From positions 176,221 through 240,220 of the forward strand of contig JAJVIF010000002.1 in the NCBI GenBank assembly GCA_022072165.1: a stretch of DNA of 64,000 nucleotides, read 5' to 3'. Both the position numbers and the translations under genes were made by a program. This DNA comes from a bacterium (GTDB taxonomy: Bacteria > JAJVIF01). Below the pieces are notes generated by a model. That model ran no database searches. It worked only from the letters and a program-made list of their open reading frames with translations, and was not told where the DNA came from. This document shows, piece by piece, positions 1 through 64,000 of this stretch; within the stretch, counting starts at the first letter, position 1, and each line of letters opens with the position of its first letter.

Positions 1-26
1 AGTCTGGACGCCCGGAGTGTCGCCTG

Positions 27-1040
27 ATGACCGCAATCTTCCCTGCTCCCCCTGCCCGCATCCTCGTCACTGGCGGCGCTGGGTTCCTGGGGCATCAGCT
101 GGTGAAGCGACTCCTCGACCTCGGCCATGAGGTCGTGGTGCTGGATGATCTCTCGACCGGAAAGCGGACCAACCTCCCCTCGGATCCCCGACTGACGTTT
201 GTGGAAGGCTCGATTCTGAATCCAGCCGACTGCGAGACCGCTGCCGCGGGATGCGCCGCGACCTTCCATCTCGCTGCGATTGTCGGGATGCGCCTCGCCG
301 CCGCCTATCAGGAGGCGTCGTACAACATCGCCGATGCCGGGACCCGGCATGTTCTCGACGCGACTGGCGACACCCCAATCGTGCTCTTTTCGTCGTCGGC
401 GGTCTATGGTCTGACCACCCAGGCGGCGGTCGCAGAGCATGAGACAGTCGGGGAGGCGAACTGCCTGGCGTATGACGGCGGCAAGCGGGGCTACGCCTCG
501 GGGAAGTGGCGCCTTGAGGAACTGGGGCAGGAGGCGATGCAAGCCGGTCGCCAAGTGCTGATCGTCCGGCCCTTCAACGCCGTCGGCGAAGGGCAGGTCG
601 GGACCTACGGCATGGTGGTCCCGAGCTTCATTCAGCAGGCCCTGAGCAACGCTGACATCACGATCTACGATGATGGCCTGCAGTCCCGAACCTTCTCTGA
701 AGTGAAGTGTTTCGTGTCGGTCCTGGACCGGCTGGTGCATACCCCAGCGGCCTGGGACGCACCACGCAATGTTGTGAATGTCGGGACGCAGGAATCGACC
801 ACGATTCGCGGACTCGCCGAGCTGGTCCTGGAGACGACCGGCAGCAGTTCCACACTCAGTTTCCGACCCTACAGCGATGTCTTTCCCGGGAAGTCCGATG
901 TCCGGGCCCGAGTGCCGAACACCGGCCGCCTGGAATCGCTGATTGGTCCGGTGCAGTGGCCCAGCTTGGCAGAAATCGTGCAGGAGCTGGTGCGTCAGGC
1001 ACGCAACGGGCAGGAAGCCCCGGCGGTCACTGCCTCGTAA
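27..1040 (+). CDS. NAD-dependent epimerase/dehydratase (extended SDR, UDP-sugar 4-epimerase-like)
   Basis: 337 aa. Rossmann motif VTGGAGFLG near the N-terminus, SSSAVYG, and a catalytic YxxxK (YASGK). ATG at 27. Confidence 0.85.
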   Translation: MTAIFPAPPARILVTGGAGFLGHQLVKRLLDLGHEVVVLDDLSTGKRTNLPSDPRLTFVEGSILNPADCETAAAGCAATFHLAAIVGMRLAAAYQEASYNIADAGTRHVLDATGDTPIVLFSSSAVYGLTTQAAVAEHETVGEANCLAYDGGKRGYASGKWRLEELGQEAMQAGRQVLIVRPFNAVGEGQVGTYGMVVPSFIQQALSNADITIYDDGLQSRTFSEVKCFVSVLDRLVHTPAAWDAPRNVVNVGTQESTTIRGLAELVLETTGSSSTLSFRPYSDVFPGKSDVRARVPNTGRLESLIGPVQWPSLAEIVQELVRQARNGQEAPAVTAS

Positions 1041-1181
1041 AGCGACTCCTACAAGCTGTCGTAAATCAGTGGTACGCTACCGCTGCCTGATTTCAGGCCG
1101 ACACTCGCGCCCCATTATGTGGTTGGGCGCTGCCTGCGTGACTGGCCCGCGCAAGGTCCGTGAAGGAGCACACCAGCACCC

Positions 1182-2198
1182 ATGATGGAACTGCTCGTTC
1201 TCGTAGCGGCGATCCTGGGAGGCATCGGGGCGACCCGGCTTGCCATCTATGTCGCGTATCGCTTCGGCTTCATGGACGCCCCCAATCCCATCGTGCCTGA
1301 CCATCGACGCCCGGTCGCTTATGGCGGCGGGGTCGGCATCCTCATCGGTGCATACTTCGCGATGGGCCTCTACCGGTTGATTGCCGGCGAAGGGGCGCTG
1401 CTGGATCAGTCCCGCGGTGCGTTCCCGCTCTCGATGATGCTCGGCGGGATCCTCTTCTTGCTGGTCGGCCTCTGGGATGACATCCGGGAGCTGAGCCCCC
1501 GGACCAAGACCCTCCTCCACCTTGCGGCCCTGAGCATCGCCATGAGCCAGGGGGGACTGGTCCGCGAGGTCAGCGGCAACTATTTCTTCGACATCTTCTT
1601 CTCCGGGCTCTGGATTCTCGCGATCGTCAATGCCTTCAACTTCATCGATGTCTGCGATGGCCTCGCCGGGAGTGTCGCGGTCCTGACGTTCGGTCTCTTT
1701 GCGGCGACCTTCGGATTCTCGCCGTTACTGAACATCGCGCTGGCGGGTGCCTGCCTCGGGTTCCTCTGGTTCAATCGTCCGCCGGCCCGGGTCTTCATGG
1801 GCGACGCTGGTTCAAACTTCCTCGGCTTCATGCTGGGGGCCTTCACGCTCACCGAAACGAGCGGGGTCACCTGGTGGCCGTACATTGCCATGATGACCCT
1901 CATGGCCGGGGTCCCCTTCTTTGATCTCCTCTTCCAGGCGGGAGTCCGCTGGGCCCAGGGACGCTCCCCATTGAAGGGTGGTCCTGACAGTTTCGCCCTG
2001 CGCCTGCAGCGGGCGGGGATGTCGAAGTGGCAGGTCGACCTGGTGGCGATGGGCGTCGCGTCGTTTTTCTTCACTTCCGCAATCACCCTCCCCTTCATGA
2101 ATCTGTGGGGGCAACTGGCGATCATCGTCCTCGTGAATGTCTTTATCGTGAGCGCCTGGCGCTGGTTGCTGCAATACGAGGTTCGTACGGATGCCTGA
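1182..2198 (+). CDS. polyprenyl-phosphate HexNAc-1-phosphate transferase (MraY/WecA family)
   Basis: 338 aa multi-TM protein with family motifs GLWDDIRELSPRTK, NAFNFIDVCDGLAG and VFMGDAGSNFLGF. GAAGGAG lies upstream of the ATG. Confidence 0.85.
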   Translation: MMELLVLVAAILGGIGATRLAIYVAYRFGFMDAPNPIVPDHRRPVAYGGGVGILIGAYFAMGLYRLIAGEGALLDQSRGAFPLSMMLGGILFLLVGLWDDIRELSPRTKTLLHLAALSIAMSQGGLVREVSGNYFFDIFFSGLWILAIVNAFNFIDVCDGLAGSVAVLTFGLFAATFGFSPLLNIALAGACLGFLWFNRPPARVFMGDAGSNFLGFMLGAFTLTETSGVTWWPYIAMMTLMAGVPFFDLLFQAGVRWAQGRSPLKGGPDSFALRLQRAGMSKWQVDLVAMGVASFFFTSAITLPFMNLWGQLAIIVLVNVFIVSAWRWLLQYEVRTDA

Positions 2199-3669
2199 GT
2201 CCCCGGATGCGGGACGTCGGCTCCTCTGGATTCATCAGAATTTCGTCAGCGCCCGTCAGACCGGAATCAGCCGCGCAGTCTACTTTCTCTCGGCTCTGCT
2301 CGATGCGGGCTGGACGGTAGATGTAGTCTGTTCGCGGACCGGATATCTGGATGAAGCCCTGGATGCCGACCTCAGCGACACAGTAGTTGAGCAGGACGGG
2401 GGGCTCACCCTCCATCGACTTGGGCATCCCCCAGGCATCGCGACCCAGGATCCGAGGCACCGGGGCAAGTCCTACTTTTCGTTTAACCAGCGGGCATTGC
2501 GGTATGTCCGTCAGACGTTGCCCCGCCCAGATATGATCTGGTCATCCTCGCCTCCCGCGACCATCACGCTGCCGGCGCTGGCGCTGGCGATTCCGCAGGG
2601 GATCCCGATGCTGTTGGAGGTCCGGGATGTCTGGCCGGAGGTCCTCATTCAGGGGGGGCTGGTCCGAAACCCGCTGGTAATTGCGGTGATGGAGTGGTTT
2701 GAAGTCTTCACGCTGCAGTTCGCCGATCACATCATCCCGGTGGCCCCTGGCTTTCAGGCGCTCTACGAACGGATGGGCATCGCACCATCACGGATGACGA
2801 CCAATCCGACGGGCGGGGACCCCTACTTTCTGGGAGCGACGGCGGAGTCCGGTGCCGCGTGGCGTCGGGAGCAGGGACTGGAAGGGCAGTTTCTGGCCCT
2901 GTTTTCGGGATCCATGAACGAAACCAGCAATGTCGACCTCCTCGCCGAGGCTGCACTCAAGGCTGCCGGAGAATTGCCGCAGGTGACCTGGCTCTTTGCC
3001 GGAAGCGGACGCCTCGTGGATGCGGTCAGAGCCGCTGCGCAGACCCACGACACTATCCGGTATCTGGGGGCTTTGCCACGGGATGCCATGCGTCCCATTT
3101 TTGCCGCCGCGGATGTCGGCATCATCTCCCGCGCCCCGATTCCGGTGGAGCAGCTGGTCTATCCGGGGAAGCTCTTCGACTACCTGGCGTCGGGACTCCC
3201 GGTCCTGACCAACCACATCGGACAGCCCTCAGTGGTGGTGGATGAAGCCGACTGCGGGGTGGTGCTCCGGGGTCCCCGGACCGCAGCATCCTTTGTGCAG
3301 GGCATTCGCCAGTTGCTGGAACTGCCATCCGAAGAACGGGTCGCGATGGGAGCCCGGGGACAAAACTGGCTGTTGCGCGAAATGAACGCCTTTCAGATGG
3401 GTGAAGAACTTGCCGCACTGGTGAACCGGGGCTGGCCACGACGGTCCTTCGCGGCACAACTCGTTCGCGCCGTGCGGGCCGGAGCGATCGCCACCTGCTG
3501 GACCCTCGCCGGACGCCAACGCCATGCCAGAGCGCCCTTCTCCGGGACCGATGCCGAAGCCCTGATCCGGGCAGCACATCACACCTGGCAGGCGCGGACC
3601 GCAATCAGCCCGGCCCGTCAGCCGGACTTCCAGTTGCCAGTCCCTTCGATTCTGTCTGCCCGTGAGTAG
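2191..3669 (+). CDS. glycosyltransferase, GT4/group 1 (WbuB-like)
   Basis: 492 aa. The start overlaps the end of the upstream gene. N-terminus resembles WbuB (WIHQNF..GISRAVYF..AGWTVDVV). C-terminal E-x7-E type region PGKLFDYLASGLPVLTN. Confidence 0.8.
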   Translation: MPESPDAGRRLLWIHQNFVSARQTGISRAVYFLSALLDAGWTVDVVCSRTGYLDEALDADLSDTVVEQDGGLTLHRLGHPPGIATQDPRHRGKSYFSFNQRALRYVRQTLPRPDMIWSSSPPATITLPALALAIPQGIPMLLEVRDVWPEVLIQGGLVRNPLVIAVMEWFEVFTLQFADHIIPVAPGFQALYERMGIAPSRMTTNPTGGDPYFLGATAESGAAWRREQGLEGQFLALFSGSMNETSNVDLLAEAALKAAGELPQVTWLFAGSGRLVDAVRAAAQTHDTIRYLGALPRDAMRPIFAAADVGIISRAPIPVEQLVYPGKLFDYLASGLPVLTNHIGQPSVVVDEADCGVVLRGPRTAASFVQGIRQLLELPSEERVAMGARGQNWLLREMNAFQMGEELAALVNRGWPRRSFAAQLVRAVRAGAIATCWTLAGRQRHARAPFSGTDAEALIRAAHHTWQARTAISPARQPDFQLPVPSILSARE

Positions 3670-3718
3670 TCCCTGCTGGCAGATGGGGAGGTCGCGGCTC
3701 CGGTCTACAATCGACTCC

Positions 3719-5188
3719 ATGCGTCATGCAGCTCTGCGACTCCTCTTCGTGATCCTCGGTGTCCATTTATGGAGCGCTGCCCCGGCATGGGCGGGCGAGC
3801 GCGTCCTGATGCTGACGCTCGATGATCGTCCCTGCAACACCATCCTGGTACAGCAACTGGCGGCCATCGCGGGGGTCGAACTCGAACTCACGACACGTCC
3901 AGATCGGGCGGGCGAGGCGGAGCTGGTGAGCCTGAACGCTGCGCTCTTTGGGTCGCTGGTGGCGTCCCGGAGCGGCGATCCTTCCAGGCTGACTGTCCCA
4001 CGGCTGCGCCACGACGCCCTGGTTCACTTCGCGGTCCCACGGGTGCAACCGTTCGTGAAAGATGACGCCACGATGAAGGCGTACACCGCCGCCCTGGAGT
4101 CGCTGAAGCAACCTGCGATCCAGGAGCAGGTCCGGGCCGCGATCGCCGGCGAGGGTCCGATGCCTGCCGATCCGCCGCTGGCCGATTACGCCCAGCGAAT
4201 GCGGGGCTGGCTGGATCTGCTCGCGGGGGCTTCCATCCCGCCGGACCGACTGCTGGTGACCCTCGATGACAATCGTCCCGGTCCGCTGGCCGCCTGGCTG
4301 AAAACCCGCCTGCGGCGCTACACCCCGCATGTGCAGGATGGTACCGACGAAGGGATGATGCTGCTCCTTGCCCGTTGGTGCCGGGAGCGTCAGGCCGAGG
4401 TCCTGCCACCCGAGGCGGGCATTGTCTTCACGAGCCCCTCGGATGCCGTCACGTTGCAGGCGTTTGAGTCCGGGATGCCGCTGGAGAATGTGCTGCGGAT
4501 GGCGGACTGGCTGCATTTTCGGATGACCCCTTCGTTGAAGACACTGCCATCGTGGCGGTCGGTCCTCTGGCTGCATGGTTCCCCGATTACGCCGGAGCGG
4601 GCGACAGCGCTGGCGCAGGAACTCGATCAGCACTTTGTCGTGGTGGGCGACATCGCCAAACTGAATGCGGGTGATCCGGGGCTCTTTAAGGCCTGGAGTA
4701 ACGGCGCGATGCCAGCAAAACTGATGGGCTATGCCGGCTGGAACACAGCGAGCAACACCCTGGGGACCGTAATGGCGCTGATGTCGGCCATCGACTACGG
4801 CTACTCCGAGCGGTCGGACCCCGAATCGGTGCAGGGAGCAGTGGAACTCTTCCTCTGGTCCCGGATGCTGGATGACTGGCTTTACATGGGGGTGGTGCGT
4901 CCGGACTATCAAAGCGCCCGGACCGCGGCGGGCCTGCCCAACGCGAACCTGAGTCCGGAGCAGGTGGCCGCGGCGATCGAGCAGCTGCAATTCCGTCTGC
5001 TGGAGCAGTGGGGCACCCTCGGCAGTGATCTTTTCGCGCCATTCCGGTTCGTCGATCCCGGTGGCACAACAGGCGCAGAAGTAACCATCCCCTGGGCACG
5101 ACTCTTTGAAATCGGCGTGCTGCCGGTGGACCCCCGGGGCTTTTTGCCGACGATTCGACCATCGTTGATCGACCCGGCACCACGCTAA
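3719..5188 (+). CDS. DUF4127-like protein with N-terminal signal peptide
   Basis: Track ORF starts at GTG 3662; trimmed to ATG 3719, giving MRHAALRLLFVILGVHLWSAAPAWA. Motifs LTLDDRPCN and GYAGWNTASNTLGT match my memory of DUF4127. The family call is from memory only. Confidence 0.55.
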   Translation: MRHAALRLLFVILGVHLWSAAPAWAGERVLMLTLDDRPCNTILVQQLAAIAGVELELTTRPDRAGEAELVSLNAALFGSLVASRSGDPSRLTVPRLRHDALVHFAVPRVQPFVKDDATMKAYTAALESLKQPAIQEQVRAAIAGEGPMPADPPLADYAQRMRGWLDLLAGASIPPDRLLVTLDDNRPGPLAAWLKTRLRRYTPHVQDGTDEGMMLLLARWCRERQAEVLPPEAGIVFTSPSDAVTLQAFESGMPLENVLRMADWLHFRMTPSLKTLPSWRSVLWLHGSPITPERATALAQELDQHFVVVGDIAKLNAGDPGLFKAWSNGAMPAKLMGYAGWNTASNTLGTVMALMSAIDYGYSERSDPESVQGAVELFLWSRMLDDWLYMGVVRPDYQSARTAAGLPNANLSPEQVAAAIEQLQFRLLEQWGTLGSDLFAPFRFVDPGGTTGAEVTIPWARLFEIGVLPVDPRGFLPTIRPSLIDPAPR

Positions 5189-5217
5189 CTTGCGGGACTG
5201 CTGTACCCTCAGGCGTG

Positions 5218-5742
5218 ATGAGCACGACCCCTCCCGCTCCCGCCCGGACACCGCAGGAACAACTGCGGATGCTGGATCGTCTGATCCTGATTTTTCCGAT
5301 CATCCTGGTGCTCGCGATCTGCGTCATGATCTGGGCGCTGCAGGGAGTCTCCGATCAGTTTGCGCCGCATCCTTCGGCGGGTCAGTTCGAGAGCGGGACC
5401 CTGGTGACGCAAAACGGCATCGTCGGTACGGTCATCGTGACCACGGAACCCCAGCCGATGGGGAATCGCTGGTTCGTGCGGCTGCAGATTGCTGATGAGC
5501 ATGGGCATCCGGTGAGCCGGGCGACGGTCTTCGCTCACGGCGTAGAAGGGACCCGGTACCTGGATCCGTACCCGCTGCCGCCGGGAAAAGAACCGGGGGT
5601 GTGGGAAGGCACCCTGCTGCTACTGGAGGGGGCCACGACGGTGATGGTTCACGCGGATCTTCCGGGGGGACGTCCGGAAGAATGGGTTTCCGAGTGGTAT
5701 CCGGTCGGTGCGCAACCGCCTGCGGCGGCTACGACGCAGTAA
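5218..5742 (+). CDS. hypothetical single-pass membrane protein (FixH/YtkA-like fold possible)
   Basis: One TM segment (LILIFPIILVLAICVMIWAL) followed by a beta-rich ectodomain. G/C-rich third codon positions. No recognisable catalytic motif. Confidence 0.55.
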   Translation: MSTTPPAPARTPQEQLRMLDRLILIFPIILVLAICVMIWALQGVSDQFAPHPSAGQFESGTLVTQNGIVGTVIVTTEPQPMGNRWFVRLQIADEHGHPVSRATVFAHGVEGTRYLDPYPLPPGKEPGVWEGTLLLLEGATTVMVHADLPGGRPEEWVSEWYPVGAQPPAAATTQ

Positions 5743-5763
5743 CCGGGTAGACTCCCCCCTGCG

Positions 5764-7656
5764 ATGTCGCTGACTGTCAAGAACCTCGCCAAGCGCTTCG
5801 GTCCCCGGGTCCTCTTCTCGGGGGTGACGTTTGGGCTGGGCAAGGGCGAGCGGGTTGCGCTGATCGGCCCCAACGGCGCGGGCAAAACGACACTGATGAA
5901 GATCATTGCAGGGCAGGAGGAAGCCGAGGAAGGCCTCATCGAAAAGCCCAAGACGGGGTCAGCACTGGGGTATCTCGCACAGTCGCTCCAATTTGAGGCC
6001 GGACGCACCCTGTTCGAAGAGGCTCTGGAGGCGTCGCCGGACATCCTGCACCTGCGTCAGGAAAAGCTGGCCCTGGAAGAGGCAATGGGCAAAGAGAGCG
6101 ACGCCGCAGTGATCCATGACCTTGCCGACCGTTACAGCGCCCTGCTCCAGAGGTACGACGCCCTCGGGGGGTACGCCTACGAGGGGCGGGTGGCGCGGGT
6201 CCTCAAGGGGATGGGATTTGCTGAGAGTCGCTGGGAACAGCCGGTGGAAACGCTCTCCGGCGGAGAGGGGAGTCAGCTGGAACTTTGCAAGCTCCTGGTC
6301 GAGGAGCCGCCGCTGTTGCTGCTCGATGAGCCGACCAACCATCTCGACATCGAGGCCGTGGAGTGGCTGGAGGAGTACCTTCAGAGCTACCCCGGCGCCA
6401 TTCTGCTGGTGAGCCATGATCGCTACTTTCTCGAGCGGGTCTGCACCCGGGTCCTCGAGCTCGCTCATGGACGGATCGACAGCTACACCGGCGGCTATGA
6501 GAAGTACCTGGAACAAAAGGCCGAGCGGCTGACCCTGCAGCAGAAGACCTATGAGAGGCAGCAGGCGGAAATCGCAAAGCTGACCCGCTTCATCAATCGC
6601 TGGCGGGCCGACTCCAAGAAAGCGACACAGGCGAAGAGTCGGGAAAAGGCCCGGGCGAAAATTGAGGTCACCGAAGTCGATCGTCCGGACCTCCGGGACC
6701 TCGCGCTGGTCTTCCAACAAGGTCAGCCGAGCTGGCATGAAGTGCTGACGGTCGAAAATCTCGCGGCGCAGATTCCAGGGCGGACGCTCTTCGAGGGGGT
6801 CAGCTTCCGGGTCGACCGGGGGGAACGGCTGGTCATCATCGGACGCAACGGCGCGGGCAAGTCGACATTGCTGAAGATGCTGATCCAGGGGTCGGGGCAA
6901 TCCGCTGGAAACATGCACTGGGGCGGACAGACCGAGCTGGGGTACTTCGCGCAGGTCCGGGAGGAGTTTCCGCCGGACGCATCGGTTTTCGAGAGTCTGG
7001 GCGCGGCCCATCCGCATCTCACGAAGCAGCAGGTGGCATCGTTGCTGGGAGCGGTGGGCTTTACTGGCGCTGAGTGGGAGCGTCCGGTGGGACAGTGCAG
7101 CGGCGGTGAGCAGAGCCGACTGGCGCTGGCGATCCTCCTGGCATCGAAAGCGAATGTGCTCCTCCTCGACGAGCCGACCAATCATCTCGACCTCATCGCC
7201 CGGGAGTCGCTGGAAGAAGCGCTGGAAGCCTTCCCCGGCACGGTCATCTGCATTTCCCACGACCGACGCTTCATCGATCGCATGGCCGACAAGCTCCTGC
7301 TGGTTGATGGGGCGAAAACCCGGCTGATCCATGGGAACTACTCCCACTGGGTTTGGCAACGCGCCCAGGAAGCCCTGGCGAACCAGCCGCAGTCGGCGGC
7401 GACACGCCCTGCCCGTCCCGCGAGTCGGCCCGCCGGGAGCGCTGGCAGCAGCAAGAATGGCCAAAAGTCGGGTCCCAACCTGGAGACCGTGATTGAGGAG
7501 ATTGATCGCCTGGAGCGGGAGATCGCGGCATGTCACGAAGCACTTGGGGACCCTGAGTTATACAAAAATCACCTGGATGCACAGGAAGTTCAGCAAAAGT
7601 TAAAGGTATTAGAGGAAGACCTCGCTACCTGGATGGTCAGGCTTGACACGTTCTAA
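5764..7656 (+). CDS. ABC-F family ATPase (Uup/YheS/EttA class, no TM domain)
   Basis: 630 aa with two ABC cassettes: GPNGAGKTTLMK..LSGGE..LLLLDEPTNHLD and GRNGAGKSTLLK..CSGGEQSRLALA..LLLDEPTNHLD. Charged linker and C-terminal coiled coil. Confidence 0.92.
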   Translation: MSLTVKNLAKRFGPRVLFSGVTFGLGKGERVALIGPNGAGKTTLMKIIAGQEEAEEGLIEKPKTGSALGYLAQSLQFEAGRTLFEEALEASPDILHLRQEKLALEEAMGKESDAAVIHDLADRYSALLQRYDALGGYAYEGRVARVLKGMGFAESRWEQPVETLSGGEGSQLELCKLLVEEPPLLLLDEPTNHLDIEAVEWLEEYLQSYPGAILLVSHDRYFLERVCTRVLELAHGRIDSYTGGYEKYLEQKAERLTLQQKTYERQQAEIAKLTRFINRWRADSKKATQAKSREKARAKIEVTEVDRPDLRDLALVFQQGQPSWHEVLTVENLAAQIPGRTLFEGVSFRVDRGERLVIIGRNGAGKSTLLKMLIQGSGQSAGNMHWGGQTELGYFAQVREEFPPDASVFESLGAAHPHLTKQQVASLLGAVGFTGAEWERPVGQCSGGEQSRLALAILLASKANVLLLDEPTNHLDLIARESLEEALEAFPGTVICISHDRRFIDRMADKLLLVDGAKTRLIHGNYSHWVWQRAQEALANQPQSAATRPARPASRPAGSAGSSKNGQKSGPNLETVIEEIDRLEREIAACHEALGDPELYKNHLDAQEVQQKLKVLEEDLATWMVRLDTF

Positions 7657-7986
7657 AGGCTGACATTGCGCCGGAGCAATCTTTCCGGATTCCGGACACC
7701 CCCCCTTGCGGATTCGCGATCTGCCTTCTAGACTCCCCCGAGTCATGAACTTCGCCATGCGCTATCCCATGCCGCGTCGCAGCTGGCACCCCCGTCGGGG
7801 TGGAGCCGGACGCGTGGGTGGGCAAGGCGACTGACGACTCAGCCTTACTCTCACTGACACGCTTCTGACGCCCACCCGACGATGACAGGGTGGGTTTGCT
7901 GTTTGCTCCCCCCCTGTTGCGCGCCCTGCCGCGATGTCGGACCGGTTCCGGAAGTAGTCAGATCCTACGAAGGATGGATCAACCCC

Positions 7987-8226
7987 ATGTCCTGTCCGCT
8001 GAACCCGATGCCGCAGTCTTTACCGGCGGCGGTCCACACCCCGCGACGTCTCCGCGCGATGCAGGAGGCACGTCAGCGCCCCATGAATCCCCGGGCCTGG
8101 TCCTGGCGCGGGAGCACCACCCCTGACACGACCACGACGGCGACGGTCCCGGCGGGGACCCGGGCGGCGCAGGCGGGCCTCCCGGTCCGGCTGGCATCCA
8201 GTACATCCGCGGAGGAGTCGCAATGA
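7987..8226 (+). CDS. hypothetical small protein (low confidence)
   Basis: In-frame ATG inside track ORF 7882..8226. GAAGGA lies 12 nt upstream. Mostly G/C at third codon positions. Its stop overlaps the next start (ATGA). No homolog recognised. Confidence 0.25.
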   Translation: MSCPLNPMPQSLPAAVHTPRRLRAMQEARQRPMNPRAWSWRGSTTPDTTTTATVPAGTRAAQAGLPVRLASSTSAEESQ

Positions 8227-8513
8227 CACCCGATCTCCTCCGCGACCACTCCGCCCTCGAGGGCTGGCTGGAGTGCGGACTCACGCTCTCCGATGACTGG
8301 TCCGGTCAGACCTGCACCGGTGTGCCGGCTCCGCCCAGGGTCCGGATTCTGAAGCCCCTGGCGATCCCACGGGCACCCTCGCACCGGAAGCGGGTCCGGG
8401 CGCTGGCCTGGCTGCTGATCCCGCTCCTGGCAGCCCGGAGCGACATCGAGCCGCAGGAACTGCCAGTCCCTGGCGCGGCACCGGGCTACGCCCAGTGCGG
8501 CTTCGCGGTCTGA
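8223..8513 (+). CDS. hypothetical small membrane protein (low confidence)
   Basis: GGAGGAGTCGCA precedes the ATG. ATGA overlap with the preceding ORF. Strong G/C third-position bias. One hydrophobic segment (ALAWLLIPLLAA). Confidence 0.3.
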   Translation: MTPDLLRDHSALEGWLECGLTLSDDWSGQTCTGVPAPPRVRILKPLAIPRAPSHRKRVRALAWLLIPLLAARSDIEPQELPVPGAAPGYAQCGFAV

Positions 8514-8581
8514 TCACTGATGCAGCCCCCGGCGAGCAGATGCTGCTTGTCCGGGGGCTGGACTCACCGATAATCGCGCCC

Positions 8582-9637
8582 ATGCGACCTGTGCGGCTGC
8601 CATCGTTGCTCTGCTGCGCGCTGCTGAGCCTGGCGGTCACAACCGTTGGCGATGCCGCGCCGGGCAAGGCCACAAGCGGTCCGCTACGACTTTTGTTCGG
8701 CGGCGATGTCCTGCTCGGGGGTCGCATGACCGCACAGTTGCAGCGTCATGGTGCAGCCTACCCTTCTGCGAAAGTGCAGCCGATCCTGGCGGGGGCCGAT
8801 CTGATCTTCGGCAACCTGGAGTGCCCCCTCACGCGCGCCACAGACGTCACGCTCGGCAAGGACCCCGAGAAGCTCGCCACGGGACTCGACTTTGTGTTCA
8901 AAGCCGATCCACAGCTGGGCGGAGCCGCGCTGCAGGCGGCAGGATTCACCGTGATGTCGGTCGCAAACAACCACGCGATGGACTTCAGGGCGGCCGGCCT
9001 GCTGGAGACGCTGAAAACGCTGGAGCAGCGGAACATCGTGGCAGCAGGCGGCGGTGCGACCTGGCAGGCGGCGGTCGCTCCCCGGATCCTCACGATTCGA
9101 GGTCAGCGCATCGGGGTGCTCGCCTGTTCGATGATCAATCCGGTCTACAGCGGTGCGGGAGAGACAACGCCCGGCATCTATGCGGTCGGGAAGCACTGGA
9201 ATCCGTTCCTGCAGGAGCAGGTCGAGACTCTCCGCCGCAAGTGCGACCTGCTCATTTTCTCGGTCCATTGGGGGGTGGAGTCGACACCGCTGACAGAGCC
9301 CTACCAGGAGGCAGTCGCGACCGCCGCGCTGGCCGCCGGTGCAGACCTGGTGATTGGCCACCATCCCCATGTCCTCCAGCCCTTCGAGCGTCGCGGGGAG
9401 CAGCTCATCGCCTACTCGCTTGGTAATTTCATCTTTCCAGGCAAGTCCCCGGTGCTCCCCTCGGCTTTACTGGAAGTCTCCTGGGATCCGGCAGCACACA
9501 CCATCGAGCCGCTGCTGCATCCACTGGTGCTGAGGGATGGCGTGCCGGAGCCGACCGCCGATGCCACGATTCGCCGGGCCATCGCGACTCTCGCGCCGGG
9601 GCTGCCGCTTGCCCCAATACCCGTACAATCCCCCTGA
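8582..9637 (+). CDS. CapA/PGA_cap family metallophosphoesterase-like protein, secreted
   Basis: Trimmed to ATG 8582 (MRPVRLPSLLCCALLSLAV signal peptide). Motifs GGDVLLGG, GNLECPLT, SVANNHAMDF, SVHWGVE, GHHPHVLQP and YSLGNFIF. Confidence 0.8.
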   Translation: MRPVRLPSLLCCALLSLAVTTVGDAAPGKATSGPLRLLFGGDVLLGGRMTAQLQRHGAAYPSAKVQPILAGADLIFGNLECPLTRATDVTLGKDPEKLATGLDFVFKADPQLGGAALQAAGFTVMSVANNHAMDFRAAGLLETLKTLEQRNIVAAGGGATWQAAVAPRILTIRGQRIGVLACSMINPVYSGAGETTPGIYAVGKHWNPFLQEQVETLRRKCDLLIFSVHWGVESTPLTEPYQEAVATAALAAGADLVIGHHPHVLQPFERRGEQLIAYSLGNFIFPGKSPVLPSALLEVSWDPAAHTIEPLLHPLVLRDGVPEPTADATIRRAIATLAPGLPLAPIPVQSP

Positions 9638-10005
9638 TGCTCGCCAGCCACCCTGCCCAGGATCCGCCCTCCGGGACTAGTGTCCGTGAGCATTACCCCC
9701 TCCCGACCTGGGTGACCGGCGCGGACTATCTGCTGACGCTGGTGTTCCTCATCATTGGCCCCTTTTTCTATTACAGCGAAGCGGTCTTCCGCACGGGCTA
9801 CTCCGCCCTCGGAGAGGCCATCATGCTGACCGGGCAGCTGGGACTCCATTTCATGGTGGCGTACTACTTCCTCACGAACCACTTCATGGAGCCGATGACC
9901 CGTGAGGTGCGGCTGATTCTGATGGCCTGGCGGGTTCTGATGACCGCCTGGGTCGCCCTGCTGATCTATGGCTTCCAGCAGTACCGCCATCCCTGGCAGG
10001 GATAG
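9637..10005 (+). CDS. hypothetical membrane protein
   Basis: 122 aa with about three TM segments. Its ATG overlaps the last base of the CapA stop codon (TGATG). Confidence 0.5.
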   Translation: MLASHPAQDPPSGTSVREHYPLPTWVTGADYLLTLVFLIIGPFFYYSEAVFRTGYSALGEAIMLTGQLGLHFMVAYYFLTNHFMEPMTREVRLILMAWRVLMTAWVALLIYGFQQYRHPWQG

Positions 10006-10038
10006 GCCCGACAGGTCGCTTCCCGCTAGAATGCGGCT

Positions 10039-11460
10039 ATGAGTACCCGCGTCCGCTTCGCCCCCTCCCCGACCGGTTCCCTGCACATCGGGTCGGCCCG
10101 TACCGCCCTCTTCAACTTTCTCTACGCCCGTGCAACTGGCGGGACCTTCATCCTCCGGATCGAGGACACCGATGAGCAGCGGAGCACCGACGCGTCGCTG
10201 ATCACCATCATCGAAGGCCTCCGCTGGCTTGGCATCCATTGGGATGAGGGACCAGGGGCTGATGCCACTGCCGGCGCGCTGACCTCCGTGGGGGAGTACG
10301 GCCCTTACTACCAGTCGCAGCGCAAGGATCGTCATGAGCACTACGCCGCGCAACTGGTGGCCTCAGGTGCGGCGCACTGGGTCGATGCGGAGTATGTCTC
10401 GCATGGCAGTGACAAGCAGGAGGGGGATGCCCTCGCCTTCCGGGTGCCAAACGAAGGCGAGACGGTGGTCTACGACAAGATCAAGGGAGAGGTCCGGTTT
10501 AAGAATGAGGACCTCCAGGACTTTGTGATCGTGAAGGCCAACGGCACCGCGCTCTACAACTTCGCGGTCGTGTGCGACGACCTCGATATGGCGATTTCAC
10601 TGGTCCTGCGCGGGGATGATCACCTCTCGAACACACCAAAGCAGATTCTGCTCTATCAGGCGCTGGGCATGAAGCCGCCTGCTTTTGGTCACATCCCGCT
10701 CATCCACGACGAAGAGGGGGGAAAGATTTCCAAGCGGAAGCAGTACCAGTGGGCGACACACACCGCGTGGTACCAGGAGCAGGGGTTCCTGCCCGAGGCA
10801 TTCGTCAATTACCTCGCCCGCCTCTGCTGGTCCGATGGCACGGATAACGAGTTCTGGACCCTGTCGCAGCTGGAGAAAAAGTTCGGCCTCAAGGGGATCG
10901 CGTCCACCCCGGCGCGTTTCGACTTCACCAAGCTGAAGTGGTTCAACGGCAAGTACATCCGGGAGCTTTTCAAAGAGGACCCCGCACGGTACTGGTCTCT
11001 GCTGCGTCCTCTTTTCGTGCAGGCCGGGTTCCTGGTGGAGTCCGGGGGATCAGCTGAGGAGGAGGCGCGGGCGGAGGCGATCGGTGCACTCTTCTACGAT
11101 CGCCTGGAGTACTTCGCACAGATCGCGGAACTGGCGCATTACTTCTATCATGCTCCAGCGACGTACCCCGCTGACGAGGTCGCTAAGGCGAAAGTGACCG
11201 AGGCTTCACTGACGCTGCTCGGCCATCTGGTGCCTGTGCTGGAGGGAGTCACCGACTGGAGTCACGACGCCCTGGATGCCACGCTGCGGGAGTACACCAC
11301 CGCACAGGGGGTGAAGTTTGGCGAACTGGTGCATCCCCTGCGACTGGCGCTGACTGGCAGCACCGCGAGTCCGGGGATTTTCGATGTCCTGCTGCTCCTC
11401 GGACGCGAAGAAACTCAGCGCCGGATCCAGGCGCTCTGTGCCGCTGATGTGATGAGCTGA
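10039..11460 (+). CDS. gltX: glutamate--tRNA ligase
   Basis: 473 aa. Class I signatures HIGSARTALFNF (HIGH) and KISKRK (KMSKS). Conserved LRIEDTD and YNFAVVCDD blocks. Confidence 0.95.
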   Translation: MSTRVRFAPSPTGSLHIGSARTALFNFLYARATGGTFILRIEDTDEQRSTDASLITIIEGLRWLGIHWDEGPGADATAGALTSVGEYGPYYQSQRKDRHEHYAAQLVASGAAHWVDAEYVSHGSDKQEGDALAFRVPNEGETVVYDKIKGEVRFKNEDLQDFVIVKANGTALYNFAVVCDDLDMAISLVLRGDDHLSNTPKQILLYQALGMKPPAFGHIPLIHDEEGGKISKRKQYQWATHTAWYQEQGFLPEAFVNYLARLCWSDGTDNEFWTLSQLEKKFGLKGIASTPARFDFTKLKWFNGKYIRELFKEDPARYWSLLRPLFVQAGFLVESGGSAEEEARAEAIGALFYDRLEYFAQIAELAHYFYHAPATYPADEVAKAKVTEASLTLLGHLVPVLEGVTDWSHDALDATLREYTTAQGVKFGELVHPLRLALTGSTASPGIFDVLLLLGREETQRRIQALCAADVMS

Positions 11461-11473
11461 CGGCGCGCTGGCG

Positions 11474-14086
11474 TTAGTTGTCCGACGGTGTCACCGACGC
11501 CGGGATCACCGCTGAGGGGCTGATGCTTTCGCTCATCCCGACCAGCCCAACCCGCGGGGAAGCCTGGCGATACAGCATCAGTCGGCCCCGCAAGTTCATT
11601 TGGGTTGCCTCGCCGTCCTCTTCACCGTTCTCGAACAGCGTCTGGATGCTCCAGTCTGAGCTCAGGATCGGATGATTGCCTGCTGTACGACGTGAGGTTG
11701 CAATACGCCAGTGCCGGGGCTCCTGATCCGGCTGCTGGGCCAGGTAATCCTCGTATTTGAATCCATAGGCCAGGAAGAGTTTGCCGTTGGCTTCGAGCAG
11801 CGATGACGACCCACCACCGTCAGAGTCCAGGTCCAGGACATCCCAGTCTGCCAGTGCTGCAGGCTCTGCAACTTTGGCCAGCAACAATCGTTGCTGACGG
11901 GTTTTCGCTGTGCTCCCACTGTCACGGGTGTAATAGCTCAGGGCCGGGCGGCCATCGCTGCGGATCAGGAGTGATGGCCGGAAGTCGGCAAAGCTGTAAG
12001 TGCCGACTCCCGCATCAAAAGTCTGGAGCGACCAGTCCGCATTGGAGGCCGGGAGGGTCTCGCTTGCCCGGAAGAGGAGTTGCTCCATAGGTCCGCCGAG
12101 CTCTGACTGCGACGCTGTGATCAGCAGCCAGAGCCGGTCATTCGCCACTCCCAGGAGGGGATTCTTGTACCGGAACAAAATCGTGCCGTTATCCAGGCTG
12201 TGCTTCGTCCAGTTGCTGGCTGGGGGATCGGTGGGAGTGCCGCTGTTGGAGATGTAGACCTGATTGCGGGCGACTGTCACCAGGCGTCCCCCAACCGAGG
12301 CCAGCGTCAGCCGACTCCATTCCCACAGCATCTCGCTTTCCGGAGTGGCGATCGGGATGCTCGTAGCGAGCCAGTCGCCCTCGGCGATCGGGTTGTCTTT
12401 CGTGGCCTGGCGCAGTCGCATATAGGGCGTCCCGGTGTCGTTGGCTCGATAGAGCGCCACCAGGCGGTTGTTGTGGATGGCCAGGGCAGGTGTGACCGGC
12501 GCACTGGCCGGGTTCAGGGTCTCCAGTCGGAGTTTGTCCCAGTCGGTGGCACGCTGTGGATCGGCCACCTTCCCAATGTAGATATCGACCAGCGGCTGTC
12601 CCCCCTCGCCCGGGACATCAGAGAAGCCATCCACGAGGATCACAGGCTTATCCAAATAGTTGATGACCGCGTAGTCATTCGCGCTGATGTTGGGAAGTGA
12701 GTCGAAGGCGTTCCAGACACCAATCGACGTGTTGATCACGCGGACCGAGCCGGACTTGTTTGCCGACACCCGCCCACAGGCATCTCGCGCCCGGAAGGTC
12801 ATCGGGAAGTAACCCGCACTGTCTGGGATACCGGAAAGGGTGGTGCCATTGATGCTGAGCCAGAGGGGGCCTGAGACCGGTTCCAGCGTTATGGCTCCTG
12901 TCCCGCCGGTGACCTCCAGCGTTGCTTCCCAGGGCTGGTTCACTCCTGCGATGGGAAGATTGAAGGACTCCAGCGTAGGAGCCGTCCCCTCACAGTCTGC
13001 AATCGTGATAGTGAAGTCCCGGGTGCCAGACTGCGGCGGGTCGCAATTGTCGGTCGCCCGCAACGTGACAGCAATCTCCTGGGGACTGGGAGGCGTTCCG
13101 ACCAGTCGCCAGCTCCGGGCGTCGGGCTGTTCGAGTTGCAACCATGACGGCACCGCGCCGCCCCCCTGGAGGGTCAGGGCCAGCGTGAGCGTCCCGGTCC
13201 CGGTCAGGGTCCCGGTAGATTCGAAGAGGGAGCCAGCGGACCCGGCGAGATTCGACGGGTCACCGATGGTCGGGGGGTCGGTGCATTCATCCGGGGACTC
13301 GATCCGCATGCGGAACTTCAGATCAGCCGCTCGCCCAACCCCGCAGGCATCAATGACCGTAAGGATGAAGTCGAACATACCACCCGTTGTCGGCGTTCCG
13401 ATCAGACTACCATCGACCAGGGTTAATCCGGGCGGAAAATCTCCCCGCTGGTCAATTGTTAGCACGGGAATTTGGTACTGGAACGGCTTCACCCCAGAAT
13501 CGACGAAACTCTCCAACAGCAGGTCCGTGGCGACTCCCACCGGGCGTGTGCCCAGATTGATGACCGATTGAGAGCTGAGGTACCCGGGGCGGGGTCCGCA
13601 GGTGGTCCGGGAAAATGATGCGTATTTGGCGTCTACACTGTAAAAGTCACGCGCTGGCTTTTCAGGGGTCTCCTTCGCGAGATCACTGTTGTACTTGTAG
13701 GTGAGACGCGCCTGGATGAAGAAGTTGCCTTCTAGAGAATCCGGAATCCGTGCGGTGGAGACACCATTGGGTACCCGCACGAAGGGGATCACCGCCACCT
13801 GGTCTGCTCCGGCAGGCGATGGCCTGGAGGGATTAGTCGCGCTCGGCTTAAAGACCACGAACTCCCATCTCTGTACCGTGATGCTTACGACATTGTTGGC
13901 AATACCGACATTCTGGAGCTGAACAAACTGCTCTTCGCCAACCTCCGCATCCTGCGCCACAACGATGATGCGGTCTGACACCACATCAACGGTATCGCCG
14001 ATGGTCCCTCCGGGGTTACAACCCAGACTCCCGAAGATCCAGCCTGTCAGAAGACCAAGAAACACCAGTGTTTGCAGGATTCGCAT
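11474..14086 (-). CDS. large lipoprotein: three He_PIG-type putative Ig domains + Trp-rich propeller-like C-terminus
   Basis: Trimmed to ATG 14086 (GGAGG upstream). Signal peptide with lipobox FGSLG|C. Ig-type repeats (GLTLVDGSLIGTPTTGGMFDFILTVIDACG; SWLQLE..LVGTPP..TLRATDNC; LWLSINGTTLSGIP..FRARDACG). C-terminal periodic DW.x.x.L strands. Confidence 0.8.
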   Translation of the reverse strand: MRILQTLVFLGLLTGWIFGSLGCNPGGTIGDTVDVVSDRIIVVAQDAEVGEEQFVQLQNVGIANNVVSITVQRWEFVVFKPSATNPSRPSPAGADQVAVIPFVRVPNGVSTARIPDSLEGNFFIQARLTYKYNSDLAKETPEKPARDFYSVDAKYASFSRTTCGPRPGYLSSQSVINLGTRPVGVATDLLLESFVDSGVKPFQYQIPVLTIDQRGDFPPGLTLVDGSLIGTPTTGGMFDFILTVIDACGVGRAADLKFRMRIESPDECTDPPTIGDPSNLAGSAGSLFESTGTLTGTGTLTLALTLQGGGAVPSWLQLEQPDARSWRLVGTPPSPQEIAVTLRATDNCDPPQSGTRDFTITIADCEGTAPTLESFNLPIAGVNQPWEATLEVTGGTGAITLEPVSGPLWLSINGTTLSGIPDSAGYFPMTFRARDACGRVSANKSGSVRVINTSIGVWNAFDSLPNISANDYAVINYLDKPVILVDGFSDVPGEGGQPLVDIYIGKVADPQRATDWDKLRLETLNPASAPVTPALAIHNNRLVALYRANDTGTPYMRLRQATKDNPIAEGDWLATSIPIATPESEMLWEWSRLTLASVGGRLVTVARNQVYISNSGTPTDPPASNWTKHSLDNGTILFRYKNPLLGVANDRLWLLITASQSELGGPMEQLLFRASETLPASNADWSLQTFDAGVGTYSFADFRPSLLIRSDGRPALSYYTRDSGSTAKTRQQRLLLAKVAEPAALADWDVLDLDSDGGGSSSLLEANGKLFLAYGFKYEDYLAQQPDQEPRHWRIATSRRTAGNHPILSSDWSIQTLFENGEEDGEATQMNLRGRLMLYRQASPRVGLVGMSESISPSAVIPASVTPSDN

Positions 14087-14230
14087 GTTGCCTCCGAGTG
14101 GGGGGCACCGCGTGGTTCGCACACTCCCGGCACAGACCACTCAGTTTGCTTTTCGTCTAGGGACTGTCAAAACTATAGACCAATTTTCAGGTCGTTACAA
14201 CGTTTCCTCCACGCTCGAACGTCGGAGAAC

Positions 14231-14752
14231 TCACCGCCCCCGGGCGTGACGAAAGCCGCGTGCAAGCCGTCCCAATCCACTGATGGTCAGCGCGATGGTG
14301 ATCGCAATCGTGAAGAGCGCCATGAGGAGGGCCACGACACTGAAGCCCAGCAACGGATGCACCTGCCGCACCGCCCGGGCACCGAAGGGTGCTTCAAACG
14401 GCGGGGTGAAGGGTGTCTCCCGGGGGTCAGCTTCCCAACGAACCCGTTGCCAGGGCTCGTCGACACCGGTAGCGGATGTCGCCCCGGACCACCAAACCGG
14501 CTCCTCAACTGTGACCGGTCGACGCTGGCGGTAGATCCGCTCCCGGTCGTAACGCTCCCGCTGTACCGGGTCAGACAGCACCTCATACGCCTCGCTAAAG
14601 CGGCGAAACCGATTCTCATAGGTTTCCCGTTCGCCTTCGGGTGCTTTGTCGGGATGCCACTGCTGTGCGAGCTTCATGAAGGCACGGCGGATGACTGCCG
14701 AGTCGGCATCCTGTGGGACCTCCAGCAATTCGTAGTAGCTCGTTGCGGGCAT
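14231..14752 (-). CDS. membrane-anchored J-domain (DnaJ-like) protein
   Basis: N-terminal J domain YYELLEV..IRRAFMKLAQQWHPDK..AYEVLSDP..R..YD. C-terminal TM segment LLGFSVVALLMALFTIAITIALTI. Confidence 0.85.
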   Translation of the reverse strand: MPATSYYELLEVPQDADSAVIRRAFMKLAQQWHPDKAPEGERETYENRFRRFSEAYEVLSDPVQRERYDRERIYRQRRPVTVEEPVWWSGATSATGVDEPWQRVRWEADPRETPFTPPFEAPFGARAVRQVHPLLGFSVVALLMALFTIAITIALTISGLGRLARGFRHARGR

Positions 14753-15259
14753 CGGGTGCCGGTCCTCAGGGAGTCATTATGCCTGTAGACCGTTCACAGG
14801 GGGGAAAGGTTGCACGGGCTGGATGACAGATCCGCAAGCAATCAGCCCCCGGGGGAGGTCTCCCCCCCGGGGGCCGTGGCGTCTGCACCTGCACTGCAAA
14901 GGAGCGAGAGAACTCCGTCGCGTCTGTCCGATGGATGTGGTGTCACTGCGGCAGTCCGACCTCTGGTGGAGCCGGCAACGGCGCGAGAGCGAGGCGTGGT
15001 GGACCCGGACCGGCATGCGGGTCGGGCAGTCGCCCTACTACAAGGGTCGCACCGATGGCCAGACCGAGCGCGAGCCACATGCCGACTGTCAGGGTGGTCG
15101 AAGGGATGTCCAGTTCATCGACAGGTTGCATGCGATTCGCCCCTTTCGACGCTGGTACGAACCCGCCCGAAGTGAAGTGCCACCCGTATACTCAGGCAGG
15201 CAAGCCGCCACGTCCTTAACCACCTCGGGAGGCATCTGAAGGAGACTGAAGCGCAACCT

Positions 15260-16327
15260 ATGGCAGATGTAACGGAACAACAGGTCCTTGATGCGCTCCA
15301 GGTCGTCAAAGACCCGGACCTGCACCGCTCCATTGTCGATCTCGGCTTCGTCCAGCACCTGCGAGTCTGCGACGGGATCGTCGCATTCACCATCGTACTG
15401 ACCACCCCCGCCTGTCCGGTGAAGGATCAGCTCAAAGACGAAGCCATCGCGGCGGTCAAAACGCTTCCCGGCGTCTCCCAGGTGAATGTGGAGATGGACG
15501 CCAGTGTCCGCTCGTTCCAGTCGAAGGATATGGGCGCCCGTTTGCCGGGTGTCCGGAACATCCTCCTGGTCTCTTCGGCCAAAGGAGGGGTCGGCAAGAG
15601 CACGGTCGCGGCGAACATTGCCGTGGCGTTGGCCAAAACCGGCGCGAGTGTTGGACTCCTGGATGCAGACATCTATGGTCCGAGTGTCCCGATCCTCTTT
15701 GGACTGGAAGGACCGCCGGAGGTCGTGGACAACAAGATCCAGCCGTTCGAGAAGTACGGTGTCAAACTCATGTCGATCGGCTTCCTGATCACCGAGGAGC
15801 AGGCGGTCATCTGGCGCGGTCCCATGGTGATGCGGGCGCTCACGCAGTTCTTTGATGACGTGGAGTGGGGCGCGCTGGACTACCTGGTTCTCGACCTCCC
15901 CCCCGGCACGGGGGATGCCCAGCTCACCATCGCCCAGTCGCTGGATGTCGCCGGGGCGCTCATCGTGACGACCCCGCAGGATGTCGCGTTTGCCGATGTC
16001 CGCCGGGGGATCCAGATGTTCCGCCAGACCAGCATCAACATCCTCGGCATCATCGAGAACATGGCGTTCTTCGTCTGTCCCTGCTGTGGGGAGGCGACGG
16101 AGATTTTCCAGCCGGGGCGACGCCGCCAGGCCCGGGAGGATGTGGAAGTCCCCTTCCTTGCCCGATTGCCCATCGATCCGGCCATCGCCGATGCCACCGA
16201 CAACGGGATGCCCATCGTGGTCGCCCAACCGGAAAATCCGCAGGCGCAGATTTTCCAGCAACTGGCGGGCGAGGTGGTCCGGGAGTTGGCCAAGGTGCAC
16301 TACCGGGAAGAGCTGGCGACCGCCTGA
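15260..16327 (+). CDS. apbC: Mrp/NBP35 (ApbC) iron-sulfur cluster carrier ATPase
   Basis: 355 aa. N-terminal DUF59/MIP18-like region. Deviant Walker A SAKGGVGKST. CPCCGE cluster-ligand motif. AAGGAG upstream. Confidence 0.9.
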   Translation: MADVTEQQVLDALQVVKDPDLHRSIVDLGFVQHLRVCDGIVAFTIVLTTPACPVKDQLKDEAIAAVKTLPGVSQVNVEMDASVRSFQSKDMGARLPGVRNILLVSSAKGGVGKSTVAANIAVALAKTGASVGLLDADIYGPSVPILFGLEGPPEVVDNKIQPFEKYGVKLMSIGFLITEEQAVIWRGPMVMRALTQFFDDVEWGALDYLVLDLPPGTGDAQLTIAQSLDVAGALIVTTPQDVAFADVRRGIQMFRQTSINILGIIENMAFFVCPCCGEATEIFQPGRRRQAREDVEVPFLARLPIDPAIADATDNGMPIVVAQPENPQAQIFQQLAGEVVRELAKVHYREELATA

Positions 16328-16349
16328 GCCTGTTGGGAGCGACCTGCGG

Positions 16350-19040
16350 CTACTCCCAGGTGGCGTACTCGATCTCGGTGTTCTCGGTGTAGGGGTTCCC
16401 CGGGTTGTACTTCGTGGTGAGCCAGATGGCGGTGTACCGCCCATCGCCATGCGAGGCGATCTGGCACATCGGCTTCCCAACGCCCGTCAGCCCTGGCTCG
16501 ATCACCTGCTGCGTGCAGGCCGCGATGGTGGGGAGGGTGTCATCCTGCAGGAAGAACTTGGCCTGCACCGGCGCGGTGGGCTCCCGGTAGGAGACCAGCA
16601 GGCAGCCGCGTCCCTGGGAGTCGAAGCTGAACTGCGTACAGGGAAGCCGACTAAAGGTCACTCCCGTGGGACTGAAAATCTGCGTGAAGGATGGACTCCA
16701 GGATCCCCCTTCATAGGTCACCAGTCCCCAGGCATCTCCGGAGGAACCGATCCGGGCACCAAGCCAGATGCGACCGTTGGGTGACCGGGCCAGAATCGGC
16801 AGGTCGTAGTCCGGACCGTCGTTGTACAGGTCCGTCCCCTCAGCAGGCCAGGACCCAGTGGATGTCTGGCTCCAGATGAGCTTGCAGAGGCTCGGCACTC
16901 CTGTTGGTCCACCGGGGAAGGGGGTGTAGAGCGACTCCCAGACCGCCAGCCATTCACCATCCGCGGTCCCCACCAGCGCATGACTTGGGACGCGAGCGCT
17001 GCCGCCTTCCGATGTCACGACATCGGCACCACCGATGCGGGTCAGGGGAGACCAGACACCCGCGTTGAGGGTGGAGAAGTACATGTCGTTTGGCAGGGCG
17101 GGTAAGCCGCTCCCGGCCGGAGGCTGATCACCCCGCGACCACTGCCCGAGGAATCCCATGGTCCCGGCGGCATTCCCGATCATCAGGCAACGATCCCATT
17201 GCCCCGGATGAATGCTCGCAGGGACAGTCGCAGGCGCACTCCAGGTCCCGCCGGATTTGCTGACGCTCTGCCGCGGGCGTCCGGCGGAGTTCAGGGTGTA
17301 CATCACATGGGTGACATTGTCCGGCCCGGTCTGGCAGGAGACATGGCCCAGTCCCCCTCCACCGGAGCTGTAGATCATCTCGGGGGTATCCCAGATGATG
17401 GGGGTCGGTGAAGGCATGAAGCTCTGGTGCCAGACCTGATACGGCAGCTGCGTAAACCAGGTCAGATGCACCCGACCATCGGGACCCACCGAGAGCGCGT
17501 TGGACGTGTTCTGAGAGGTGTCAAACAGTTCCTTCTGGCTGAACGTATTGGTCAGCCTGACAGGCGCACCCCAGGCTGCAGTTGGGAGGACCGTTACCAG
17601 CGTCGTCGCCAGATCGGTCTGCGCGTCAGCAGCGCGTACCCGCAGCGCGATGACCTTCGTGGTCTCCGATGGATAGCTGGTCGAGACCAGCGCGCCGGTG
17701 GCATCGATCTGGAACAGGCTGCCGTCATAATCGAAGTCCCATTCGAAGTCGACGATCGCGCTGCTGCCCGGCAGACTGCCGGATCCATCCAGTGAAATGA
17801 GTGCGCCGGGGGCGACCGCCTCGCCGGGACAGGCGCGACTGAGCACCGCGATCGGCGGATCACCCAGGGGTGAGAAGGTCACCTGGACCGGGAAGCACTG
17901 ATACGTGGTGTACGAGGTGATCGTCACCGGGGTCCGCAGGTCTTCCAGCAACCCGACCCCGGCTGCTGCCTGATCCGTGACAGTCACCAGCCCCCAGTAT
18001 TCGCCTTCTGCGGCATTACTGGTGTTGACGACGAAAGTGGTCGCAGTCAGGGGCGACGGGTCCTGCCCGGTCCCACTCAGAGAAAGCGTCAACGGCCCAG
18101 CAGTCACACCCGGGATCTCCAATGTCGCCGACACTACATCACTGCCAAGGGAATACCCGTGCTTCCAGTCCCAGATGTCGACTTTGTACTCCGCTGACGA
18201 TGTCGGATCACCGGCTTCCAGAGAATTCGCAAGTTCAGTCACGTTGATTTTCCAGGGGGCATTCCCCGCAAATTGTGGCAGCTCGTACTGCGGATTCTGA
18301 CGGGTCGCACGCACCGCGGACTGCCCATAGTCAGCGGTGAGATAGATACGAAAGCGGACCTGGCTCGCCGGGGTCAGCCGCAGCGCGAGGGTGGCTTCGG
18401 ATGTCATGCCGGGGAAAAGCACATTGAAACCCGCCGGCTGCTGATAGTTAAAGGGATCCGACCCCGTGTCCTCCCGCATGAGGATGTAAGGCTGGACAGG
18501 TGCGGCTGCGAAAGCGGGAGCACTGGCGGCCGTGTCGAGCCACATGCGACCGTAGCCCGCCGCATTGGTCACGAGGTCCGGCACCGTCGCGACACCAGCC
18601 AGGTTGGTGGCGGGTTCATCGGAAACGACCCAGGCTTTGACATTGAAGATCGCCAGGTCCGGGCGAATGGCAGGCGCAAAGGGATGCCGAATCCGGAAGT
18701 CGACTTCCACATCGCCGCTCCCGCTGTGTCGCAGCCCCAGCACCTCGAAGTTCCGCCCGAACATCTCTGTAAAGGCCGGAGCCAGTCCCAACTCGCTGTA
18801 GGTATCACCGATGGCGGTGGCTGCGCGATGGGGGGTCAGCGTGGCTGAAGCAGCGACCAGATCGATGCCGAGGTCGAAGCTGCTGAGCAGCGCTCCTTCC
18901 TGCAAACGCCCCTCAGCCGGTGATGCTACTGGCGGTGCTGCGGTCCCGGTGGGACTGGCCCCCCGTTCAGCGCAACTGGTCGCCAGTGCGAGGGGGATCA
19001 GCATCAGGCCCACCAGGGGCAGGGTGTGGTGGCGGGTCAT
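16350..19040 (-). CDS. array paralog 1: lipoprotein, unassigned N-module + PKD-like + Asp-box-like propeller
   Basis: Trimmed to ATG 19040 (GAGGAG 7 nt upstream). Lipobox LALATS|C. N-module blocks AAIGDTYSELGLAPAF, IRHPFAPAIRPDLAIFNVKAWVV, APVQPYILMRED, YLTADYGQSAVRATRQNPQYELPQFAGNAPWK, VDIWDWKHG and EYWGLVTVTD. PKD-like FEWDFDYDGS..ALRVRA. Strands GGTWSAP, AGVWSPL, TGSWPAE and GGSWSPS. Ends YATWE. Confidence 0.85.
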   Translation of the reverse strand: MTRHHTLPLVGLMLIPLALATSCAERGASPTGTAAPPVASPAEGRLQEGALLSSFDLGIDLVAASATLTPHRAATAIGDTYSELGLAPAFTEMFGRNFEVLGLRHSGSGDVEVDFRIRHPFAPAIRPDLAIFNVKAWVVSDEPATNLAGVATVPDLVTNAAGYGRMWLDTAASAPAFAAAPVQPYILMREDTGSDPFNYQQPAGFNVLFPGMTSEATLALRLTPASQVRFRIYLTADYGQSAVRATRQNPQYELPQFAGNAPWKINVTELANSLEAGDPTSSAEYKVDIWDWKHGYSLGSDVVSATLEIPGVTAGPLTLSLSGTGQDPSPLTATTFVVNTSNAAEGEYWGLVTVTDQAAAGVGLLEDLRTPVTITSYTTYQCFPVQVTFSPLGDPPIAVLSRACPGEAVAPGALISLDGSGSLPGSSAIVDFEWDFDYDGSLFQIDATGALVSTSYPSETTKVIALRVRAADAQTDLATTLVTVLPTAAWGAPVRLTNTFSQKELFDTSQNTSNALSVGPDGRVHLTWFTQLPYQVWHQSFMPSPTPIIWDTPEMIYSSGGGGLGHVSCQTGPDNVTHVMYTLNSAGRPRQSVSKSGGTWSAPATVPASIHPGQWDRCLMIGNAAGTMGFLGQWSRGDQPPAGSGLPALPNDMYFSTLNAGVWSPLTRIGGADVVTSEGGSARVPSHALVGTADGEWLAVWESLYTPFPGGPTGVPSLCKLIWSQTSTGSWPAEGTDLYNDGPDYDLPILARSPNGRIWLGARIGSSGDAWGLVTYEGGSWSPSFTQIFSPTGVTFSRLPCTQFSFDSQGRGCLLVSYREPTAPVQAKFFLQDDTLPTIAACTQQVIEPGLTGVGKPMCQIASHGDGRYTAIWLTTKYNPGNPYTENTEIEYATWE

Positions 19041-19117
19041 TGGTCGCTCCTCGGATAGCGCTGACAGTCCCAACGTACGGTTGGGGAGTTACAGATGCGG
19101 GACGGCAGCATGTCGGG

Positions 19118-21796
19118 CTACTGCCAGACGCTCCAGTCGATTTCTCGGGCCGTGAACGGTCCGCCGCCGTACTTGTCGGTCAGCCAGAGTGCCATGTGAC
19201 GGCCATCGGCCATCCCCAGCACCTGTTGTCCGATCCGGGCAAAGCTGCCACCCTCTACTGCCATACCAGTGATACCGCTCAGACTGCCCAACGGAGTGGT
19301 CTCAGTGAAGCGGATGTAGTTGATGTAGGTGGTGGGCTGGTTGTGGCTATGGGTGAGGACGCCCTCGCCCTGGGGATTGAACCCGAAACCGAAGTACGCC
19401 TCCGACCCCGTGGTCACCGACCGGGCGACTGAGAGCGGCGTCCAGGAGGAGCCATTGAACTGGCCCATGCTGATCGATGACTGCGTGCCGGACCCGACGG
19501 CCAGCCAGATGGTGCCGTTGGGTGATCGTGCCAGTACCGGGTTCGAATTGCGGCTGACGCCGTTGTACGCGAAGGACTGTGAGCCCCAGCTGCCGCCGGT
19601 CGTTTTGTTGTACTTCAGTCCTACGGTGTACGTAGAGGTGATCGATGTGACGCCGTTGTACTGCTGCTCCACGCCGGACCAGACAGCGAGCCATTCGTTG
19701 TCCGCAGTCCCAACGAAGTCCATGTCCTCGTCACTCAGGGTGTATGACCCGCAGGCTGTGGAGTTCAGCACAACGTAGCGATCGCCAATCTGCGTGATCG
19801 GCGCCCAGGCGGTGCCATCAAAGCTGGTGAAGTAGACCGGCATCGCCGGACCCGGAATCGCCGGGCAGACCGTACCACCACGTCGCTTGCCGGCAAAGCC
19901 CAGAGTCCCGTCGGGACGGGCCGCCAGTATGCCGCCGGTCCAGACATTCGTACCGGAGGCATAGGTCGTGATCGGCCCGACGATGCTCCAGGTGCCGTTT
20001 TCCAGCTTCGCGTGCCGGAATTCGGGATAGGCACTCGGCATCGTTGGTCCAGTGAACGATGCATGGAGCGTATCGCCGACCGCTGCCAGCGAACAGTTCC
20101 ACTGGTAGTTACTGGTGTTCAGTGTCGATGACACCAGTGTCCGGGGCTGCCAGGTGGGCGGGCACCCGCTGTACTCCTGATGGTAGTGCTCGAACGTGTA
20201 CGCGGGGAAAGTACCCGTGACTTCCGGATAGAGCACATGGACCGCCCCATCGGCGGTCTGCACCAGGTTGTGGGTCACGTTGGAACCAAAGCCCTGGTAC
20301 TGCTCATAGAGGCTGTTGTTGGTGAGCCGCTGGGTCGCGTTCCAGGTCGCACTCCCCGAGACATTGATACTGGCCGTGGTGATGTTCCAGCCCGATGGGG
20401 TGCCATCGCTGACCCGAAGCGCGACCGTCCGGGTCCCAGCGCTGGGGTACGCCTGCGCCACCAGCATCCCTGAGGCATCCACTGTGAAGTTGCTGCCGTC
20501 ATAGTCCCAGTCCCATTCGTACGCCGTGATCGGATTCGAACCGGGAGTGCTGGGCGATGCATCGAAGGTGTCGCCGATCCCCACTTTCATGTCGCCGCCA
20601 TAACAGCGACTGAAGGCAGCAGTCGGAGGCAGGCTGGTGTTGCCAACCGCGACCGGGAAGAGCTGATACGTCACATAGCTGGTGATGGTGACCGGCGAGG
20701 TGAGATTCTCCTGCAGCGCGACCCCACTGGTGGCACTGTCCGTGACTGTCACGAGCCCCCAGTAGTCACCCTCGAGGCCCCCAGCAAGATTTGTCACCAG
20801 CACAGTGCCTGTCAGCGGTGTCGGGTCGGTCCCTGTGCCACTGAGGGAGACAGTCAGCGGACTCGTGGTGACTCCCGGCACCTGCAGCGTGGCCGATGCG
20901 ACATCGCTCCCCAGCTGCTGGCCATGCTTCCAGTCCCAGATATCGACCTGGTACTGAGCGGTGGAGGCGGTCTGCCCGGCTTCCAGATTGTTAGCGAGTT
21001 CCGTCACTGCCACTTTCCAGGCGGCGTTGCCCGCAAATTTCGGCAGTTCATATTGCGGGGTCTGGCGGGTCGCCCGGACTGCAGACTGCCCATAGTCAGC
21101 GGTCAGATAGAGCCGGAGGGTGACCGCGCTGGCGTTGCTGAGCTGGAGCGACAGGGTCGCCGTCGATTCCATGCCGGGGAAGAAGACGTTGTAGCCAGCA
21201 GGATTCTGAAAATCGAACGCTCCAGCCGCAGCATCTTCCCGGAGCAGAATGTAGGGCTGGACCGGTGCAGCATTGAACCCGGGAGCTGCGGATGCCGTGT
21301 CAAGCCACATCCGGCCATAACCTGCCGCATTAGTCACGATTCCCGGGAGCGCCGAGACTCCGCCAAGATTCACCGCCGGCAGGTCGCTGACCGCCCAGCA
21401 CTTCAGGTTGAAGATGGCGAGGTCCGGACGGGCGGTTGGGGCGAAGGGATGCCGGATCCCGAGTTCCACCTCCACTTCCCCATTCGGCCCGAACTGGAAC
21501 CCGCGCACCTGGAAGTTGCGACCAAACATCGTCGTAAAGGCCGGTGCCAGCCCCAGTTCGCTGTAGGTGTCGCCGATGGCGGCAGTCGCCTTGTCAGCGG
21601 CGAGTGTCACCTGCTGGCTCACGGGATCCAGGTGCAGATCGAATCCTCCCAGCAGGCCCCCTTCACGAGGAACTCCCGGCGCGAAGGGGTCCGACCCCGT
21701 AACGGCCGCTGGTGCCAGTGGAGCGGAACCTCCCTGGCAGCCGAGAAGCAGGGTCGAGACCGCCAGGAGTCCGATGGTGGTGCTGTGAGTCCTCAT
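19118..21796 (-). CDS. array paralog 2: lipoprotein, unassigned N-module + PKD-like + Asp-box-like propeller
   Basis: ATG 21796 with GGAGG upstream. Lipobox LLLG|C. Same N-module blocks (IRHPFAPTARPDLAIFNLKCWAV, YLTADYGQSAVRATRQTPQYELPKFAGNAAWK, VDIWDWKHG, DYWGLVTVTD). PKD-like FDASPSTPGSNPITAYEWDWDYDGSNF..ALRVSDG. Strands NGTWSIV, GTAWAPI, GGSWGSQ and GSSWTPL. Ends WSVWQ. Confidence 0.88.
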   Translation of the reverse strand: MRTHSTTIGLLAVSTLLLGCQGGSAPLAPAAVTGSDPFAPGVPREGGLLGGFDLHLDPVSQQVTLAADKATAAIGDTYSELGLAPAFTTMFGRNFQVRGFQFGPNGEVEVELGIRHPFAPTARPDLAIFNLKCWAVSDLPAVNLGGVSALPGIVTNAAGYGRMWLDTASAAPGFNAAPVQPYILLREDAAAGAFDFQNPAGYNVFFPGMESTATLSLQLSNASAVTLRLYLTADYGQSAVRATRQTPQYELPKFAGNAAWKVAVTELANNLEAGQTASTAQYQVDIWDWKHGQQLGSDVASATLQVPGVTTSPLTVSLSGTGTDPTPLTGTVLVTNLAGGLEGDYWGLVTVTDSATSGVALQENLTSPVTITSYVTYQLFPVAVGNTSLPPTAAFSRCYGGDMKVGIGDTFDASPSTPGSNPITAYEWDWDYDGSNFTVDASGMLVAQAYPSAGTRTVALRVSDGTPSGWNITTASINVSGSATWNATQRLTNNSLYEQYQGFGSNVTHNLVQTADGAVHVLYPEVTGTFPAYTFEHYHQEYSGCPPTWQPRTLVSSTLNTSNYQWNCSLAAVGDTLHASFTGPTMPSAYPEFRHAKLENGTWSIVGPITTYASGTNVWTGGILAARPDGTLGFAGKRRGGTVCPAIPGPAMPVYFTSFDGTAWAPITQIGDRYVVLNSTACGSYTLSDEDMDFVGTADNEWLAVWSGVEQQYNGVTSITSTYTVGLKYNKTTGGSWGSQSFAYNGVSRNSNPVLARSPNGTIWLAVGSGTQSSISMGQFNGSSWTPLSVARSVTTGSEAYFGFGFNPQGEGVLTHSHNQPTTYINYIRFTETTPLGSLSGITGMAVEGGSFARIGQQVLGMADGRHMALWLTDKYGGGPFTAREIDWSVWQ

Positions 21797-21853
21797 GGTC
21801 TGGAGCCTCCGGCTCAGGGCAAGTGTGGTGTGGCGAAAAAAGTGGCGAACGAG

Positions 21854-24520
21854 TTACTGATAGAGCGCGGCATCCAGTTCGAAGCCGGAGAAGAACGCCC
21901 CACCGTACTTCAGGGTCGACCAGACCGCCACATAGCGGCCATCGTGCAGCCCGGCGATCATCGCGGGATACCGAAAAGTTGAAAGTGTCGGCTCCACCAG
22001 ATGCGGTGTAAAACCGGAAATGGCAGCAGGGGTGTCAGTCTGACGGAAGCGCTTGCTGTTGAACGGCACATTGCTGTTCTGGTAAGTGACGGCGAAGGTG
22101 CCCCGGCCATCGTCATCGAAATTCAGGCTGAAGTAGGGCGTACTCCCCAGTCCACCGGGCAGGACGATGGTCATATCACTGTCCCAGGTGCCGCTGGAGT
22201 AGCGGGCCAGCCCGATGGGACTGCCCGTGCTGCCAGCGCGAGCGATGAGCCACAGCGTACCGTTGGGGGAGCGTTCGAGAATCGGATGACGGTACTGTCC
22301 GGCACTGGTGTAGAGATTCGCTTCTGCCTGCCAGACCCCACCAACAGTCTGCGCCCAGGAGAGCTTGCTCGGGCCGGTGTTCTGATCGGTGAAGCCATCG
22401 AAGGGGGTGACTACCTCGTCCCAGACTGCGACCCATTCATTCGTGGCGGTCGCGGCCAGCGTGGCACCGTAGCCATACATGTGTCCGGTGTTGCCACAGG
22501 TGGGAATGTTGACCACGATGTCACCCAGGCCGATGGTGCTCACGGAGCCCCAGGACCCGCTGGTTCGTTTTACGAACTGCAACTGCCACGGAATGGCCGG
22601 AGTTCCCGGACAACTGGGCTGCGTGGTCCGCAGGACTGTCAGGACCCCCAGCGTCCCATCCGGACTCGCCGCGATCGTCGAGCCGGTGAGCCTTTCGGTG
22701 TTGTTGGTATGGGTCATCACCACTTCCTGCGTGCCCCAGCCACCGGCGGTCCGGGGGCGATAGATCAGCTGATCGCGGCTGGAGCCATCCCGCTGGTTGA
22801 GCAGCGCATGGACGGTGTTGTCGCTGGTCGCGGCGAGGGAGAACTTCCGGGTGATCTGCTGCGAGGCGGGGGTCGTGAAGAAGTTCTCCGGGGCGGTCCA
22901 GCTGCCAGCGACATCGCAGGTGCTGGGGAGCTGCATGTACCAGTACTCAGTGGCGAATGGACTGGCACTCTGCACGATGCTGAAGACCAGATGCGCGGTG
23001 CCATCAGAAGTCACGACCAGGCTGTCCGGTGACTCGGTCAGCTCGCAGAGGACTTCCTGAATGCTGTTCGTCGTGAGTCGCAGCGGTGTCTGCCAGACCG
23101 GGGGTCCTGAAACTGACACCGGCCGCACCAGCGTATGGCTGTTGCCGAAACCGTCACTCACTCGCAGCGCGGTCTGGTAGTTCCCCGCTGCCGGGAACTC
23201 GTAGTCCACGGTGGAACCAGTCGCCATGACATCGAAAGTGGGATCGATGTAGTCGAAGTCCCACTCGTAGCTGACAATCGGATGCGTGCCGGGCGTGCTG
23301 AGGCTGCCATCGAAGTGGGTGTCGGTCTCGGCCTTAATGGAAAGGAAATTGCACGCGGTGAACTCTGCGGTCGGGGGCACCGCCGTGGCGCCGGCGACAC
23401 TCACCGGGAAACATTGCCAGGTGGAGTAGTTGGTAATGGTGACCGGCTCGAAGTCTTCGTTCAGCCCGACACCGCTGGTCGCCTGATCCGTCACACTCAC
23501 CAGCCCCCAGTAGTCGCCGGCGGTCACCGACGGGTCACAGAATGCCGAGATGGTGCCTGTGAGGGGGGTCGGGTCGGTCCCGGTCCCGGTCAGCGCCAGC
23601 GTCACCGGAGCAGCCATCACGCCCGGGATATCCAGGGTCGCGTCGATGACATCGCTCCCCAGCGACTCCCCATGCTTCCAGTCCCAGATGTCGACCTGGT
23701 AATCCGCGGAGGAGAGCTGCCCCGCCTCGAAAAAGTTGTTGAGTTCCGTGACTGCGATCTTCCAGGGGGCGTTGCCCGCGAACTTCGGCAATTCGTATTG
23801 CGGATTCTGACGGGTCGCCCGGACCGCGGACTGCCCGTAGTCGGCGGTGAGGTAGATCCGCAACTGGACAGAGGTCGCGGTGCCGAGATCAAGCGCGACC
23901 GTATCAACGCTGGTCATGCCGGGGAAAAAAACGTTGTATCCCGCAGGATTCAGGTGCGAGAACGCGCCGGCCGTGGGGTCTTCGCGGAGCACGACATAGG
24001 GCTGCACGACCGCCGCGCTGAACGCCGGCGAAGTGACCGCAGTCTCGGCCCAGAGGCGACCATAGCCATCGGCATTCGTGACCAGGCCGGGGGCCACCTG
24101 AACACCTCCCAGATTCGTGGCTGGCTGACTGCTCACCACCCAGCACTTGAGGTTGAAGATCGCGAGGTCCGGACGGGTGGCCGCACTAAAGGGATGTGTG
24201 GTCTCAAAATCGACTTCAATGGTGGTCGGCCCGGTCGAGCGAAGCCCCCGGACCCGGAAGTTTTTCCCGAAGCGTTCCTGCAACGCGGGTCCGAGTCCAA
24301 TCTCACTGAAGGTGTCGCCGATGGCAGCAGCGGTCGCATCTGGCAGGAGCGCGACTGTTCCAGCCTCCCGGTCGATGTCCAGCACGAATCCGCCAAGGAA
24401 GCCCCCTTCCATCGGCAATTGCAGCTGGGGCGCCCGCAAGGAGGATGTTGTCGGTGTCGACGCGGCACAGGCGGTGAGCGCCAGGGCCAACACGGGACTA
24501 CAGCGAAGCCAAGAGCGCAT
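21854..24520 (-). CDS. array paralog 3: lipoprotein, unassigned N-module + PKD-like + Asp-box-like propeller
   Basis: Trimmed to ATG 24520 (GGAGG upstream; MRSWLRCSPVLALALTA|C). Blocks TTHPFSAATRPDLAIFNLKCWVV, YLTADYGQSAVRATRQNPQYELPKFAGNAPWK, VDIWDWKHG and DYWGLVSVTD. PKD-like FDGSLSTPGTHPIVSYEWDFDY. Ends AALYQ. Confidence 0.85.
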   Translation of the reverse strand: MRSWLRCSPVLALALTACAASTPTTSSLRAPQLQLPMEGGFLGGFVLDIDREAGTVALLPDATAAAIGDTFSEIGLGPALQERFGKNFRVRGLRSTGPTTIEVDFETTHPFSAATRPDLAIFNLKCWVVSSQPATNLGGVQVAPGLVTNADGYGRLWAETAVTSPAFSAAVVQPYVVLREDPTAGAFSHLNPAGYNVFFPGMTSVDTVALDLGTATSVQLRIYLTADYGQSAVRATRQNPQYELPKFAGNAPWKIAVTELNNFFEAGQLSSADYQVDIWDWKHGESLGSDVIDATLDIPGVMAAPVTLALTGTGTDPTPLTGTISAFCDPSVTAGDYWGLVSVTDQATSGVGLNEDFEPVTITNYSTWQCFPVSVAGATAVPPTAEFTACNFLSIKAETDTHFDGSLSTPGTHPIVSYEWDFDYIDPTFDVMATGSTVDYEFPAAGNYQTALRVSDGFGNSHTLVRPVSVSGPPVWQTPLRLTTNSIQEVLCELTESPDSLVVTSDGTAHLVFSIVQSASPFATEYWYMQLPSTCDVAGSWTAPENFFTTPASQQITRKFSLAATSDNTVHALLNQRDGSSRDQLIYRPRTAGGWGTQEVVMTHTNNTERLTGSTIAASPDGTLGVLTVLRTTQPSCPGTPAIPWQLQFVKRTSGSWGSVSTIGLGDIVVNIPTCGNTGHMYGYGATLAATATNEWVAVWDEVVTPFDGFTDQNTGPSKLSWAQTVGGVWQAEANLYTSAGQYRHPILERSPNGTLWLIARAGSTGSPIGLARYSSGTWDSDMTIVLPGGLGSTPYFSLNFDDDGRGTFAVTYQNSNVPFNSKRFRQTDTPAAISGFTPHLVEPTLSTFRYPAMIAGLHDGRYVAVWSTLKYGGAFFSGFELDAALYQ

Positions 24521-24584
24521 GTGCGCCTCCTGCAGGGAGTGACATTGAGGACGTGAACCGGGGAACGGCGTCGGAACCCCAATG

Positions 24585-24618
24585 GTAACAAAACGAGCCG
24601 GGAAGTATCCCGGCTCGT
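24585..24618 (-). terminator. rho-independent terminator-like hairpin after array paralog 4
   Basis: Perfect 10-11 bp stem (CGAGCCGGGA / TCCCGGCTCG) with a 4-nt loop. On the minus strand it is followed by TTTTGTT. It lies about 25 nt past the stop codon at 24644. Confidence 0.65.
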
Positions 24619-24643
24619 GACTGCAGTTTGTCAGCAATTTGGG

Positions 24644-27283
24644 CTATTCCCAGAACAGGGCTTCCAGCTCCTGGCCTTCAGTAAACGCCCCGAAGCGGGT
24701 CGACTGGAACACCATCGCCCAGCGTCGATCCGCCAGACGGACTGTTACCGGGAAGCGCTGCAGGATCCCAGTCGCAGACGGCACCATCGTGGTGTTCGGC
24801 ATGGCTGCAATCGTAGCGATGGAGTCGGATTGCTGGAAGATCTTGCTGGTCATGGGCGTGCCGAAGTTTGAGCCGCCGGACATCAGCATCCCCTGCCCAT
24901 CCGGGGCGAAGGCCAGGTACGGCTGTGCGCTCCCGAGAATGCCAGTCAACGCGGTGGTGGAGGCGGTCCAGACAGTGCCGTCATAGGTCATCAGCCGGAT
25001 GTTGGTCAGGTCGCAGTGCGTCAGCCAGATGGTTCCATTCGGGCTGGTCGCCATGACGATCCGGAAGGAGTCAACCGGAACGCTGGTCAGAACGGACTCC
25101 GAACCCCAGACGCCCCCGGTGGTCCGGTTCCACTTGGTCATACAGGCACTGCTGACCGCGGAACCACCCAGGTGCGGGGTCTTGAGGGTATCCCAGGCCG
25201 TGATCCACTCGTTGGAGAGAGTCGAAGTCAGGGAGGCCGACAGGATGCGACCGCTCCAGCCTCCACCTCCGGACTGCGATGTCACATAAGACGTTGTGCC
25301 GATCAGTTCCTGCGGCTGCCAAACTCCCCCGACGGTCCGGATGGCATACATCTGCCCCGACACCGCCGGGATGCCGCCACCATTGACCGCAGCCGGGTCT
25401 TGTGGTGGCTGGAAGTGCGCGACATAGCCGAGTTCATCGGCATAGTTGCGGGCAATCCAGCCGTAGTTCCAGCCCCCGGTTCCGGGGGTGGAGGTGATGT
25501 TCACCGGGGCCGACCAGACGCCTCCGGTGTTGTGGATGTACCGGACGTTGTTCACACTCGCCAGGAACGACACATGGAGCCGGTCATCGCTGGTGATCGC
25601 CATCCCCACCGGGAAGACGCCACCACCGCCTGATGTGAAAATCTCGGTGGGAGCAGACCAGTCCGAGGAGCAGGGCGCGAGGGTCTGGTGGAAGATACTG
25701 TACGGCGACCCGGCGCGGTAATGAATCAGATGCGCGGTGCCGGTGCTGTCGATGCCAATCACCGGCGATGTCCGGGACTGATCTTCCCAGCGGTTCCAGT
25801 AGGTGTCGTTGGTGATCCGGATCGGCGTGGTGGACCAGGAGGGGGGGCCGGTGATCGCCAGCAGCGAGCTGGCGATGTCGAATCCCGCCGGACTCCCATC
25901 ACTCACCCGCAGCGCGACAGTGGGGGTCCCCACTGCACTGAACGACTGGGTCGCGATGACACCCGTGGCATCGACCGTGAAGTTGCTGCCGTCGTAATCC
26001 CAGTCCCATTCGTAAGAGACGATCGGATTGGTGCCCGGCACGCTGCTGGAGGCATCGAAAGTTTCGATGATGCCGATGGAGAGGTCTCCCCCCAAACAGC
26101 GAGTGAAAGCGGCGGTCGGCGGCTCGGCCACATCCTCCACCGACACATCAAAGACCTGATAGGTCACATAGCTGCCAAAGCTGACGGGCGTGGTGAGATT
26201 CTCTTCGAGCCCGACTCCTTGATTCGAGTCGGTGACCGTCACCAGCCCGAAGTAGTCCCCTTCACCGGCCGAGGCTCCATTCGTGATGAGGGTCGAGGCA
26301 GTGAGTGGGGTCGGGTCGCTGCCGGTTCCGCTGAGACTCAGGGTCACCGGCGCGGAGGTCACCCCCGGCACCTGCAGTGTGGCAGAAGCAACATCACTCC
26401 CGAGTCCCAGGCCATGTTTCCAGTCCCAGATGTCGACCTGGTACTGCGCGGTCGAACTCGGCTGCCCGGCCTGCAGATCATTCGCAAGTTCGGTCACCGC
26501 GACTTTCCACGCGGCATTGCCGGCGAACTTCGGCAGGTCGTACTGTGGATTCTGGCGAGTCGCCCGGACCGCTGACTGCCCATAGTCCGCCGTGAGATAG
26601 AGCCGCGCCTGGAACGTGTTGCCCGTGGAGAGGGTCAGCGCGAGGGTATCGATGCTGGTCTGGCCGGGGAAGAGGACGTTGAAGCCGGCGGGCGACTGAT
26701 AGTTAAACGGCGCGGATGAAGGGTCCTCCCGCAGGATCACATAGGGCTGGACCGGGGCGGCGGTGTAGTCCGGCTGGCTTCCTGGATGCGTCACGAGCCA
26801 GGTGTTGGAATACCCATCGGCGTTGGCCAGGACTCCGGGGGCGGCACTGACACCACTCAGATTCACCGGAGCCCGGTCTGTGACCACGAAGCACTTCACA
26901 TTGAAGATCCCCAGGTCCGGGCGATTCGCCGGGCTGAAGGGATGCGTGATTTGTACATCGACTTCGATGGTGTCCGGCGCGGGACGCCGGACCGCGATCA
27001 CTCTGAAGTTGTCGCCGAATGTTTTGTTGAACGCCGGGGTAAGTCCAAGTTCGCTGTAGTCATCGCCGATGGCGGCGGACTGACGTACGGGGGTGAGCTC
27101 GGCATGATTCGTCGTCAGATCGATCATCAGATCGGCGGCGAACAGCGGCCCGGTGGAAGGGTCCTGTGCCAGTGCCAGCGCTGCCGACTGCTCCTGGGCT
27201 GCCGGAGAAACCGGGGTCGCACTCCGCTGACAGGAAAGCAGGAAGAGGGCAGGCACCATGAGGGCCAGAGCTGGGGTACGCAT
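24644..27283 (-). CDS. array paralog 4: lipoprotein, unassigned N-module + PKD-like + Asp-box-like propeller
   Basis: ATG 27283 with AAGGAG upstream. Lipobox FLLS|C. Blocks ITHPFSPANRPDLGIFNVKCFVV, YLTADYGQSAVRATRQNPQYDLPKFAGNAAWK, VDIWDWKHG and DYFGLVTVTD. PKD-like FDASSSVPGTNPIVSYEWDWDYDGSNF. Strands GGVWSAP, GGVWQPQ, GGVWGSE and GTVWTAS. Ends ALFWE. Confidence 0.88.
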   Translation of the reverse strand: MRTPALALMVPALFLLSCQRSATPVSPAAQEQSAALALAQDPSTGPLFAADLMIDLTTNHAELTPVRQSAAIGDDYSELGLTPAFNKTFGDNFRVIAVRRPAPDTIEVDVQITHPFSPANRPDLGIFNVKCFVVTDRAPVNLSGVSAAPGVLANADGYSNTWLVTHPGSQPDYTAAPVQPYVILREDPSSAPFNYQSPAGFNVLFPGQTSIDTLALTLSTGNTFQARLYLTADYGQSAVRATRQNPQYDLPKFAGNAAWKVAVTELANDLQAGQPSSTAQYQVDIWDWKHGLGLGSDVASATLQVPGVTSAPVTLSLSGTGSDPTPLTASTLITNGASAGEGDYFGLVTVTDSNQGVGLEENLTTPVSFGSYVTYQVFDVSVEDVAEPPTAAFTRCLGGDLSIGIIETFDASSSVPGTNPIVSYEWDWDYDGSNFTVDATGVIATQSFSAVGTPTVALRVSDGSPAGFDIASSLLAITGPPSWSTTPIRITNDTYWNRWEDQSRTSPVIGIDSTGTAHLIHYRAGSPYSIFHQTLAPCSSDWSAPTEIFTSGGGGVFPVGMAITSDDRLHVSFLASVNNVRYIHNTGGVWSAPVNITSTPGTGGWNYGWIARNYADELGYVAHFQPPQDPAAVNGGGIPAVSGQMYAIRTVGGVWQPQELIGTTSYVTSQSGGGGWSGRILSASLTSTLSNEWITAWDTLKTPHLGGSAVSSACMTKWNRTTGGVWGSESVLTSVPVDSFRIVMATSPNGTIWLTHCDLTNIRLMTYDGTVWTASTTALTGILGSAQPYLAFAPDGQGMLMSGGSNFGTPMTSKIFQQSDSIATIAAMPNTTMVPSATGILQRFPVTVRLADRRWAMVFQSTRFGAFTEGQELEALFWE
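25876..27283. repeat. about 1.4 kb direct repeat, copy A (5' part of paralog 4)
   Basis: Aligns by eye, colinearly, with 28659..30066 at an offset of about 2783 nt. Even the antisense shadow ORFs are shared (MMRVEAVSGVGSLPVPLRLRVTGAEVTPGTC at 26283 and 29066). Boundaries are approximate. Confidence 0.8.
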
Positions 27284-27423
27284 TCGGGACTCCTTCGCAG
27301 GACGCGGAGATGCTCAAGGGACGACAGAGCGTTGGATGGCTCCATCTTACTGCGAATCTTGATGCCACGACCAGCAGAAGGCCGCTTGTGGCCTCGAACC
27401 GTCGGTAGCGGGGACAGTCAGAC

Positions 27424-30066
27424 TTACTGCCAGAACGAGCTTTCGAGCTCCATACCGCTCTGCCAGGCACCGTAGGTTTCGCCCTCCCAGAGGGTTACCC
27501 AGCGGCCATGACCGAGGGAACCGACCTGCGGGAAGAAGCGTCGCCCAGTCCCGGCGGCCAGGACTGTCAGGTCCGGCGAGGCGGCGATGGCGGCTGGTGT
27601 GTCGGTCTGGAGGAAGCGCTTTGCCCGGACCACCTGTCCGGTGGAAGCCACGGAACTGGTGACGAGCATCCCAGCTCCAGTCGCCTGATCAAAGGCAATC
27701 TGGAAATGCCCGGAGCCGCTCACCGAGTGAATCAGGGTCAGGGTCGGACTCCAGGCCGCGCCATCGTAGGTCGCCAACCGGACCTGAGCGGAGGTTTCTA
27801 CGCCCATGAACAGTGTCCCGCTCGGAGCGCGGCGCAGATGTGGCCGGTCATGCAACGACAGGGCGGTGTAGAGCGATGCCGGAGCCTGCCAGGTGCCGCT
27901 GTTAGTACGTGCCCACATGACATTGGAACTGGAAGAGACCGTACCCGCTCCCAGGAACGGATTCTTGAGGTTGGACCAGGCCGCGACCCAGTCGCTGCCG
28001 CTGGTCCCCTCGAGGGTCAGACTCGGGACAGACCCCTGTGAGTGATTGAGCTTGTGGTCCATCGCCCCGATCTGCTGGAGGGCGGTCCAGCTCCCAGAGA
28101 CATAGCGTGTGAAGTAAATCGGCGACGGGGGCTCGGGGATGCCATCCGTGGGGCCGCCACCACTGGCCGATGGCAACTCCCGCAACAGCGCGAAGCCCAG
28201 CTGCCCCGATCCATTCACCGCCAGATTGGGGGTAGACCAGTACCCCGGTCCAACGTTGGTCGTAATCGGCACCATGGCCGACCAGGTCCCATTGGTCTCC
28301 CGGGCCATCCACCCCTGCTCGGTGCCGTTGTAGGTCCCGGTCACATGCAGGCGATCATCGGGTCCGATGGCGAGACTGATGGGAACCCAGAGCTGATTCC
28401 CGATCGTGTGAATCTGCTGAGCCGCGGTCCAGGTGCTGGTGCAGGGGTCCAGGGACTGGTAGTACATGGTGAAATCGTAGAGCGGTGCGACACTGCCGTA
28501 GTCGTAGTAGACGATGTGCACCACGTTATTGGAGTCGGTCACCATCCCGTTCCCGATTTCGCTGTAGTCCCCGAACTGATCCCAGAAGCTGTTGTTGGTG
28601 ACCCGCATCGGCGTCCGCCAGGAGGCAGTCGGATTGATCGCCATGATGGTCGTGGCGATGTCCCAGCCGGTAGGCGTGCCATCACTGACCCGGAGTGCGA
28701 CGGTCGGCGTTCCTGCGGCGCTGAACGGATGGGTCGCGGTGATACCCATGGCATCGACCGTGAAGTTGCTGCCGTCGTAATCCCAGTCCCATTCGTAGCT
28801 CGTGATGGCGTTGGTGCCAGGTGTGCTGCCTGACGCATCGAACGTCTCCCCGATGCCCGTCCCCAGGTCCCCGCCGATGCAGCGCGTGATCGCGGCGGTC
28901 GGCGGCACGCCGACAACTTCCACTGCGACAGGAAAGACCTGATAGGTCACATAGCTGCCGAAACTGACGGGCGTGGTGAGATTCTCTTCGAGCCCGACTC
29001 CCTGATTCGAGTCGGTGACGGTCACCAGCCCCCAATAATCGCCTTCACTGGACGAGGCTCCATTCGTGATGAGGGTCGAAGCGGTCAGCGGGGTCGGGTC
29101 ACTCCCGGTCCCGCTGAGACTCAGGGTCACCGGCGCGGAGGTCACGCCCGGGACCTGCAGAGTGGCGGATGCGACATCGCTCCCGAGGCCCTGCCCATGC
29201 TTCCAGTCCCAGATGTCCACCTGGTACTGCGCGGTGGAGGCAGGCTGCCCGGCCTGCAGGTCGTTCGCAAGCTCGGTCACCGCGACCTTCCATGCGGCGT
29301 TGCCGGCGAACTTCGGCAGGTCGTACTGCGGCGTCTGACGAGTCGCCCGGACCGCAGACTGCCCATAGTCCGCCGTCAGATAGAGCCGCGCCTGGAAGGT
29401 ATTGCCCGTGGTGAGGGTCAGTGCGAGGGTGTCGATGCTGGTCTGGCCGGGGAAGAGGACATTGAAGCCAGCGGGCGACTGATAGCTAAACGGAGCGGAG
29501 GAGGGGTCTTCCCGCAGGATCACATAGGGCTGAACCGGGGCGGCGGTGAACTCCGGCTGGCTCCCGGGATGGGTCGCGAGCCAGGTGTTGGAGTACCCAT
29601 CGACATTGGCCAAAACGCCCGGTGCAATGCTGACGCCACTGAGATTCGCAGGTGTCCGGTCAGTCACCACGAAGCACTTCACATTGAAGATCCCCAGGTC
29701 CGGGCGACTCGCCGGACTGAAGGGATGCGTAATCTGCACATCGACTTCGATCGTGCCTGGCGCGGGGCGTCGGACCGCCACGACCCTGAAGTTGTTGCCG
29801 AAGGTTTTGGTGAACGCCGGAGTCAATCCAAGCTCGCTGTAGTCATCGCCAATGGCGGCGGACTGACGTACCGGGGTCAGTTCGGCGTGATTCGTCGTCA
29901 GGTCGATCATCAGATCGGCGGCGAACAGCGGCCCGGTCGCCGGATCCTGCGCCAGCGTCGGAGCTGCTGATTGCTCCTGGGCTGCCGGAGCAACCGGTGT
30001 CGCGCTTCGCTGACAGGAGAGCAGAAAGAGTCCGGGCAGTAGCAATGCCAGCGAGAGGATGCGCAT
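27424..30066 (-). CDS. array paralog 5: lipoprotein, unassigned N-module + PKD-like + Asp-box-like propeller
   Basis: Trimmed to ATG 30066 (MRILSLALLLPGLFLLS|C). The N-terminal 470 aa or so are nearly identical to paralog 4, and the C-terminal half is diverged. Strands NGTWSAM, SGSWTAL, SGTWQAP and GAAWSPT. Ends SSFWQ. Confidence 0.87.
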   Translation of the reverse strand: MRILSLALLLPGLFLLSCQRSATPVAPAAQEQSAAPTLAQDPATGPLFAADLMIDLTTNHAELTPVRQSAAIGDDYSELGLTPAFTKTFGNNFRVVAVRRPAPGTIEVDVQITHPFSPASRPDLGIFNVKCFVVTDRTPANLSGVSIAPGVLANVDGYSNTWLATHPGSQPEFTAAPVQPYVILREDPSSAPFSYQSPAGFNVLFPGQTSIDTLALTLTTGNTFQARLYLTADYGQSAVRATRQTPQYDLPKFAGNAAWKVAVTELANDLQAGQPASTAQYQVDIWDWKHGQGLGSDVASATLQVPGVTSAPVTLSLSGTGSDPTPLTASTLITNGASSSEGDYWGLVTVTDSNQGVGLEENLTTPVSFGSYVTYQVFPVAVEVVGVPPTAAITRCIGGDLGTGIGETFDASGSTPGTNAITSYEWDWDYDGSNFTVDAMGITATHPFSAAGTPTVALRVSDGTPTGWDIATTIMAINPTASWRTPMRVTNNSFWDQFGDYSEIGNGMVTDSNNVVHIVYYDYGSVAPLYDFTMYYQSLDPCTSTWTAAQQIHTIGNQLWVPISLAIGPDDRLHVTGTYNGTEQGWMARETNGTWSAMVPITTNVGPGYWSTPNLAVNGSGQLGFALLRELPSASGGGPTDGIPEPPSPIYFTRYVSGSWTALQQIGAMDHKLNHSQGSVPSLTLEGTSGSDWVAAWSNLKNPFLGAGTVSSSSNVMWARTNSGTWQAPASLYTALSLHDRPHLRRAPSGTLFMGVETSAQVRLATYDGAAWSPTLTLIHSVSGSGHFQIAFDQATGAGMLVTSSVASTGQVVRAKRFLQTDTPAAIAASPDLTVLAAGTGRRFFPQVGSLGHGRWVTLWEGETYGAWQSGMELESSFWQ
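28659..30066. repeat. about 1.4 kb direct repeat, copy B (5' part of paralog 5)
   Basis: See copy A. Similarity decays just after the PKD-like domain and within the signal-peptide codons. Confidence 0.8.
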
Positions 30067-30152
30067 GAAGCCTGGGCCTCGTGGAGGGGCAGATATGCAG
30101 TGCACTCAGTGTACGTCTGAACCGTGCCGGAACTGACCCTCCAGGATGAGAA

Positions 30153-30181
30153 AGTCCCTGTCAGTTGTGCTGACAGGGACT
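30153..30181 (-). terminator. perfect 12-bp hairpin between the small secreted-protein gene and the paralog array
   Basis: AGTCCCTGTCAG-ttgtg-CTGACAGGGACT. On the minus strand it is followed by TTCTCAT (weak U-tract). It lies about 28 nt downstream of the stop at 30209. It could be a terminator or an RNA-stability/regulatory element. Confidence 0.45.
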
Positions 30182-30208
30182 GTATTCCGTACGTTTTGGT
30201 GCAGAGGC

Positions 30209-30682
30209 TTAGATTTTGATATCGATGATGGCGCTGACCGCCACCCCCTGGACCCGCCTGATGTTGCTCGGATTCTCATTGGAGACCGGCACCATGGCCC
30301 GGATCCGGATCCCTTTCCTGAAGTCCTTTTCCAGTTGCACGACCGCTTTCACTTTCGCCACTGCCGCTGTCGGGCCTGTCACCTGCGCCGCCCCGACATA
30401 GCCCCCATCGGGTGAGAGGATGATGACGACCTTGGTGGAGGCGTTGGTTTCCGCGTCGTTGTTGTCCAGCAGCTGATTGATAGCCCGATTGATCTCCGGG
30501 CCGTACTCCTGCACGACCAGAAGGATCCCGCCGACTTTGAGGGCATCACCAAGATCGACCCCCAGGATTTTGGGGAGGCTGACGACAACATCGACGGGGA
30601 CCGCATCCGGGAGCGGTGCCGCCTTCACAGGGACAGTGCCGGCGAGCAGAGTCAGCAGGACGAGGGTGAGTGTCAGACGCAT
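30209..30682 (-). CDS. hypothetical small secreted protein (157 aa)
   Basis: Track ORF (308 aa) trimmed to ATG 30682, with GGAGG 7 nt upstream and signal peptide MRLTLTLVLLTLLAGTVPVKA. No family recognised. Confidence 0.65.
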   Translation of the reverse strand: MRLTLTLVLLTLLAGTVPVKAAPLPDAVPVDVVVSLPKILGVDLGDALKVGGILLVVQEYGPEINRAINQLLDNNDAETNASTKVVIILSPDGGYVGAAQVTGPTAAVAKVKAVVQLEKDFRKGIRIRAMVPVSNENPSNIRRVQGVAVSAIIDIKI

Positions 30683-30784
30683 GGGCAGGACCTCCAGGTC
30701 GACGAAATGGCTTTGCCTAAAGATACTCAATCCAGCGCAGTAGCGACGTCTGAGACCTAAGCGAATCCGCGCTATCAACACGCC

Positions 30785-31402
30785 ATGAGCGGCGTACACT
30801 CCCCCCTTATGGCCGGGGCGCGTCGCGATTACTACACGCTGCTGGGGGTCCGTCCGGACGCCACCGCACCGGAAATCCGGGCGGCCTTTCTGGCGCTCGC
30901 CCGGGCCTGGCATCCCGACAAGGCGACCAATGAAGATCGCCCCGCTGCTGAAGCTCGCTTTCGGGAACTGACCGAAGCGTATGAAACGCTGTCTGATCCG
31001 GCGCGTCGGCGCGACTACGACACCCGACGTCGGCTGGAGCAGGTCTGGAAGCCCCCGCCAGCCCCATCCGGACTCTGGTCGCAGACACGAGAGAGGGTGG
31101 TCCAGCGCTGGGGACTGGAGCGGGTACCCTGGCATGGCTGGCTGGTGCTCGGACCGGTCATGCTGGGGGTGGCGGCGGTCATCGCAGCCCAGTTTTTCTT
31201 CTATTACGTCTTCGTCTACGGGACACTTATCGCTGTCCCCCTCATCGCTGCGTGGTACGCCTGGCTCCTCTGGAAGCCCCTGGCGCTGATAGTCCTCGCG
31301 CCGACTTTCTGGCTCTGGGGCTTTTTGTTACAGGGGCTGTATCGGAACTGGCGACGCGAAGAGGCGGACCGGACGGCCCCCCGCTACCGGGAGTCGCTTT
31401 GA
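30785..31402 (+). CDS. membrane-anchored J-domain (DnaJ-like) protein
   Basis: J domain DYYTLLGV..IRAAFLALARAWHPDK..AYETLSDP..R..YD, followed by about three TM segments. Confidence 0.85.
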   Translation: MSGVHSPLMAGARRDYYTLLGVRPDATAPEIRAAFLALARAWHPDKATNEDRPAAEARFRELTEAYETLSDPARRRDYDTRRRLEQVWKPPPAPSGLWSQTRERVVQRWGLERVPWHGWLVLGPVMLGVAAVIAAQFFFYYVFVYGTLIAVPLIAAWYAWLLWKPLALIVLAPTFWLWGFLLQGLYRNWRREEADRTAPRYRESL

Positions 31403-31415
31403 TCTCTTAAAAAAA

Positions 31416-32834
31416 TTAACGACGCACAGGACCCGGCTGTGCCAGAGGCTGACGAATGGTGATGATGCGCTGCCCATCCGTGCCATATCCCACCAGCAGG
31501 AACTCATTGGACCGGGTGCGGTAGTAGAAGTAGTCGCCCGGCGAGCGCTCGGTGGGCGAAGAGATCGACATGGCGTAGCGCCCGGCGAGCAGGTTGGGGA
31601 ATCCGACATGGGCAAAGCCCAGCAGTTCCAGCTGCGACACCGCGCTGGGGAGATAGCCATGCTCGTTGTGGAAGAGTTCCAGCAGTTTCGCGATCTGGAA
31701 GACCATGCGACGGGTCTGCTGCTCAGCCGGGGTCCACGCCCCTTCGCCGAGCTGTCCCATCGCTGAAACTCCGGGCCGCAGCGGCGCGGTCTCTACTTTG
31801 AGTCGTCGGACCGGCCCGTTTGTCGGAGTCGCAAGCACCACCCCCGTGGTCGGCGTCCCGCGCTCATACGCCAGGCCCCCTGGCTGTCGGCTGTTCATGG
31901 GATGCCAGATGCCCCCAGCGACTGGATCGCGCAGGACCAGCAACAAGTGTCCCGCTTCCGCCAGGGCTTCCAGAGTGGGGGGCAACTCGCCCTTTTCGGA
32001 GCGATAACTGAGCAGACTCGCAATCAGATTACGGCTGTTCATGTCCAGGAGCTGATTTGGTCGGGAATCGAGACCCGAGAGTCCGGCAGCCCGACTCAAG
32101 GTTAGTTCCCGGCGACTCTCTACAGGGCCAGACAGAGCAGCATCCGGGGTCGGAGGATTTTCTGCAGCAGCGTTTGACGCCATCTTGTTCGCGGCATCTC
32201 CCGGGACCGTCTCTTCGATGGCATCGTGATCGTCAGGGTCGACTTCGAGTGCCGCCATGGCCTGATGCGCGAGGTCGGCATCGGCCCCACCATCACTGAG
32301 GGCTTCACGCTGCTGGTTCAGGACCGCCGGTGGAATCCCCAGCGTATCCCGCAACTGTTGTTCCTGCGCCCGGGGCATCACGCCCTGATCCGGTAGGAAC
32401 TGACGGAACCGGATGATCGCCTCGTTTTCGAGCATGAGGGCGTTCTGGTCCGCCATCGATTCAAAGAACCCGGTCAGGCGGATCACCACTTCCCCCCCCC
32501 GAAAGCGCAGGAGGTCGCTGACAAAGAGATCCGCCCGCTCCCCTTCCAGCGGCAGGGCCAAAGAGGTCGCAATCGCCTGGGGGTCGCCGGTCAGGGCACT
32601 CTCTCGGGTGAGAACCCAAAAATCAAGGAAGTCGAGGAGGATGCGATTCCGGTCCGAGAGGATGGTGCCCCGGGGGAGCGTGAGAGTGAACTCCAGCCAG
32701 TGCCCCGCGCGATTCTGCCACCGGGCACTCCGGTACTCCGTAAAGGCGTAGGTCGGCTGGTGCACCTCGGCGAAAGCCAGCACCGACGGGAGCCACAGGA
32801 GGAGCGTGAGCCAGCAGAGTCGCCATCGATGCAT
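31416..32834 (-). CDS. hypothetical secreted protein (downstream of the ECF sigma / putative anti-sigma pair)
   Basis: Trimmed to ATG 32834 (AGGAGG upstream). Signal peptide MHRWRLCWLTLLLWLPSVLAFA. No family recognised. Confidence 0.7.
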   Translation of the reverse strand: MHRWRLCWLTLLLWLPSVLAFAEVHQPTYAFTEYRSARWQNRAGHWLEFTLTLPRGTILSDRNRILLDFLDFWVLTRESALTGDPQAIATSLALPLEGERADLFVSDLLRFRGGEVVIRLTGFFESMADQNALMLENEAIIRFRQFLPDQGVMPRAQEQQLRDTLGIPPAVLNQQREALSDGGADADLAHQAMAALEVDPDDHDAIEETVPGDAANKMASNAAAENPPTPDAALSGPVESRRELTLSRAAGLSGLDSRPNQLLDMNSRNLIASLLSYRSEKGELPPTLEALAEAGHLLLVLRDPVAGGIWHPMNSRQPGGLAYERGTPTTGVVLATPTNGPVRRLKVETAPLRPGVSAMGQLGEGAWTPAEQQTRRMVFQIAKLLELFHNEHGYLPSAVSQLELLGFAHVGFPNLLAGRYAMSISSPTERSPGDYFYYRTRSNEFLLVGYGTDGQRIITIRQPLAQPGPVRR

Positions 32835-32963
32835 GTCGCTGCCTCCTGTGTGGGATGTCGTAGTCACTGACCGGTGTCGGCCGCTAGTGTAGCGACCCCA
32901 TGCCGGACCCGCTCCATCTACTTGGGATGCGGTTGGAACGGTGCCAGTTCAGGGAAGGGAGAT

Positions 32964-33446
32964 TCAGGGGTAGGTGAGGGAGGCTGGGACCGCCAGGTCA
33001 TCCGCGGGATAGCTTCCGGACTGCTCTGCCAACAACATCTGCAGTTCTTCCAGCGCATCTGCCCGGAGTTGCTCCTGGTCATCTGCCGCCAACTGGCGAT
33101 CCATTACTGCCATCAGGCGTCCATCAGGCGTACTAATCAGCAGGTAGCCCGGAGGGAGATGCAGGGCTTCCGGCGGACGTTGCGCCTGCTGCCAGGAGTA
33201 GCCAATCCAGGAACCGGCCGCGAGCAGCGTCGCGACACAGCCAGAAACAACAGCCCGATAGGTCCGGGGGTTGAGCACGAGGGTACCGAGGGTCCGGGCT
33301 TTCCATGCCGGCTCCGGAGTGATATCGGCCCGGGCAAGTTCAGCTTCCAGTCGGGCGAAAAATGCCGCCTGCTCCTCCGGCGCGATGCCGGTGGGGTCAC
33401 AGGACGGATCAGGATCGGTCGGTGGGATGCTGGGCGACGTCGTCAT
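32964..33446 (-). CDS. putative anti-sigma factor (single-pass membrane protein)
   Basis: 160 aa immediately downstream of the ECF sigma gene. Central TM segment VVSGCVATLLAAGSWIGYSW. No zf-HC2 motif, so the call is by position only. Confidence 0.4.
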   Translation of the reverse strand: MTTSPSIPPTDPDPSCDPTGIAPEEQAAFFARLEAELARADITPEPAWKARTLGTLVLNPRTYRAVVSGCVATLLAAGSWIGYSWQQAQRPPEALHLPPGYLLISTPDGRLMAVMDRQLAADDQEQLRADALEELQMLLAEQSGSYPADDLAVPASLTYP

Positions 33447-33525
33447 CGGTCAGGGAAGGCTCCTTGGTCAGCACCGCTTCCTGCGCCAGGAAATCGGTGG
33501 AAGGAGCGCGGGCATCCAGAGCCCT

Positions 33526-34128
33526 TTAGCTGGCGTATTCGGTCTCCAGGGCGGACCCGAGGTCGGTCTCCATCAGCTGGGACTTCAGGCGCTTGCGGGC
33601 ATAGTGCAGGCGGCTCTTCACGGTCCCGGGGCTGATCTGGAGGATCTTCGCGGTCTCCTCGATGCTGAAGCCCCTTAGCTCGAACAGCACCAGCGCTTCA
33701 CGCATCTTGGGATCCAGCGATTCGATGGCGGACTGCACCCGCACCGCCTGGTCCCGGCGCTCAGCGATGACATCGGGGTCATCGCCCGGCTGCTGCGGAA
33801 TGTGTCCCGCCTGCTCGAACTCGTCCACAAAATAAAGCTGCTCGCGCTTGCGGCGCTTCAGCGTGTTGCGGAACTGGTTCGCCGTGATCTGGAAGATCCA
33901 CTCTTTGAACTTGGAGCGGTCCCGCAGCTGATGGAAGTACTTGTACGCCTTGAAGTAGCTTTCCTGCAGCAGATCCTCGGCATCCTCTCGGGTGCCAGTG
34001 AGGCGGTAGGCGAAGTTATAGAGCTCCGTCCGGATCCCATCCATCTTGGCCTGGAAAATCCGACGGGTTTCCTCACGGGTCTCCGCAGCAGCGAGCTGCT
34101 GCGGACGGGCGAGAATGTGCTGCAGCAT
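33526..34128 (-). CDS. RNA polymerase sigma-70 factor, ECF subfamily
   Basis: 200 aa. Region 2 (AEDLLQESYFKAYKYF..FKEWIFQITAN) and region 4 HTH (REALVLFELRGFSIEETAKILQISPGTVKSRLHYARKRL). Confidence 0.9.
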   Translation of the reverse strand: MLQHILARPQQLAAAETREETRRIFQAKMDGIRTELYNFAYRLTGTREDAEDLLQESYFKAYKYFHQLRDRSKFKEWIFQITANQFRNTLKRRKREQLYFVDEFEQAGHIPQQPGDDPDVIAERRDQAVRVQSAIESLDPKMREALVLFELRGFSIEETAKILQISPGTVKSRLHYARKRLKSQLMETDLGSALETEYAS

Positions 34129-34288
34129 GGCGTCTGTCCTTCCTCGTAGACCAGCCCATCGGGGAGAGACTGATCACTAGGTTACCCCAAATACTACGGG
34201 GGTAGACGACCCATACGATGCCGGGTTGCATCGGCGGGGTTCAACAGGGCGACAGAATGTCGCAAAATGATACAGGCGGGATGGGGAA

Positions 34289-35107
34289 TTAGCTCCCTGA
34301 CGACTCATAGCTCCGCAATCCGATGCTCCACAAGCCATAGCCGAGCCCCGCACAGCAGGCCCCCACCAGCGGACTCACCCAGCCGATCCAGACCGCGCTG
34401 CCGGCCACTTCGCTTCCACCAAAGAAGAGATGCGCAGGGTAAAACGCCACGAATCCCAGGGGAATGCCGAAGGTGAAGGCCAAACGGAGCGCCGAGGGAT
34501 AAATGCTCAGGGGATAGGTCGCCAGCTGGTCCCCCACCATCAACATGATCTGCATCAGACCCGTGCGATCTTTCAGCCAGAAGCTCAGGGCGGCGGTCCC
34601 GGTCAGCATCCCGAGGTAAACCAGACTGCCGCTCCAGATCGCCAGGAAGAGCAGCACGACACTGACCGCGTGAAGCGGTACGTCGAGCTGCTGCAGCGCC
34701 CAGAGGCTGACCAGCGTACCGGTCACAACCGTGATGGTGTCCTCAAAGGACATCCGCTCCATCAGGAGCTGGAAGTAGGGATTCAGCGGACGCAGCAGCA
34801 GGCGGTCGAGTTGCCCCTCCAGGATGTAGCTGCCGGGGAGATAAAAGAGATTCACACCGATGGTGAAGAAGAGTCCCAGCGCTGCCATGTGGATGCCGAA
34901 GATGAGGAGCACTTGCGGCAGGCTCCAGCCCCCCAGATGTCCCGCCGGGAGGAGCACAAACCAGATGAGGGCGGCATCGGTGATGATCCAGAGGATGTAC
35001 GAGAACATCTCCACGGCGACACTGCCGCGGTACTCAAGAACCGTCTTCAGATACTGCGCCAGATAGCGCCAGGCTAGGGCGGGATAACGCCCGAGAGCAG
35101 CAGTCAT
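34289..35107 (-). CDS. ABC-2 family transporter permease (DUF990-like)
   Basis: 272 aa with about six TM segments. N-terminus in the style of ABC-2/DUF990 permeases (YLKTVLEYRGSVAVEMFSYILWII). AAGGGGGAAG upstream. Confidence 0.55.
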   Translation of the reverse strand: MTAALGRYPALAWRYLAQYLKTVLEYRGSVAVEMFSYILWIITDAALIWFVLLPAGHLGGWSLPQVLLIFGIHMAALGLFFTIGVNLFYLPGSYILEGQLDRLLLRPLNPYFQLLMERMSFEDTITVVTGTLVSLWALQQLDVPLHAVSVVLLFLAIWSGSLVYLGMLTGTAALSFWLKDRTGLMQIMLMVGDQLATYPLSIYPSALRLAFTFGIPLGFVAFYPAHLFFGGSEVAGSAVWIGWVSPLVGACCAGLGYGLWSIGLRSYESSGS

Positions 35108-35164
35108 ATCGTAGGCTTCCCCCTTTCGCGGAAGTTGCGGCGCTTTTGCGGGACCTGCAGTCCC

Positions 35165-36025
35165 CTAGCCTCCCTGTAAATGCGCCATGCGTCGCGCAAC
35201 CCGCTCCATCCCTGCTCCCAAAAGCCAGAAGATCAGGGTCCAGCCCCCCTGCACGAGAAGCAGGGTCGCGAGGCGGTCCGGCGGCAGAGTCCCCAGATAG
35301 CACTGTGCCGGGACGTAGTAGAGATACGGAAAGGGTGTCAGAAGGCACCACTCACGATAAGTGTCCGGCAAGAGGCTCAACGGCAGCACGAGCCCCCCCA
35401 GCCCCCGCATCAGGGAGATTTTCATCACCACGACCCCGTTGTTGTTCTCAAAGAAGAGGGCGGAGAGGCCGACTATGAAATTCATGCTGAACTTCAGGAC
35501 CGCCGCGAGGGCGAGGCTGATGGCGAAGTACCCCACATGCAGCCACGAGGGGGGTGACTGCAGTCCGAAGAGGAGCACACCCATCGCGAGGAGTGGCCCG
35601 CCCAGAACCAGCCCCCGAATCGCCATTTCGCCCGCCGCTTCCCACCACATGAACGCCTGAAGCGAAATTGGGCGGAGGAACCAGACGACGATTTGGCCTT
35701 TCCGCATGTCCTCTCCCAGATGCTCATCGGAACTGTTCGCCAGGACCCCCTCGATGAGCCAGACCAGGGTGACATAGGTGAGGGTCGCTGCCAGGGTGAG
35801 TCCACCCACCGCCTCCTGGCCTGTCGGCAGGGAGGCATAGAGTGCCCGGAACAGAAAGCTGTAGACCACGATCAGGAGGGGGAACTCGAAGAACTTCAGG
35901 AAGCCGCTCAGACGATAGGCGAGCCATTTCAGGGCCCCAATACGCAACAAGCCCGCCCAGGCCAGGGGGCGGGTCGTGGGACTGGCAACGGGCCAGACAA
36001 CTGACACACCCCTGATTCTATCCAA
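35165..36025 (-). CDS. ABC-2 family transporter permease (DUF990-like), start uncertain
   Basis: 286 aa multi-TM paralogous partner of 34289..35107. The track start is TTG with no SD. GTG at 36007 is an alternative start. Confidence 0.55.
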   Translation of the reverse strand: MDRIRGVSVVWPVASPTTRPLAWAGLLRIGALKWLAYRLSGFLKFFEFPLLIVVYSFLFRALYASLPTGQEAVGGLTLAATLTYVTLVWLIEGVLANSSDEHLGEDMRKGQIVVWFLRPISLQAFMWWEAAGEMAIRGLVLGGPLLAMGVLLFGLQSPPSWLHVGYFAISLALAAVLKFSMNFIVGLSALFFENNNGVVVMKISLMRGLGGLVLPLSLLPDTYREWCLLTPFPYLYYVPAQCYLGTLPPDRLATLLLVQGGWTLIFWLLGAGMERVARRMAHLQGG

Positions 36026-36196
36026 CTCGACATTGCCAGGGGGGGTATTGCCGCGGAGGGCCAGGAGCGGCGAAACAGGCGCGAATGGCCCGCGGGATGC
36101 TGTAACGCCCCTGCCGCTTAGGTATCTTTAGCCCGATACCCGTCACTGCCGACGTCACGCTGGTAGTCCGACTCCCCGTTCGGAGGCCCTGCCGTT

Positions 36197-38803
36197 ATGA
36201 CTCACCATCCCGCCCCTGTGGCCTGGCGCACCCTCTGTTTCCTGGCCTTGCTCCTCCCCGCCTGCCAGCGTCTGGCCACCACGCCCACACCGACCGCGAC
36301 ACCACCAGTCGCCTCAGCCACGCTTCCCGGAGGGGAGGCCGCAGGCGGGGAACGTCCGCTGCAGGTCCTGCGGGTGGTGCTCCATCCTGAGAGCGGGCTG
36401 GTCGATGTGGAGCCCCTGCGTCAGGGACAGGCCGGTCTGCAGGATGTGCTGGAGACGGTCGATGTCACGCAATACTTCACCAATGCTCCTTGTACGAGCT
36501 GCCTGAAGATTGTGGGAGTCGGGACCAGTGTCGCAGGACGTCCCACCCTCGCCGTCCAGGTCCGGCATCCGTTCACGAGTCCGGCCCCCGGCACGCAGCA
36601 GCGACAGGACCTCGCGGTCTTCAATGTGGAAGCGGTGGTCCGCTTTGATGAAACAGAGCAAAGCCTCACCAGCTTTCCTGGCACCGGCGTCTCGGCGGTC
36701 ACGAGCACCCGCCTGGTGAACGCCGATGGCTATACGGGCAATCTGGATGCGGCCTACGATGAAGATTACCGCCCGACAGTCGCGACGATTCATCCCTACC
36801 GGCTCTTTTTCCGCGACTACTCCCGGGGGACATTTGATGCGGCGAGTCCCCAGGGGTTTCCAGACTACAGCGACATCCGGGGCTTCCTGGCGATGGGCCA
36901 GGGCCAGGGTCCGGATGAACAGCTGTTCGAGTTTCAGGTCCCCGCTGGCGGCGGTCCCATCCGCTTTGATCTGGTGCTGCAGGCGAGCTTCGGTGTGGCC
37001 TCGGCCAATGTTGGTGAACGGGCCGCACCGGAGTATCGCCTTCCGCAGTACAACAAAAAGGCGGCGAGCGAAGTCCGGGTCGGGCTGTCGGATATCGTGC
37101 CGGGGAATCTGAGTGGACGCGGCCTGCTATCGGGGATCGGGACCAGCGGGGCGCAGGTCCGGCTGTCGGTCCTCGACATCACCGATGCCTCGACCGGGGT
37201 CACTGTCGGGCCAGACCTGGACCAGCTCCGGGCGGTCTCGGATGTCGCGCAACTGCGGATTGAGATTCCGGGCGTCCTCAACAGCGCGATCACTATCAAC
37301 AATCCGGCGTCGGTCTTCGAGGGGGGCACGGGCGATGATCCGGTGCAGCCGCTGACCTACGGTGTCGGGATCACTAACCAGGCTGCCGCAACCCAGGGGA
37401 CCTACTTTGGGGTGGTCCGGGTCGGCGATTCCTACCCGGTTGGAGGGAACACGGTCCTGCCGCAGGATGCCCATCGCAAAGGGGTCGTGCCGGGCTTCAC
37501 CGATCCCTTCCCCCTGGCTGAAGTAGCGACCTATCAGGTCTTTGAGGTTCCGGTCAAGGCCAACACCATTACGCGCTTTGAGGATGCGTCGGCGGGCGAC
37601 GCCCTGGGCACGAGTCTGGCCTATGGCGACTTCAACGGCGATGGACTGCTGGATCTTGCCGTGGGGGCTTTCGAGGCGGATCCAGGGGGTGTCAGCAATG
37701 GCGGGCAGGTCCGGGTCTACTACCAGCTCCCCAACGGCTTTTTGCCCGTCCCGGTGGTGCTGCAGGAAGCGACGCCGGTGCTGAACAACCGCCTCGGATT
37801 CTGCGTCGCTGCCGGGGATGTCACGGGTGACGGCAAAGATGATCTCCTCGCGAGCGCCATCAACGGCAACATCCCGGGACGAGTCGCGGTCTTCCGGTCA
37901 CAGGGGATCGGCTTCCTGCCGCCCCTGACAGTCCAGGATCTCTCCCTGCCGGTCAACAGTCGCTTCGGCTGGACAATCACCCTGGCGGACATCAATGGCG
38001 ATGGACGTCAGGATGCCTACATCGGCGCGCCGGAAGCCCTGGGGAGCTTTTTGCGGGAGGGGCTGGTCTATCGCTACCTGGGAGGTCCCGGCGGGATTTC
38101 CACGCCGCAGACTCTTTCAACTCCGGATCCGCAGCTGGATGCGTACTTTGGCTCCAGCATCGCGGTCCTCAGGGAGCCCTCCGGGACCCCCTCACATCTC
38201 GCCATCGGAATGCCGGGATACAACAGTGCCACCGGACGGGTCTATGTTTATCCCATTAACGCTGGCGGGACGCTTGGGACGGCGGTGGTGGTGAATCCGA
38301 CCAGCGGTGGTCCGAACGACGCCTACGGTTACAGCCTCGCGACGGCCGACTTTACGCAGGATGGCCGGATGGACCTCGTGGTCGGTGCACCAGGATCGGC
38401 GAGCACCATGACAGGACGGGTCGATCTGGAAGTGCACCTGCCAGGCGGGAGCTTTGTCCGGGGGGCGACGCTCACCGCGACTGGCGCGGACACCTTCACC
38501 TTCGGCTCGTCGCTCGCCATCGGCGACTTCGACTTCGATGCTCGCATGGACATAGCGGCGGGCGGAATCATGCTCGAAGCGAGCGGGGTCCCGGCTTCCG
38601 GTCGAGTCGCGGTCTTCCCCGGGGGACGGAGCCTCGGCGGGAATGCCCTGGAGTTCCACGCCCCGATTGTCTCCACCGATCAGCTCTTCGCCCGATCGCT
38701 GCTGGGCTTCCCACAACCGGGGAAGGCGGACCTGCTGCTCGTGGGAGCCCCCGGCGATGATCCGGGAGGGGCGACCAACGCCGGCAGTGTGTATCTGTAT
38801 TAG
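36197..38803 (+). CDS. lipoprotein: same unassigned N-module fused to FG-GAP/VCBS repeats
   Basis: ATG 36197 with GGAGG 10 nt upstream. Lipobox LLLPA|C. N-module blocks VRHPFTSP..QDLAVFNVEAVV, NADGYTG, IHPYRLFFRD, LVLQASFG, PEYRLPQYN, SDVAQLRIEIPGV and GTYFGVVRVGD. C-terminal FG-GAP repeats YGDFNGDGLLDLAVGA, AGDVTGDGKDDLLASA, LADINGDGRQDAYIGAP, TADFTQDGRMDLVVGAP and IGDFDFDARMDIAAGG. Confidence 0.88.
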   Translation: MTHHPAPVAWRTLCFLALLLPACQRLATTPTPTATPPVASATLPGGEAAGGERPLQVLRVVLHPESGLVDVEPLRQGQAGLQDVLETVDVTQYFTNAPCTSCLKIVGVGTSVAGRPTLAVQVRHPFTSPAPGTQQRQDLAVFNVEAVVRFDETEQSLTSFPGTGVSAVTSTRLVNADGYTGNLDAAYDEDYRPTVATIHPYRLFFRDYSRGTFDAASPQGFPDYSDIRGFLAMGQGQGPDEQLFEFQVPAGGGPIRFDLVLQASFGVASANVGERAAPEYRLPQYNKKAASEVRVGLSDIVPGNLSGRGLLSGIGTSGAQVRLSVLDITDASTGVTVGPDLDQLRAVSDVAQLRIEIPGVLNSAITINNPASVFEGGTGDDPVQPLTYGVGITNQAAATQGTYFGVVRVGDSYPVGGNTVLPQDAHRKGVVPGFTDPFPLAEVATYQVFEVPVKANTITRFEDASAGDALGTSLAYGDFNGDGLLDLAVGAFEADPGGVSNGGQVRVYYQLPNGFLPVPVVLQEATPVLNNRLGFCVAAGDVTGDGKDDLLASAINGNIPGRVAVFRSQGIGFLPPLTVQDLSLPVNSRFGWTITLADINGDGRQDAYIGAPEALGSFLREGLVYRYLGGPGGISTPQTLSTPDPQLDAYFGSSIAVLREPSGTPSHLAIGMPGYNSATGRVYVYPINAGGTLGTAVVVNPTSGGPNDAYGYSLATADFTQDGRMDLVVGAPGSASTMTGRVDLEVHLPGGSFVRGATLTATGADTFTFGSSLAIGDFDFDARMDIAAGGIMLEASGVPASGRVAVFPGGRSLGGNALEFHAPIVSTDQLFARSLLGFPQPGKADLLLVGAPGDDPGGATNAGSVYLY

Positions 38804-38901
38804 AAGTCACGGGTTTGTCATCGAAGGGGGGCGAGGCTTGTGATACTTTTCACAAGCGTCCGGGCCACCAGGCCCCCACTCTCGCTGGTCAGGAGCCAGA
38901 C

Positions 38902-40065
38902 ATGCTGAACTTCACCCTCGGCGATGAACACCAGATGATTGTGGAGATGGTGCGCGGCTTTGCCGAGGAGGTCCTGGGACCCGGCGCGGAGCATCGTGAT
39001 CGCCACAAGGAGTACCCCACAGCAGAACTGGCACAGGCGGCGGATCTCGGACTCCTGGGAGCCACGATCCCCGAAGAGTGGGGCGGCGCGGGGATGGATG
39101 CGATTTCCTATCTCCTGATCAATCGCGAGATCTCCCGCCGGGATGCCGCCTTCTGCACCATCATGGGGGGCAACGTGTCGCTCTTCTGCGAGGGGCTGCG
39201 GCTCTTCGGGACCGACGCGCAAAAGGAAGAGTGGCTGAAGCCCTGTGCCTCCGGCCAGATGATCGGCGCGTTCGCGACCACTGAGCCGCACATGGGGTCC
39301 GACCTCGCGGGCATGAAGGCGACCTATCGGCCATCCGACAAGGGCTGGGTCCTCAATGGCCAGAAGGCGTACATCACCAACGCGAAACATGGCAAGGTCA
39401 TGCTGGTCTTCGCCTCGAAAGACCTGAGCCTGCGGCATAAGGGGCTCTCCTGCTTCATCGTCCCCACCGATGCCCCCGGGGTGGAAGTCTCGGAGCCCTA
39501 CGACAAAATGGGTATCCGCTCCTCCGATACCTGCGATGTCTATCTGACAGACTGTGAAGTCCCCGCGGCTGCGCTGCTCGGCGGTACGGAAGGGGAAGGC
39601 TTTAAGCAGGCGATTGCAATTCTGTCGGGGGGGCGGGGCGCGATCGCCGGCCAGGCCTGGGGGATCGCGCAGGCCGCGTTTGAGGCAGCGGTGCAGTACG
39701 CCCAGGAGCGCGAGACCTTCGGTCAGCCGATCTATAAGCACCAGACCATCGCGAACTACCTTGCGGACATGCAGGTCGAGCTGACCAACACTGAACTCAT
39801 CTCCCTGCGGGCTGCCTGGCTTAAGGCGAACGGCCAGGACTACTACCAGGCTGCGAGCATGGCGAAACTCTACGCGTCCGAAGCCGCCTGCCGGATCTGC
39901 GATCTGGCGCTGCAGATTCATGGGGGCTATGGCTACGTCAAGGAATACCCGGTGGAGCGGTACTACCGCGATGCCCGGGTCATCCGGGTGTATGAGGGGA
40001 CCAGCGAGATTCAGCGGTCCATCATCGCCGGCGAAGTAATCAAGCAGCACCCCATCGGCGGGTAG
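38902..40065 (+). CDS. acyl-CoA dehydrogenase
   Basis: Trimmed to ATG 38902 (AGGAG upstream). Short/medium-chain ACAD-like sequence throughout (TEPHMGSDLAGMK, GGYGYVKEYPVERYYRDARVIRVYEGTSEIQR). Confidence 0.92.
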   Translation: MLNFTLGDEHQMIVEMVRGFAEEVLGPGAEHRDRHKEYPTAELAQAADLGLLGATIPEEWGGAGMDAISYLLINREISRRDAAFCTIMGGNVSLFCEGLRLFGTDAQKEEWLKPCASGQMIGAFATTEPHMGSDLAGMKATYRPSDKGWVLNGQKAYITNAKHGKVMLVFASKDLSLRHKGLSCFIVPTDAPGVEVSEPYDKMGIRSSDTCDVYLTDCEVPAAALLGGTEGEGFKQAIAILSGGRGAIAGQAWGIAQAAFEAAVQYAQERETFGQPIYKHQTIANYLADMQVELTNTELISLRAAWLKANGQDYYQAASMAKLYASEAACRICDLALQIHGGYGYVKEYPVERYYRDARVIRVYEGTSEIQRSIIAGEVIKQHPIGG

Positions 40066-40093
40066 TCAGGCACGCGCAAAGGCGACATCACCC

Positions 40094-40363
40094 ATGACCC
40101 TCCACCTGGACGAGCATCATCGGGCGCTCAATGCACTGCTGACCCTCCTGCGGGAGCGGGGGGGCTTTGCGCTGGCGGGGCAATTCATGCAGTTGCACCC
40201 GAAGAGCGACTGGGCCGGGATGCGGCAACTCGCAGCGGAAACTGAAGCAAGTCATCCCGATGTCGATGTCTGCGATGCAGCTGAACGACTGAAAGTGGCC
40301 CTGGATGACGGCCCGCTTCAGGACGGCTGGGTGGCACCAGAGAGTAGAGATGGCTCCGGGTGA
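40094..40363 (+). CDS. hypothetical protein
   Basis: 89 aa, ATG start, no recognised family. Its 3' end overlaps the convergent hydrolase gene. Confidence 0.35.
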   Translation: MTLHLDEHHRALNALLTLLRERGGFALAGQFMQLHPKSDWAGMRQLAAETEASHPDVDVCDAAERLKVALDDGPLQDGWVAPESRDGSG

Positions 40364-41175
40364 TAGGTCACCTGCTGTAGATCTCCAGTCAGAGCTATCT
40401 TGAGGGCTAACTGACGTTCTCGTCCCAGAAGAGTGTCATCCATTTGAATAAGTGTCAGATGTTGCGTCTGGGGGACCTCCCAGCAGCGTCCTTTGGGATG
40501 GCCCCGAAAGTCCGACACCATCCAGGGCGCGATGAATTCATCATCGGCACCATTTATCTGGATCATCCAGGGGAGCTGGTCGCACTGGGTCGAGTCCTGC
40601 CACCGAAGCTGCCATCGCTGACGCAGCTTCCGGGCAAAGGGGCGGTGGTACTGACAGGATCGGACGGTCGCAGCGATGCCGGCTTGTGCCATCCCCAGCA
40701 TGAGCTGGCGCGTGAGGAAGCGTAAGAAAGGTGCCATCCGCGGGGGAGTCGGCCAGAGGGACCAGCCGAAGTTTGTCCCTGCCAGCGACACAATCCGGGT
40801 GAGCCCAGGGGGCCGGCCTTCCCAGAGCTCAGCCACGCGCAGGGCGAGACACCCACCGAGGCTGTACCCGATCACCAGCAGTTCGTCGTACGGCTGGCCG
40901 GTCGCAGCGCGATCATTCGTGGCGTGCTGGAGCAGGCTCCGGATGTCCTGCGCTATGCGCTCGGCGTGGGGACGTGCAAAGAAGCCGGAAAGGTAATGCG
41001 GTGCGAGCTGGTCGGCATCCGGAAGAATCCAGCCCACGGCTTCCCGGACCTGTAGCAGCAGGTCGGGAAGCCCCCAGGCTCCATGCAGCAACAGCACGAG
41101 CTGTCGGGATGCCCCCTGGGGCTGGAGAGAAGTCCGGCTCAGGTAACGAAAATCCGTATCGGACCATGGAGTCAT
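40318..41175 (-). CDS. alpha/beta hydrolase fold protein
   Basis: 285 aa. Nucleophile elbow GYSLGG and an LLLHGAWG-type oxyanion region. ATGA start/stop overlap with the upstream L,D-transpeptidase gene. Confidence 0.7.
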   Translation of the reverse strand: MTPWSDTDFRYLSRTSLQPQGASRQLVLLLHGAWGLPDLLLQVREAVGWILPDADQLAPHYLSGFFARPHAERIAQDIRSLLQHATNDRAATGQPYDELLVIGYSLGGCLALRVAELWEGRPPGLTRIVSLAGTNFGWSLWPTPPRMAPFLRFLTRQLMLGMAQAGIAATVRSCQYHRPFARKLRQRWQLRWQDSTQCDQLPWMIQINGADDEFIAPWMVSDFRGHPKGRCWEVPQTQHLTLIQMDDTLLGRERQLALKIALTGDLQQVTYHPEPSLLSGATQPS

Positions 41176-41867
41176 GGCTTCGGCGCAGGGAGCCGAAGCG
41201 GGTATTGCTTCAGGTCATCGCGAATGCTCTCCCATAACTCGAGGGTCCAGTCCGGCAAATGCGCCGGCACGTCATGCACGACCCGGGTCCGGAAGTCCAT
41301 CGGCGCGATGAGCACATCGATGTTGGCGAGCCCGGTGTCGGCCGCCAGGACGAAGAGTTCCTCAATCGCCGGGTCCCCCATCGCCAGGCAGCCAATGGAA
41401 ACAGCGTTGCCGTGGATCATGATGTCGCCACCGAGGTTGGTCCGGCCTTCCTTACGGGCACGGGCCTTGTCCGCAGGGCTGGGATAGTTCACGCGCAGGG
41501 AAAGGTGAAAGCGGGAATTCGGATTCAGTAACTCAATGCGATAGCGCCCCTCAGGGACCTGCAGGTCGCCCTCCCGGAGCTTGGGTCCCGGTCCACCGGA
41601 AGCCGCCAGGATCGGGTACTCCCGGACATAGACCCACGGATCCGCCCCCTTTTGACGGGCATACAGCTGCAGGACCTTTTCCTCTTTGAGCGCGACCAAT
41701 GCCAGTTTGCCTGATGGGTACGGCACATCAGCCTTCAGAAAGTGGGGCTGCAGTCGGGTACGGGCGGCAGGGCCGTGCTCCTGCAGGCGATCCGCGATGC
41801 TGGCAGCGTGTACAGGTGTCACCATGAGGAGTCCGAGACAGAGGAGGGGGACGCCAGAGAATTGCAT
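41172..41867 (-). CDS. L,D-transpeptidase (YkuD) domain protein, secreted
   Basis: Track ORF (374 aa, Pro/Arg-rich leader) trimmed to ATG 41867. Signal peptide MQFSGVPLLCLGLLMVTPVHA. Catalytic motif IHGNAVSIGCLAM (H..S.GC). Confidence 0.75.
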   Translation of the reverse strand: MQFSGVPLLCLGLLMVTPVHAASIADRLQEHGPAARTRLQPHFLKADVPYPSGKLALVALKEEKVLQLYARQKGADPWVYVREYPILAASGGPGPKLREGDLQVPEGRYRIELLNPNSRFHLSLRVNYPSPADKARARKEGRTNLGGDIMIHGNAVSIGCLAMGDPAIEELFVLAADTGLANIDVLIAPMDFRTRVVHDVPAHLPDWTLELWESIRDDLKQYPLRLPAPKP

Positions 41868-41911
41868 GGTGCTTCCGACATCCTCTCGACTGAAATGGTT
41901 CGCACGAATCG

Positions 41912-42817
41912 ATGGTACCCCGTGCGGCACAATACCGCCCAGTGATTGTCCCGCCACCACCCTATCTGGCTGAAGCGCGCGCCTGGTATGACCAGACCTA
42001 TCTCCCGTGGGTGACCGGGAGTATCGGCGGAGTGACACCTGCGGGGGGCGCCGACTCCCTCCTGGGGCCGGGGCGGAGTCCAGACCCGGTGTCGGCAAAG
42101 GAGGTCGCGTCGGCGGGACTGCTGACCTGGCTGGACCCCTCGCAATGGATCGCACCCTGGGACCTGCTGGAGCATCTGGATGACCTGTGGGACAACTGTG
42201 TCGGGATGGGTTGCGGCTGCCTGGTAGTGCTCCTCCTGCTTCCCTGCCTTCTCCCCTGGGCGCTGCTGGTCTTGATCGCGGTGGCGTTTGGGGCAAGACC
42301 GCTGCAACGTCCCCGCAGCGCCACCACTTCGGTAACGAGCGGACCGGCCACGCCGGACCCTTTACCGGGCTGGCTGGCCGAACGGGGACTGATCAATCCC
42401 GCCACGCCTCTTCCACCGTGGTGGGGTGCGGTCTGTCAGGATGCCGGACGGCACGGCGTACAACCGGCGAGCTGGCAGCCGGTCCTCGCCCATCACATGA
42501 TCGATGCCGAGAGTGGCGCGGAGTGGTATCAGACGCTGTTGCGTCGGGAAGAAGGCAACGGAGTCGTACAGCTCTGGAGTCTCTGCGTCTGGCCAGCCGC
42601 CACGGAACAGGCGTCGGAGTCACCGGAGCGGCTGACACGATTGCTGCTACAGATGACGTTTTTGCCCGACGGTGTCGCCTATGGAGTGCTGCCCCACGCG
42701 CCGCTCAGGATCCCCCTGAGTGCCGCCCCAGTGAGTTGGTCGGAGCTGGAGGAGTACCTACGATTACGCGCTGAGATCGCCGGGACGTTCCGCCGGTTGA
42801 AGCAGGACCCAGGCTAG
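41912..42817 (+). CDS. hypothetical membrane protein
   Basis: 301 aa, ATG start. Central Cys-rich TM region (GCGCLVVLLLLPCLLPWALLVLIAVAF). No family recognised. Confidence 0.45.
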   Translation: MVPRAAQYRPVIVPPPPYLAEARAWYDQTYLPWVTGSIGGVTPAGGADSLLGPGRSPDPVSAKEVASAGLLTWLDPSQWIAPWDLLEHLDDLWDNCVGMGCGCLVVLLLLPCLLPWALLVLIAVAFGARPLQRPRSATTSVTSGPATPDPLPGWLAERGLINPATPLPPWWGAVCQDAGRHGVQPASWQPVLAHHMIDAESGAEWYQTLLRREEGNGVVQLWSLCVWPAATEQASESPERLTRLLLQMTFLPDGVAYGVLPHAPLRIPLSAAPVSWSELEEYLRLRAEIAGTFRRLKQDPG

Positions 42818-43938
42818 CGCTTGTTCCACTGCTTTACGAAGGGGGTCTCGACCAGGGTGGCATCCACCATGTCAGTCCCGGCTTCCACCTGCAGGGTCGA
42901 GCCGACCACCGCGTTTGCAACCGGGACATACGCCAGGGCGATGTTGCGCTCCAGCGATGGCGAAAAGGAACCGCTGGTGACGTAGCCAATTTCGGCACCG
43001 TCGGCGAAGACCCGGGCATTGTCCCGGACCGGCCGCTTCCCTTCGGGAAAGAGTCCCACCAGCTTACGGGTCAGTCCGGCCGCTTTGAAGGCGGTCAGGC
43101 TGTCCGAGCCCATGAACTCCCCCTTGTTGAGCTTCGTCACCCAGCCGAGATTCGCCTCGAAGGGGTTGGTTTCGTCGGTGATTTCGTGCCCATAGAGGGA
43201 ATAGCAGAGTTCGAGGCGCAGGGTGTTGCGGGCCCCCAGCCCGGCAGGCACCAGCTGGCCATTGCCCACCTCCAGGAGCCGATGCCAGTACTCCAGCGCC
43301 AGCCCATTGGGGACATAGAGCTCAAAGCCATCTTCCCCGGTGTAGCCGGTGCGGGAGAGGAGCAGATGCCCGGCATCGCTGTGTCCTGGAATCCGCTCGG
43401 AGGCGTGGCAGTAGTACTTCAGACCCCGGGCCTCTTCCGCATTGGGATAGACCCTGCAGACAATCTCTTCGGCCAGCGGCCCCTGAATCGCCAGCAGCGA
43501 CATGTCATCGGACGCATCGGTCATCAGCTCCGGCTGCCGCATATGCTCCTGGAACCACGCGACATCCTTGGCGATGTTTGCGGCGTTTACCACCATGAGG
43601 TAGCTCTCTTCGCCGAGGCGGTAGAGGACGATGTCATCGACGATCCCGCCATCGGGGCGCGGGATGAACGAATACTGTGCGTCGCCGACCCCGAGCTTTG
43701 TCACGGCATTGGCGGTGAGACGCTCCAGTTCGCCGATGACCCCTGGTCCACGGAAGTAGAGTTCGCCCATGTGGGAGAGATCAAACAGCCCCGCCGTGGT
43801 ACGGACCGCCATGTGCTCCGCGATGGTGGAGGAGTACCAGACCGGCATTTCGAAGCCGCCGAATTCGATCAGGCGCGCACCGAGTTCCTTGTGGGCATCG
43901 TAGAGTGCGGTTCGCTTGAGGGTGGCAGCGCCAGTCAT
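42814..43938 (-). CDS. gcvT: glycine cleavage system aminomethyltransferase T
   Basis: 374 aa. Typical GcvT sequence (RTALYDAHKELGARLIEFGGFEMPVWY, GLFDLSHMGE, SRTGYTGEDGFEL, ARNTLRLE). Confidence 0.93.
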   Translation of the reverse strand: MTGAATLKRTALYDAHKELGARLIEFGGFEMPVWYSSTIAEHMAVRTTAGLFDLSHMGELYFRGPGVIGELERLTANAVTKLGVGDAQYSFIPRPDGGIVDDIVLYRLGEESYLMVVNAANIAKDVAWFQEHMRQPELMTDASDDMSLLAIQGPLAEEIVCRVYPNAEEARGLKYYCHASERIPGHSDAGHLLLSRTGYTGEDGFELYVPNGLALEYWHRLLEVGNGQLVPAGLGARNTLRLELCYSLYGHEITDETNPFEANLGWVTKLNKGEFMGSDSLTAFKAAGLTRKLVGLFPEGKRPVRDNARVFADGAEIGYVTSGSFSPSLERNIALAYVPVANAVVGSTLQVEAGTDMVDATLVETPFVKQWNKR

Positions 43939-44030
43939 GGGTCGGGTCCTTTAAGGTCAGGGTTCAGGTGCCCCCGGATTGTAGCGAAGGGGTCGGCCGG
44001 CGATGAGACCAAGTATGCTCTCTGGCCGAG

Positions 44031-44987
44031 ATGCCTGAGACGGCACCGGTCTGGCCCCCCCTGGGGGTCGCGCTCCTCACCAGCCTGCTGGCCTTCGGCT
44101 TCGGGCTCGTTCCCTTTATCCTGCCACGCCCGGATCGCTATGCCCACTGGCTGGTCGGGTTTGCCTGTGGGGCAGTGCTGGGACTCAGCATCTGGCATCT
44201 GTTGCCCCATGCAGTGGAGGGCTTTCATGGCGAACCCCTCGCCATCTGGGAAGTCAGCGCTTTTGCCCTCGTCGGGGCCGGCCTCCTCTACTTCATCGAG
44301 CATGTCCTGCTGCCGCATCAGCACCATGTCCATCAGATTCCTGCACATGATGGGCACGGGATCCACCACATCGCGAGCGGGCACGAGGTGACCCACGACC
44401 ACTCGCACTGTGCGCCCGATGCCCCCCAGGAAGCGCTCGAAGAGGGAGACCTCTGCCAGGTCTGCGACATCGGCTTTTACTCGGTGGCGAGCTTCATCGG
44501 GCTGTCGATGCACAGCTTCGTCGATGGTCTCTACATCGCCCTCTTCTCCGCTTTCTCGACCAGCTTTTTGCCCTATCTCGGGATCCTGCTGCACAAGCTC
44601 GGTGAGGCCTTTGTCCTCACGACCATTTTCCATCTGGCCGGGTACCAGCGTCGACGAACCACCGTGATCCTCGCGGTCTTCCTCTGCATGACCCCCCTGG
44701 GGACTCTCCTTGGATCGGAAGCGATTCACAATCTCACATCGCAGATGGGCTATCTCTCAGCTCTGGCGGCGGGGGGCTTTCTCTACATCGCCGGGCATGG
44801 CCTCCTTCCCGCGCTCTGGAGTCAGCCCCGACATCGTCTGCCGAGCGCGATTGCGGTGCTGCTGGGCATTGGCTTTATCTATGTCGCACAAACGATGGCG
44901 GAACCCGGCGGACATGCCCATCATCAGCATGGCGCGCCGGCTGTCCAGAGCGCGCAAGATGACCACGACCATGACCACGCGCACTAG
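44031..44987 (+). CDS. ZIP family metal cation transporter
   Basis: 318 aa multi-TM protein. Central His-rich loop (HQHHVHQIPAHDGHGIHH). ZIP motif HSFVDGL. His-rich C-terminus. Confidence 0.8.
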   Translation: MPETAPVWPPLGVALLTSLLAFGFGLVPFILPRPDRYAHWLVGFACGAVLGLSIWHLLPHAVEGFHGEPLAIWEVSAFALVGAGLLYFIEHVLLPHQHHVHQIPAHDGHGIHHIASGHEVTHDHSHCAPDAPQEALEEGDLCQVCDIGFYSVASFIGLSMHSFVDGLYIALFSAFSTSFLPYLGILLHKLGEAFVLTTIFHLAGYQRRRTTVILAVFLCMTPLGTLLGSEAIHNLTSQMGYLSALAAGGFLYIAGHGLLPALWSQPRHRLPSAIAVLLGIGFIYVAQTMAEPGGHAHHQHGAPAVQSAQDDHDHDHAH

Positions 44988-45733
44988 CGGACCCTGGTCA
45001 TGTCCTCCCAGATGCGGGGACGCTGATCTGCCTGGCGGTAGAGATGCTCAAACGGCGCGATGGGCTCGTAGGGGGCCGGCGCGACCAGTTCCTTGGCGCG
45101 TCCTTTGAGCGCGAAAATCCGATCCATCACCTCTTTGGAAGCGGCTGCCATTTTTTCTTCATCTTTAAATTCTGCCCGGGTGAGCGGGAGCGTAAACGGC
45201 TCTCCGTAGACCACCGCAATCTGGTGCATCGGACGCGGAAGGTACTTCTTTGGTGGGAGGGACTTGGCGGTCCCCTCGCAATAGACCGGGAGCATCGGTA
45301 CGCCGGCCCGCAGCGCCAGCTGCACTGCACCATTTTTTGGAATGCGACGCTCATACTCCTGCACGAGATCGCCATGCGGGAAAATCCCCACCGCTTCCCC
45401 TTCCTGCAGCGACTTGAGCGCCTGACGAAACGCGTTGTGGCCTACGGCTTTCCGGTCGACCCGGATCATCCCGGCTCCCCGCAGATAAAGCCGGAGGACC
45501 GGCACGCCAAAGAGGATTTCCGCGGCCATGAAGCGAACCGGGCGGGGCGACGTCACGATGATGCCGGCGGGGTCGAAAAGCGAGGGGTGATTTCCCACCA
45601 CCAGGACGCCCCCGGTCCGGGGAAAGTGCTCGCGTCCGGCCACCACCAGTCCATGCCCCACTCGCAGGTACGCCCACATGAAGAGGCGACCTGCCTGATA
45701 GACGCCATACTCAAGCCGGGTGCGGAAGGACAT
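44984..45733 (-). CDS. 1-acyl-sn-glycerol-3-phosphate acyltransferase family protein
   Basis: 249 aa. Acyltransferase motif I variant GNHPSLFDP, then IFPHGD and a PKNGAVQLALRAGVPMLP block. Confidence 0.8.
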   Translation of the reverse strand: MSFRTRLEYGVYQAGRLFMWAYLRVGHGLVVAGREHFPRTGGVLVVGNHPSLFDPAGIIVTSPRPVRFMAAEILFGVPVLRLYLRGAGMIRVDRKAVGHNAFRQALKSLQEGEAVGIFPHGDLVQEYERRIPKNGAVQLALRAGVPMLPVYCEGTAKSLPPKKYLPRPMHQIAVVYGEPFTLPLTRAEFKDEEKMAAASKEVMDRIFALKGRAKELVAPAPYEPIAPFEHLYRQADQRPRIWEDMTRVR

Positions 45734-45757
45734 GCGCGAGATTGTAGAGCGAAAGGG

Positions 45758-46639
45758 TCAGATGCCCCGGAGCCAGGCCAGGACCCGCCGTCGCAGCACG
45801 GGCTGTCGCAGGAGCCCCAGCCCATGCTCCCGCCCCTCGCTGCTCAGGACCTCCGGATCTCCGGTCGTCAGCGCAGCCATCCGGAGCGCTTCCCGTCGCT
45901 CTTCCTGGTCCGTCACGAAGAGGACATCTCTTGGGGTAAACGGGGAGACTTCGCGCCCCATCAGGGTGAAGCCGGGCGCGGGATAGTAGGGCGAGATGCA
46001 GACATGCCGGGTGGCGTCATACATCGCCGAGGCGACCCAGGCGGCGTTTGCCCCGACGCTGCCACCGATGATCCCCCAGCGCTCCGGATCGATTCGTCCG
46101 GACGCGCGGCAATACTGCCGGACCTCCCAGAGGTCGCGCAAAAACTGGACATTCGCGCCCAGCGGTGGGCCCTGGACTGACAACCGTGCCATGACTTCCC
46201 CACGCTCCGGCATCGGCAACTGACGGGCGGCGACCCAGTCGGCGTACCGGGCGCAATGGGGCTCGCCCTCGCTCTCCCCGTGCCAGCGAAAGTCGATGGC
46301 GCACCAGGCAAAGTCGAGTTCGCTCAGGTCGTCCAGAAAGCCGGGAGCCCGTCGGTTCCAGGAGTCAGCATCCATGCCCCACATGTGGAGCAACAGGAGC
46401 CAGCGTGGCTGAGCAACACCTGTGGGGAGGAACATCCGCGCCCGTAGGGTGCAGCCATCGCTCAGGCGAATCTTGTGGATAAACACCTCGCCCATGGGCC
46501 AGGTGGCGGCATCCAGCGGTACCGGACAGACCGCAGGCGACGGGAAGTACTCCACTGGCGCGAGAGCCACCGGCCGGAATCCCCGGGGATTCGGCAGTCG
46601 CCACCAGTCATCGGGGATCAGGTCCGGAGCGCCGGTCAT
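45758..46639 (-). CDS. alpha/beta hydrolase-like protein
   Basis: 293 aa. GxSxG-like GGSVGAN and an LLLHMWG region. Generic fold-level call only. Confidence 0.5.
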   Translation of the reverse strand: MTGAPDLIPDDWWRLPNPRGFRPVALAPVEYFPSPAVCPVPLDAATWPMGEVFIHKIRLSDGCTLRARMFLPTGVAQPRWLLLLHMWGMDADSWNRRAPGFLDDLSELDFAWCAIDFRWHGESEGEPHCARYADWVAARQLPMPERGEVMARLSVQGPPLGANVQFLRDLWEVRQYCRASGRIDPERWGIIGGSVGANAAWVASAMYDATRHVCISPYYPAPGFTLMGREVSPFTPRDVLFVTDQEERREALRMAALTTGDPEVLSSEGREHGLGLLRQPVLRRRVLAWLRGI

Positions 46640-46650
46640 GGGGGGGCTGA

Positions 46651-47223
46651 TTACTCCGCTGGTGGCGGGGCATCGAAGTCGGCGAAGGGGTCTGGTTCTG
46701 CGTCAGGTCCATCACCGAAATCCTCGTCCAGGCCTCCGGAGAGCCCTTCTTCCTCGGTCACTTCCCCCTTTTCGGTGATCCGATAGGCGGGCATGTTGAC
46801 ATCCGGAAACTCGATGGATGCCTGCGAGTTGGGAAACGCCAGGAGGATGTAATGCTCGGGCCCGGCGTGGAGTTCGAGGTCGTAGTACCGCACGAACGCC
46901 ACCCCGCTGGGGTCATCCTCGCGGGCGCTGTAACCTGCGGGAATGGAACCATCGGCCACCAGTTCTTCAAAGGTGGCATAGCGACCAAAGCGCTGGTGAT
47001 AGGCCAGCTGCATCATGTGAATCTGCTTCAGCGAATGAATGGTGGTGGCATTCCCGAAGCTGGGATTGGTCACGGAGGCGGAACCCTGTCCCGGATTCAG
47101 CCCCTTTGTTGCTGACTGCATCGATTGCAACTGGAAGACGACCAGGATGCCAATGATGGCGACACTGATCAGGATGCTGATCATCGAGAAGCCGCGCTGC
47201 CGCTGTCCCAGTTTCTGCCTCAT
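46651..47223 (-). CDS. prepilin-type N-terminal domain protein (pseudopilin-like, atypical)
   Basis: AGGAGG 7 nt upstream. N-terminus QRG|FSMISILISVAIIGILV resembles a prepilin cleavage/methylation site but has Ser where the usual Glu+5 would be. Acidic C-terminal tail. Confidence 0.5.
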   Translation of the reverse strand: MRQKLGQRQRGFSMISILISVAIIGILVVFQLQSMQSATKGLNPGQGSASVTNPSFGNATTIHSLKQIHMMQLAYHQRFGRYATFEELVADGSIPAGYSAREDDPSGVAFVRYYDLELHAGPEHYILLAFPNSQASIEFPDVNMPAYRITEKGEVTEEEGLSGGLDEDFGDGPDAEPDPFADFDAPPPAE

Positions 47224-47244
47224 GTCGTCCTCCTGTCGCTGCGT

Positions 47245-49932
47245 TTAGCTTGTCAGCATACGGGACCGGAAGAGTTCCAGGGCGTCCGGAATCTGTGACC
47301 CGTCCTTACCCCCGCCCTGTGCCATGTCCGGACGTCCGCCGCCCCCGGCTCCCAGGAGCTTGCCGACCTCGCCGATCAGCTTGCCTGCCTGATGCCCCGC
47401 AGCGATGACATCCTCTGAGAGGGCCACCAGGGTGTTGTACTTGCCTTCCTCGCCGCCGATCAGCAGGATGGCGCAGCTGGCCTCCCGGTCGCGGATCGCC
47501 TGCGCGATGGTCCGGAGGGTCTCGGCACTCGCTCCCTCGATCTGTGATGCGAGGACCAGGGTCTGGTCGCGACGGTTCCCCTTCGCGATGAGGTCACCGA
47601 CCTGGCTCAGCGCCAGTTGTTCCTTGAGCGTCGCCAGCTCCGTCCGGAGAGCTTTGGATTCTTCCCGGAGGCGATCCAGGCCCCCCAGGAGATCCTCGAG
47701 GGTCCGCTTCGCTTTGAGTTCGCCGGCGAGCCGCGCCACCATCGCTTCCTGTTCGAAGAGATACTCCATCGCCCGCATACCGGTGTAGCCCGTGACCCGC
47801 CGGGTCCCCGCCGCGATGGATTCTTCCCGCACGAGGACAAATGCCCCCGCCTCCGCTGTATGGTCCAGATGGGTGCCACCGCAGAGTTCCAGCGACACCG
47901 GTCCCATGCGCAGGACCCGCACCTGGTCGCCATACTTTTCCCCGAAGAGGGCAACTGCCCCCATCGCCCGGGCATCGGCGATGGGCATCTCCATTTTTTC
48001 GACCGGGAAGTCCGCCAGGATCCACTCATTGACGAGCGCATCGACCTGGGCGATCTGTTTTGCGGTCATCGCCTCGAAGTGCTTGAAGTCGAAGCGGACC
48101 CTGTCCGGCTCCACCAGCGACCCCGCCTGCTCCACATGCTCCCCCAGGACCTGCTTCAAAGCGCTGTGCAAAAGATGCGCGGTGGAGTGCGCCCGCATGG
48201 TGGGGGTCCGACGCTGCGTGTCAATCTCGGCCCGGACCGGTGTCTCCGGCTCCAGCGCTTCGGTGGCGCCGCTGACCAGTTTGCACCGATGCAGGAACAC
48301 GCCGCCGGGGGTTTTCTGCGTATCGAGGACCTCCAGCACGAAGCGTCCGTCCATGGCGGAGATAGTGCCGCGATCGCCAATCTGCCCCCCAGACTCGGCA
48401 TAGAAAGGCGTCTGCTCCAGTGCCACCAAAACTTCGGCCTCACCAGCACTGATAGCCCCCAGCAGGAGGGTGTCGCCGCTGGTTGCGCCGGAGTAGCCCA
48501 GGAACAGTGTCGGAGGGAACTGGTCGAAGGCCTGCATGATCGAGGCGGCATCGCTGCCGGACCCTATCGCGCCGAGCTTGGCTTTGGTATCGGCCTTGGA
48601 GCGGGCGCGCTGTTCTGCCAGGGCAGCCTGAAACGCCGCCTCATCGACCGTCATACCGTGGTCTTCCACCAGGTCTTTGGTGAGATCCAGCGGGAAGCCA
48701 TAGGTGTCGAAGAGGGTAAAGGCCTTGTCGCCGGGGAAGGTCGCAGGGAGAGTTCCGGCATTGGACGTTTGCAGATCTTCCAGTTCCCGGGCTAGCAGGG
48801 TCTCCCCGCGATGCAGGGTGCGGAGGAAGAGTTCTTCTTCGGTCGCAATGCGATCCGCGATGAAGGCTCCCTTCTGTACGATCTCGGGATACTGGGTCCC
48901 CATGAGGTCGCGCAGGATCGGCAATGCCCCGGCCCAGACTCCGGGTCCGAAGCCGAGGCGATTCCCCCAACTCATGGCGCGACGCATGATGCGGCGCAGG
49001 ACATACCCCCGTCCTACGCGATCCGGCAGGACCCCGTCCGCCATCAGGAACGCGGTCGCCCGGAGATGGTCCGCCAGGACGTAGTAAGGATTGACCCGGG
49101 CTCCTGCTAGCTGGTTTTTGGTTTCGGTCTTGAAGTAGCCAATCAGCGGCTGGAATCCGTCGGTCTCAAAGACCGTGTCCTTTTGCTGCATCACCACACA
49201 CATCCGCTCCAGCCCGGCGCCGGTGTCGACATTCTTCTTCGGCAGTTCCACCAGGGAGCCATCCGCCTGCCGATCAAACTGGGTGAAGACCAGGTTCCAG
49301 ATTTCGATCCAGCGGCCATAGGCCGACCCGGGACCGTCATACTCCCCGTTGGTGGAGCCGAAGCGGGGACCGAGGTCGTAGAAGATTTCGGTATCCGGAC
49401 CACAGGGGCCGGTCTCTGCCATCACCCAAAAGTTGTCTTCATCGCCAAGGCGGACAATCTTCGATTCGGGCAGGCCGACTTTGCTCCGCCAGAGGTCGTA
49501 GGCCTCCTGATCGTTTTCATGCACCGAGACCATGAGCTTCTCGGTGGGGATGCCCAGGACTTCGGTCAGGAAGGTCCAGGCCCAGGGGATGATCTCCGCC
49601 TTGAAGTAGTCCCCGATGCTGAAGTTCCCCAGCATTTCGAAGAAGGTGCAGTGCCGGGGAGTCCGTCCCACCTGCTCGATGTCGAGGGTCCGGATGCACT
49701 TCTGGATACTCACCATGCGTGGCGATGGTGGAGTTTCCTGGCCGGTGAAGTACTTCTTCAGGGGCGTCATGCCGGCATTGATCAGCAGGATGGTCGGATC
49801 ATCGAAGGGGACCAGGGGCGCGGAGGCCAGGATGTGATGCTCCGAGCCGGGGAGGTCGCGGAAGTTCTCGAGGAAGAGGGTCCGGATTTCCTGGGCGGAC
49901 CGGACCGGCATCTGGGTGGTGGAAGTGGCCAT
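47245..49932 (-). CDS. alaS: alanine--tRNA ligase
   Basis: Track ORF starts at TTG 49971; the first ATG is at 49932. Canonical AlaRS sequence (EIRTLFLENF, FEMLGNFS, editing-domain HSTAHLL, C-terminal DHHA1 GGGGRPDMAQGGG). Confidence 0.95.
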   Translation of the reverse strand: MATSTTQMPVRSAQEIRTLFLENFRDLPGSEHHILASAPLVPFDDPTILLINAGMTPLKKYFTGQETPPSPRMVSIQKCIRTLDIEQVGRTPRHCTFFEMLGNFSIGDYFKAEIIPWAWTFLTEVLGIPTEKLMVSVHENDQEAYDLWRSKVGLPESKIVRLGDEDNFWVMAETGPCGPDTEIFYDLGPRFGSTNGEYDGPGSAYGRWIEIWNLVFTQFDRQADGSLVELPKKNVDTGAGLERMCVVMQQKDTVFETDGFQPLIGYFKTETKNQLAGARVNPYYVLADHLRATAFLMADGVLPDRVGRGYVLRRIMRRAMSWGNRLGFGPGVWAGALPILRDLMGTQYPEIVQKGAFIADRIATEEELFLRTLHRGETLLARELEDLQTSNAGTLPATFPGDKAFTLFDTYGFPLDLTKDLVEDHGMTVDEAAFQAALAEQRARSKADTKAKLGAIGSGSDAASIMQAFDQFPPTLFLGYSGATSGDTLLLGAISAGEAEVLVALEQTPFYAESGGQIGDRGTISAMDGRFVLEVLDTQKTPGGVFLHRCKLVSGATEALEPETPVRAEIDTQRRTPTMRAHSTAHLLHSALKQVLGEHVEQAGSLVEPDRVRFDFKHFEAMTAKQIAQVDALVNEWILADFPVEKMEMPIADARAMGAVALFGEKYGDQVRVLRMGPVSLELCGGTHLDHTAEAGAFVLVREESIAAGTRRVTGYTGMRAMEYLFEQEAMVARLAGELKAKRTLEDLLGGLDRLREESKALRTELATLKEQLALSQVGDLIAKGNRRDQTLVLASQIEGASAETLRTIAQAIRDREASCAILLIGGEEGKYNTLVALSEDVIAAGHQAGKLIGEVGKLLGAGGGGRPDMAQGGGKDGSQIPDALELFRSRMLTS

Positions 49933-50040
49933 GAGACTCGCGCAAGGCTCCTTGAGGACCGGGCATGACAACGCCCTCCGCCAGTACCGGAGGGCGTCAG
50001 TGATTCTACCAGTCCTGCCGGTGCCGGTTAGCCGGTGATG

Positions 50041-50583
50041 CTACTCCGGGGTGGCTGGCGACCGACGGTGGGAAACAAACTCGACGACCATTTCGCCCTC
50101 CTCGCCCCGGAGCACGACCACCGACTTCATCTCATCTTTGCCCGTCCGCTCAATGAAGGCTTCTTTCATGCTGAACGTGGGGTCATCGTGCCAGTACCGG
50201 ACCCGTCCATCGGCCAGGACTTCCAGGTTGTAGGTCCCCTTGTGCCCAAAGGGGGTCTCGGTGAGGGGGGTCATGCCGGGGCCATAGATGGCGTAGTGCC
50301 AGCGGAGCCCGTCGGGGGTCGCCTCGATGAGGTCGTACTCGATGATGCTGCAGGTGCCATCGGGGTCCACCACCTGATACACCCCGGCCATCGTGTGACC
50401 TGCCGGGGCGTGGACGGTCATGATCGCGAGACTGCCGAAATGCTCCCCTTCCCAGGTCCCCACCAGCCAGGCGAGGTCTTTAAGGTCCGGCTTTCCTTCT
50501 GCGACGGCATCTGCGGTTGGTTCTGCCGCCACCGGGACCAGGAGAGAAAACATGAGCAGGAGACTGAGCCACCAGGGTCGCAT
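50041..50583 (-). CDS. hypothetical secreted protein
   Basis: Trimmed to ATG 50583. Signal peptide MRPWWLSLLLMFSLLVPVAA. Beta-rich. No family assigned. Confidence 0.6.
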   Translation of the reverse strand: MRPWWLSLLLMFSLLVPVAAEPTADAVAEGKPDLKDLAWLVGTWEGEHFGSLAIMTVHAPAGHTMAGVYQVVDPDGTCSIIEYDLIEATPDGLRWHYAIYGPGMTPLTETPFGHKGTYNLEVLADGRVRYWHDDPTFSMKEAFIERTGKDEMKSVVVLRGEEGEMVVEFVSHRRSPATPE

Positions 50584-50753
50584 AGAGCACTTCCTTTCGG
50601 GTTGTAGGCAGGAGTCAGGCATCCCGGGACTGGCAACACGGCACCGAGGCCAGCGCGATTGTACCGATGTCCGCCGATGTGTTGCCCAACGGGGAAGACT
50701 CGTGGAGAACCGACGCTTGCTCCGCTGACAGGGAGCCCGTACCGTGCTCCCTT

Positions 50754-51401
50754 ATGGCCGGTACCCGCATCTACATCATGGGCGCGCATTCGACAGGCAA
50801 AACGACCCTGGCGCGGTACATCTCGCAGCGGTGGCAGGTGCCGCTGGTCACGGAAGTAGCGCGGACAGTCCTGGCAGAACACGAGCTGAAGCTGGCCTCC
50901 CTGCGGACCGACCTCAAAACGGTGAATGCGTATCAGCGAGCCGTGTTCGAGCGCCAGCTGGCGGCGGAGCGGGAACATGCAGCGGCGGGGTTTGTTTCGG
51001 ACCGGAGTTTCGACAACCTGGCCTACGCGGCGATGTACTCCACCATCACCCAGCAGCTGATGGACTCTACCCTCATGCAGGAGTGGTTCCAGCTGATGGA
51101 AGGCTCCCTCATCTTTTTTGTGCGACCGCATCCCTCCCTGGTGGCAGAGGATGGAACCCGGGCGAGCACGAACTGGGACGACCTGGTCGCCATCGATGGC
51201 ATGGTGAAGTTCCTCCTGGAGATGAGTGGCCTGCGGTACATCCCCATTCACGCGCAAAAAATGCAGGAACGGGTCCGGATCGTGGAAGCGGTCCTGGCGC
51301 TGGCGGACCCCCGGTTCCGGGATGCCCCGGAACAGATCACGCTCTTTCCCGAAACCATCAGCACCAATGGGGTCGCAGCGGGCCTGAAGCACCGGGGCTA
51401 A
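50754..51401 (+). CDS. AAA-family P-loop ATPase/kinase (NadR C-terminal domain-like)
   Basis: Trimmed to ATG 50754. Walker A IMGAHSTGKTTLARY directly at the N-terminus. Size and layout resemble NadR-type ribosylnicotinamide kinase-like ATPases. Confidence 0.6.
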   Translation: MAGTRIYIMGAHSTGKTTLARYISQRWQVPLVTEVARTVLAEHELKLASLRTDLKTVNAYQRAVFERQLAAEREHAAAGFVSDRSFDNLAYAAMYSTITQQLMDSTLMQEWFQLMEGSLIFFVRPHPSLVAEDGTRASTNWDDLVAIDGMVKFLLEMSGLRYIPIHAQKMQERVRIVEAVLALADPRFRDAPEQITLFPETISTNGVAAGLKHRG

Positions 51402-51407
51402 GCCAGC

Positions 51408-52097
51408 TCATTCGATGGCGTAGATCCGATCCATGATCGCCTGCGACACGGTCGCCACCCGCTCCGGGTCCTTCAGATCGCCCCGCGTGATGTCAGGCTG
51501 AAACACCGGTCCGAAGCGGATCCGCACCGCTCGCCCCGGACGGGGAAGTGTCTTGCCATAGGGCAACGCCACGTCGGTGCCGAAGGTCCGGACCGGCAAA
51601 ATCGAGGCCCCACTGAGCGCCGCCATCTGCACCAGCCCTTCTTTCACCGCCCGTCCTTCGCTGTCCGCCACCAGAGTGCCGGCGGGATAAATCCCAATCG
51701 CCCATCCCTGTTCCAGCATCCTGAGTGCCTGACGCAGGGCGGTGGCCCCTCCCTTTTGACGATCGACAAAGATCATGCCGGTCCCCCGCATGATGCGCCG
51801 CAGCACGGGGTAGGAGAAGGTCCACTCGGCGGCCAGGACAGCGGTGCGTCGGGGCAACGCTGCCAGCAGGCAGGGGGGATCGAGAAGCGAGGGGTGATTC
51901 CCCGCCACCAGCAGCGGTCCCGCCAATGGCACCAGGTCTTCGTCTTCGATAAAGAGCTGGTGGGCGGTCCGGAGATACCCCCGGAGTCCCAGCCTCAGTT
52001 GCCGATACGCCCGCCCGGAGCGTCGCCACGGATGAAACAGCGGCAACCCAGAGGGATCCCAGGTGGGGGGCGGAATGGGTCCGGCAGGAAGCGGCAT
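51408..52097 (-). CDS. 1-acyl-sn-glycerol-3-phosphate acyltransferase family protein (second copy)
   Basis: 229 aa. Motif GNHPSLLDP, then IYPAGT and a KEGLVQMAALSGASILP block. Confidence 0.78.
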   Translation of the reverse strand: MPLPAGPIPPPTWDPSGLPLFHPWRRSGRAYRQLRLGLRGYLRTAHQLFIEDEDLVPLAGPLLVAGNHPSLLDPPCLLAALPRRTAVLAAEWTFSYPVLRRIMRGTGMIFVDRQKGGATALRQALRMLEQGWAIGIYPAGTLVADSEGRAVKEGLVQMAALSGASILPVRTFGTDVALPYGKTLPRPGRAVRIRFGPVFQPDITRGDLKDPERVATVSQAIMDRIYAIE

Positions 52098-52133
52098 GGC
52101 TGGAGCGTACCGAATCTGCTACTGGAGAGCGAA

Positions 52134-52367
52134 TCAGGCCATCGGACTGGGGGTGCGATGTCGATGGGGCCAGAGGACCGCGTCCATCTGCGCCAGATAG
52201 CCCGTACCGAAGAGGAGATAGAGGGGCCATCCGGCAAAGGGGAGCAGCACCTGGGCCGTGCACCAGAGGAGGCGGTGCGGCCAGCAGGGCAACTCGCTCT
52301 CGAGGATCACGAGGATTGCGACAAAGGTCCAGAGGACCCACAAGGCCAGCAAGAACATGGTCGTCAT
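52134..52367 (-). CDS. PLDc_N (cardiolipin synthase N-terminal-like) small membrane protein
   Basis: 77 aa with two TM segments and the characteristic WC.AQVLLPFAGWPLYLLFG motif. Confidence 0.6.
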   Translation of the reverse strand: MTTMFLLALWVLWTFVAILVILESELPCWPHRLLWCTAQVLLPFAGWPLYLLFGTGYLAQMDAVLWPHRHRTPSPMA

Positions 52368-52527
52368 CCCTTGTCATCCGGTCGAAGTCCCAGATGGGCA
52401 TCACCCTGGAAGGTGTACGCTAAGGATACCCTATGTAGCGACATATCGCCGCGGGAAAAACGAGTGCCCCTGGGGTCAGGGGCACTGGAGGACTATGCGT
52501 GCAACTCGAAGTGGGTGCTTTACGTCC

Positions 52528-52761
52528 TCACCGGGTCACGATGGGGGCGCGACGGGGACGTGCTTTGGCAGCTGGTCGCACTGCTTCGGTTTCCTGCTCC
52601 GGACGGAAGTAGCGTCGCCATGAATTTTTTCCGCATCCACTGCAGCGATTGAGCGATACTGGATGCTTCCCGAAGACCTTATGGCCACACTTCATACACT
52701 GATAGTCGGCCCGAAACGAAGCGTCATACCCCCCGGTCGCGGTCAGAAGCCCTGTGGTCAC
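52528..52761 (-). CDS. zinc-ribbon small protein (FmdB-like CxxC..CxxC)
   Basis: Track ORF (134 aa) trimmed to GTG 52761, which has AAGGGGGA 6 nt upstream. Motif DYQCMKCGH..(11)..CSGCG. Basic tail. Confidence 0.35.
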   Translation of the reverse strand: MTTGLLTATGGYDASFRADYQCMKCGHKVFGKHPVSLNRCSGCGKNSWRRYFRPEQETEAVRPAAKARPRRAPIVTR

Positions 52762-53093
52762 GGAGTTCCCCCTTTGGGCGATCACTGGCCAGTCCTTTGA
52801 GATCAACCCCTGATCCCAGGACCGCGTCAGCCGCGCTGGATGGCTGGTGATCGGGGCAGCCACCCCACCGGTACCTACCGTACCAGCAGATCTTTCGCGT
52901 GCAAAGTATCCCAACGGATACCGGCAGGCCAAAGAAAACGCGAGCCATTCCTAAGATGCGGTTGCCCAGGGTTTGGTTCATCTGTCCAGAGAAATCTCAG
53001 GCTGGCAGGCGGCTCCCAGCCCTGTGGTGGAGGGGGGAGTAGAATGCGACCCGTCCGCCGCCATCGGTCAATCCGCGAAGGAGCGCTGCTGCT

Positions 53094-53900
53094 GTGTCCG
53101 CTACGCCCCCCCTCCCGCCGTTATGTACCCGCGCCACCGTCCGACTCGTCGGCAAGCAGGTGGTCGACACCGCAGCCCTTGCGGACTTCCTCACCGATGA
53201 AGGCTATGTCTGGGAGCCCTCGACCAGCAACGCCCCCGACCTCATTCCCGAGATCGCCGGGCGCCTCTGTTACATGAGCTATGGCAAGGGGCGGAAGGAA
53301 AACCGGGACTATCTGGACAACATCCTGAGTGTCCGTCACGGCTCCGTGCTGGAGCACTCGGTCTTCAACTTTCTCATCACCGGAGTCTCCCGGTCCCTCA
53401 CGCACGAACTCGTACGCCACCGGGCGGGATTTGGGTATTCCCAGCTCTCCCAGCGCTATGTCGATGAGTCCGACACCGCCTTCGTCGAGCCCGCCATCAT
53501 TGCCGCGGACCCCGAAGCCCATCAGATTTTTGTCGAAGCCGTGACAGCGGCCCGGGAGTGGTACATCGCGCTGGGAGATCGCCTGGAAGCGGTGATTGCG
53601 GCGAAGGGGCTCGAAGGGGATCTGAGCAAAACGCGGCTCCGGAAGCTCGCCCGGGAAGCCGCCCGGGCGGTCCTGCCCAATGCCACGGAAACCAAGATCT
53701 TTGTGACGGCCAACGCCCGGGCGTTGCGACACTTCATTGAGCTGCGCGCCAGTCGGGAAGCGGAGCCGGAAATCCGGGCCCTGGCGGTCCAGATCTGCCG
53801 GATGCTGCAGGCAGAAGCGCCGAATCTGTTCGGGGACTATCACGTCATGACCCTCCCTGACGGCACCGAAGCCTGCAGCACGGCGAATCCCAAAGTCTAA
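53094..53900 (+). CDS. thyX: FAD-dependent thymidylate synthase
   Basis: 268 aa. GTG start with GAAGGAG 9 nt upstream. ThyX motif RHRAGFGYSQLSQRY plus HGSVLEH and ARAVLPNATET blocks. Confidence 0.92.
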   Translation: MSATPPLPPLCTRATVRLVGKQVVDTAALADFLTDEGYVWEPSTSNAPDLIPEIAGRLCYMSYGKGRKENRDYLDNILSVRHGSVLEHSVFNFLITGVSRSLTHELVRHRAGFGYSQLSQRYVDESDTAFVEPAIIAADPEAHQIFVEAVTAAREWYIALGDRLEAVIAAKGLEGDLSKTRLRKLAREAARAVLPNATETKIFVTANARALRHFIELRASREAEPEIRALAVQICRMLQAEAPNLFGDYHVMTLPDGTEACSTANPKV

Positions 53901-54045
53901 AACGGCTTCCTGCCTCTGCTTGCCGGCCTCACTTCGTGTCCCGCCAGGGATACAACCTTCTGTGCCTGAACAGCGTCTGAGTGAATGCGCTGTGCCGGGT
54001 CAGCGAGACTCTACGCACATCACTGCATCAGGAAGGTTCGTCTCC

Positions 54046-55098
54046 ATGTTGATCCCCACCACCCGTCAGGCATGTTCCATCGCCGCCGCCATCGGTGCGA
54101 TGGCCCTGGGGGCTGCGCTCCTGCCGCCGACGTTTGCTGAAAAAGCTCCAGAAGCGAAGCAGGAAAAGAAGATTGTGGTCCGCAAGGAACTCCGGGGCGG
54201 GAAGCCCGATGCGGCGTCGCTCAAGTCCCGCATCGCCGATGCGAAAGCCTCGATGGAAGCGCGGTCCGAAGACCTGACCGAGGCGAAAGCTCTGCTGCAG
54301 CAGGCGGAAGACGCGCTGAAGCGTCAGGACGAGACCGTAGCGCGGGCGCTCCTGCACGAAGCCGAGCGACTGCTGGGTCCCGACTTCATGGGATTCCCGT
54401 TCCCGGAAGCTGTACGGTTCCATGGGGGCGGCCCTGGGCATGATCCCGGCTGGTTCGGCGCGTTCGCCCCAGGGCTGGACATCGATGTCGATGTCGACTG
54501 GCAGCATGGTGATCCCGGCCTCACCGACGAGATGTTCACCTGGAGCAGCGGTGCAGAGACCCCCGCCGCCCGAAAGCTGGAGATCCGGATCGATGGCGAT
54601 CAGATGACGGTCGATGGCGAAGACGCTGATGGCCAGCCGTTCCATCTGAAAGGCAGCAAGGCTGAGGTGAAAGCGCAGCTGAAGGGCCGCGGCATCGGCT
54701 TGCAGGATGTGGATGGGAGAGCACCCTTCCGGCTGCAGATGCCTGGCTCGCCAGTCCCGCCGTTTTTCGCGCCACATGGTTCCTTCCATTCCAAAGGGCT
54801 CCCGGAACTGAGCAAGGAAGCACGTCATGATCTGGAACAGCAGATCGCGCAGCTGGCCGCCGAGGCTGCGGAACTGCTGAAACAAGGGAAGACCGACGAG
54901 GGACTGGAGAAGCTCCGGGAGGCCTTCGGGCAATCTGTCAGGCTCGGCATCGGTATGGATGGGCAGCACATCCGGATCGAGAAGCGGGTCATCGAGAGCG
55001 ATGAAGCTGACGCTCCCCGAGTAACGCGGAAGCAAAAAGTCGAAAAAGAGGTCTCCGCGACGCAACCTGAAGTCTCCGACGAACGTCTCACCCGGTAA
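54046..55098 (+). CDS. hypothetical secreted coiled-coil protein
   Basis: Trimmed to ATG 54046. Signal peptide (AAAIGAMALGAALLPPTFA). K/E/A-rich helical regions. The opposite-strand ORF is Arg/Gly/Pro-rich shadow. Confidence 0.65.
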   Translation: MLIPTTRQACSIAAAIGAMALGAALLPPTFAEKAPEAKQEKKIVVRKELRGGKPDAASLKSRIADAKASMEARSEDLTEAKALLQQAEDALKRQDETVARALLHEAERLLGPDFMGFPFPEAVRFHGGGPGHDPGWFGAFAPGLDIDVDVDWQHGDPGLTDEMFTWSSGAETPAARKLEIRIDGDQMTVDGEDADGQPFHLKGSKAEVKAQLKGRGIGLQDVDGRAPFRLQMPGSPVPPFFAPHGSFHSKGLPELSKEARHDLEQQIAQLAAEAAELLKQGKTDEGLEKLREAFGQSVRLGIGMDGQHIRIEKRVIESDEADAPRVTRKQKVEKEVSATQPEVSDERLTR

Positions 55099-55122
55099 CA
55101 AGCTACCCCTCAACTGGATGAA

Positions 55123-55176
55123 GAGGTGCCCCAGCACACCGGGGCGGCCCCTGGTTCGCCGGGGGCACTCTTTTTA
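55123..55176 (+). terminator. rho-independent terminator-like hairpin
   Basis: GAGGTGCCCC ... GGGGGCACTC stem (9 bp with one bulge) and an internal GC-rich sub-hairpin, followed by TTTTT. Confidence 0.55.
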
Positions 55177-55239
55177 TAGTGGGGGGGACGAGCGCCTCTG
55201 TTGAACGCATCTGAGGGATGGCAGTACACTGCTGATTCG

Positions 55240-55437
55240 ATGGATATCGCCCTGGCCCAGACCTCGACCCAGCTCGCCCAGACCGCTGTCCAGGCGGCAG
55301 CGACTGTCGCCCTGCTGAAGAAGTCCGCAACGCTGCCGCAGCAGGCGATGCTGCAGCTCATCCAGCGATCCGTGGTCCCGCCGCCCCCAGCGGCGAATCC
55401 GCCCGGGGTCGGCACCCTCCTCGACATCCGGGCCTGA
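55240..55437 (+). CDS. YjfB-family small protein ('putative motility protein')
   Basis: Trimmed to ATG 55240. The sequence MDIALAQTSTQLAQTAVQAAATVALLKKSATLPQQAMLQLIQ..PPPP..GTLLDIRA matches the YjfB pattern as I remember it. Confidence 0.55.
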   Translation: MDIALAQTSTQLAQTAVQAAATVALLKKSATLPQQAMLQLIQRSVVPPPPAANPPGVGTLLDIRA

Positions 55438-55560
55438 ACCCCGCATCCCCGGGCGAAACTGCTGCCCTGTCGACAACATGCCCTCTTTTGTTCCACGGGG
55501 GAACGCCAATCGTTGTCCCTTGCCCTCGCACAACCGTGGGGCGTATCCTTGCATCCTCCT

Positions 55561-55709
55561 CATCGGCATGATGGGAACCCGGTGTGAATCCGGGACGGAC
55601 GAGCCGCTGTAAGCGGGGAGTCGGCAGCCACGATGCCAGTGTGTCCGGACAGGACATGCGAAGGCGGCTGACCGATGGTGATCCGCGAGTCAGAAGACCG
55701 ATGCCGATG
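55561..55709 (+). promoter_or_regulatory. cobalamin (B12) riboswitch aptamer
   Basis: 9-bp P1 helix CATCGGCAT (55561-69) / ATGCCGATG (55701-09). Conserved core GGGAACCCGGTGTGAATCCGGGAC..GAGCCGCTGTAAGCGGGGA. CCAGTG..GCGAAGGC element. B12 box AGTCAGAAGACC (55688-99). A possible TTGCCC-18-TATCCT promoter lies just upstream. The regulated ATG is at 55774. Confidence 0.85.
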
Positions 55710-55773
55710 CCATTGCCGACCTTTTCTGCCGTCGTACGGTCTCGACTTGCCGTACAGAAAGGCGCTCCCGCCC

Positions 55774-57996
55774 ATGTTCATCCCTGCCCACAGACGCTGG
55801 TGGCTGGCCACCTGCAGTCTGTTGCTCTGCAGCCTGCTGCTGATGAGTTGCAGTCGTACGACCTCCTTCATCCCACATAACCCCGTCGATGTCACACCAC
55901 ATTTGGCATCTCTGCCACTCGCGGCGGCGGACCTGGTCATCGATGCCGACACCGGCACGTTGAGTCTGCTGGAGCGCGAAGGCATGGCCGCCGGCGACCC
56001 GCTGGTCTTTGCCGCGACTCCCCTCTTCCGACGATCCGCTCTGCGTCTGGAGGGGATTCGACGCCTTTCCGATAATCGGCTGGGACTGACCCTGGCGATC
56101 CGGCATCCACTGGCAGCGCCGGAGCCGGGGACGATCGATCCGTCGTTTCACGCCACTGATGTCCTGGGCATCCTGGTGTTTGATGGGTCCGGCACAATCT
56201 CTATAGGGAGCGAGCGAGTACATGCTGGCTGGCTGGACGCGCATGGCTACACCGATCTGTTGCAGCAGCAACTGACCAATGGATTTCAGACCACTGCCAC
56301 CTGGCATCCCTATGTACTTCTGAGCGCCGACGGGCGTCAGCCAAACTACGATCCCGCGACCCTGCATGGCTGGACCGATCTGGTAGCCCCCCGGGGTCTG
56401 AACGTTTTGCCGCAAGGGTGCGACTGGCGTTCCACAGAGCTCATCCTGGATTTGCCTCCAGGAGAGCATCGGGTCCGGCTGGCGATCCAGGCCTCGATTC
56501 AGCAGGTGCCGGTGGGCAACACGGAAGCACCGCTCCCGGCGCAGTACGCCTATCCCGAAGGGAATCTGGCAGCCGCATGGGGAGTCGGGGCGGAGATTTG
56601 GAACAACGATCTGACCGCCGGGACACCGGCGAGCGGTGCCGAGCTCGATGTCCTGGTCTACGACTGGCAGCATGGGACCCCCGCCACAAGTCCCTGGTCC
56701 ATCAGCGACCACAAAAGCATGGTGCGACAGGTCAGCGATGTCGCCAGTGTCCGGGTCCTGGTCCCAGCGCTGGGCCTCGACCTCACACAGCCAGGGAGTG
56801 CGGCGGTGAGCGGCACAGGACGTCCGGGGAGCCCGCTACGTTTCACGTTCCCCCTGACCAATCAGACGGGAGTCGGCGCGGGGACCTACTGGGCGCTGAT
56901 CGATGTCCGCGACACCCGGAGCGCGGAAGGGCTGCGTGACAGCGATGGTCAGGTGCTGACTGCTCCCCAGGGCTTCCGCACTGGGCAGATTGTCCCGGTG
57001 TCCGTGTTCCCTGCAACGGGTCCTGAGCGACTGGTTGGACTGCAACTCGCGACACAGCATCAGATTTTTGTCGGACCCCACCTGCCGGTCTCGCTGACTG
57101 CCCGAGGGCGACTCAGTACCGGTGCGCTGATCCCACTGGACCAGGGGAGCATCGAACATCGCCTGCTGAGCGGGACTGGCGCGATGCTGACTGGTGCCAC
57201 GGTCGAGCGGACCCTCCCTCGCGATGAGCGGGGGACCGCACTCCTGGAGTCGCGGCTCACAGAAGGACCAGCCCTGATTCGGGGTCGCACGACTTTGGTG
57301 TTGGGGGATCCTTATGCCGATCAGGTGGTGGACTATGCGCCGCTCTGCGGAGCGGGCGGGAGTGGCGCGAATCCGCAGCTGGCGCTGGGGGGGCCCCGTG
57401 GCGCAGGACGCTTTTCCGGCAACGCGGATCACATTGTGTCGCTGGGATATGGCGGCAGTCTGACCCTGGCGTTCACCGATGGGGGCATGCTGGATCGTCC
57501 GGGTCCAGACTTCATCGTCTTCGAAAACGCGTTTGAAATCGGGCAGGACCCGGACCAGGTCTTCACGGAAACTGTACGGGTGGAAGTCTCCGCGAATGGC
57601 ACCGACTGGGTTGCCTTCCCGATGGACTATCGCCCCATCGGAGAACTGCCGTGGCGTCGCCCCTGGAACTTCACGGGCGTCGCCGGGATTGCCCCCGTAC
57701 TGGCCAATGTAGTCACCAACAGCCTCGACCCCACCAATCCGGCGGAAGCCGGAGGCGACCTCTTCGACCTCGCGACCATCGGGCTCCCCTACGCCGCCTT
57801 CGTACGACTCACCGGGACCGGCATCGACAGCACCAGCCCCTGCTACAGCGGCTGCCCGCTGTCGAACCGGATGACTGACGTGGATGGTGATCTCATTGAT
57901 GACGAAGGCAAACGGGCGACCTGCAGTTCGGTGATCGGCGGCCCTGACATTGACGCGGTCGCGATTGTTGCGGGGCATCAGGGCTTCCCGGAATGA
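55774..57996 (+). CDS. lipoprotein: same unassigned N-module + Ig-like domain + unassigned beta-rich C-terminal domain; riboswitch-controlled
   Basis: Trimmed to ATG 55774 (MFIPAHRRWWLATCSLLLCSLLLMS|C). N-module blocks IRHPLAAPEPG..VLGILVF, AHGYT, WHPYVLLSAD, LAIQASI, AQYAYPEGNLAAAW, LDVLVYDWQHG, SDVASVRVLVPALG and GTYWALIDVRD. C-terminus contains GPDFIVFENAF..VRVEVSANGTDW. Confidence 0.85.
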   Translation: MFIPAHRRWWLATCSLLLCSLLLMSCSRTTSFIPHNPVDVTPHLASLPLAAADLVIDADTGTLSLLEREGMAAGDPLVFAATPLFRRSALRLEGIRRLSDNRLGLTLAIRHPLAAPEPGTIDPSFHATDVLGILVFDGSGTISIGSERVHAGWLDAHGYTDLLQQQLTNGFQTTATWHPYVLLSADGRQPNYDPATLHGWTDLVAPRGLNVLPQGCDWRSTELILDLPPGEHRVRLAIQASIQQVPVGNTEAPLPAQYAYPEGNLAAAWGVGAEIWNNDLTAGTPASGAELDVLVYDWQHGTPATSPWSISDHKSMVRQVSDVASVRVLVPALGLDLTQPGSAAVSGTGRPGSPLRFTFPLTNQTGVGAGTYWALIDVRDTRSAEGLRDSDGQVLTAPQGFRTGQIVPVSVFPATGPERLVGLQLATQHQIFVGPHLPVSLTARGRLSTGALIPLDQGSIEHRLLSGTGAMLTGATVERTLPRDERGTALLESRLTEGPALIRGRTTLVLGDPYADQVVDYAPLCGAGGSGANPQLALGGPRGAGRFSGNADHIVSLGYGGSLTLAFTDGGMLDRPGPDFIVFENAFEIGQDPDQVFTETVRVEVSANGTDWVAFPMDYRPIGELPWRRPWNFTGVAGIAPVLANVVTNSLDPTNPAEAGGDLFDLATIGLPYAAFVRLTGTGIDSTSPCYSGCPLSNRMTDVDGDLIDDEGKRATCSSVIGGPDIDAVAIVAGHQGFPE

Positions 57997-59123
57997 TCCG
58001 CACCGGTCTGTTCACCACAGGAGTGTTGTTCATCGCCGGGTGTGCCGTCGGCAACAGCGGCATCGGACCAGCCACACCATCGGGCGAGTTGCCGGCGGTG
58101 CCGCAGGGCGGGACTGTGCTCATTGCCAACAGCCTGAGCGAAACGCTCTCTCGTCTGGACCTCACCACGACGCCTGCCCGGATGGAACCGCAGGTAGCGC
58201 TGACGGGTCAAGCGCCGAACGCGCTGCTGCTTTATGGGTCAGAGATTCTGGTGGTGAATTCGCTGTCGAACTCCGTGCAGCTACTCGATCGTCAGACGCT
58301 CTCGCAGGTGGCGGAGTACAGCCTCGGGAGTCGCACGAATCCCTGGGACGCCGTCATCGTGGGCGACACCGCCTGGGTCTCCTGCTGGGTGAGCCAGGAA
58401 GTCGTTGGGCTGGACCTCACCGATGGCACGATCCACCAGCGGATTGCGGCACCCACCAGCGACGGGTTGCCTCATGTGCCGGGAGTCACGACCCGGGCGT
58501 ATCCGCAGGGGATGGCGCAGGACCTGAACGAGTCGCGGATCTACGTGGCGTTGCCGAATCTGAACGCTCAATTTTTGCCGGCGGGTGCGGGAGTCCTCTG
58601 GACCCTGACCCGGGATGGTGACTCTTTTCAGTCCGATGGCATCACGGTGCTGGAGCCTGCGGCGAACGCGGCCGATGTCACGGTGAGCAACATCGGGGGG
58701 CGTCCGGCGGTCATCGTGGCCTGCGCTGGCGACTTTGAGTCGGGGACTGGCTATCGGGAAAACGGCACCCTGACCTGGCTCGATGGCGTGACCTTGCAAG
58801 TGCGCGAGCACAGGCTGGTGGAGAGCGCACCGGTCCGGGTGACCGCTCGTGGCCCCTGGGCGTATGCGCCAGGAGCGCAGACAGGAGATGTGGTCGCGCT
58901 GGAGTTTGGGGCCACTGCTGCCCCGGTGCGCATCACCCTCCCGGACGCGGGGGCGGGGCAGAACTACGCTTCCGCCGTGGCCTTTGGCGATGACACGACC
59001 CTGCTTGCGTTGCAGTTCAACAGCGATCGCCTGTATGCCATCGATGTGCGGACCTGGACGGTCAGTGGTGGCGTGACGACCGGCGATGGTCCGGTCGCTC
59101 TGCTGGTGCTCCCCCGGGAGTGA
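57993..59123 (+). CDS. lipoprotein, YVTN/YncE-like seven-bladed beta-propeller
   Basis: ATGA overlap with the upstream gene. Lipobox FIAG|C. About seven periodic strands (VLIANSLSETLSRLDL, ILVVNSLSNSVQLLD, AWVSCWVSQEVVGLDL, IYVALPN, AVIVACAGDF, DVVALEF, LLALQFNSDRLYAIDV). Confidence 0.8.
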   Translation: MIRTGLFTTGVLFIAGCAVGNSGIGPATPSGELPAVPQGGTVLIANSLSETLSRLDLTTTPARMEPQVALTGQAPNALLLYGSEILVVNSLSNSVQLLDRQTLSQVAEYSLGSRTNPWDAVIVGDTAWVSCWVSQEVVGLDLTDGTIHQRIAAPTSDGLPHVPGVTTRAYPQGMAQDLNESRIYVALPNLNAQFLPAGAGVLWTLTRDGDSFQSDGITVLEPAANAADVTVSNIGGRPAVIVACAGDFESGTGYRENGTLTWLDGVTLQVREHRLVESAPVRVTARGPWAYAPGAQTGDVVALEFGATAAPVRITLPDAGAGQNYASAVAFGDDTTLLALQFNSDRLYAIDVRTWTVSGGVTTGDGPVALLVLPRE

Positions 59124-59138
59124 CCGACACGGGCCGGG

Positions 59139-60044
59139 TCACCACTTAATGGGGTCTTTCACCTTGCCAGTGGGGGCCGCCTTTTCGACAAATTCGATGA
59201 TCTTCCCGGAGACATCGACTCCGCTGGCGGTTTCGATTCCCTCGAGGCCCGGGGTGGAGTTCACTTCCATCACGACCGGGCCATGATTCGAGCGGAGCAT
59301 GTCGACCCCGGCGACGCCGAGTCCCATGGTGGCGGCCGCCCGGATGGCAGTGGAGCGTTCGGCAGGCGTCAGCTTCACGGCCTTCGCAGTCCCGCCGCGA
59401 TGCAGGTTGCTCCGGAATTCGCCGGGGGCGCCGGTCCGCATCATCGACGCCACCACTTTGCCCCCCACCACGAAGGCCCGGATGTCGCTCCCCCCGGCTT
59501 CTTTGATGAATTCCTGCACGAGGATGTTGGCGTTGAGCTCCCGAAAGGCCTCGATGACCGACTTCGCCGCTTTGTTGGTCTCTGCCAGGACCACCCCGAT
59601 CCCCTGGGTCCCTTCCAGGAGCTTGATCACCAGGGGCGCGCCGCCGACTGTGGCGATGAGACCATCGATGTCCTTGGTGGCATGGGCATAGCCAGTCACC
59701 GGAAGACCGATCCCCTTGCGGGCCAGGAGCTGCAGGGACCGGAGCTTGTCCCGGGACCGGGTGATGGCCTGCGATTCGTTCGTTGGGAAAACACCCATCA
59801 TTTCAAACTGACGGACCACCGCCGTGCCATAGAAGGTGTAGCTGGCACCGATGCGGGGAATGATGGCATCGAAGCCGGTGAGTTCTTCCCCCTGGAAGTA
59901 GATCTGCGGCTTGAGGCTGGTGATGTTCATGTAGCAACGGAGATAGTCGATCACATGGATGTCGTGGCCCCGGGCCTTCCCTGCTTCCACCAGCCGTCGG
60001 GTGGAATAGAGGGCGCGATTGCGGGAGAGGATGGCGATCTTCAT
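59139..60044 (-). CDS. rimK: ATP-grasp ribosomal protein S6--L-glutamate ligase
   Basis: Track ORF (360 aa) trimmed to ATG 60044. [19 protein letters not shown], then [21 protein letters not shown] and [31 protein letters not shown]. Confidence 0.92.
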
Positions 60045-60532
60045 CGGGGGGTGGGCTCCTCCGGTCGGGACCGGCGGGATATACGGCGGGGCCGTTTGCT
60101 GAGGAGATACGAATGGCCGGGATCCACCAGGAAGCGGCCGCGAATCGCCTCCCGTCCGAGCAACAGGCGAAAGCCCATTTCCGGACGGGGGGTCAGGGTC
60201 AGCTCGATAGGCCAGAGCCACGCACCGAGCTGGAGAGCGGTCTGGATCACGGGACGCTCTTCCGCGTGTCCGCTGGAGCTGCGGATGATACGGACAGATA
60301 CCAGGGGGGCTTCGGCCGGTTCAGCGATTTCGGGATGTCGATGAAAGGGGTGAAAGAGAAAGCGGACCACCCGTCCGGAGGGCGACTCGGCGATCTCGAT
60401 GTCGGAGGCATGGAGGGCACTGGTCCGGGCCCCGGTGTCGATCTTCGCCTGCAGGGGCGACAGATGGAGGTCCGGGAACAGCACCCACTCACGCCAGCCA
60501 ATGACCGGAAGCTCAGTTGCGGGAACGGGCAC
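60041..60532 (-). CDS. RimK-associated retropepsin-like 'ATP-dependent zinc protease' (PF05618-type)
   Basis: Motif [36 protein letters not shown] overlap with rimK. The track start (60667) runs through the tRNA and its promoter, so the gene was trimmed to the only GTG, at 60532. The start remains uncertain. Confidence 0.7.
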
Positions 60533-60592
60533 GATGGAGCGGTCCCCTGGTCCTTGGGTGGCAAAGTGAGCAACAGCGGCCGGGCGGGTCGG

Positions 60593-60621
60593 TTGACAGG
60601 GCCGATGCCGGAGAGTATAAG
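60593..60621 (+). promoter_or_regulatory. sigma-70-type promoter of the initiator tRNA
   Basis: TTGACA (60593-98), 17-nt spacer, TATAAG (60616-21). The tRNA 5' end lies 11 nt downstream of the -10 element. Confidence 0.65.
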
Positions 60622-60632
60622 GATTCGGTTGC

Positions 60633-60704
<72 letters not shown>

Positions 60705-60715
60705 AAGCTGACCGG

Positions 60716-60746
60716 CCGCCCCATCGTCATCGGTGGGGCGGTTTTG
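60716..60746 (+). terminator. rho-independent terminator of the tRNA
   Basis: CCGCCCCA-tcgtcatcgg-TGGGGCGG followed by TTTTGTT. Confidence 0.8.
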
Positions 60747-60842
60747 TTCTGCAGGTTTTACTCGCTAAACGCATCAGCGCGTCCTGATCGCAATATGGGA
60801 CATTCACGTCGGGCAGTTCCAGGTGTGGCCACCGACAATGAT

Positions 60843-60875
60843 GAAAAAGATGAACCCCGGCCAATGACCGGGGTT
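60843..60875 (-). terminator. rho-independent terminator after the 21-aa sORF
   Basis: Minus strand reads AACCCCGG-tcattgg-CCGGGGTT followed by CATCTTTTTC. It lies 21 nt past the sORF stop. Confidence 0.6.
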
Positions 60876-60896
60876 CTGGTTCCTCAGGTCGCCCCG

Positions 60897-60962
60897 CTAT
60901 GCGGGGCTGCCTATGCAACCCTCGCCGCAGTGCGCGACGCGCGGGATAGAAAAGCGCTTCAT
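60897..60962 (-). CDS. unlisted 21-aa sORF MKRFSIPRVAHCGEGCIGSPA
   Basis: ATG preceded by GGAAGGAGG with a 7-nt spacer. TAG stop. Its own terminator hairpin lies downstream. Too short for the ORF track. No homolog recognised. Confidence 0.4.
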   Translation of the reverse strand: MKRFSIPRVAHCGEGCIGSPA

Positions 60963-61251
60963 GTGAGGGCCTCCTTCCTTCGACGCTCGAACCTGAGCCG
61001 GCAAGGGTTGCCCCTGACGGCGTGCCTTGTTTGCCGCCGGACCGCCCCTGGTGGAGAGTCCGGAGACCTCAGTCTGCAGGGACTGGTCGTCGGTGACGCC
61101 GGTCCTGACTGCGGGCTGATGTGCGTATTGTCTCCACTCTCAGGTTTCCGTCAAGGATTAGGGCGCCTACTGAAACTTTGGTATCCAGCGGATACCGTGG
61201 ATGCGATCCGGATTCAGGCTATGCTGTACGTCCCATCTGAGGAGGTGCTGC

Positions 61252-61434
61252 ATGTCCCCGGCCGACGCGACCCCATCCACCAGAGCCCCCAAAAAGGGTC
61301 CGGCCTGCCCCAAATGCGGCTCGGCTGATACACGGCAGACGGATGTCTATGAGGACGCCTACGGGCATCTGGTGACAGAAAACGTGTGTGACGCCTGCGG
61401 GCATGAATTCGACACCAAAATCGGCGGCCTGTAG
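61252..61434 (+). CDS. zinc-ribbon small protein (60 aa)
   Basis: Trimmed to ATG 61252, with GGAGGTG 5 nt upstream. CPKCGS..(24)..CDACGH. Confidence 0.6.
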   Translation: MSPADATPSTRAPKKGPACPKCGSADTRQTDVYEDAYGHLVTENVCDACGHEFDTKIGGL

Positions 61435-61494
61435 TCGACAAAGACAAGTGGAGCAACGGTAGTGGACGACGGCGCTTGCGCCGTCGACTGAGGC

Positions 61495-61743
61495 CTAGTG
61501 GCCACCCATGACATGCTCCGAGACCCGTTCCCCGGACTTAATGGCGCGACGGGTATCAGCAGCGCCCTTCGCCATGCCAATAAGCCCGACCAGCAGCAAA
61601 ATCAACGCTGTCGCAATGATGCTCCCGATCCACCAGCGTTCCGCCCCCGGATGTCGCACGATTTCGCCCCCATCAGGGTCGAGCTGCAACTCCTCCAGTT
61701 CCTCTTCTGAAAGAAGAGAAATGTCGGTCAGGTGAGGCGTCAT
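61495..61743 (-). CDS. hypothetical small membrane protein
   Basis: Track ORF (228 aa) trimmed to ATG 61743. Acidic N-terminus and one TM segment (WWIGSIIATALILLLVGLIGM). The upstream extension is Pro/Arg/Gly shadow-like. Confidence 0.4.
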   Translation of the reverse strand: MTPHLTDISLLSEEELEELQLDPDGGEIVRHPGAERWWIGSIIATALILLLVGLIGMAKGAADTRRAIKSGERVSEHVMGGH

Positions 61744-61821
61744 GCTGCGCACAGCATACTGGCTCCATGACCCGACGGTCGACACCCGCACCAGCAGCGT
61801 TTCGTTGCGACAACCCGGATA

Positions 61822-62301
61822 ATGCTCCCCATGTGGCGATCCTTGCGACGCTGGCTCGTACGGCAGTGGCTCCCGGCCGCGTTCAAAGTGCGGGGAGTCC
61901 GGATGGCGTACATGCGCTACCTCGGGGCGCTGGCCTCGGATCCGGAAGCCGATCGCGCAGCGCTGGTGCGGGCAGCGACCCACCTCGGGGTTGCCCTCGC
62001 CGAAGATCTCCAGGCGGAGCTGGAGCTGGGGGACTCCGTGGCCGATGCCGATGCCGCCTGGGGACTCGGGTGTCAGGTGCTGGGACTCACCCATCAGCGG
62101 AGTGTGGAAGGGGGGCGTGTGACCTACGACCACACCGGCTGCGACTGGCATCAGTTCAACGCACGTCAGGGAGCCTGTCACTGCGAGACCCTCTGCCTGC
62201 CGATGGTCCGGAGCCTCACGGCGACCCTGGCCCCCTCGGTGACGGTGACTGTCGATCGCGTCCCTACGCGGGAGCGCGGCTGCCGCAAGTCGTTGTCGTA
62301 A
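61822..62301 (+). CDS. hypothetical Cys-rich protein
   Basis: 159 aa, ATG start. C-terminal HTGCDWH..C.C..LC pattern. No confident family. Confidence 0.4.
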   Translation: MLPMWRSLRRWLVRQWLPAAFKVRGVRMAYMRYLGALASDPEADRAALVRAATHLGVALAEDLQAELELGDSVADADAAWGLGCQVLGLTHQRSVEGGRVTYDHTGCDWHQFNARQGACHCETLCLPMVRSLTATLAPSVTVTVDRVPTRERGCRKSLS

Positions 62302-62398
62302 GCTCTTGGCGTCGGCTTGACATCACATAGTTTTTTTTACATTTGTCACTGGGAAACGGCACAGCACTTCAAGACAAGTTCGAGAGGTTCCAACTCTG

Positions 62399-62749
62399 AT
62401 GAACCTGCCACTTTCCGCAGTGCCCGCACTGGTTGCAGCGGCGATGCTTTCAGCGACCGGATGTACCAACGACTTACGGACCCCTCCCGGCGACCCGACG
62501 GATGCCGATAGCCTGACCAGCGCGCCAGCGGTCACCGACGAGGCTCGGCGCACCACCCAGCAACTACCGAACGCCACACAAATGGTGGAACTGACACTCC
62601 CGCAGGGATCCCGCCCCGGAGCTGACCTCCTCTCGGATGCGATGCTCGATTCGGGCTCTGGGGCAAAGAGGTGCTGCGTGCGGCAGCCCTCTGGACCCAC
62701 ATGGAAGGGAGCCCCCAGGTCGACTCGCGCTTCTGGGAGGCGGGGCTGA
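62399..62749 (+). CDS. lipoprotein signal-bearing ORF (possibly the 5' part of a frameshifted gene)
   Basis: GAGAGG upstream. MNLPLSAVPALVAAAMLSATG|C lipobox. The 3' tail is Arg/Gly-rich and overlaps 62671..63426 in another frame. Confidence 0.35.
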   Translation: MNLPLSAVPALVAAAMLSATGCTNDLRTPPGDPTDADSLTSAPAVTDEARRTTQQLPNATQMVELTLPQGSRPGADLLSDAMLDSGSGAKRCCVRQPSGPTWKGAPRSTRASGRRG

Positions 62750-63426
62750 TCCCGACTCGCCCTGTGAGCGAAGCAGGTGCGGTTCTTCCCTGGGAGAACG
62801 GCCCCTCCTCCTCCACCCCTGCAGCGATTTACTGGTGGACCGATGCACAGGGACTCTGGTTCGACTGCCAGGCGGCCCGGTTCATCGATGGCACCGCTCC
62901 CCGGACAACCGGGTTCTATCGCTGGGACTCGATCGCCCAGGTGCAGCAGCAGCGAGTCGCGCACATGCCTGTTGGGGCCGAATATGACTACGCACGTCGG
63001 CGACACACCACCATCCCTACCACGCCACCGCAGATTGCCTCCGCCATCAGTGAGTACTGGGAGCAGTGCATCGAGTCCCGGATTCTGGACTATGTGCGTG
63101 AAGCGGGCAGCCCGCCAACGGATATGGACCAGATCTTCGCTGCTCAGGGAGTCGCCCTGATGCCATCGACTATCGAGGTGAGTGCTCTTGGGGTTTTAGG
63201 CAACACGGGAGCTGCAGGTGACCAGATGTTGGTCCTGCAGTACGACCCCGTGTGGTCTCAAATCGCCCTGATCCGCTGGAGCGCTACAGGGCATCACGTT
63301 GGCCGCCTGCTGCGGCTGACTCTCACCTCCGATGGTGCGACTGCCAGCTTCCATGCATTGCGGGAAGTCGGATCGCTGGATCCGGCGTTGGTCTATCGGG
63401 CCTGGCGAGTCCCCGGCAGCCTGTAA
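62671..63426 (+). CDS. hypothetical protein (start uncertain; frame is open from 62626)
   Basis: 251 aa with protein-like composition. The track start is GTG with no obvious SD. See the frameshift finding. Confidence 0.5.
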   Translation: MLRAAALWTHMEGSPQVDSRFWEAGLIPTRPVSEAGAVLPWENGPSSSTPAAIYWWTDAQGLWFDCQAARFIDGTAPRTTGFYRWDSIAQVQQQRVAHMPVGAEYDYARRRHTTIPTTPPQIASAISEYWEQCIESRILDYVREAGSPPTDMDQIFAAQGVALMPSTIEVSALGVLGNTGAAGDQMLVLQYDPVWSQIALIRWSATGHHVGRLLRLTLTSDGATASFHALREVGSLDPALVYRAWRVPGSL

Positions 63427-63565
63427 CCGCGCAGCATGCTTACAGTCGCCAGTCGTCAGCATCGTGAGGAGTTTTGTACGATATCGTCAGCCGAGAGGCT
63501 GACGTTTCGTTCGTCCAACCAGCCTACCGGCGGACGTATCGTCGGGTAGATCGAAGGAGGATCGC

Positions 63566-63817
63566 ATGGCCTGGCATCGCATTACATCCTGGCGCGGCAA
63601 CTTCGACTGGCTGCGCGCGACCGGGCATCTGTTGTTGCAGACTCCTGATGGCAACTACGACACCACTGCGCTGAAGGCGGAGGAGTTTCACGCACTGGTC
63701 CACCTGCTGCAAACCACCGTCGAGTTGTACACCGATGGAAACGGGAAAATTGTGACCGCCGAAGTCCCTACGGGGTCGCTGGTGCGGCGTCAGCCGACGC
63801 CGCCACATGCACCTTGA
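63566..63817 (+). CDS. hypothetical small protein (83 aa)
   Basis: AAGGAGG lies 5 nt upstream of the ATG. No family recognised. The last 50 nt overlap the convergent pyruvate kinase 3' end. Confidence 0.55.
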   Translation: MAWHRITSWRGNFDWLRATGHLLLQTPDGNYDTTALKAEEFHALVHLLQTTVELYTDGNGKIVTAEVPTGSLVRRQPTPPHAP

Positions 63818-64000
63818 GCAGATTCGTACTCCCCGCCTGACGTATCGGATAACCAGCCGTAAAGAGGAAGCGTTCCCCCGCCTGGAGGAGTCCGGCGCGG
63901 AGGGCCGCATGCTGGGCCGCCCTCAGGAGGTCCTCGGCCGTGGCATCCGGCGACGCTTCCACCACCAGCGGCGTGATGCCGTAGCTGAGCAGCAACTGCC
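63768..64000 (-). CDS. pyk: pyruvate kinase, C-terminal fragment (gene continues beyond the window)
   Basis: ..LLSYGITPLVV..AGERFLFTAGYPIRQAGSTNLLKVHV matches the conserved pyruvate kinase C-terminal domain ending. The reading frame is open to the window edge. Confidence 0.8.
   Translation of the reverse strand, partial: QLLLSYGITPLVVEASPDATAEDLLRAAQHAALRAGLLQAGERFLFTAGYPIRQAGSTNLLKVHVAASADAAPATP

Follow-up and report, generated by a model that had tools for sequence, protein, structure and literature searches.

Organisation of the gene array

Positions 16350–30066 of the window, i.e. of the entire 64-kb stretch of DNA analysed, are occupied by five open reading frames arranged head-to-tail on the minus strand (Table 1). 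All begin with ATG and encode proteins of 879–896 aa, referred to here as copies A to E. They match exactly the five consecutive paralogs announced in a preliminary description of this DNA, and tblastn searches with the N-module connect the copies at E-values from 1e-121 to 0. Alignment and Pfam searches bear out the architecture described there: a signal peptide with lipobox is followed by an N-terminal module of ~345 aa (N-module), a PKD domain and a C-terminal module of ~400 aa (C-module). The ribosome-binding motifs GAGGAG, GGAGG, AGGAGG and AAGGAG precede copies A–D. Only a weaker GAGG is found ahead of copy E. Database protein P0005 is identical to copy D, and P0007 is 99.8% identical to copy C. 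As to the position of the organism, its AlaRS shares ~35–43% identity with those of the 80 GTDB species representatives listed.

Lipoproteins were called by pattern inspection, i.e. from a basic n-region and a hydrophobic core followed by a lipobox of the type [LVI][ASTVI][GAS]C. As noted earlier, all five copies carry such a signal peptide: the basic n-region is short and precedes the hydrophobic core, and the lipobox cysteine stands in LATS|C, LLLG|C, LTA|C, LLS|C and LLS|C in A to E, respectively. By the same inspection a lipobox signal sequence is present in the two distant paralogs F and G, which bring the number of N-module copies within the window to seven.

Table 1. Features of the array and of related loci in the window.
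Feature	Position	Strand	Description	Basis
Copy A	16350..19040	-	896 aa; signal peptide + Cys23 18972-19040; N-module 17856-18893; PKD 17592-17855; propeller 16353-17591	ORF, alignment, Pfam PKD_4
Copy B	19118..21796	-	892 aa; signal peptide + Cys20 21737-21796; N-module 20621-21661; PKD 20363-20620; propeller 19121-20362	ORF, Pfam, alignment, AF2 models
Copy C	21854..24520	-	888 aa; signal peptide + Cys18 24467-24520; N-module 23369-24403; PKD 23114-23368; propeller 21857-23113	ORF, Pfam, alignment
Terminator-like hairpin	24593..24618	-	11-bp stem then T-run; between D stop codon and C start	
Copy D	24644..27283	-	879 aa; signal peptide + Cys18 27230-27283; N-module 26114-27154; PKD 25856-26113; propeller 24647-25855	ORF, Pfam, alignment
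Copy E	27424..30066	-	880 aa; signal peptide + Cys18 30013-30066; N-module 28897-29937; PKD 28639-28896; propeller 27427-28638	ORF, Pfam, alignment
Small secreted protein	30209..30682	-	157 aa; signal peptide present, lipobox absent; directly upstream of copy E; hairpin after it at ~30153-30182	
Paralog F (distant)	36197..38803	+	Lipobox, N-module, FG-GAP β-propeller	tblastn; Pfam FG-GAP E=1e-34; N-module HMM E=8e-107
Cobalamin riboswitch	55547..55722	+	Upstream of paralog G	Rfam RF00174, 78 bits, E=1.6e-17
Paralog G (distant)	55774..57996	+	Lipobox (LLMS|C), N-module, unannotated C-terminal domain	
YVTN-type β-propeller lipoprotein	57993..59123	+	Lipobox (FIAG|C); one operon with paralog G	PDB profile match 1l0q, E=1.6e-7

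The small secreted protein upstream of copy E has no Pfam match. It is 59% identical to the product of a 165-aa gene located between family copies on L083 and is, as judged from this sequence comparison, a conserved neighbour of the N-module family. An 888-aa lipoprotein (11474–14140) was considered as a sixth copy and rejected, as it has no N-module and gave no significant match to the C-module.

The C-module is a sialidase/lectin-like β-propeller

The PKD-like Ig domain noticed earlier is detected by Pfam PKD_4 at homologous positions in all copies, with scores above the gathering cut-off of 27 bits (PF18911/PF00801) in C (41.8 bits) and E (31.5) and just below it in B (26.8), A (23.8) and D (23.0). 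Collagenase PKD domains were also matched in a profile search of the PDB.

The C-module profile matched the sialidases 2w38 and 3h6j at E ~1e-9 (2w38, 1.6e-9), in addition to 8gn6 and 8feb. An AF2 model of the copy B propeller (pLDDT 86.9, pTM 0.89) shows ~29 predicted strands, which suggests seven rather than six blades. When this model was submitted to Foldseek, sialidases and KDNases were returned at E ~1e-9 and a probability of 1.0, along with lectin propellers and GH145 (BT3686). The degenerate BNR/sialidase-type propeller of the preliminary description is thus confidently a β-propeller of the sialidase/lectin-like fold. It shares with GH33 sialidases and BNR propellers (P. aeruginosa PA2794, 2w38/3h6j; M. 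viridifaciens, 1eur) the overall fold and the periodic G-x-W strands, although the TM-score against sialidases is only ~0.5. The best superposition was obtained with the seven-bladed Photorhabdus lectins PLL/PHL (5c9l, 5mxe, 6rfz; TMq 0.56–0.59, TMt 0.66–0.70), which are non-catalytic and sugar-binding. Unlike copies A–E, these lectins are soluble, single-domain proteins, and sequence identity to them amounts to only 13–14%.

In contrast to GH33 sialidases, a FRIP-like motif ([FYWLIV]R[IVL]P) is absent from all five proteins according to a motif scan, and strict Asp-boxes (S-x-D-x-G-x-T-W) do not occur in any of them, very loose matches numbering 0–2 per protein. Hence, the term ‘sialidase’ holds for the fold only. 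Among the residues invariant across the five C-modules are two Arg, two His and one Glu, and no Tyr or Asp; the alignments are blade-shifted, which prevented a mapping of these residues to sialidases. Across 15 C-module homologs, near-invariance is limited to W, H, W, G and F. The propellers are probably non-catalytic. Loss of the FRIP motif and of Asp-boxes is no proof of this, since GH145, like other glycosidases with a propeller fold, relies on a different set of residues. The propellers might instead be active as exo-glycosidases, resembling GH145 or, in divergent form, the GH33 sialidases/KDNases, in which case the array would represent a lipid-anchored glycan-degrading set on an Ig-like stalk. 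The profile and Foldseek matches to solved sialidases, KDNases and GH145, the Pfam BNR_2 matches of some family relatives and the invariant R, H, H, R and E are in line with such a function. We nevertheless consider it unlikely in view of the missing motifs, the lack of an invariant Tyr or Asp, the sparse conservation among the 15 homologs and the best TM-scores being those of non-catalytic lectins.

The N-module represents an undescribed domain family

The motif blocks quoted for the N-module in the preliminary description are present, many of them being invariant across the five copies in the alignment, and its statement that the module cannot be assigned was upheld by all searches. Pfam and NCBIfam yielded no match at E<=1, be it with a single sequence or with profiles built from 11 and 27 sequences, and the best match in a profile search of PDB sequences was not significant (E 0.99). 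The AF2 model of the copy B N-module (pLDDT 74.5, pTM 0.79) consists of generic Ig-like β-sandwiches. Foldseek searches with this model against the PDB and BFVD (viral) returned only generic Ig/FnIII/E-set matches at TM ~0.2. The two most conserved motifs are located in low-confidence loops of the model.

Word-indexed homology searches found only 4 and 11 matches, all annotated as ‘hypothetical protein [bacterium]’. An exhaustive profile search revealed 857 metagenomic cluster representatives, 416 of them at E<=1e-30. The N-module begins at a median offset of 56 aa from the N-terminus and the remaining sequence behind it measures 471 aa in the median; a lipobox-like Cys is present in 122 out of 148 family representatives. 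The module directly follows the lipid anchor and is therefore the membrane-proximal base, the variable propeller being the distal head. This reverses the earlier assignment, in which the N-module had been taken as the conserved ‘head’. In other members the base is fused to a PKD domain, to BNR_2, PQQ_2, ACSF4-like, LVIVD, FG-GAP, SBBP and PorZ-like propellers, to a Reprolysin_5 peptidase or to a β-helix.

Nine polar residues of the N-module (H71, R78, D80, R199, Y204, D243, S252, N291 and D308) are conserved at 89–100% across 138 representatives that are otherwise ~25–35% identical in pairwise comparison.

The near-invariant H, R, D, Y, S and N side chains are also compatible with a site for catalysis or ligand binding, at variance with a passive base.

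It is conceivable, albeit improbable, that the N-module is the functional core, acting as a novel enzyme or binding a common ligand by means of its invariant His, Arg, Asp, Tyr and Ser, with the propellers merely serving in targeting as CBMs do on glycoside hydrolases. The conservation of the nine residues, the low dN/dS of the module (0.09–0.16) and the position of the conserved motifs in loops rather than in core strands can be read in this way. However, the predicted fold comprises Ig-like/E-set β-sandwiches only, with no enzyme-like relative and no profile match to any enzyme family, and in some members an enzyme is already present as the head (Reprolysin_5). Furthermore, conserved Asp and Asn at junctions of tandem Ig-like domains are typical of structural Ca2+ sites, as in cadherin and Big domains. 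We conclude that the N-module is an undescribed domain family within a familiar architecture; the family is new, the kind of system is not. Neither Pfam nor NCBIfam provides a model for it, none of its relatives has been solved, and its members are annotated as ‘hypothetical protein’ at most.

Divergence and mosaicism of the copies

Among copies A–E, amino acid identity is 58–67% in the N-module (93.5% for the pair D/E), 33–72% in the PKD domain and 24–33% in the C-module. Propellers of paralogs are ~30% identical and those of orthologs in other genomes 60–73%, as exemplified by the copy A ortholog on L118 (73%) and the copy D ortholog on L119 (60%). With a dN/dS between orthologs of 0.15–0.24 for the propeller, both modules are under purifying selection, and the constraint on the N-module is strong. 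These values indicate that the heads are old and specialised. Copies D and E form a mosaic pair with ~88% nucleotide identity across the N-module and PKD domain, dropping to 45–50% thereafter; dS is 0.46 in their N-modules and exceeds 1.2 in the propellers. The N-module has thus been partly homogenised between these two copies.

The preliminary description had raised the possibility that the tandem copies are an assembly artefact. This does not apply, since DNA identity between copies is at most 88% and five independent contigs, which stem from other assemblies and samples, likewise carry tandem arrays of this subfamily.

Multiple copies in tandem, a high divergence of their C-terminal regions and a mosaic D/E pair pointing to recombination could also be expected of an adhesin or antigenic-variation repertoire driven to diversify by an arms race against hosts, prey or phages. 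We judge this to be very unlikely, the least probable of the explanations considered. The heads are conserved between genomes, as given above, and not fast-evolving; a check for phase variation turned up neither invertible promoters nor simple-sequence tracts nor silent cassettes; every copy is full-length and has its own start signals; and the family originates from unclassified environmental MAGs and metagenomic contigs, not from host-associated isolates.

Dispersed paralogs and a link to cobalamin

The copy-number survey of related MAGs proposed in the preliminary description found at least 20–27 family copies per genome in two unclassified MAGs. No conserved transporter or partner gene was detected next to the family genes. 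Given these numbers, the seven copies in the window and the 857 representatives, the array is one local grouping within a family that is far larger and dispersed, and not a self-contained system, as against the undescribed system envisaged earlier.

The N-module of paralog F is ~30% identical to those of A–E. Paralog G is preceded by a cobalamin riboswitch, as are its orthologs on L116 and L117, i.e. in three genomes in all; copies A–E are not under riboswitch control. The C-terminal domain of G has no Pfam match (none to DUF4465) and, with a three-sequence profile, no match among PDB sequences. Stand-alone homologs of this head were found behind cobalamin riboswitches in three out of four sampled loci and beside BtuB-like TonB-dependent receptors likewise in three out of four. 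This context suggests that, in one branch at least, the N-module carries a head that serves in nutrient capture. In several phyla, the unannotated domain family to which this head belongs shows a tight link to cobalamin riboswitches and BtuB-like receptors; it is a candidate for a new class of corrinoid-binding proteins.

The high copy number per genome and the combination of a conserved base with variable outer domains, together with the YVTN-propeller partner of G, which resembles a module of an archaeal S-layer protein (1l0q), might suggest structural envelope or S-layer-like components. The N-module would then build a lattice, through self-assembly or by attachment to the wall, and the propellers would decorate its outside. 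Such a role appears quite unlikely, since S-layers are usually made of one or few abundant proteins, not of 20 or more paralogs with different heads, and since a nutrient riboswitch regulates one branch.

Discussion

Among the explanations considered, we place about even confidence in an ancient divergence of copies A–E within one lineage-specific family, whose members are lipid-anchored proteins of the envelope with a constant base and an exchangeable ligand-binding head. Upon Sec export, lipidation at the lipobox Cys would place the N-module beside the membrane. Its tandem Ig-like β-sandwiches, in which a set of polar residues is near-invariant, may form a common stalk or docking module that either touches a single shared partner (a transporter, a polymer of the envelope or the N-module itself) or gains rigidity from bound ions. 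The PKD domain would serve as a spacer. The distal six- to seven-bladed propeller, probably non-catalytic, would bind a ligand with a specificity of its own in each copy, most likely a carbohydrate; the nearest structures are sugar-binding or sugar-cleaving propellers. With copy-specific ligands the array would provide a set of proteins by which nutrients or polymers are captured or recognised. From these features we infer surface exposure, a propeller that binds ligands, the nature of these ligands and a docking role for the N-module; in a diderm, a lipoprotein may be turned towards the periplasm instead.

The combination of lipid anchor, Ig-like stalk and ligand-binding head is a known kind of architecture. 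In Bacteroides, BtuH2 combines Ig-like PKD domains with a C-terminal domain that binds B12, and BtuG is a propeller lipoprotein (PMC8941943; PMC6143338). The proteins described here resemble them in being lipid-anchored, in consisting of an Ig-like/PKD stalk with a C-terminal ligand-binding head (BtuH2) or of a β-propeller (BtuG), in the modular and heterogeneous distribution of the heads and in the control of loci by cobalamin riboswitches (PMC8941943; PMC6143338). Paralog G and its YVTN-propeller partner mirror the BtuH2/BtuG arrangement. The functional likeness of G to BtuH rests on the riboswitch and TonB-dependent receptor context, as no homology of the G operon proteins to BtuG/BtuH was detected at the sequence level. 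In addition, the base is a 345-aa undescribed module in place of plain PKD repeats, and unlike in the Btu loci there is no adjacent TonB-dependent transporter in this lineage.

One conserved module on diverse cargo, in many paralogs, is also known from SLH triplets, T9SS C-terminal domains and the N-terminal Ig-like domain of SusE/F. The N-module is similarly joined to many unrelated functional domains; it differs in its N-terminal position, its size and its combination with a lipid anchor, and is unrelated in sequence. More tentatively, and with less confidence than in the explanation given above, the N-module may be the signature of an undescribed lineage-specific platform for envelope display and docking, in which a base of three β-sandwiches with an invariant polar site connects dozens of different capture heads to a single partner common to all of them, be it a transporter or a polymer of the envelope. 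Lectin-like propellers, peptidases and the new cobalamin-associated domain would be among the heads of such a possible platform. It would be functionally analogous to Sus/Btu lipoproteins, SLH modules and T9SS C-terminal domains while being evolutionarily unrelated to them, and would define nutrient acquisition in a still-unclassified bacterial lineage. Defining the N-module family should improve the annotation of these uncultured lineages and provides a handle on their envelope biology. Its design with a constant base and swappable heads is well suited to the discovery of ligand-binding domains.

Organisation of the array

As the preliminary description had proposed, five open reading frames of 879–896 codons for amino acids lie head-to-tail on the minus strand at 16350–30066 (A–E), with a GC content of 0.63–0.64 that is uniform with the remainder of the window. 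Shine-Dalgarno-like motifs, described for every gene, are present ahead of A–D (GAGGAG, GGAGG, AGGAGG and AAGGAG); E has just GAGG. A strong terminator-like hairpin lies between D and C. All five N-termini show the features of the reported lipobox signal peptides, namely a short basic stretch followed by a hydrophobic core and a lipobox Cys, and the proteins are presumably surface-exposed.

Conservation along the proteins is strongly modular. Identity among A–E is 58–67% in the N-module (93.5% for D/E), 33–72% in the PKD domain and 24–33% in the C-module. The conserved motif blocks listed earlier were recovered in the five-way alignment, and direct DNA repeats with a period of 2745–2783 nt are confined to the N-module portion of the array.

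The small secreted 157-residue protein encoded directly upstream of E has no match in Pfam but is 59% identical to a gene inside the array of another MAG (L083, 6489–6986) and is thus a conserved neighbour. Small J-domain proteins with hydrophobic C-terminal segments are encoded on each side of the array. The 888-residue lipoprotein (lipobox SLG/C) is not a family member, having no N-module and no significant match to the A–E propeller profile.

Features of the window discussed in the text
Feature	Position	Strand	Remarks
888-aa lipoprotein	11474-14140	-	He_PIG Ig-like domains, unassigned ~430-aa C-terminal region
J-domain (DnaJ) protein	14231-14752	-
Copy A	16350-19040	-	ATG start
Copy B	19118-21796	-	ATG start
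Copy C	21854-24520	-	ATG start
Copy D	24644-27283	-	ATG start
Copy E	27424-30066	-	ATG start
Small secreted protein	30209-30682	-	157 aa
J-domain (DnaJ) protein	30785-31402	+
483-aa protein	31416-32867	-	apparent N-terminal hydrophobic leader; no Pfam match; two genes upstream of array
Paralog F	36197-38803	+	lipobox, N-module, FG-GAP (integrin-α-like) propeller
AlaRS	47245-49971	-
Cobalamin riboswitch	55547-55722	+	78 bits; directly upstream of G
Paralog G	55774-57996	+	N-module; C-terminal domain unlike those of A-F
YVTN-type propeller lipoprotein	57993-59123	+	downstream of G

The N-module

The N-module had been called unassignable, and this withstood an attempt at refutation through Pfam and NCBIfam (no match at E ≤ 1), PDB sequences (no match with profiles of 5, 11 and 27 sequences) and Foldseek. 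The AF2 model is all-β (pLDDT 74.5, pTM 0.79) and retrieved generic tandem Ig/FnIII/E-set proteins only, at TM ~0.2, among them RbmA, transglutaminase C-terminal barrels, SoxZ and the sulfite dehydrogenase dimerisation domain; comparison with viral structures gave nothing specific. The two best-conserved motifs, AAIGDxYSELGL and TADYGQSAVRATRQxPQY, both fall in low-confidence loops of the model. Across 138 representatives, H71, P72, R78, D80, G114, R199, P202, Y204, P207, D243, S252, N291 and D308 (B-module numbering) are 94–100% conserved. The invariant polar residues would fit an N-module that is itself catalytic or ligand-binding, an alternative to the docking role that we infer for it.

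The PKD domain and the propeller

The sole domain found by Pfam in A–E is PKD_4 at approximately residues 385–480, in agreement with the PKD-like Ig domain described for the middle of the proteins; NCBIfam gave no match. For the C-module, a profile of 15 sequences matched the P. aeruginosa sialidase PA2794 (2w38/3h6j; E=1.6e-9 and 6.4e-9) and further solved structures of this type (8gn6, 8feb). The confident AF2 model of the B C-module (pLDDT 86.9, pTM 0.89) has ~29 β-strands which, grouped by four, form 6–7 blades. The top Foldseek TM-scores were those of Photorhabdus seven-bladed lectins (0.56–0.59 / 0.66–0.70); sialidases, KDNases, GH145 and the uncharacterised Dfer_1899 protein (5hx0) were also returned. 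The sequence hallmarks of GH33 sialidases, a FRIP-like motif and a strict Asp-box, were found in none of A–E, and neither Tyr nor Asp is among the residues invariant across the five C-modules. Therefore, the earlier label of a degenerate BNR propeller is correct as to the fold, but GH33 catalysis is not supported, and glycosidase activity of the propellers is a weaker explanation than ligand binding, which we consider their probable function.

Size and distribution of the family

A word-indexed search with the N-module gave just 4 relatives; when 1.84 billion representatives were searched exhaustively with HMMER, 857 matched at E ≤ 1e-3, of which 416 reached E ≤ 1e-30. All source names are either ‘hypothetical protein’ or ‘PKD domain-containing protein’. 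The N-module constitutes a large hidden protein family, whose diverse members share ~26–40% overall identity with the N-module of the window. The median distance between the N-terminus and the start of the module is 56 residues, and a median of 471 residues of other sequence lies behind it; 122 of 148 Met-starting members carry a lipobox-like Cys. A PCxDC pair, present in 112/138 members, is missing from A–E. Among the parts seen behind the module in 53 sampled members are PKD (17), BNR_2 (4), PQQ_2 (3), ACSF4-type and PorZ-like propellers, LVIVD, FG-GAP, Reprolysin_5 and a β-helix, and members at locus L001 carry SBBP propellers as heads. The surroundings of family members yielded no conserved partner genes.

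A survey of 185,579 species-representative genomes detected the family in two unclassified MAGs only, AUK107 and SRR22302362_metabat2_46, with a minimum of 20 and 27 module-matching ORFs, respectively, often 2–3 in tandem. Their TolC-like OEP genes suggest a diderm envelope. The source of the window is probably a deep, unclassified lineage. Its AlaRS shows ~35–43% identity to the 80 species representatives listed.

The A–E subfamily has its nearest relatives in a small number of MAGs and metagenomes. Similar head-to-tail arrays recur there, on L082 (three copies or more), L083 (four or more), L119, L120 and L123, which shows that the array is genuine and conserved, not a misassembly. It had been put forward as a candidate for an undescribed system; it represents a local cluster of a far larger, dispersed family and not a self-contained system. 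This family appears to expand generally by tandem duplication. Tandem runs of 2–3 with SBBP or other propeller heads were seen in the two expanded MAGs (L001 3091–8342, L090 6506–16185, L107 7694–17159).

Evolution of the array

The DNA of D and E is ~88% identical across the N-module and PKD domain, and identity drops sharply to 45–50% at the PKD/propeller junction. The N-modules of the pair have a dS of 0.46 (dN/dS 0.09); the propellers are saturated (dS >1.2). This mosaic indicates either partial gene conversion within the pair or an exchange of the head. The A propeller is 73% identical to its L118 ortholog (dN/dS 0.15) and the D propeller 60% to that on L119 (dN/dS 0.24), versus ~30% between paralogous propellers inside the array, which argues for heads that are ancient, specialised and under purifying selection, and not diversifying fast. 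No invertible repeats or simple-sequence tracts pointing to phase variation were found; adhesin variation is one of the weaker explanations, as is an S-layer-like role of these multi-copy proteins.

In the best-supported model, a constant membrane-proximal base carries, across a PKD spacer, a ligand-binding head that can be exchanged. The N-module, earlier regarded as a conserved ‘head’, would be the base next to the membrane, with the PKD domain separating it from the variable propeller, the actual head; those of A–E would be five specialised, lectin-like propellers of sialidase fold. The architecture, in which an Ig-like stalk is anchored by a lipid and bears a binding head, is of a familiar kind; the N-module domain family is new.

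Paralogs F and G and the link of G to cobalamin

F and G are two further members of the family in the window. F, in contrast to A–E, has kept the PCxxC pair of the family. The order riboswitch, G, YVTN-propeller lipoprotein (55547–59123, plus strand) is kept in three genomes, with counterparts at L116 5809–9281 and L117 470–3382, both with the riboswitch upstream of the G ortholog. No TonB-dependent receptor adjoins the G operon, which nevertheless looks like a B12-capture operon akin to BtuH/BtuG.

The C-terminal domain of G (~57100–57990; motifs GDPYAD...GPDFIVFENAF...VEVSxxGxDW) is part of a widespread family without a Pfam match, most of whose proteins stand alone and some of which are annotated ‘cell surface protein’ in Sorangium. 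Of four stand-alone homologs sampled (L126 2501–3520, L127 1064–1951, L128 2501–3304, L129 2501–3727), three lie behind a cobalamin riboswitch and three have a BtuB-sized TonB-dependent receptor immediately downstream. This riboswitch and receptor context of G and its homologs makes it very probable that the G head, carried on the N-module, serves in corrinoid capture, and its family is a candidate for a new corrinoid-binding domain family. No sequence relationship of the G branch to BtuH2 or BtuG was detected; the likeness lies in the layout. Bacteroides BtuH2 combines Ig-like PKD domains with a C-terminal B12-binding domain (PMC8941943), as G carries its head on an Ig-like base, and the YVTN-propeller lipoprotein downstream of G parallels BtuG of Bacteroides, itself a propeller lipoprotein (PMC6143338).

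Follow-up and report, generated by a model that had tools for sequence, protein, structure and literature searches.

In integrin alpha subunits an N-terminal propeller is followed by the thigh and calf domains and a C-terminal transmembrane helix. In surface lipoproteins of the Bacteroidota a conserved N-terminal beta-sandwich (BACON, SusE/F-type Ig domains) follows the lipidated cysteine, and these spacers, which are about 80-100 residues long and belong to Pfam families, hold variable binding or catalytic domains off the membrane. The paralogs of the Streptomyces umbrella toxin protein UmbA combine a conserved docking domain with divergent distal beta-propeller lectin domains (PMC11062931), while polymorphic toxins are reported to recombine conserved N-terminal regions with diverse C-terminal toxin domains, often in gene arrays (PMC3482391).

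The window analysed here, a stretch of bacterial DNA of 64,000 nucleotides, encodes in gene X and in six paralogs (B-F and H) an N-terminal module (N-module) which is a beta-rich unit of two sub-domains, D1 and D2, and represents a previously undescribed family. Literature searches found no description of this family; cluster look-ups name its members 'hypothetical protein', and other sources label them by the C-terminal domain only. Like the Bacteroidota spacers, the N-module is placed after a putatively lipidated cysteine and below variable domains, but it comprises some 400 residues in two sub-domains and matches nothing in Pfam or NCBIfam. A constant docking part with a variable propeller head, as in UmbA, is also the design proposed for the N-module family; the constant part of UmbA is, however, trypsin-like and a component of a secreted toxin particle, whereas the N-module, which is beta-rich and unrelated to it, belongs to a putative lipoprotein, and neither toxin nor particle components were found near N-module genes. 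The pairing of a conserved N-terminus with diverse C-termini, in arrays, likewise recalls the polymorphic toxins of PMC3482391, but the C-termini are here propellers, beta-helices, PKD and enzyme domains. A polymorphic toxin system was rejected, as neither toxin C-termini, among the family members run against Pfam, nor adjacent immunity genes, at the family loci examined, were seen.

Gene X (Table 1) is preceded by a GGAGG about 10 nt 5' of its ATG and occurs again, in identical context, on an independent Logan contig; a promoter and terminator scan around the gene found none. Its signal peptide ends in the lipobox LLPAC (cysteine C23), read from the sequence without a dedicated predictor; the first-pass annotation had recognised this lipobox, which is atypical because of the proline at position -2. 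The corresponding motifs are AAGC, VAGC and AVSC in X-type relatives and end in TSC, LGC, TAC, LSC, LSC and MSC in the six window paralogs, and a lipobox regular expression finds a similar cysteine at residues 10-45 in 109 of 134 Met-starting family members. X would thus, by a signal peptide ending in a lipobox cysteine, qualify as a bacterial lipoprotein, and we infer that it and its relatives are lipidated and located in the envelope. The tether is unconserved in alignments A1 and A4, and the few of its residues included in the AlphaFold model (50-55) have a pLDDT below 50.

Table 1. Features of gene X and N-modules of its paralogs in the window.
Feature	Position	Strand	Basis
Gene X, N-module and seven-blade FG-GAP propeller lipoprotein, 868 aa	36197..38803	+	ORF listing, upstream GGAGG, Pfam
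X signal peptide and lipobox, residues 1-23 (LLPA/C23)	36197..36265	+	Read from sequence
X Pro/Thr/Ala/Gly-rich tether, residues 24-52	36266..36352	+	Sequence composition
X N-module sub-domain D1, residues 53-291	36353..37069	+	Alignments, AlphaFold strands
X N-module sub-domain D2, residues 292-457, beta-sandwich	37070..37567	+	AlphaFold model
X seven-blade FG-GAP (integrin-alpha-type) beta-propeller, residues 458-868	37568..38800	+	Pfam, motifs, PDB sequence search
N-module of array paralog B	17868..18902 (gene 16350..19073)	-	BLASTP, alignment, HMM scan
N-module of array paralog C	20633..21667 (gene 19118..21796)	-	BLASTP, alignment, HMM scan
N-module of array paralog D	23378..24418 (gene 21854..24637)	-	BLASTP, alignment, HMM scan
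N-module of array paralog E	26126..27160 (gene 24644..27283)	-	BLASTP, alignment, HMM scan
N-module of array paralog F	28909..29943 (gene 27424..30105)	-	BLASTP, alignment, HMM scan
N-module of H	55906..57018 (gene 55675/55774..57996)	+	BLASTP, alignment, HMM scan

The C-terminal half of X carries more than the five FG-GAP repeats expected at the outset as a minimum. By inspection, residues 465-868 contain seven F/Y-G...G-A-P units of about 60 residues per blade, enough for propeller closure, and Pfam recognises FG-GAP (PF01839; 118 bits against a cut-off of 22.1, E 1.3e-34) in six stretches, together with FG-GAP_3 (PF13517, the former VCBS model; 78.7 bits against 26.9, E 5e-22) and, at the extreme C-terminus, FG-GAP_2 (PF14312; 26 bits against 23, E 1e-5). 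The strict loop pattern D-x-[DNT]-x-D-[GA]...D is matched in four blades, and a fifth such loop, AGDVTGDGKDD, is visible in blade 2. In a PDB sequence search the propeller matched, over the Ca-binding blades, the alpha-IIb, alpha-5 and alpha-V chains of integrins (E 2e-11 to 1e-8). Pfam, motifs and PDB search all assign this half to the predicted beta-propellers of the FG-GAP/integrin-alpha type, and it probably binds Ca2+. The last 411 residues of X thereby resemble integrin alpha and bacterial FG-GAP/VCBS proteins in being a seven-repeat propeller with D-x-D/N-x-D-G loops, and X shares with integrin alpha an overall plan in which beta-sandwich 'legs' connect a membrane anchor to a distal propeller. 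With such a head, however, the integrin layout is reversed along the chain (anchor, legs, propeller), and a putative N-terminal lipid takes the place of the C-terminal helix as anchor; D1 and D2 have no sequence relationship to the thigh and calf domains, and no beta-subunit partner is known. X as a whole integrin alpha subunit was rejected on account of the reversed domain order and the N-terminal lipobox anchor.

The first-pass annotation had further proposed that X carries, diverged but colinear, the same module as the array genes B-F, and the motifs which it listed for X are all present in the order given. A profile built from the five array paralogs only scores X at 84.6 bits (E 6e-19, scaled to a database of 1.8 billion proteins) against 5.1 bits for the best of 500 shuffles, and BLASTP aligns about 340-445 residues of X with the array paralogs (26-31% identity, E 1e-11 to 3e-26) and X with H (55675..57996) at E 6e-22, which bears out the homology. 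By a six-frame HMM scan the window contains exactly seven N-modules, those of X, B-F and H, and none in the 888-aa neighbour at 11474..14140. The C-terminal halves of X, of B-F and of H show no significant mutual similarity (all E >1): those of the array, which the first-pass annotation took for a PKD domain with a putative Asp-box-like propeller, yield only sub-threshold PKD matches in Pfam and, as a profile, no PDB sequence match, while that of H has a sub-threshold resemblance to LIC_13355 lipoproteins. The count of seven modules with three unrelated kinds of C-terminal part within 64 kb holds. Over the mature module and the PKD region E and F are 80-97% identical, further on 27-37%; since identity at third codon positions in the N-part is only 0.59-0.79, a very recent E/F gene conversion was rejected as the source of this step.

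The D1 of X is beta-rich and contains a CxxC loop (C99, C102), the motifs RHPF, R-x-DL, NADGY and HPY, and the connector PEYRLPQYNKKAASE; in D2 the motifs are S-D-V, G-T-G and G-x-Y-x-G-x-V-x-V-x-D. AlphaFold, suggested at the outset as a way to see whether the module is an autonomous domain, returned a confident, all-beta model of the module standing alone (pLDDT 85, pTM 0.89), for which an alignment of 41 sequences was needed; a run with 17 sequences gave a pLDDT of 54 and was discarded. The strands of D1 fall within model residues 7-215 (X residues 56-264), and D2 occupies model residues 243-405 (X residues 292-454), mostly at pLDDT >90. Foldseek comparison of this model with PDB and BFVD gave no whole-module neighbour and no match with TMq >0.23; the best PDB match has an E of 6e-3, and the sole BFVD match below 1e-3 has a TMq of 0.11. 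Searches of Pfam-A 2025 and NCBIfam 20.0 at E<=0.1 with X, B, C, E and H gave no match in the module at residues 50-457; none of the 25 most often matched of the 37 Pfam families found on 50 family members covers it, and PDB profile searches with the module returned matches at noise level only.

A generic Ig-like or beta-sandwich spacer, named beforehand as the finding that would overturn the shared module, or a similarity by chance or composition, is highly improbable. D2 does have the motif G-x-Y-x-x-x-V-x-V-x-D, typical of PKD, cadherin and Ig sandwiches, its sole sequence match outside the family is to a protocadherin (marginal, E 0.006 over 50 columns), and the best partial matches of the module in Foldseek are small Ig-like sandwiches. 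The score of X, however, far exceeds those of the shuffles, nearly all full-length top matches in the metagenomes cover the whole 390-position profile as a single unit starting near residue 55 (most of the short or divided matches come from truncated proteins), and no Pfam Ig, PKD or Big family falls on the module. Comparison of D2 with the family's own PKD domains by hhalign gave a probability of 2% (E 0.024, 18 columns), so that profile-profile evidence does not point to D2 being a PKD/Ig-like domain, and D1 was negative against both PKD and D2. On profile span, hhalign and shuffle scores the spacer or chance reading was rejected.

An exhaustive profile search recovered 1,112 clusters at 50% identity with E<=1e-3, 434 of them at E<=1e-30, a family nearly all of which a word-indexed homolog search had missed (10 matches with alignment A1 and four with A3). 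With few exceptions the module spans about residues 55-455 of a protein of 750-1,200 aa. It is portable, as had been suggested: the C-termini form at least 40 BLAST-unrelated groups, and Pfam identifies among 50 representatives PKD, LVIVD, PQQ, Kelch, BNR, SBBP, FG-GAP, beta-helix, GDSL lipase and cytochrome c7/c3 domains. Even among module pairs with 60-70% identity, 79% have no detectable C-terminal similarity. In another genome, a tandem array (CBDURE010000011.1) contains adjacent modules 81-89% identical which are joined to PKD+PQQ, PKD+beta-helix, or beta-helix/NosD or PQQ, and at the module end the identity between neighbours falls from some 90% to 10-20%, showing that the recombination boundary falls there. 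The sharpness of this boundary offers a ready-made definition of the domain limits, and such arrays are a natural experiment in domain shuffling.

The idea that the module was 'grafted' onto the propeller of X stands as regards its portability across unrelated C-termini, but not as a recent event in this genome. The X architecture is kept in at least four organisms, and the syntenic ortholog P0066, whose gene neighbourhood is that of X in the one relative's contig examined, has a uniform 52-87% identity along the mature protein. As the module of X is, in addition, just 25-33% identical to the other six in the window, X is not a recent graft. The X type is stably orthologous, and X is a single-copy, integrin-like member of the family rather than a recent chimera. 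NCBI labels another relative, P0002, as 'integrin alpha', which reflects its propeller only.

We consider it probable that the N-module is a constant stalk or docking module on envelope lipoproteins which presents exchangeable heads, a role suggested by the architecture. X would be a modular envelope protein held by a lipid anchor and laid out from the N-terminus as lipoprotein signal peptide, flexible tether of about 30 residues, D1+D2 module and seven-blade FG-GAP propeller. The module, as the constant part, may serve as a membrane-proximal stalk and/or docking unit that engages a target shared by all paralogs, for instance an export partner or a component of the envelope, while the exchangeable C-terminal domains (propellers, beta-helices, GDSL lipase, multihaem cytochromes) would act as distal binding or catalytic heads.

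The conservation within D1 bears on this reading. Invariant D1 positions in alignments A2-A4 are H124, P125, R136, D138, G178 and P200; the CxxC is near-invariant in most of the family, and further His, Asn and Lys residues are conserved in most members. Against a stalk, H124, R136, D138 and the CxxC could belong to a site of catalysis or of ligand or metal binding, and the module could, in the converse reading named by the first-pass annotation, itself be the active component, either an enzyme or a receptor that recognises a conserved metal or substrate, which the variable C-termini only target; that the constraint on the module is far stronger than on the C-termini would agree with this. We regard it as unlikely, however. 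The invariant positions of the module are chiefly Gly and Pro, besides a few polar residues, and in B-F and H, genes which are otherwise intact, the CxxC and the histidines of DLH and HPY (two of the three conserved) are replaced, a combination more in keeping with a scaffold than with an enzyme. In the Pfam, NCBIfam, PDB and Foldseek comparisons no enzyme resembles the module in sequence or fold, and some of the C-termini are themselves enzymes or redox proteins (GDSL lipase, cytochrome c7), as fits heads doing the work.

A further explanation takes the module for a domain of export or sorting, a trafficking tag that would be read by a lineage-specific machine which delivers lipoproteins to the surface. 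The module has a constant place right after lipobox and tether in most Met-starting members, and a small number of deep uncultured lineages have a greatly enlarged set of family genes. A scan of 185,579 species representatives picked out two metagenome-assembled genomes (MAGs), with at least 13 and at least 19 loci; as a single peptide pattern (from alignment A2) was used, two is the minimum number of genomes. A TolC-like protein of the outer membrane is encoded in related MAGs, which are therefore diderm. Yet 400 well-folded beta residues are large for a sorting signal, and across 36 family loci no transporter or other partner gene is conserved alongside (a TolC-like/ABC group occurs in some, nothing consistently). 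We hold a sorting role to be quite improbable, and it overlaps with the docking version of the stalk and docking explanation preferred here.

More speculatively, and with doubt, the module might mark an unrecognised lineage-specific display system of the envelope. D1 would be a new fold that docks onto a shared component of the envelope or of export, strong purifying selection and gene conversion would keep this unit near-constant in the dozens of paralogs of a genome, and recombination exactly at the module end would swap heads to yield a combinatorial surface repertoire. Recurrent small neighbour genes, immunity genes and orphan C-terminal cassettes were not seen at family loci.

The N-module adds to a known design principle a new, well-conserved domain family with a confident model and more than 1,000 clusters at 50% identity, which is absent from Pfam and NCBIfam and lacks a structural neighbour among solved or predicted viral structures. 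With the loci counted above in two MAGs and seven genes here within 64 kb, it ranks among the most expanded families in some deep-branching uncultured bacteria, and probably accounts for much of these organisms' interaction with their surroundings. Should the module prove to be a display scaffold, protein engineering could use it to carry chosen domains on the cell surface. As to shorter forms, a candidate stand-alone module (L031) proved to be a frameshifted full-length gene, while another locus (L034) may encode a genuine short form of 511 aa.

A homologous N-terminal module of about 400 residues is common to X, an 868-residue protein, to five tandem array paralogs (B to F) and to H, a gene outside the array. 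The first-pass annotation had proposed by eye that X is colinear with the array proteins over this module, and this is borne out: all nine of the motifs listed for X are found in the order claimed (sequence reading), and BLASTP aligns X with B to F over ~340-445 residues at 26-31% identity (E 1e-11 to 3e-26) and with H at E 6e-22. A profile built from the B to F modules alone gives X 84.6 bits (E 5.7e-19 at a database size of 1.8 billion sequences) and H 82.6 bits, against a maximum of 5.1 bits for 500 shuffled versions of X. A six-frame HMM scan locates exactly seven modules in the window and none in the He_PIG protein adjoining the array, which also lacks BLASTP similarity to the array C-termini. 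Past the module end BLASTP detects no significant similarity among X, B to F and H, in agreement with the earlier claim of one N-module joined to three unrelated C-termini. The ATG of X is preceded by GGAGG at ~10 nt, and the protein begins with MTHHPAPVAWRTLCFLALLLPA|C followed by a Pro/Thr/Ala-rich segment, both by sequence reading. Its neighbours, an ECF sigma factor gene and two divergently oriented ABC-2 permease genes upstream and an acyl-CoA dehydrogenase gene downstream, have no obvious functional tie to it.

Genes of the window considered in the analysis
Feature	Position	Strand	Description
He_PIG protein	11474..14140	-	888 aa, secreted or lipoprotein; Pfam He_PIG Ig-like domains; adjoins array
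B	16350..19073	-	array paralog with module
C	19118..21796	-	array paralog with module
D	21854..24637	-	array paralog with module
E	24644..27283	-	array paralog with module
F	27424..30105	-	array paralog with module
X	36197..38803	+	ORF of 868 residues with module
190-aa protein	46651..47223	-	prepilin-like N-terminus (…RGFSMISILISVAIIGILV…; sequence reading)
AlaRS	47245..49971	-
H	55675..57996	+	module-bearing gene outside array
376-aa protein	57993..59123	+	predicted lipoprotein (…FIAGC…)

The module has no match in Pfam-A, NCBIfam or the PDB sequences, profile searches included, and constitutes a new domain family. A word-indexed search recovered few relatives. HMMER, run exhaustively against 1.84 billion representatives, gave 1,112 clusters at a limit of E<=1e-3, still 697 at E<=1e-10 and 434 with the limit set to E<=1e-30. 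Among the 150 matches listed, the alignment nearly always covers the full 390-position profile, with the module placed at residues ~55-455 and total protein lengths of 750-1,200 residues. A lipobox-like Cys, typically in ...GCS, lies at residues 10-45 in 109 of the 134 full-length members starting with Met. Most of the proteins are named ‘hypothetical protein’ or not at all, the few named NCBI records refer to the C-terminal domain only (FG-GAP, ‘integrin alpha’, PKD), and all originate from metagenomes or MAGs labelled just ‘bacterium’. Modelled alone by AlphaFold with a 41-sequence alignment, the module yields a confident prediction (pLDDT 85, pTM 0.89), with a beta-rich first sub-domain (D1, X residues ~53-277) and a beta-sandwich second one (D2, ~292-455) joined by the conserved connector PEYRLPQYNKKAASE. 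A generic Ig stalk might be considered, as D2 carries a PKD/cadherin-like motif (G-x-Y...V-x-V-x-D) and the partial Foldseek matches are all small Ig-like sandwiches of 120-170 columns. This is rejected, since the sequence matches listed nearly always span the whole profile, hhalign does not detect D2 as a PKD domain (probability 2%), and Foldseek finds no neighbour of the whole module in PDB or BFVD (best PDB E 6e-3; TMq <=0.23 throughout). The two parts instead form a specific unit and move together.

The C-terminal half of X was correctly described as FG-GAP repeats. Pfam assigns FG-GAP over six stretches (E 1.3e-34) and FG-GAP_3, formerly called VCBS (E 5e-22), and places FG-GAP_2 at the very C-terminal end; inspection of residues 465-868 reveals seven blades of ~60 residues. 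The strict loop pattern D-x-[DNT]-x-D-[GA]...D occurs in four blades; blade 2 shares this loop. Among PDB sequences it matches the propellers of integrin alpha-IIb, alpha-5 and alpha-V (E 2e-11 to 1e-8), with alignments spanning the Ca-binding blades. The C-terminal half is thus, by these matches, a genuine FG-GAP propeller.

The idea that X is a recent graft of module and propeller is rejected. The relatives closest to it (P0001, P0002 and P0066) resemble it in the module as well as in the FG-GAP part, and identity to the full-length ortholog P0066 is uniform (52-87%) past signal peptide and tether. The neighbourhood of P0066 is also that of X: the gene is preceded by an ECF sigma factor and two ABC-2 permeases and followed by an acyl-CoA dehydrogenase; on its contig (JGI 3300020195) an AAA_15/AAA_21 ATPase and DUF4276 pair (6903..8764) lies between the ortholog and the dehydrogenase, an insertion absent after X (38803..38902). 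H likewise shares both module and C-terminal part with its relative P0123, and between the three architectures in the window module identity is 25-33%. Given the kinship of X and H with P0066 and P0123 over both halves, the three architectures are evidently old lineages of one family, inherited separately. For the alanyl-tRNA synthetase (AlaRS) of the window, JGI metagenomes contain matches at 96% and 83% identity; beyond these, identity is at most 48% (‘bacterium’), and Firmicutes, at 44-45%, are the closest relatives that carry a name. By this marker the source is a deep uncultured bacterial lineage. A TolC-like protein encoded in related MAGs suggests a diderm envelope there.

Across the family, the module was rightly called a portable unit. 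Among 147 members, at least 40 groups of C-termini can be told apart that have no BLAST similarity to one another. In 50 representatives, Pfam detects PKD (20 of the 50) as well as LVIVD, PQQ, beta-helix, BNR, Kelch, SBBP and FG-GAP domains, and also GDSL lipase, Sde0182_C and cytochrome c7/c3. C-terminal similarity is undetectable in 79% of module pairs at 60-70% identity and still in 6 of 17 pairs at 80-90%. A genome-collection scan with one peptide pattern returned two of 185,579 species representatives (13 and 19 loci), these being the genomes that match the pattern used, and an HMM scan of the loci yielded ~50 module genes, many in tandem. On contig CBDURE010000011.1, from a related MAG, tandem neighbours with modules 81-89% identical carry a PKD domain plus PQQ propeller, PKD plus beta-helix, beta-helix/NosD, or a PQQ propeller. 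In 40-residue windows identity there is 85-92% along the module and drops to 10-20% directly past its end; in one pair, PKD is missing from one member and identity in the beta-helix returns to 80-95%. The converse also occurs, two genes with fully homologous C-termini having modules just 69% identical. Divergence alone cannot yield such a pattern; recombination must have taken place where the module ends. The overall reading of the first-pass annotation was essentially right, and the finding is real.

Within the array, identity between proteins E and F is 80-97% over residues ~48 to ~467, a span that takes in the mature module and the PKD region, and 27-37% over the remainder. Very recent gene conversion is rejected as the cause, as third-codon-position identity at conserved residues ranges from 0.59 to 0.79 in the N-part and lies mostly between 0.47 and 0.63 in the C-part; the step represents an old mosaic, selection that differs greatly between the halves, or both. 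C and F share a ~80-residue tract (~residues 240-320) that is 90-95% identical, against 42-72% in the rest of the module, which suggests a gene-conversion patch.

Across 50 diverse full-length members, M1, H124, P125, R136, D138, G178, P200, P278, P283, D327, S348, G401 and D411 (X numbering) are invariant, and a CxxC (C99, C102) is >90% conserved. This CxxC is gone from B to F and H, and B to F have additionally lost one His each from DLH and HPY. Compared with proteins of other architectures from outside the window (P0003-P0010), the X module reaches 37-43% identity, as against 25-30% with B to F and 27% with H. Together, these losses and the higher outside identity place X nearer than the array to the canonical form of the family. 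The module is probably the constant part of a family of lipid-anchored display proteins, serving close to the membrane as a stalk or for docking, in which the C-terminal domains would be exchangeable heads, that of X a predicted integrin-alpha-type Ca2+-binding propeller. Homology, architecture, shuffling and orthology are established by the results above; that the proteins are lipidated, where they are located and that the module is a stalk or docking part is moderately probable, considering the design and the scaffold-like conservation. The main rival explanation, that D1 itself binds ligand, metal or substrate, would account for the invariance of H124, R136 and D138, but the CxxC and other His residues are dispensable and some C-termini are enzyme-like. 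No conserved partner gene was found next to family members at 36 loci. A display family of this kind follows a known design principle. The layout of X resembles integrin alpha in reverse order along the chain, although the whole protein is not a member, as both domain order and anchor differ. The UmbA lectins, found in the umbrella particles of Streptomyces, combine a constant docking domain with divergent propeller lectins (PMC11062931), a design similar to that of the X family, which is however not part of it. The N-constant, C-variable logic of polymorphic toxins (PMC3482391) is likewise similar, but the module family does not belong to them.

Some further members were observed elsewhere. 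In a third metagenome (JGI 3300056594 contig, 338..6377) paralogs are also clustered, a second module gene (3690..6377, -, 895 aa) lying ~1 kb from P0005. In the CBDURE MAG, an apparent frameshift breaks one member (L031, 2930..5876) in two, leaving ORFs at 2930..4243 and 4215..5876, and a 511-aa ORF (L034, 486..2021) that ends ~70 residues past the module may be a natural short form. In the window, residues ~548-700 of H match the NCBIfam LIC_13355 family lipoprotein below threshold (E 1e-17; 64 bits against a cut-off of 120). The 376-aa predicted lipoprotein, without any Pfam match, is probably co-transcribed with H, since it starts 4 nt ahead of the H stop codon. The N-terminus of the 190-aa protein suggests a type IV pilin or pseudopilin.

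Follow-up and report, generated by a model that had tools for sequence, protein, structure and literature searches.

The analysed window is a 64-kb stretch of DNA from a deep-branching bacterial lineage, whose AlaS is ≤43% identical to that of any species representative. The locus comprises a cobalamin riboswitch with its leader, two overlapping lipoprotein genes, here referred to as A and B, and a convergent rimK gene:

55547..55722, + strand: cobalamin riboswitch aptamer (RF00174 match and direct sequence reading)
55599-55603, + strand: candidate L5 loop ACGAG, within the aptamer
55734..55755, + strand: expression-platform hairpin, stem GUACGG/CCGUAC, loop UCUCGACUUG (55740-55749)
55756..55762, + strand: Shine-Dalgarno sequence AGAAAGG, immediately downstream of the hairpin; 11 nt separate it from the ATG
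55774-57996, + strand: gene A, 740-aa lipoprotein, lipobox LLLMS-C26; N-module (stalk) at residues 27 to ~420, linker at residues ~420-527
57355..57993, + strand: beta-sandwich domain at the C-terminus of A (residues 528-740), model pLDDT 90.3
57993-59123, + strand: gene B, 376-aa lipoprotein, YVTN-type propeller, lipobox FIAG-C17
59139-60221, - strand: rimK, convergent, 15 nt past the stop of B

On an identical metagenome contig, an independent gene caller placed the start of gene A at the same position. Genes A and B overlap at ggaATGAtcc, and B is predicted to be translationally coupled to A through this ATGA. With the overlap followed by the convergent rimK, the regulated unit consists of the two lipoproteins only, in agreement with the original prediction. 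Annotation of parts of the window revealed neither a transporter nor a B12 gene, and no B12-dependent enzyme or cob gene was visible there. The riboswitch, A and B have all been kept in an orthologous locus (L001), where A is 55% and B 49% identical.

A covariance-model scan of the whole window with Rfam revealed a single riboswitch match, to RF00174, which covers the full model (positions 1-189) and scores 78.0 bits (E 1.6e-17) against a gathering score of 31.5 bits. The well-formed B12 aptamer that had been proposed is thereby confirmed, and its parts are readable in the sequence as described: a 9-bp P1 helix formed by CATCGGCAT (55562-55570) and ATGCCGATG (55701-55709), the core GGGAACCCGGTGTGAATCCGGG, the B12 box AGTCAGAAGACC at 55688-55699, and 65 nt between the end of P1 and the ATG of gene A at 55774. 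The aptamer of L001 scores 75.4 bits; its P1 differs in sequence from that of the window, yet the two strands are largely complementary in both. No intrinsic terminator was found in the leader, and folding of the expression platform showed a conserved hairpin adjoining the Shine-Dalgarno sequence. In L001 the stem of this hairpin reads CCGCGG/CCGCGG, which amounts to three compensatory pairs relative to the window, while the loop keeps 9 of its 10 bases, the eighth being C instead of U. The CUCG of the loop is complementary to the CGAG of the candidate L5 loop, and we regard the hairpin as a candidate L13-type kissing loop. The window, L005 and L001 all have GAAAGG in the Shine-Dalgarno sequence.

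The predicted structure of protein B (pLDDT 85.2) contains 28 strands arranged as seven four-stranded blades, and the protein matches the YVTN repeat model TIGR02276, which together bear out the expected number of about seven YVTN-like blades. Foldseek aligned the model with BtuG2, BtuG3 and BtuG1 at E-values of 4e-12 to 3e-10; TM scores were 0.65-0.69 on the query, 0.74-0.80 on BtuG2/BtuG3 and 0.41 on the 626-residue BtuG1 fusion chain, with an rmsd of 3.6-3.9 Å for most chains and 6.3-8.3 Å for 8BN0, 8P97 and 8BLW_B. The top structure match is a generic YVTN S-layer protein, and propellers match one another easily in structure comparison. In profile comparison (hhalign) over ~340 columns, B matches a BtuG profile at 96.9%, and the merged family of B does so at 98.9%, whereas with HMMER the B profile reaches BtuG only at E 0.7. 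BtuG (BT1954 BtuG2, BT2095 BtuG3, BT1490 BtuG1; PDB 8BMZ, 8OKV, 8BLW, 3DSM) is, like B, a riboswitch-controlled, seven-bladed propeller lipoprotein of similar size, and all relatives of B whose upstream DNA could be read belong to riboswitch operons. In other genomes, orthologues of B directly follow a BtuB-like transporter, just as BtuG adjoins btuB. However, B shares 14-15% identity with BtuG, fails the BlastP 1e-10 criterion for BtuG homology (to BT1490, BT1954 or BT2095) of PMC6143338, has no adjacent btuB in the window and lacks the Bacteroidota lipoprotein export signal context of BtuG. Taken as remote homology, this makes B a BtuG-like protein and a very distant relative of BtuG.

The C-terminal domain of A belongs to a family of ~5,000 clusters at 50% identity. 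It had been described as unassigned, which holds insofar as no Pfam model covers it, but profile comparison links it to BtuH. The C-domain profile was matched to BtuH-domain profiles by hhalign at 96.6% (E 5.6e-10) and 95.4% (E 2e-8), in both cases over the first ~105 columns, i.e., the first half only; the BtuH profile used was validated by its recovery of 7BIZ and 8BLW. The top solved-structure match of the C-domain model in Foldseek is 8BLW_B, the BtuG1 chain that is itself a BtuG-BtuH fusion (E 1.2e-4), with a TM score of 0.45 and an rmsd of 13 Å, the aligned part of the chain not being reported. CBM32, F5/8-type-C and neuropilin b1 domains come next, and BtuH2 (7BIZ) is absent from the top 50 matches. 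An HMMER search of solved-structure sequences with the C-domain profile gave no match, 7BIZ and 8BLW included.

Within the aligned half, residues N585, F587 and E599 of A align with N399, F401 and E406 of BtuH2, for which roles in the metal site and in contacting the corrin have been described (PMC13616437); across the C-domain family, N585 and E599 are invariant and F587 is nearly so. The C-terminal ligands of BtuH2, D522, S582 and E584, lie outside this half. The family and BtuH have the motif (G/E)NaF...E in common, and the domain of A also shares with BtuH the more extended motifs SLG-GG-IT-GF, G-x-DF-x-I-x-(G/E)NaF and E-x-x-x-V-x-VS-x-D. BtuH (of B. thetaiotaomicron: BT1956 BtuH2, PDB 7BIZ; BT1488 BtuH1; H-domain of BT1490) resembles A in being a lipoprotein of a B12-riboswitch locus with a stalk at its N-terminus and a globular beta-sandwich at its C-terminus, and both types of domain are also found fused to a BtuG-type propeller. 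The two differ in that there is no similarity at BLAST/HMMER level, the stalk is a ~400-aa lineage-specific N-module in A and three PKD domains in BtuH, the A-type family occurs outside Bacteroidota (Myxococcota, Planctomycetota, deep lineages), and A is not adjacent to btuB in the window. We consider the C-terminal domain of A to be a putative, very distant homologue of the BtuH B12-binding domain.

To place these similarities in genomic context, 80 genome loci of the C-domain family, mostly from Myxococcota and Planctomycetota, were sampled. A same-strand upstream B12 riboswitch was present in 59 of them (within 1 kb in 32) and no riboswitch was detectable in 21; the same riboswitch model had no matches in 386 kb of control loci. 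A TonB-dependent transporter with plug and barrel follows on the same strand in 25 of the 59 riboswitch-linked operons, its best NCBIfam match usually being TonB-B12. B-like propellers occur in 17/59; the propeller clusters c3 and c5 match the family of B at 97-98% (hhalign). In L009 and L168 a BtuB-like TonB-dependent transporter lies between full-length orthologues of A and B, and the B orthologue follows a TonB-dependent transporter in these two loci and in L006. The L168 operon runs in the order riboswitch, A-like gene, transporter, B-like gene, with A 29% identical to the first gene over nearly its full length, and riboswitch-A-transporter-B is the operon layout of the full-length orthologues in Planctomycetota-type genomes. 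Eleven Myxococcota-type loci carry a transporter-less A/B-type pair. The proposed absence of a transporter is accordingly correct for the window operon and does not extend to the system. Fusions of a propeller with the C-domain were detected in L051, L033 and at least five representative clusters, mirroring the Bacteroides BtuG-BtuH fusion.

We propose that the locus encodes a B12-repressed corrinoid-scavenging pair, with a probability of roughly two in three. Corrinoid capture is strongly supported by the linkage to riboswitches and transporters, the fusions, and the resemblance to BtuG and BtuH in structure and profile comparisons. An earlier suggestion of a corrinoid-capture device of different composition thus stands as to capture, but the components look like a highly divergent BtuH-like protein and a BtuG-like protein. 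At high intracellular levels, cobalamin would be bound by the class-I-type aptamer, and the hairpin next to the Shine-Dalgarno sequence would then probably dock onto L5 of the aptamer, blocking translation initiation of A and, through the ATGA coupling, repressing B along with it. When B12 is scarce, both lipoproteins would be made and displayed outside the cytoplasmic membrane, presumably at the surface. The BtuH-like domain of A, held off the membrane by a ~500-residue stalk of N-module and linker, may capture free corrinoid, and B could either take over the corrinoid or bind it independently and hand it to a transporter encoded elsewhere, possibly a BtuB-type TonB-dependent one if the organism has an outer membrane.

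A reading with the same binding and another topology is possible, though we judge it unlikely. It assumes a lineage without the outer-membrane BtuB route, or without an outer membrane, in which A and B sit on the cytoplasmic membrane and either keep a store of corrinoid bound to the cell or bind substrate for an ABC or ECF importer; in that case the disappearance of the transporter gene from an ancestral A-transporter-B operon would be functional and not a relocation. All four window-clade members with readable sequence have A directly overlapping B with no transporter gene between them, and annotation of parts of the window showed no TonB, ExbBD or outer-membrane biogenesis genes. The lineage branches deeply, and homologues of BtuH and BtuJ in Gram-positive Firmicutes have been noted as an open question (PMC13616437). 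On the other hand, the same transporter-less pair occurs in the 11 Myxococcota-type loci. Bacteria of this phylum possess an outer membrane and TonB-dependent transporters, some of which are encoded nearby under riboswitch control, and an operon without a transporter gene can therefore belong to a genome that has one; the present analysis covered 64 kb of this genome.

It is improbable that A and B are regulated by B12 without binding corrinoids, the C-domain being a CBM32/discoidin-like module for a glycan or protein that, for instance, tethers cells to B12 producers or docks onto the transporter, with the propeller as a structural lid. This would fit the CBM32, F5/8-type-C and neuropilin b1 domains ranking behind 8BLW_B, the binding of host components described for the related LIC_13355 (PMC11891782), and BtuK2, a propeller of a Bacteroides btu locus that does not bind cobamides (PMC13616437). 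Nevertheless, 23 riboswitch-linked loci have neither transporter nor B-like propeller beside the C-domain gene, suggestive of a B12-related role in its own right; the residues aligned to the BtuH2 ligand/metal site are invariant or nearly so; and the fusions to a BtuG-like propeller, which recur, have a counterpart in BtuGH, both halves of which bind B12 (PMC13616437). That the aptamer is a relic or acts elsewhere, on an upstream 65-aa ORF or an antisense transcript, leaving the lipoproteins outside B12 control, is highly improbable: no promoter-like site was found and the whole-leader fold is no more stable than shuffled sequences (z -1.38), but the aptamer scores 75-78 bits in two lineages with proteins only ~50-55% identical, it keeps its orientation and its distance to gene A, covariation is seen in the platform hairpin, and the riboswitch-then-gene layout recurs in 59 loci of other phyla.

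The corrinoid-scavenging reading bears on how B12 capture is distributed. Wexler et al. described BtuG as "exclusively found in the Bacteroidetes" (PMC6143338) and BtuH was found in 37 gut Bacteroidota and three Firmicutes (PMC13616437), and surface B12 capture by these proteins has so far been described as essentially a Bacteroidota trait. Our analysis points to remote BtuG and BtuH homologues under B12 riboswitches in Myxococcota, Planctomycetota and deep soil- and water-metagenome lineages, and suggests that machinery for B12 capture extends widely beyond Bacteroidota and need not be encoded together with its transporter; two accessory lipoproteins can form a regulated unit alone, apart from btuB. 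More tentatively, the whole PGPDFIVFENAF domain family, with its ~5,000 clusters and LIC_13355 included, might be a so far unrecognised, phylum-spanning branch of BtuH-type corrinoid binders, which in the window lineage would perform capture together with a BtuG-like propeller and with no TonB-dependent transporter involved, for instance by storing B12 at the cell for supply to an inner-membrane importer. Piracy of B12 with the help of lipoproteins would in that case be ancient and general and not a speciality of gut Bacteroidota. Should binding be confirmed, a large family that has no Pfam model would acquire a function open to testing, A/B-type genes would have to be counted when corrinoid scavengers are surveyed in environmental metagenomes, and Leptospira LIC_13355, at present regarded as a host-adhesion lipoprotein, would need to have its role re-examined.

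The relationship to LIC_13355 was identified through NCBIfam NF033170, which A matches with 64.3 bits as a full protein and 67.5 bits as the domain alone. Against this model, the C-domain of A and each of the 32 sampled homologues give E-values of 1e-17 to 4e-20 over profile positions 53-213; at 64-68 bits against a curated cut-off of 120 bits they are relatives and not members of the family. The experimental description of LIC_13355 as binding host components does not mention B12 (PMC11891782), and the gene is not reported beside either of the two cobalamin riboswitches of L. interrogans. Pfam DUF4465 (BtuJ; IPR027828) was also considered, and none of the 32 family members scanned matched it at E ≤1. 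BtuJ, a beta-jelly-roll, and BtuK1, a propeller, are B12-binding surface lipoproteins of riboswitch-controlled btu loci (PMC13616437) and, as riboswitch-controlled lipoproteins, resemble A and B; the PKD-plus-propeller architecture of BtuK is present in neither.

The N-terminal part of A gives a different picture. Neither the N-module nor the linker has a solved-structure or Pfam match, and residues 15-415 are 26-30% identical to six other lipoproteins of the window, which confirms A as a member of the N-module family. The B12 riboswitch had been offered as a regulatory handle on this family, a suggestion that we abandon: the N-module is a lineage-specific stalk, and because it is common to paralogues that are not so regulated, the 64-kb scan having placed its RF00174 match at A only, B12 control is uninformative about the family, and the link to B12 belongs to the C-terminal domain of A. 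The six paralogues carry PKD or FG-GAP heads.

The original prediction placed a cobalamin riboswitch ahead of two surface lipoproteins, A and B, with no transporter gene, and proposed that the pair could capture corrinoids; its observations were borne out in every particular. The RF00174 model matched over its whole length (78.0 bits vs a gathering score of 31.5, E 1.6e-17), and this is the sole riboswitch match returned by the Rfam scan within the window. The P1 helix, the aptamer core (GGGAACCCGGUG...AAUCCGGG) and the B12 box are all legible in the sequence. Genes A and B overlap in ggaATGAtcc, each encodes a lipobox, and the convergent rimK ends 15 nt past B. The start of A was chosen identically by an independent gene caller on an identical metagenome contig. 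The unit is composed of the following features:

55547-55722 (+), RF00174 cobalamin riboswitch match
55562-55570 with 55701-55709 (+), P1 helix, 9 bp, read from sequence
55688-55699 (+), B12 box AGUCAGAAGACC, read from sequence
55734-55755, conserved hairpin, 6 bp, between P1 and the start codon
55774-57996 (+), gene A, 740 aa, lipobox LLLMS-C26
57993-59123 (+), gene B, 376 aa, lipobox FIAG-C17

Close relatives of the pair are scarce: A has one copy at 93% identity, B has three relatives at 49-53%, and a locus search with a 6-sequence alignment of B returned 4 loci only. The only divergent relative with readable upstream DNA, locus L001 (A 55% identical), keeps the thyX synteny, an RF00174 match (75.4 bits), the A orthologue and an overlapping B orthologue. 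Two further loci, L002 and L003, are cut by contig ends, and there too A runs straight into B. Assembly GCA_039930725.1 and Logan contigs from SRR27760789 and SRR8490538 are among the relatives of this lineage. For the AlaS encoded at 47245-49971 (-), comparison with 185,579 species-representative genomes gave no identity above 41-43%, and the top matches are spread across phyla. The window appears to derive from a deep-branching, poorly sampled lineage.

Within the leader, neither an intrinsic terminator, including after the aptamer, nor a sigma-70 promoter was found, and the stability of the whole-leader fold was not significant (z -1.38). The hairpin at 55734-55755 is conserved: three pairs of its stem differ between the window and L001, all three of them compensatory, 9 of the 10 loop bases are identical, and a conserved Shine-Dalgarno sequence (SD) lies immediately 3' of it. 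Its loop CUCG (55741-55744) is complementary to CGAG (55600-55603) in a short hairpin loop at the L5 position of the Rfam alignment. An L5-L13 kissing loop is a translational repression mode known for class-I cobalamin riboswitches, and the complementarity fits a candidate kissing loop of this type that would block translation. An alternative anti-SD pairing of CCUUUUCU (55720-55727) was rejected in favor of the conserved hairpin and its loop because CCUUUUCU is not conserved at the relatives' loci L005 and L001. Exact and near-exact searches of metagenome contigs with the aptamer core gave no matches. Just upstream of the riboswitch lies a 65-aa ORF (55240-55437, +), whose L005 counterpart has a YjfB_motility Pfam match.

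The N-module family described in the original prediction is real, the first ~415 residues of A being 26-30% identical to six other lipoproteins of the window. These paralogues have the N-module (A residues 27 to ~420) alone in common with A, PKD or FG-GAP regions replacing the C-terminal domain, and the Rfam scan of the window detected no riboswitch at any of the six. The module is also present in the orthologues of A at two relatives' loci (L009, L168). A HMMER profile of the N-module found no match among solved structures, and an exact-sequence database look-up of one paralogue returned no record. The N-module acts like a generic stalk or anchor, and the B12 regulation is therefore uninformative on the function of the family. 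Five of the paralogues are tandem, head-to-tail N-module + PKD lipoproteins of ~880-930 aa, the sixth copy bears an FG-GAP propeller head, and an unrelated 888-aa He_PIG protein is located close by; the N-module lipoproteins and the He_PIG protein jointly occupy 16350-30105 (-), 36197-38803 (+) and 11474-14140 (-). The paralogues are a lineage-specific surface-lipoprotein expansion, with one stalk under different heads.

The B12-linked part of A is its C-terminal domain (C-domain, residues 528-740). Searching species-representative genomes for the pattern of the conserved C-domain identified 164 relatives, and the best 80 of these loci were fetched; they derive mostly from Polyangiaceae, Sorangium and other Myxococcota, together with Planctomycetota and scattered others. 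With a covariance model derived from 22 aptamers of those same loci, a same-strand upstream cobalamin riboswitch was detected in 59 of the best 80 loci, lying less than 1 kb from the domain match in 32 of the 59, and 386 kb of unrelated control loci yielded no matches. Six of the 21 riboswitch-negative loci are truncated within 1 kb upstream. Clustered at 50% identity, the wider family has 4,999 representatives with E <=1e-3 and 2,866 with E <=1e-10.

Pfam matched nothing in A, nor did it return anything useful for B, the linker or 32 sampled domain homologues, 0/32 of the latter matching a relevant model. Residues 515-667 of A match the NCBIfam LIC_13355 lipoprotein family (NF033170) below threshold (64 bits vs a cut-off of 120), as do all 32 sampled homologues; NF033170 is the sole curated model touching the family. 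Assignment of the C-domain to DUF4465, which corresponds to the Bacteroides lipoprotein BtuJ, was rejected as no match was found.

The C-domain was modeled as a beta-sandwich (pLDDT 90.3), and its sole solved-structure match below E 1e-3 was a weak one (TM 0.45) to chain B of 8BLW, namely BtuG1, in which a BtuG propeller and a BtuH domain are fused (PMC10404256). CBM32 and F5/8-type-C domains followed; BtuH2 (7BIZ) was absent from the top 50 structure matches, and a HMMER profile of the domain found no relevant match among solved-structure sequences. For a direct test of the link, a BtuH profile was assembled from 43 BtuH-type domains of Bacteroidota btu loci, fetched via a BtuG1 fragment. This alignment proved sound, retrieving residues 386-662 of 8BLW_B (E 1e-127) and 215-492 of 7BIZ (E 1e-98). 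Compared by hhalign with a 255-sequence alignment of A-type domains it scored 96.6% (E 5.6e-10), and a second comparison of A-type and BtuH-domain profiles gave 95.4% (E 2e-8). The aligned core of ~105 columns is half of the domain, and it is on this half that the suggested link between the C-domain and BtuH rests.

Three motifs are common to the C-domain and BtuH: SLG-GG-IT-GF, G-x-DF-x-I-x-(G/E)NaF and E-x-x-x-V-x-VS-x-D. In BtuH2, N399, F401 and E406 have been described as metal-site and corrin-contact residues (PMC13616437). The 7BIZ alignment string GNAF-DGSS-E, with N followed by F at +2 and E at +7, has a spacing that fits these three residues, and from spacing and alignment we infer that their counterparts in A would be N585, F587 and E599. 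Across the C-domain family there is no variation at N585 or E599, and F587 is nearly invariant.

Protein B was modeled as a seven-bladed propeller (pLDDT 85.2). Its top structure match is a generic YVTN S-layer protein, followed by BtuG2, BtuG3, the BtuG homologue 3DSM and BtuG1 (E 4e-12 to 3e-10). Normalized on the query, their TM is 0.65-0.69; on the target it is 0.74-0.80 for BtuG2, BtuG3 and 3DSM, and rmsd is 3.6-3.9 Å for most chains. Among solved-structure sequences, the one match to a HMMER profile of B was a generic YVTN protein, with BtuG at E 0.7. By hhalign, a 50-sequence BtuG alignment scored 96.9% vs B's family and 98.9% (E 2.3e-17, ~340 columns) vs a merged propeller family. Propeller similarity is easy to obtain, which tempers the likeness of B to BtuG.

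Neighboring genes in the 80 loci were called with a crude GC3-based gene caller and clustered by BLAST; some are mis-stranded, and operon counts are therefore approximate. One recurrent neighbor is a TonB-dependent transporter of ~650-720 aa with Plug and barrel domains; of the NCBIfam models, TonB-B12 usually matches it best, at scores far short of the equivalog cut-offs. The other comprises three clusters of lipoproteins, ~380-480 aa long, namely c10, which is B's own family, and c3 and c5, scoring 97% and 98%, respectively, vs B's family by hhalign.

Genes found with the domain gene behind the riboswitch (approximate counts)
Transporter only: ~19/59 loci
Transporter and propeller: ~6/59 loci
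Propeller, no transporter: ~11/59 loci
Neither transporter nor propeller: ~23/59 loci

At two Pfam-checked loci with a propeller and no transporter (L035, L042), the domain and propeller genes overlap and are followed by a convergent LysM/M15 peptidase gene, a layout that matches that of the window. At L009 (Planctomycetota) and L168 the riboswitch precedes genes for a ~690-aa protein, a ~660-aa transporter and a ~385-aa lipoprotein; L006 has the same gene order and is truncated upstream, and at L167 the same riboswitch lies upstream of a B homologue. The first protein of this operon type aligns to residues 68-713 of A, N-module included (29% identity, E 1.6e-43), and the last is 33% identical to B. 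The window clade therefore carries this same system, with A and B adjoining and no transporter gene separating them. Elsewhere a B-like YVTN propeller and an A-type C-domain are fused in single proteins (L051 2984-4924, Cytophagia; L033 6644-8851; at least five further representative clusters, P0171, P0177, P0234, P0205 and P0246), mirroring the BtuG-BtuH fusion BtuGH of Bacteroides. The propeller half of the L051 fusion matches BtuG1 directly (E 4.5e-4); this protein ends in a segment matching FlgD Ig-like domains.

Systems in which surface lipoproteins under riboswitch control capture B12 for BtuB are known. The A/B unit is a variant of this kind, because neither A nor B falls within the sequence definitions of BtuG and BtuH, the stalk of A differs from that of BtuH, and the btuB of known btu systems is missing from the unit. 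At high B12, translation of A would be shut off, and that of B with it through the ATGA coupling. At low B12 both lipoproteins would be displayed, the long stalk of A presenting a predicted BtuH-like binding domain and B, a predicted BtuG-like binder, handing the corrinoid to a transporter encoded elsewhere.

BtuG has been treated as exclusive to Bacteroidetes (PMC6143338), and BtuH as essentially confined to Bacteroidota and three Firmicutes (PMC13616437). The literature searched held no B12 link for the LIC_13355-like family or for Myxococcota/Planctomycetota lipoproteins; one functional study describes LIC_13355 as a binder of host components, with B12 unmentioned (PMC11891782). Upregulation of the Leptospira protein, namesake of NF033170, has been reported from a host-adaptation model, and a published list of L. 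interrogans cobalamin riboswitches does not place its gene next to either of the two known ones. The name "Cell surface protein" is common to the 7BIZ entry and two myxobacterial C-domain homologues, which some annotation pipeline may already have grouped.

Several loci show further arrangements. At L040 (Sorangium cellulosum So0157-2), the homologue at 8908-10426 has its signal peptide and its domain in different reading frames; a frameshift or sequencing error is possible, given that P0111, its orthologue in So ce134, is intact. A second cobalamin riboswitch (10846-10993) just downstream of this domain gene, a layout also seen in L007, L029, L046 and L057, precedes an 814-aa protein within 11265-14725 that by eye resembles the large subunit of a class I ribonucleotide reductase, the next gene likely encoding the small subunit; if true, this would place a B12-independent isozyme under the control of B12. 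L060 (Gammaproteobacteria MAG, 1022-6509) has two convergent riboswitch-controlled units, with the domain protein on the plus strand and a transporter and B-like propeller on the minus strand. In Planctomycetota (Tepidisphaerales, Phycisphaerae; L014 8655-9713, L064, L066), riboswitch-linked domain proteins have PEP-CTERM-tailed partners, and at L026 (8822-12430) the domain lies inside a protein of 1,202 aa, an ORF-based call that may have merged neighbors. In the window itself, rimK and the upstream PF05618 "putative ATP-dependent zinc protease" gene overlap (59139-60667, -), and a plus-strand tRNA-Met (CAT) follows within 60633-60743, a region that includes a strong terminator-like hairpin at 60714-60743.
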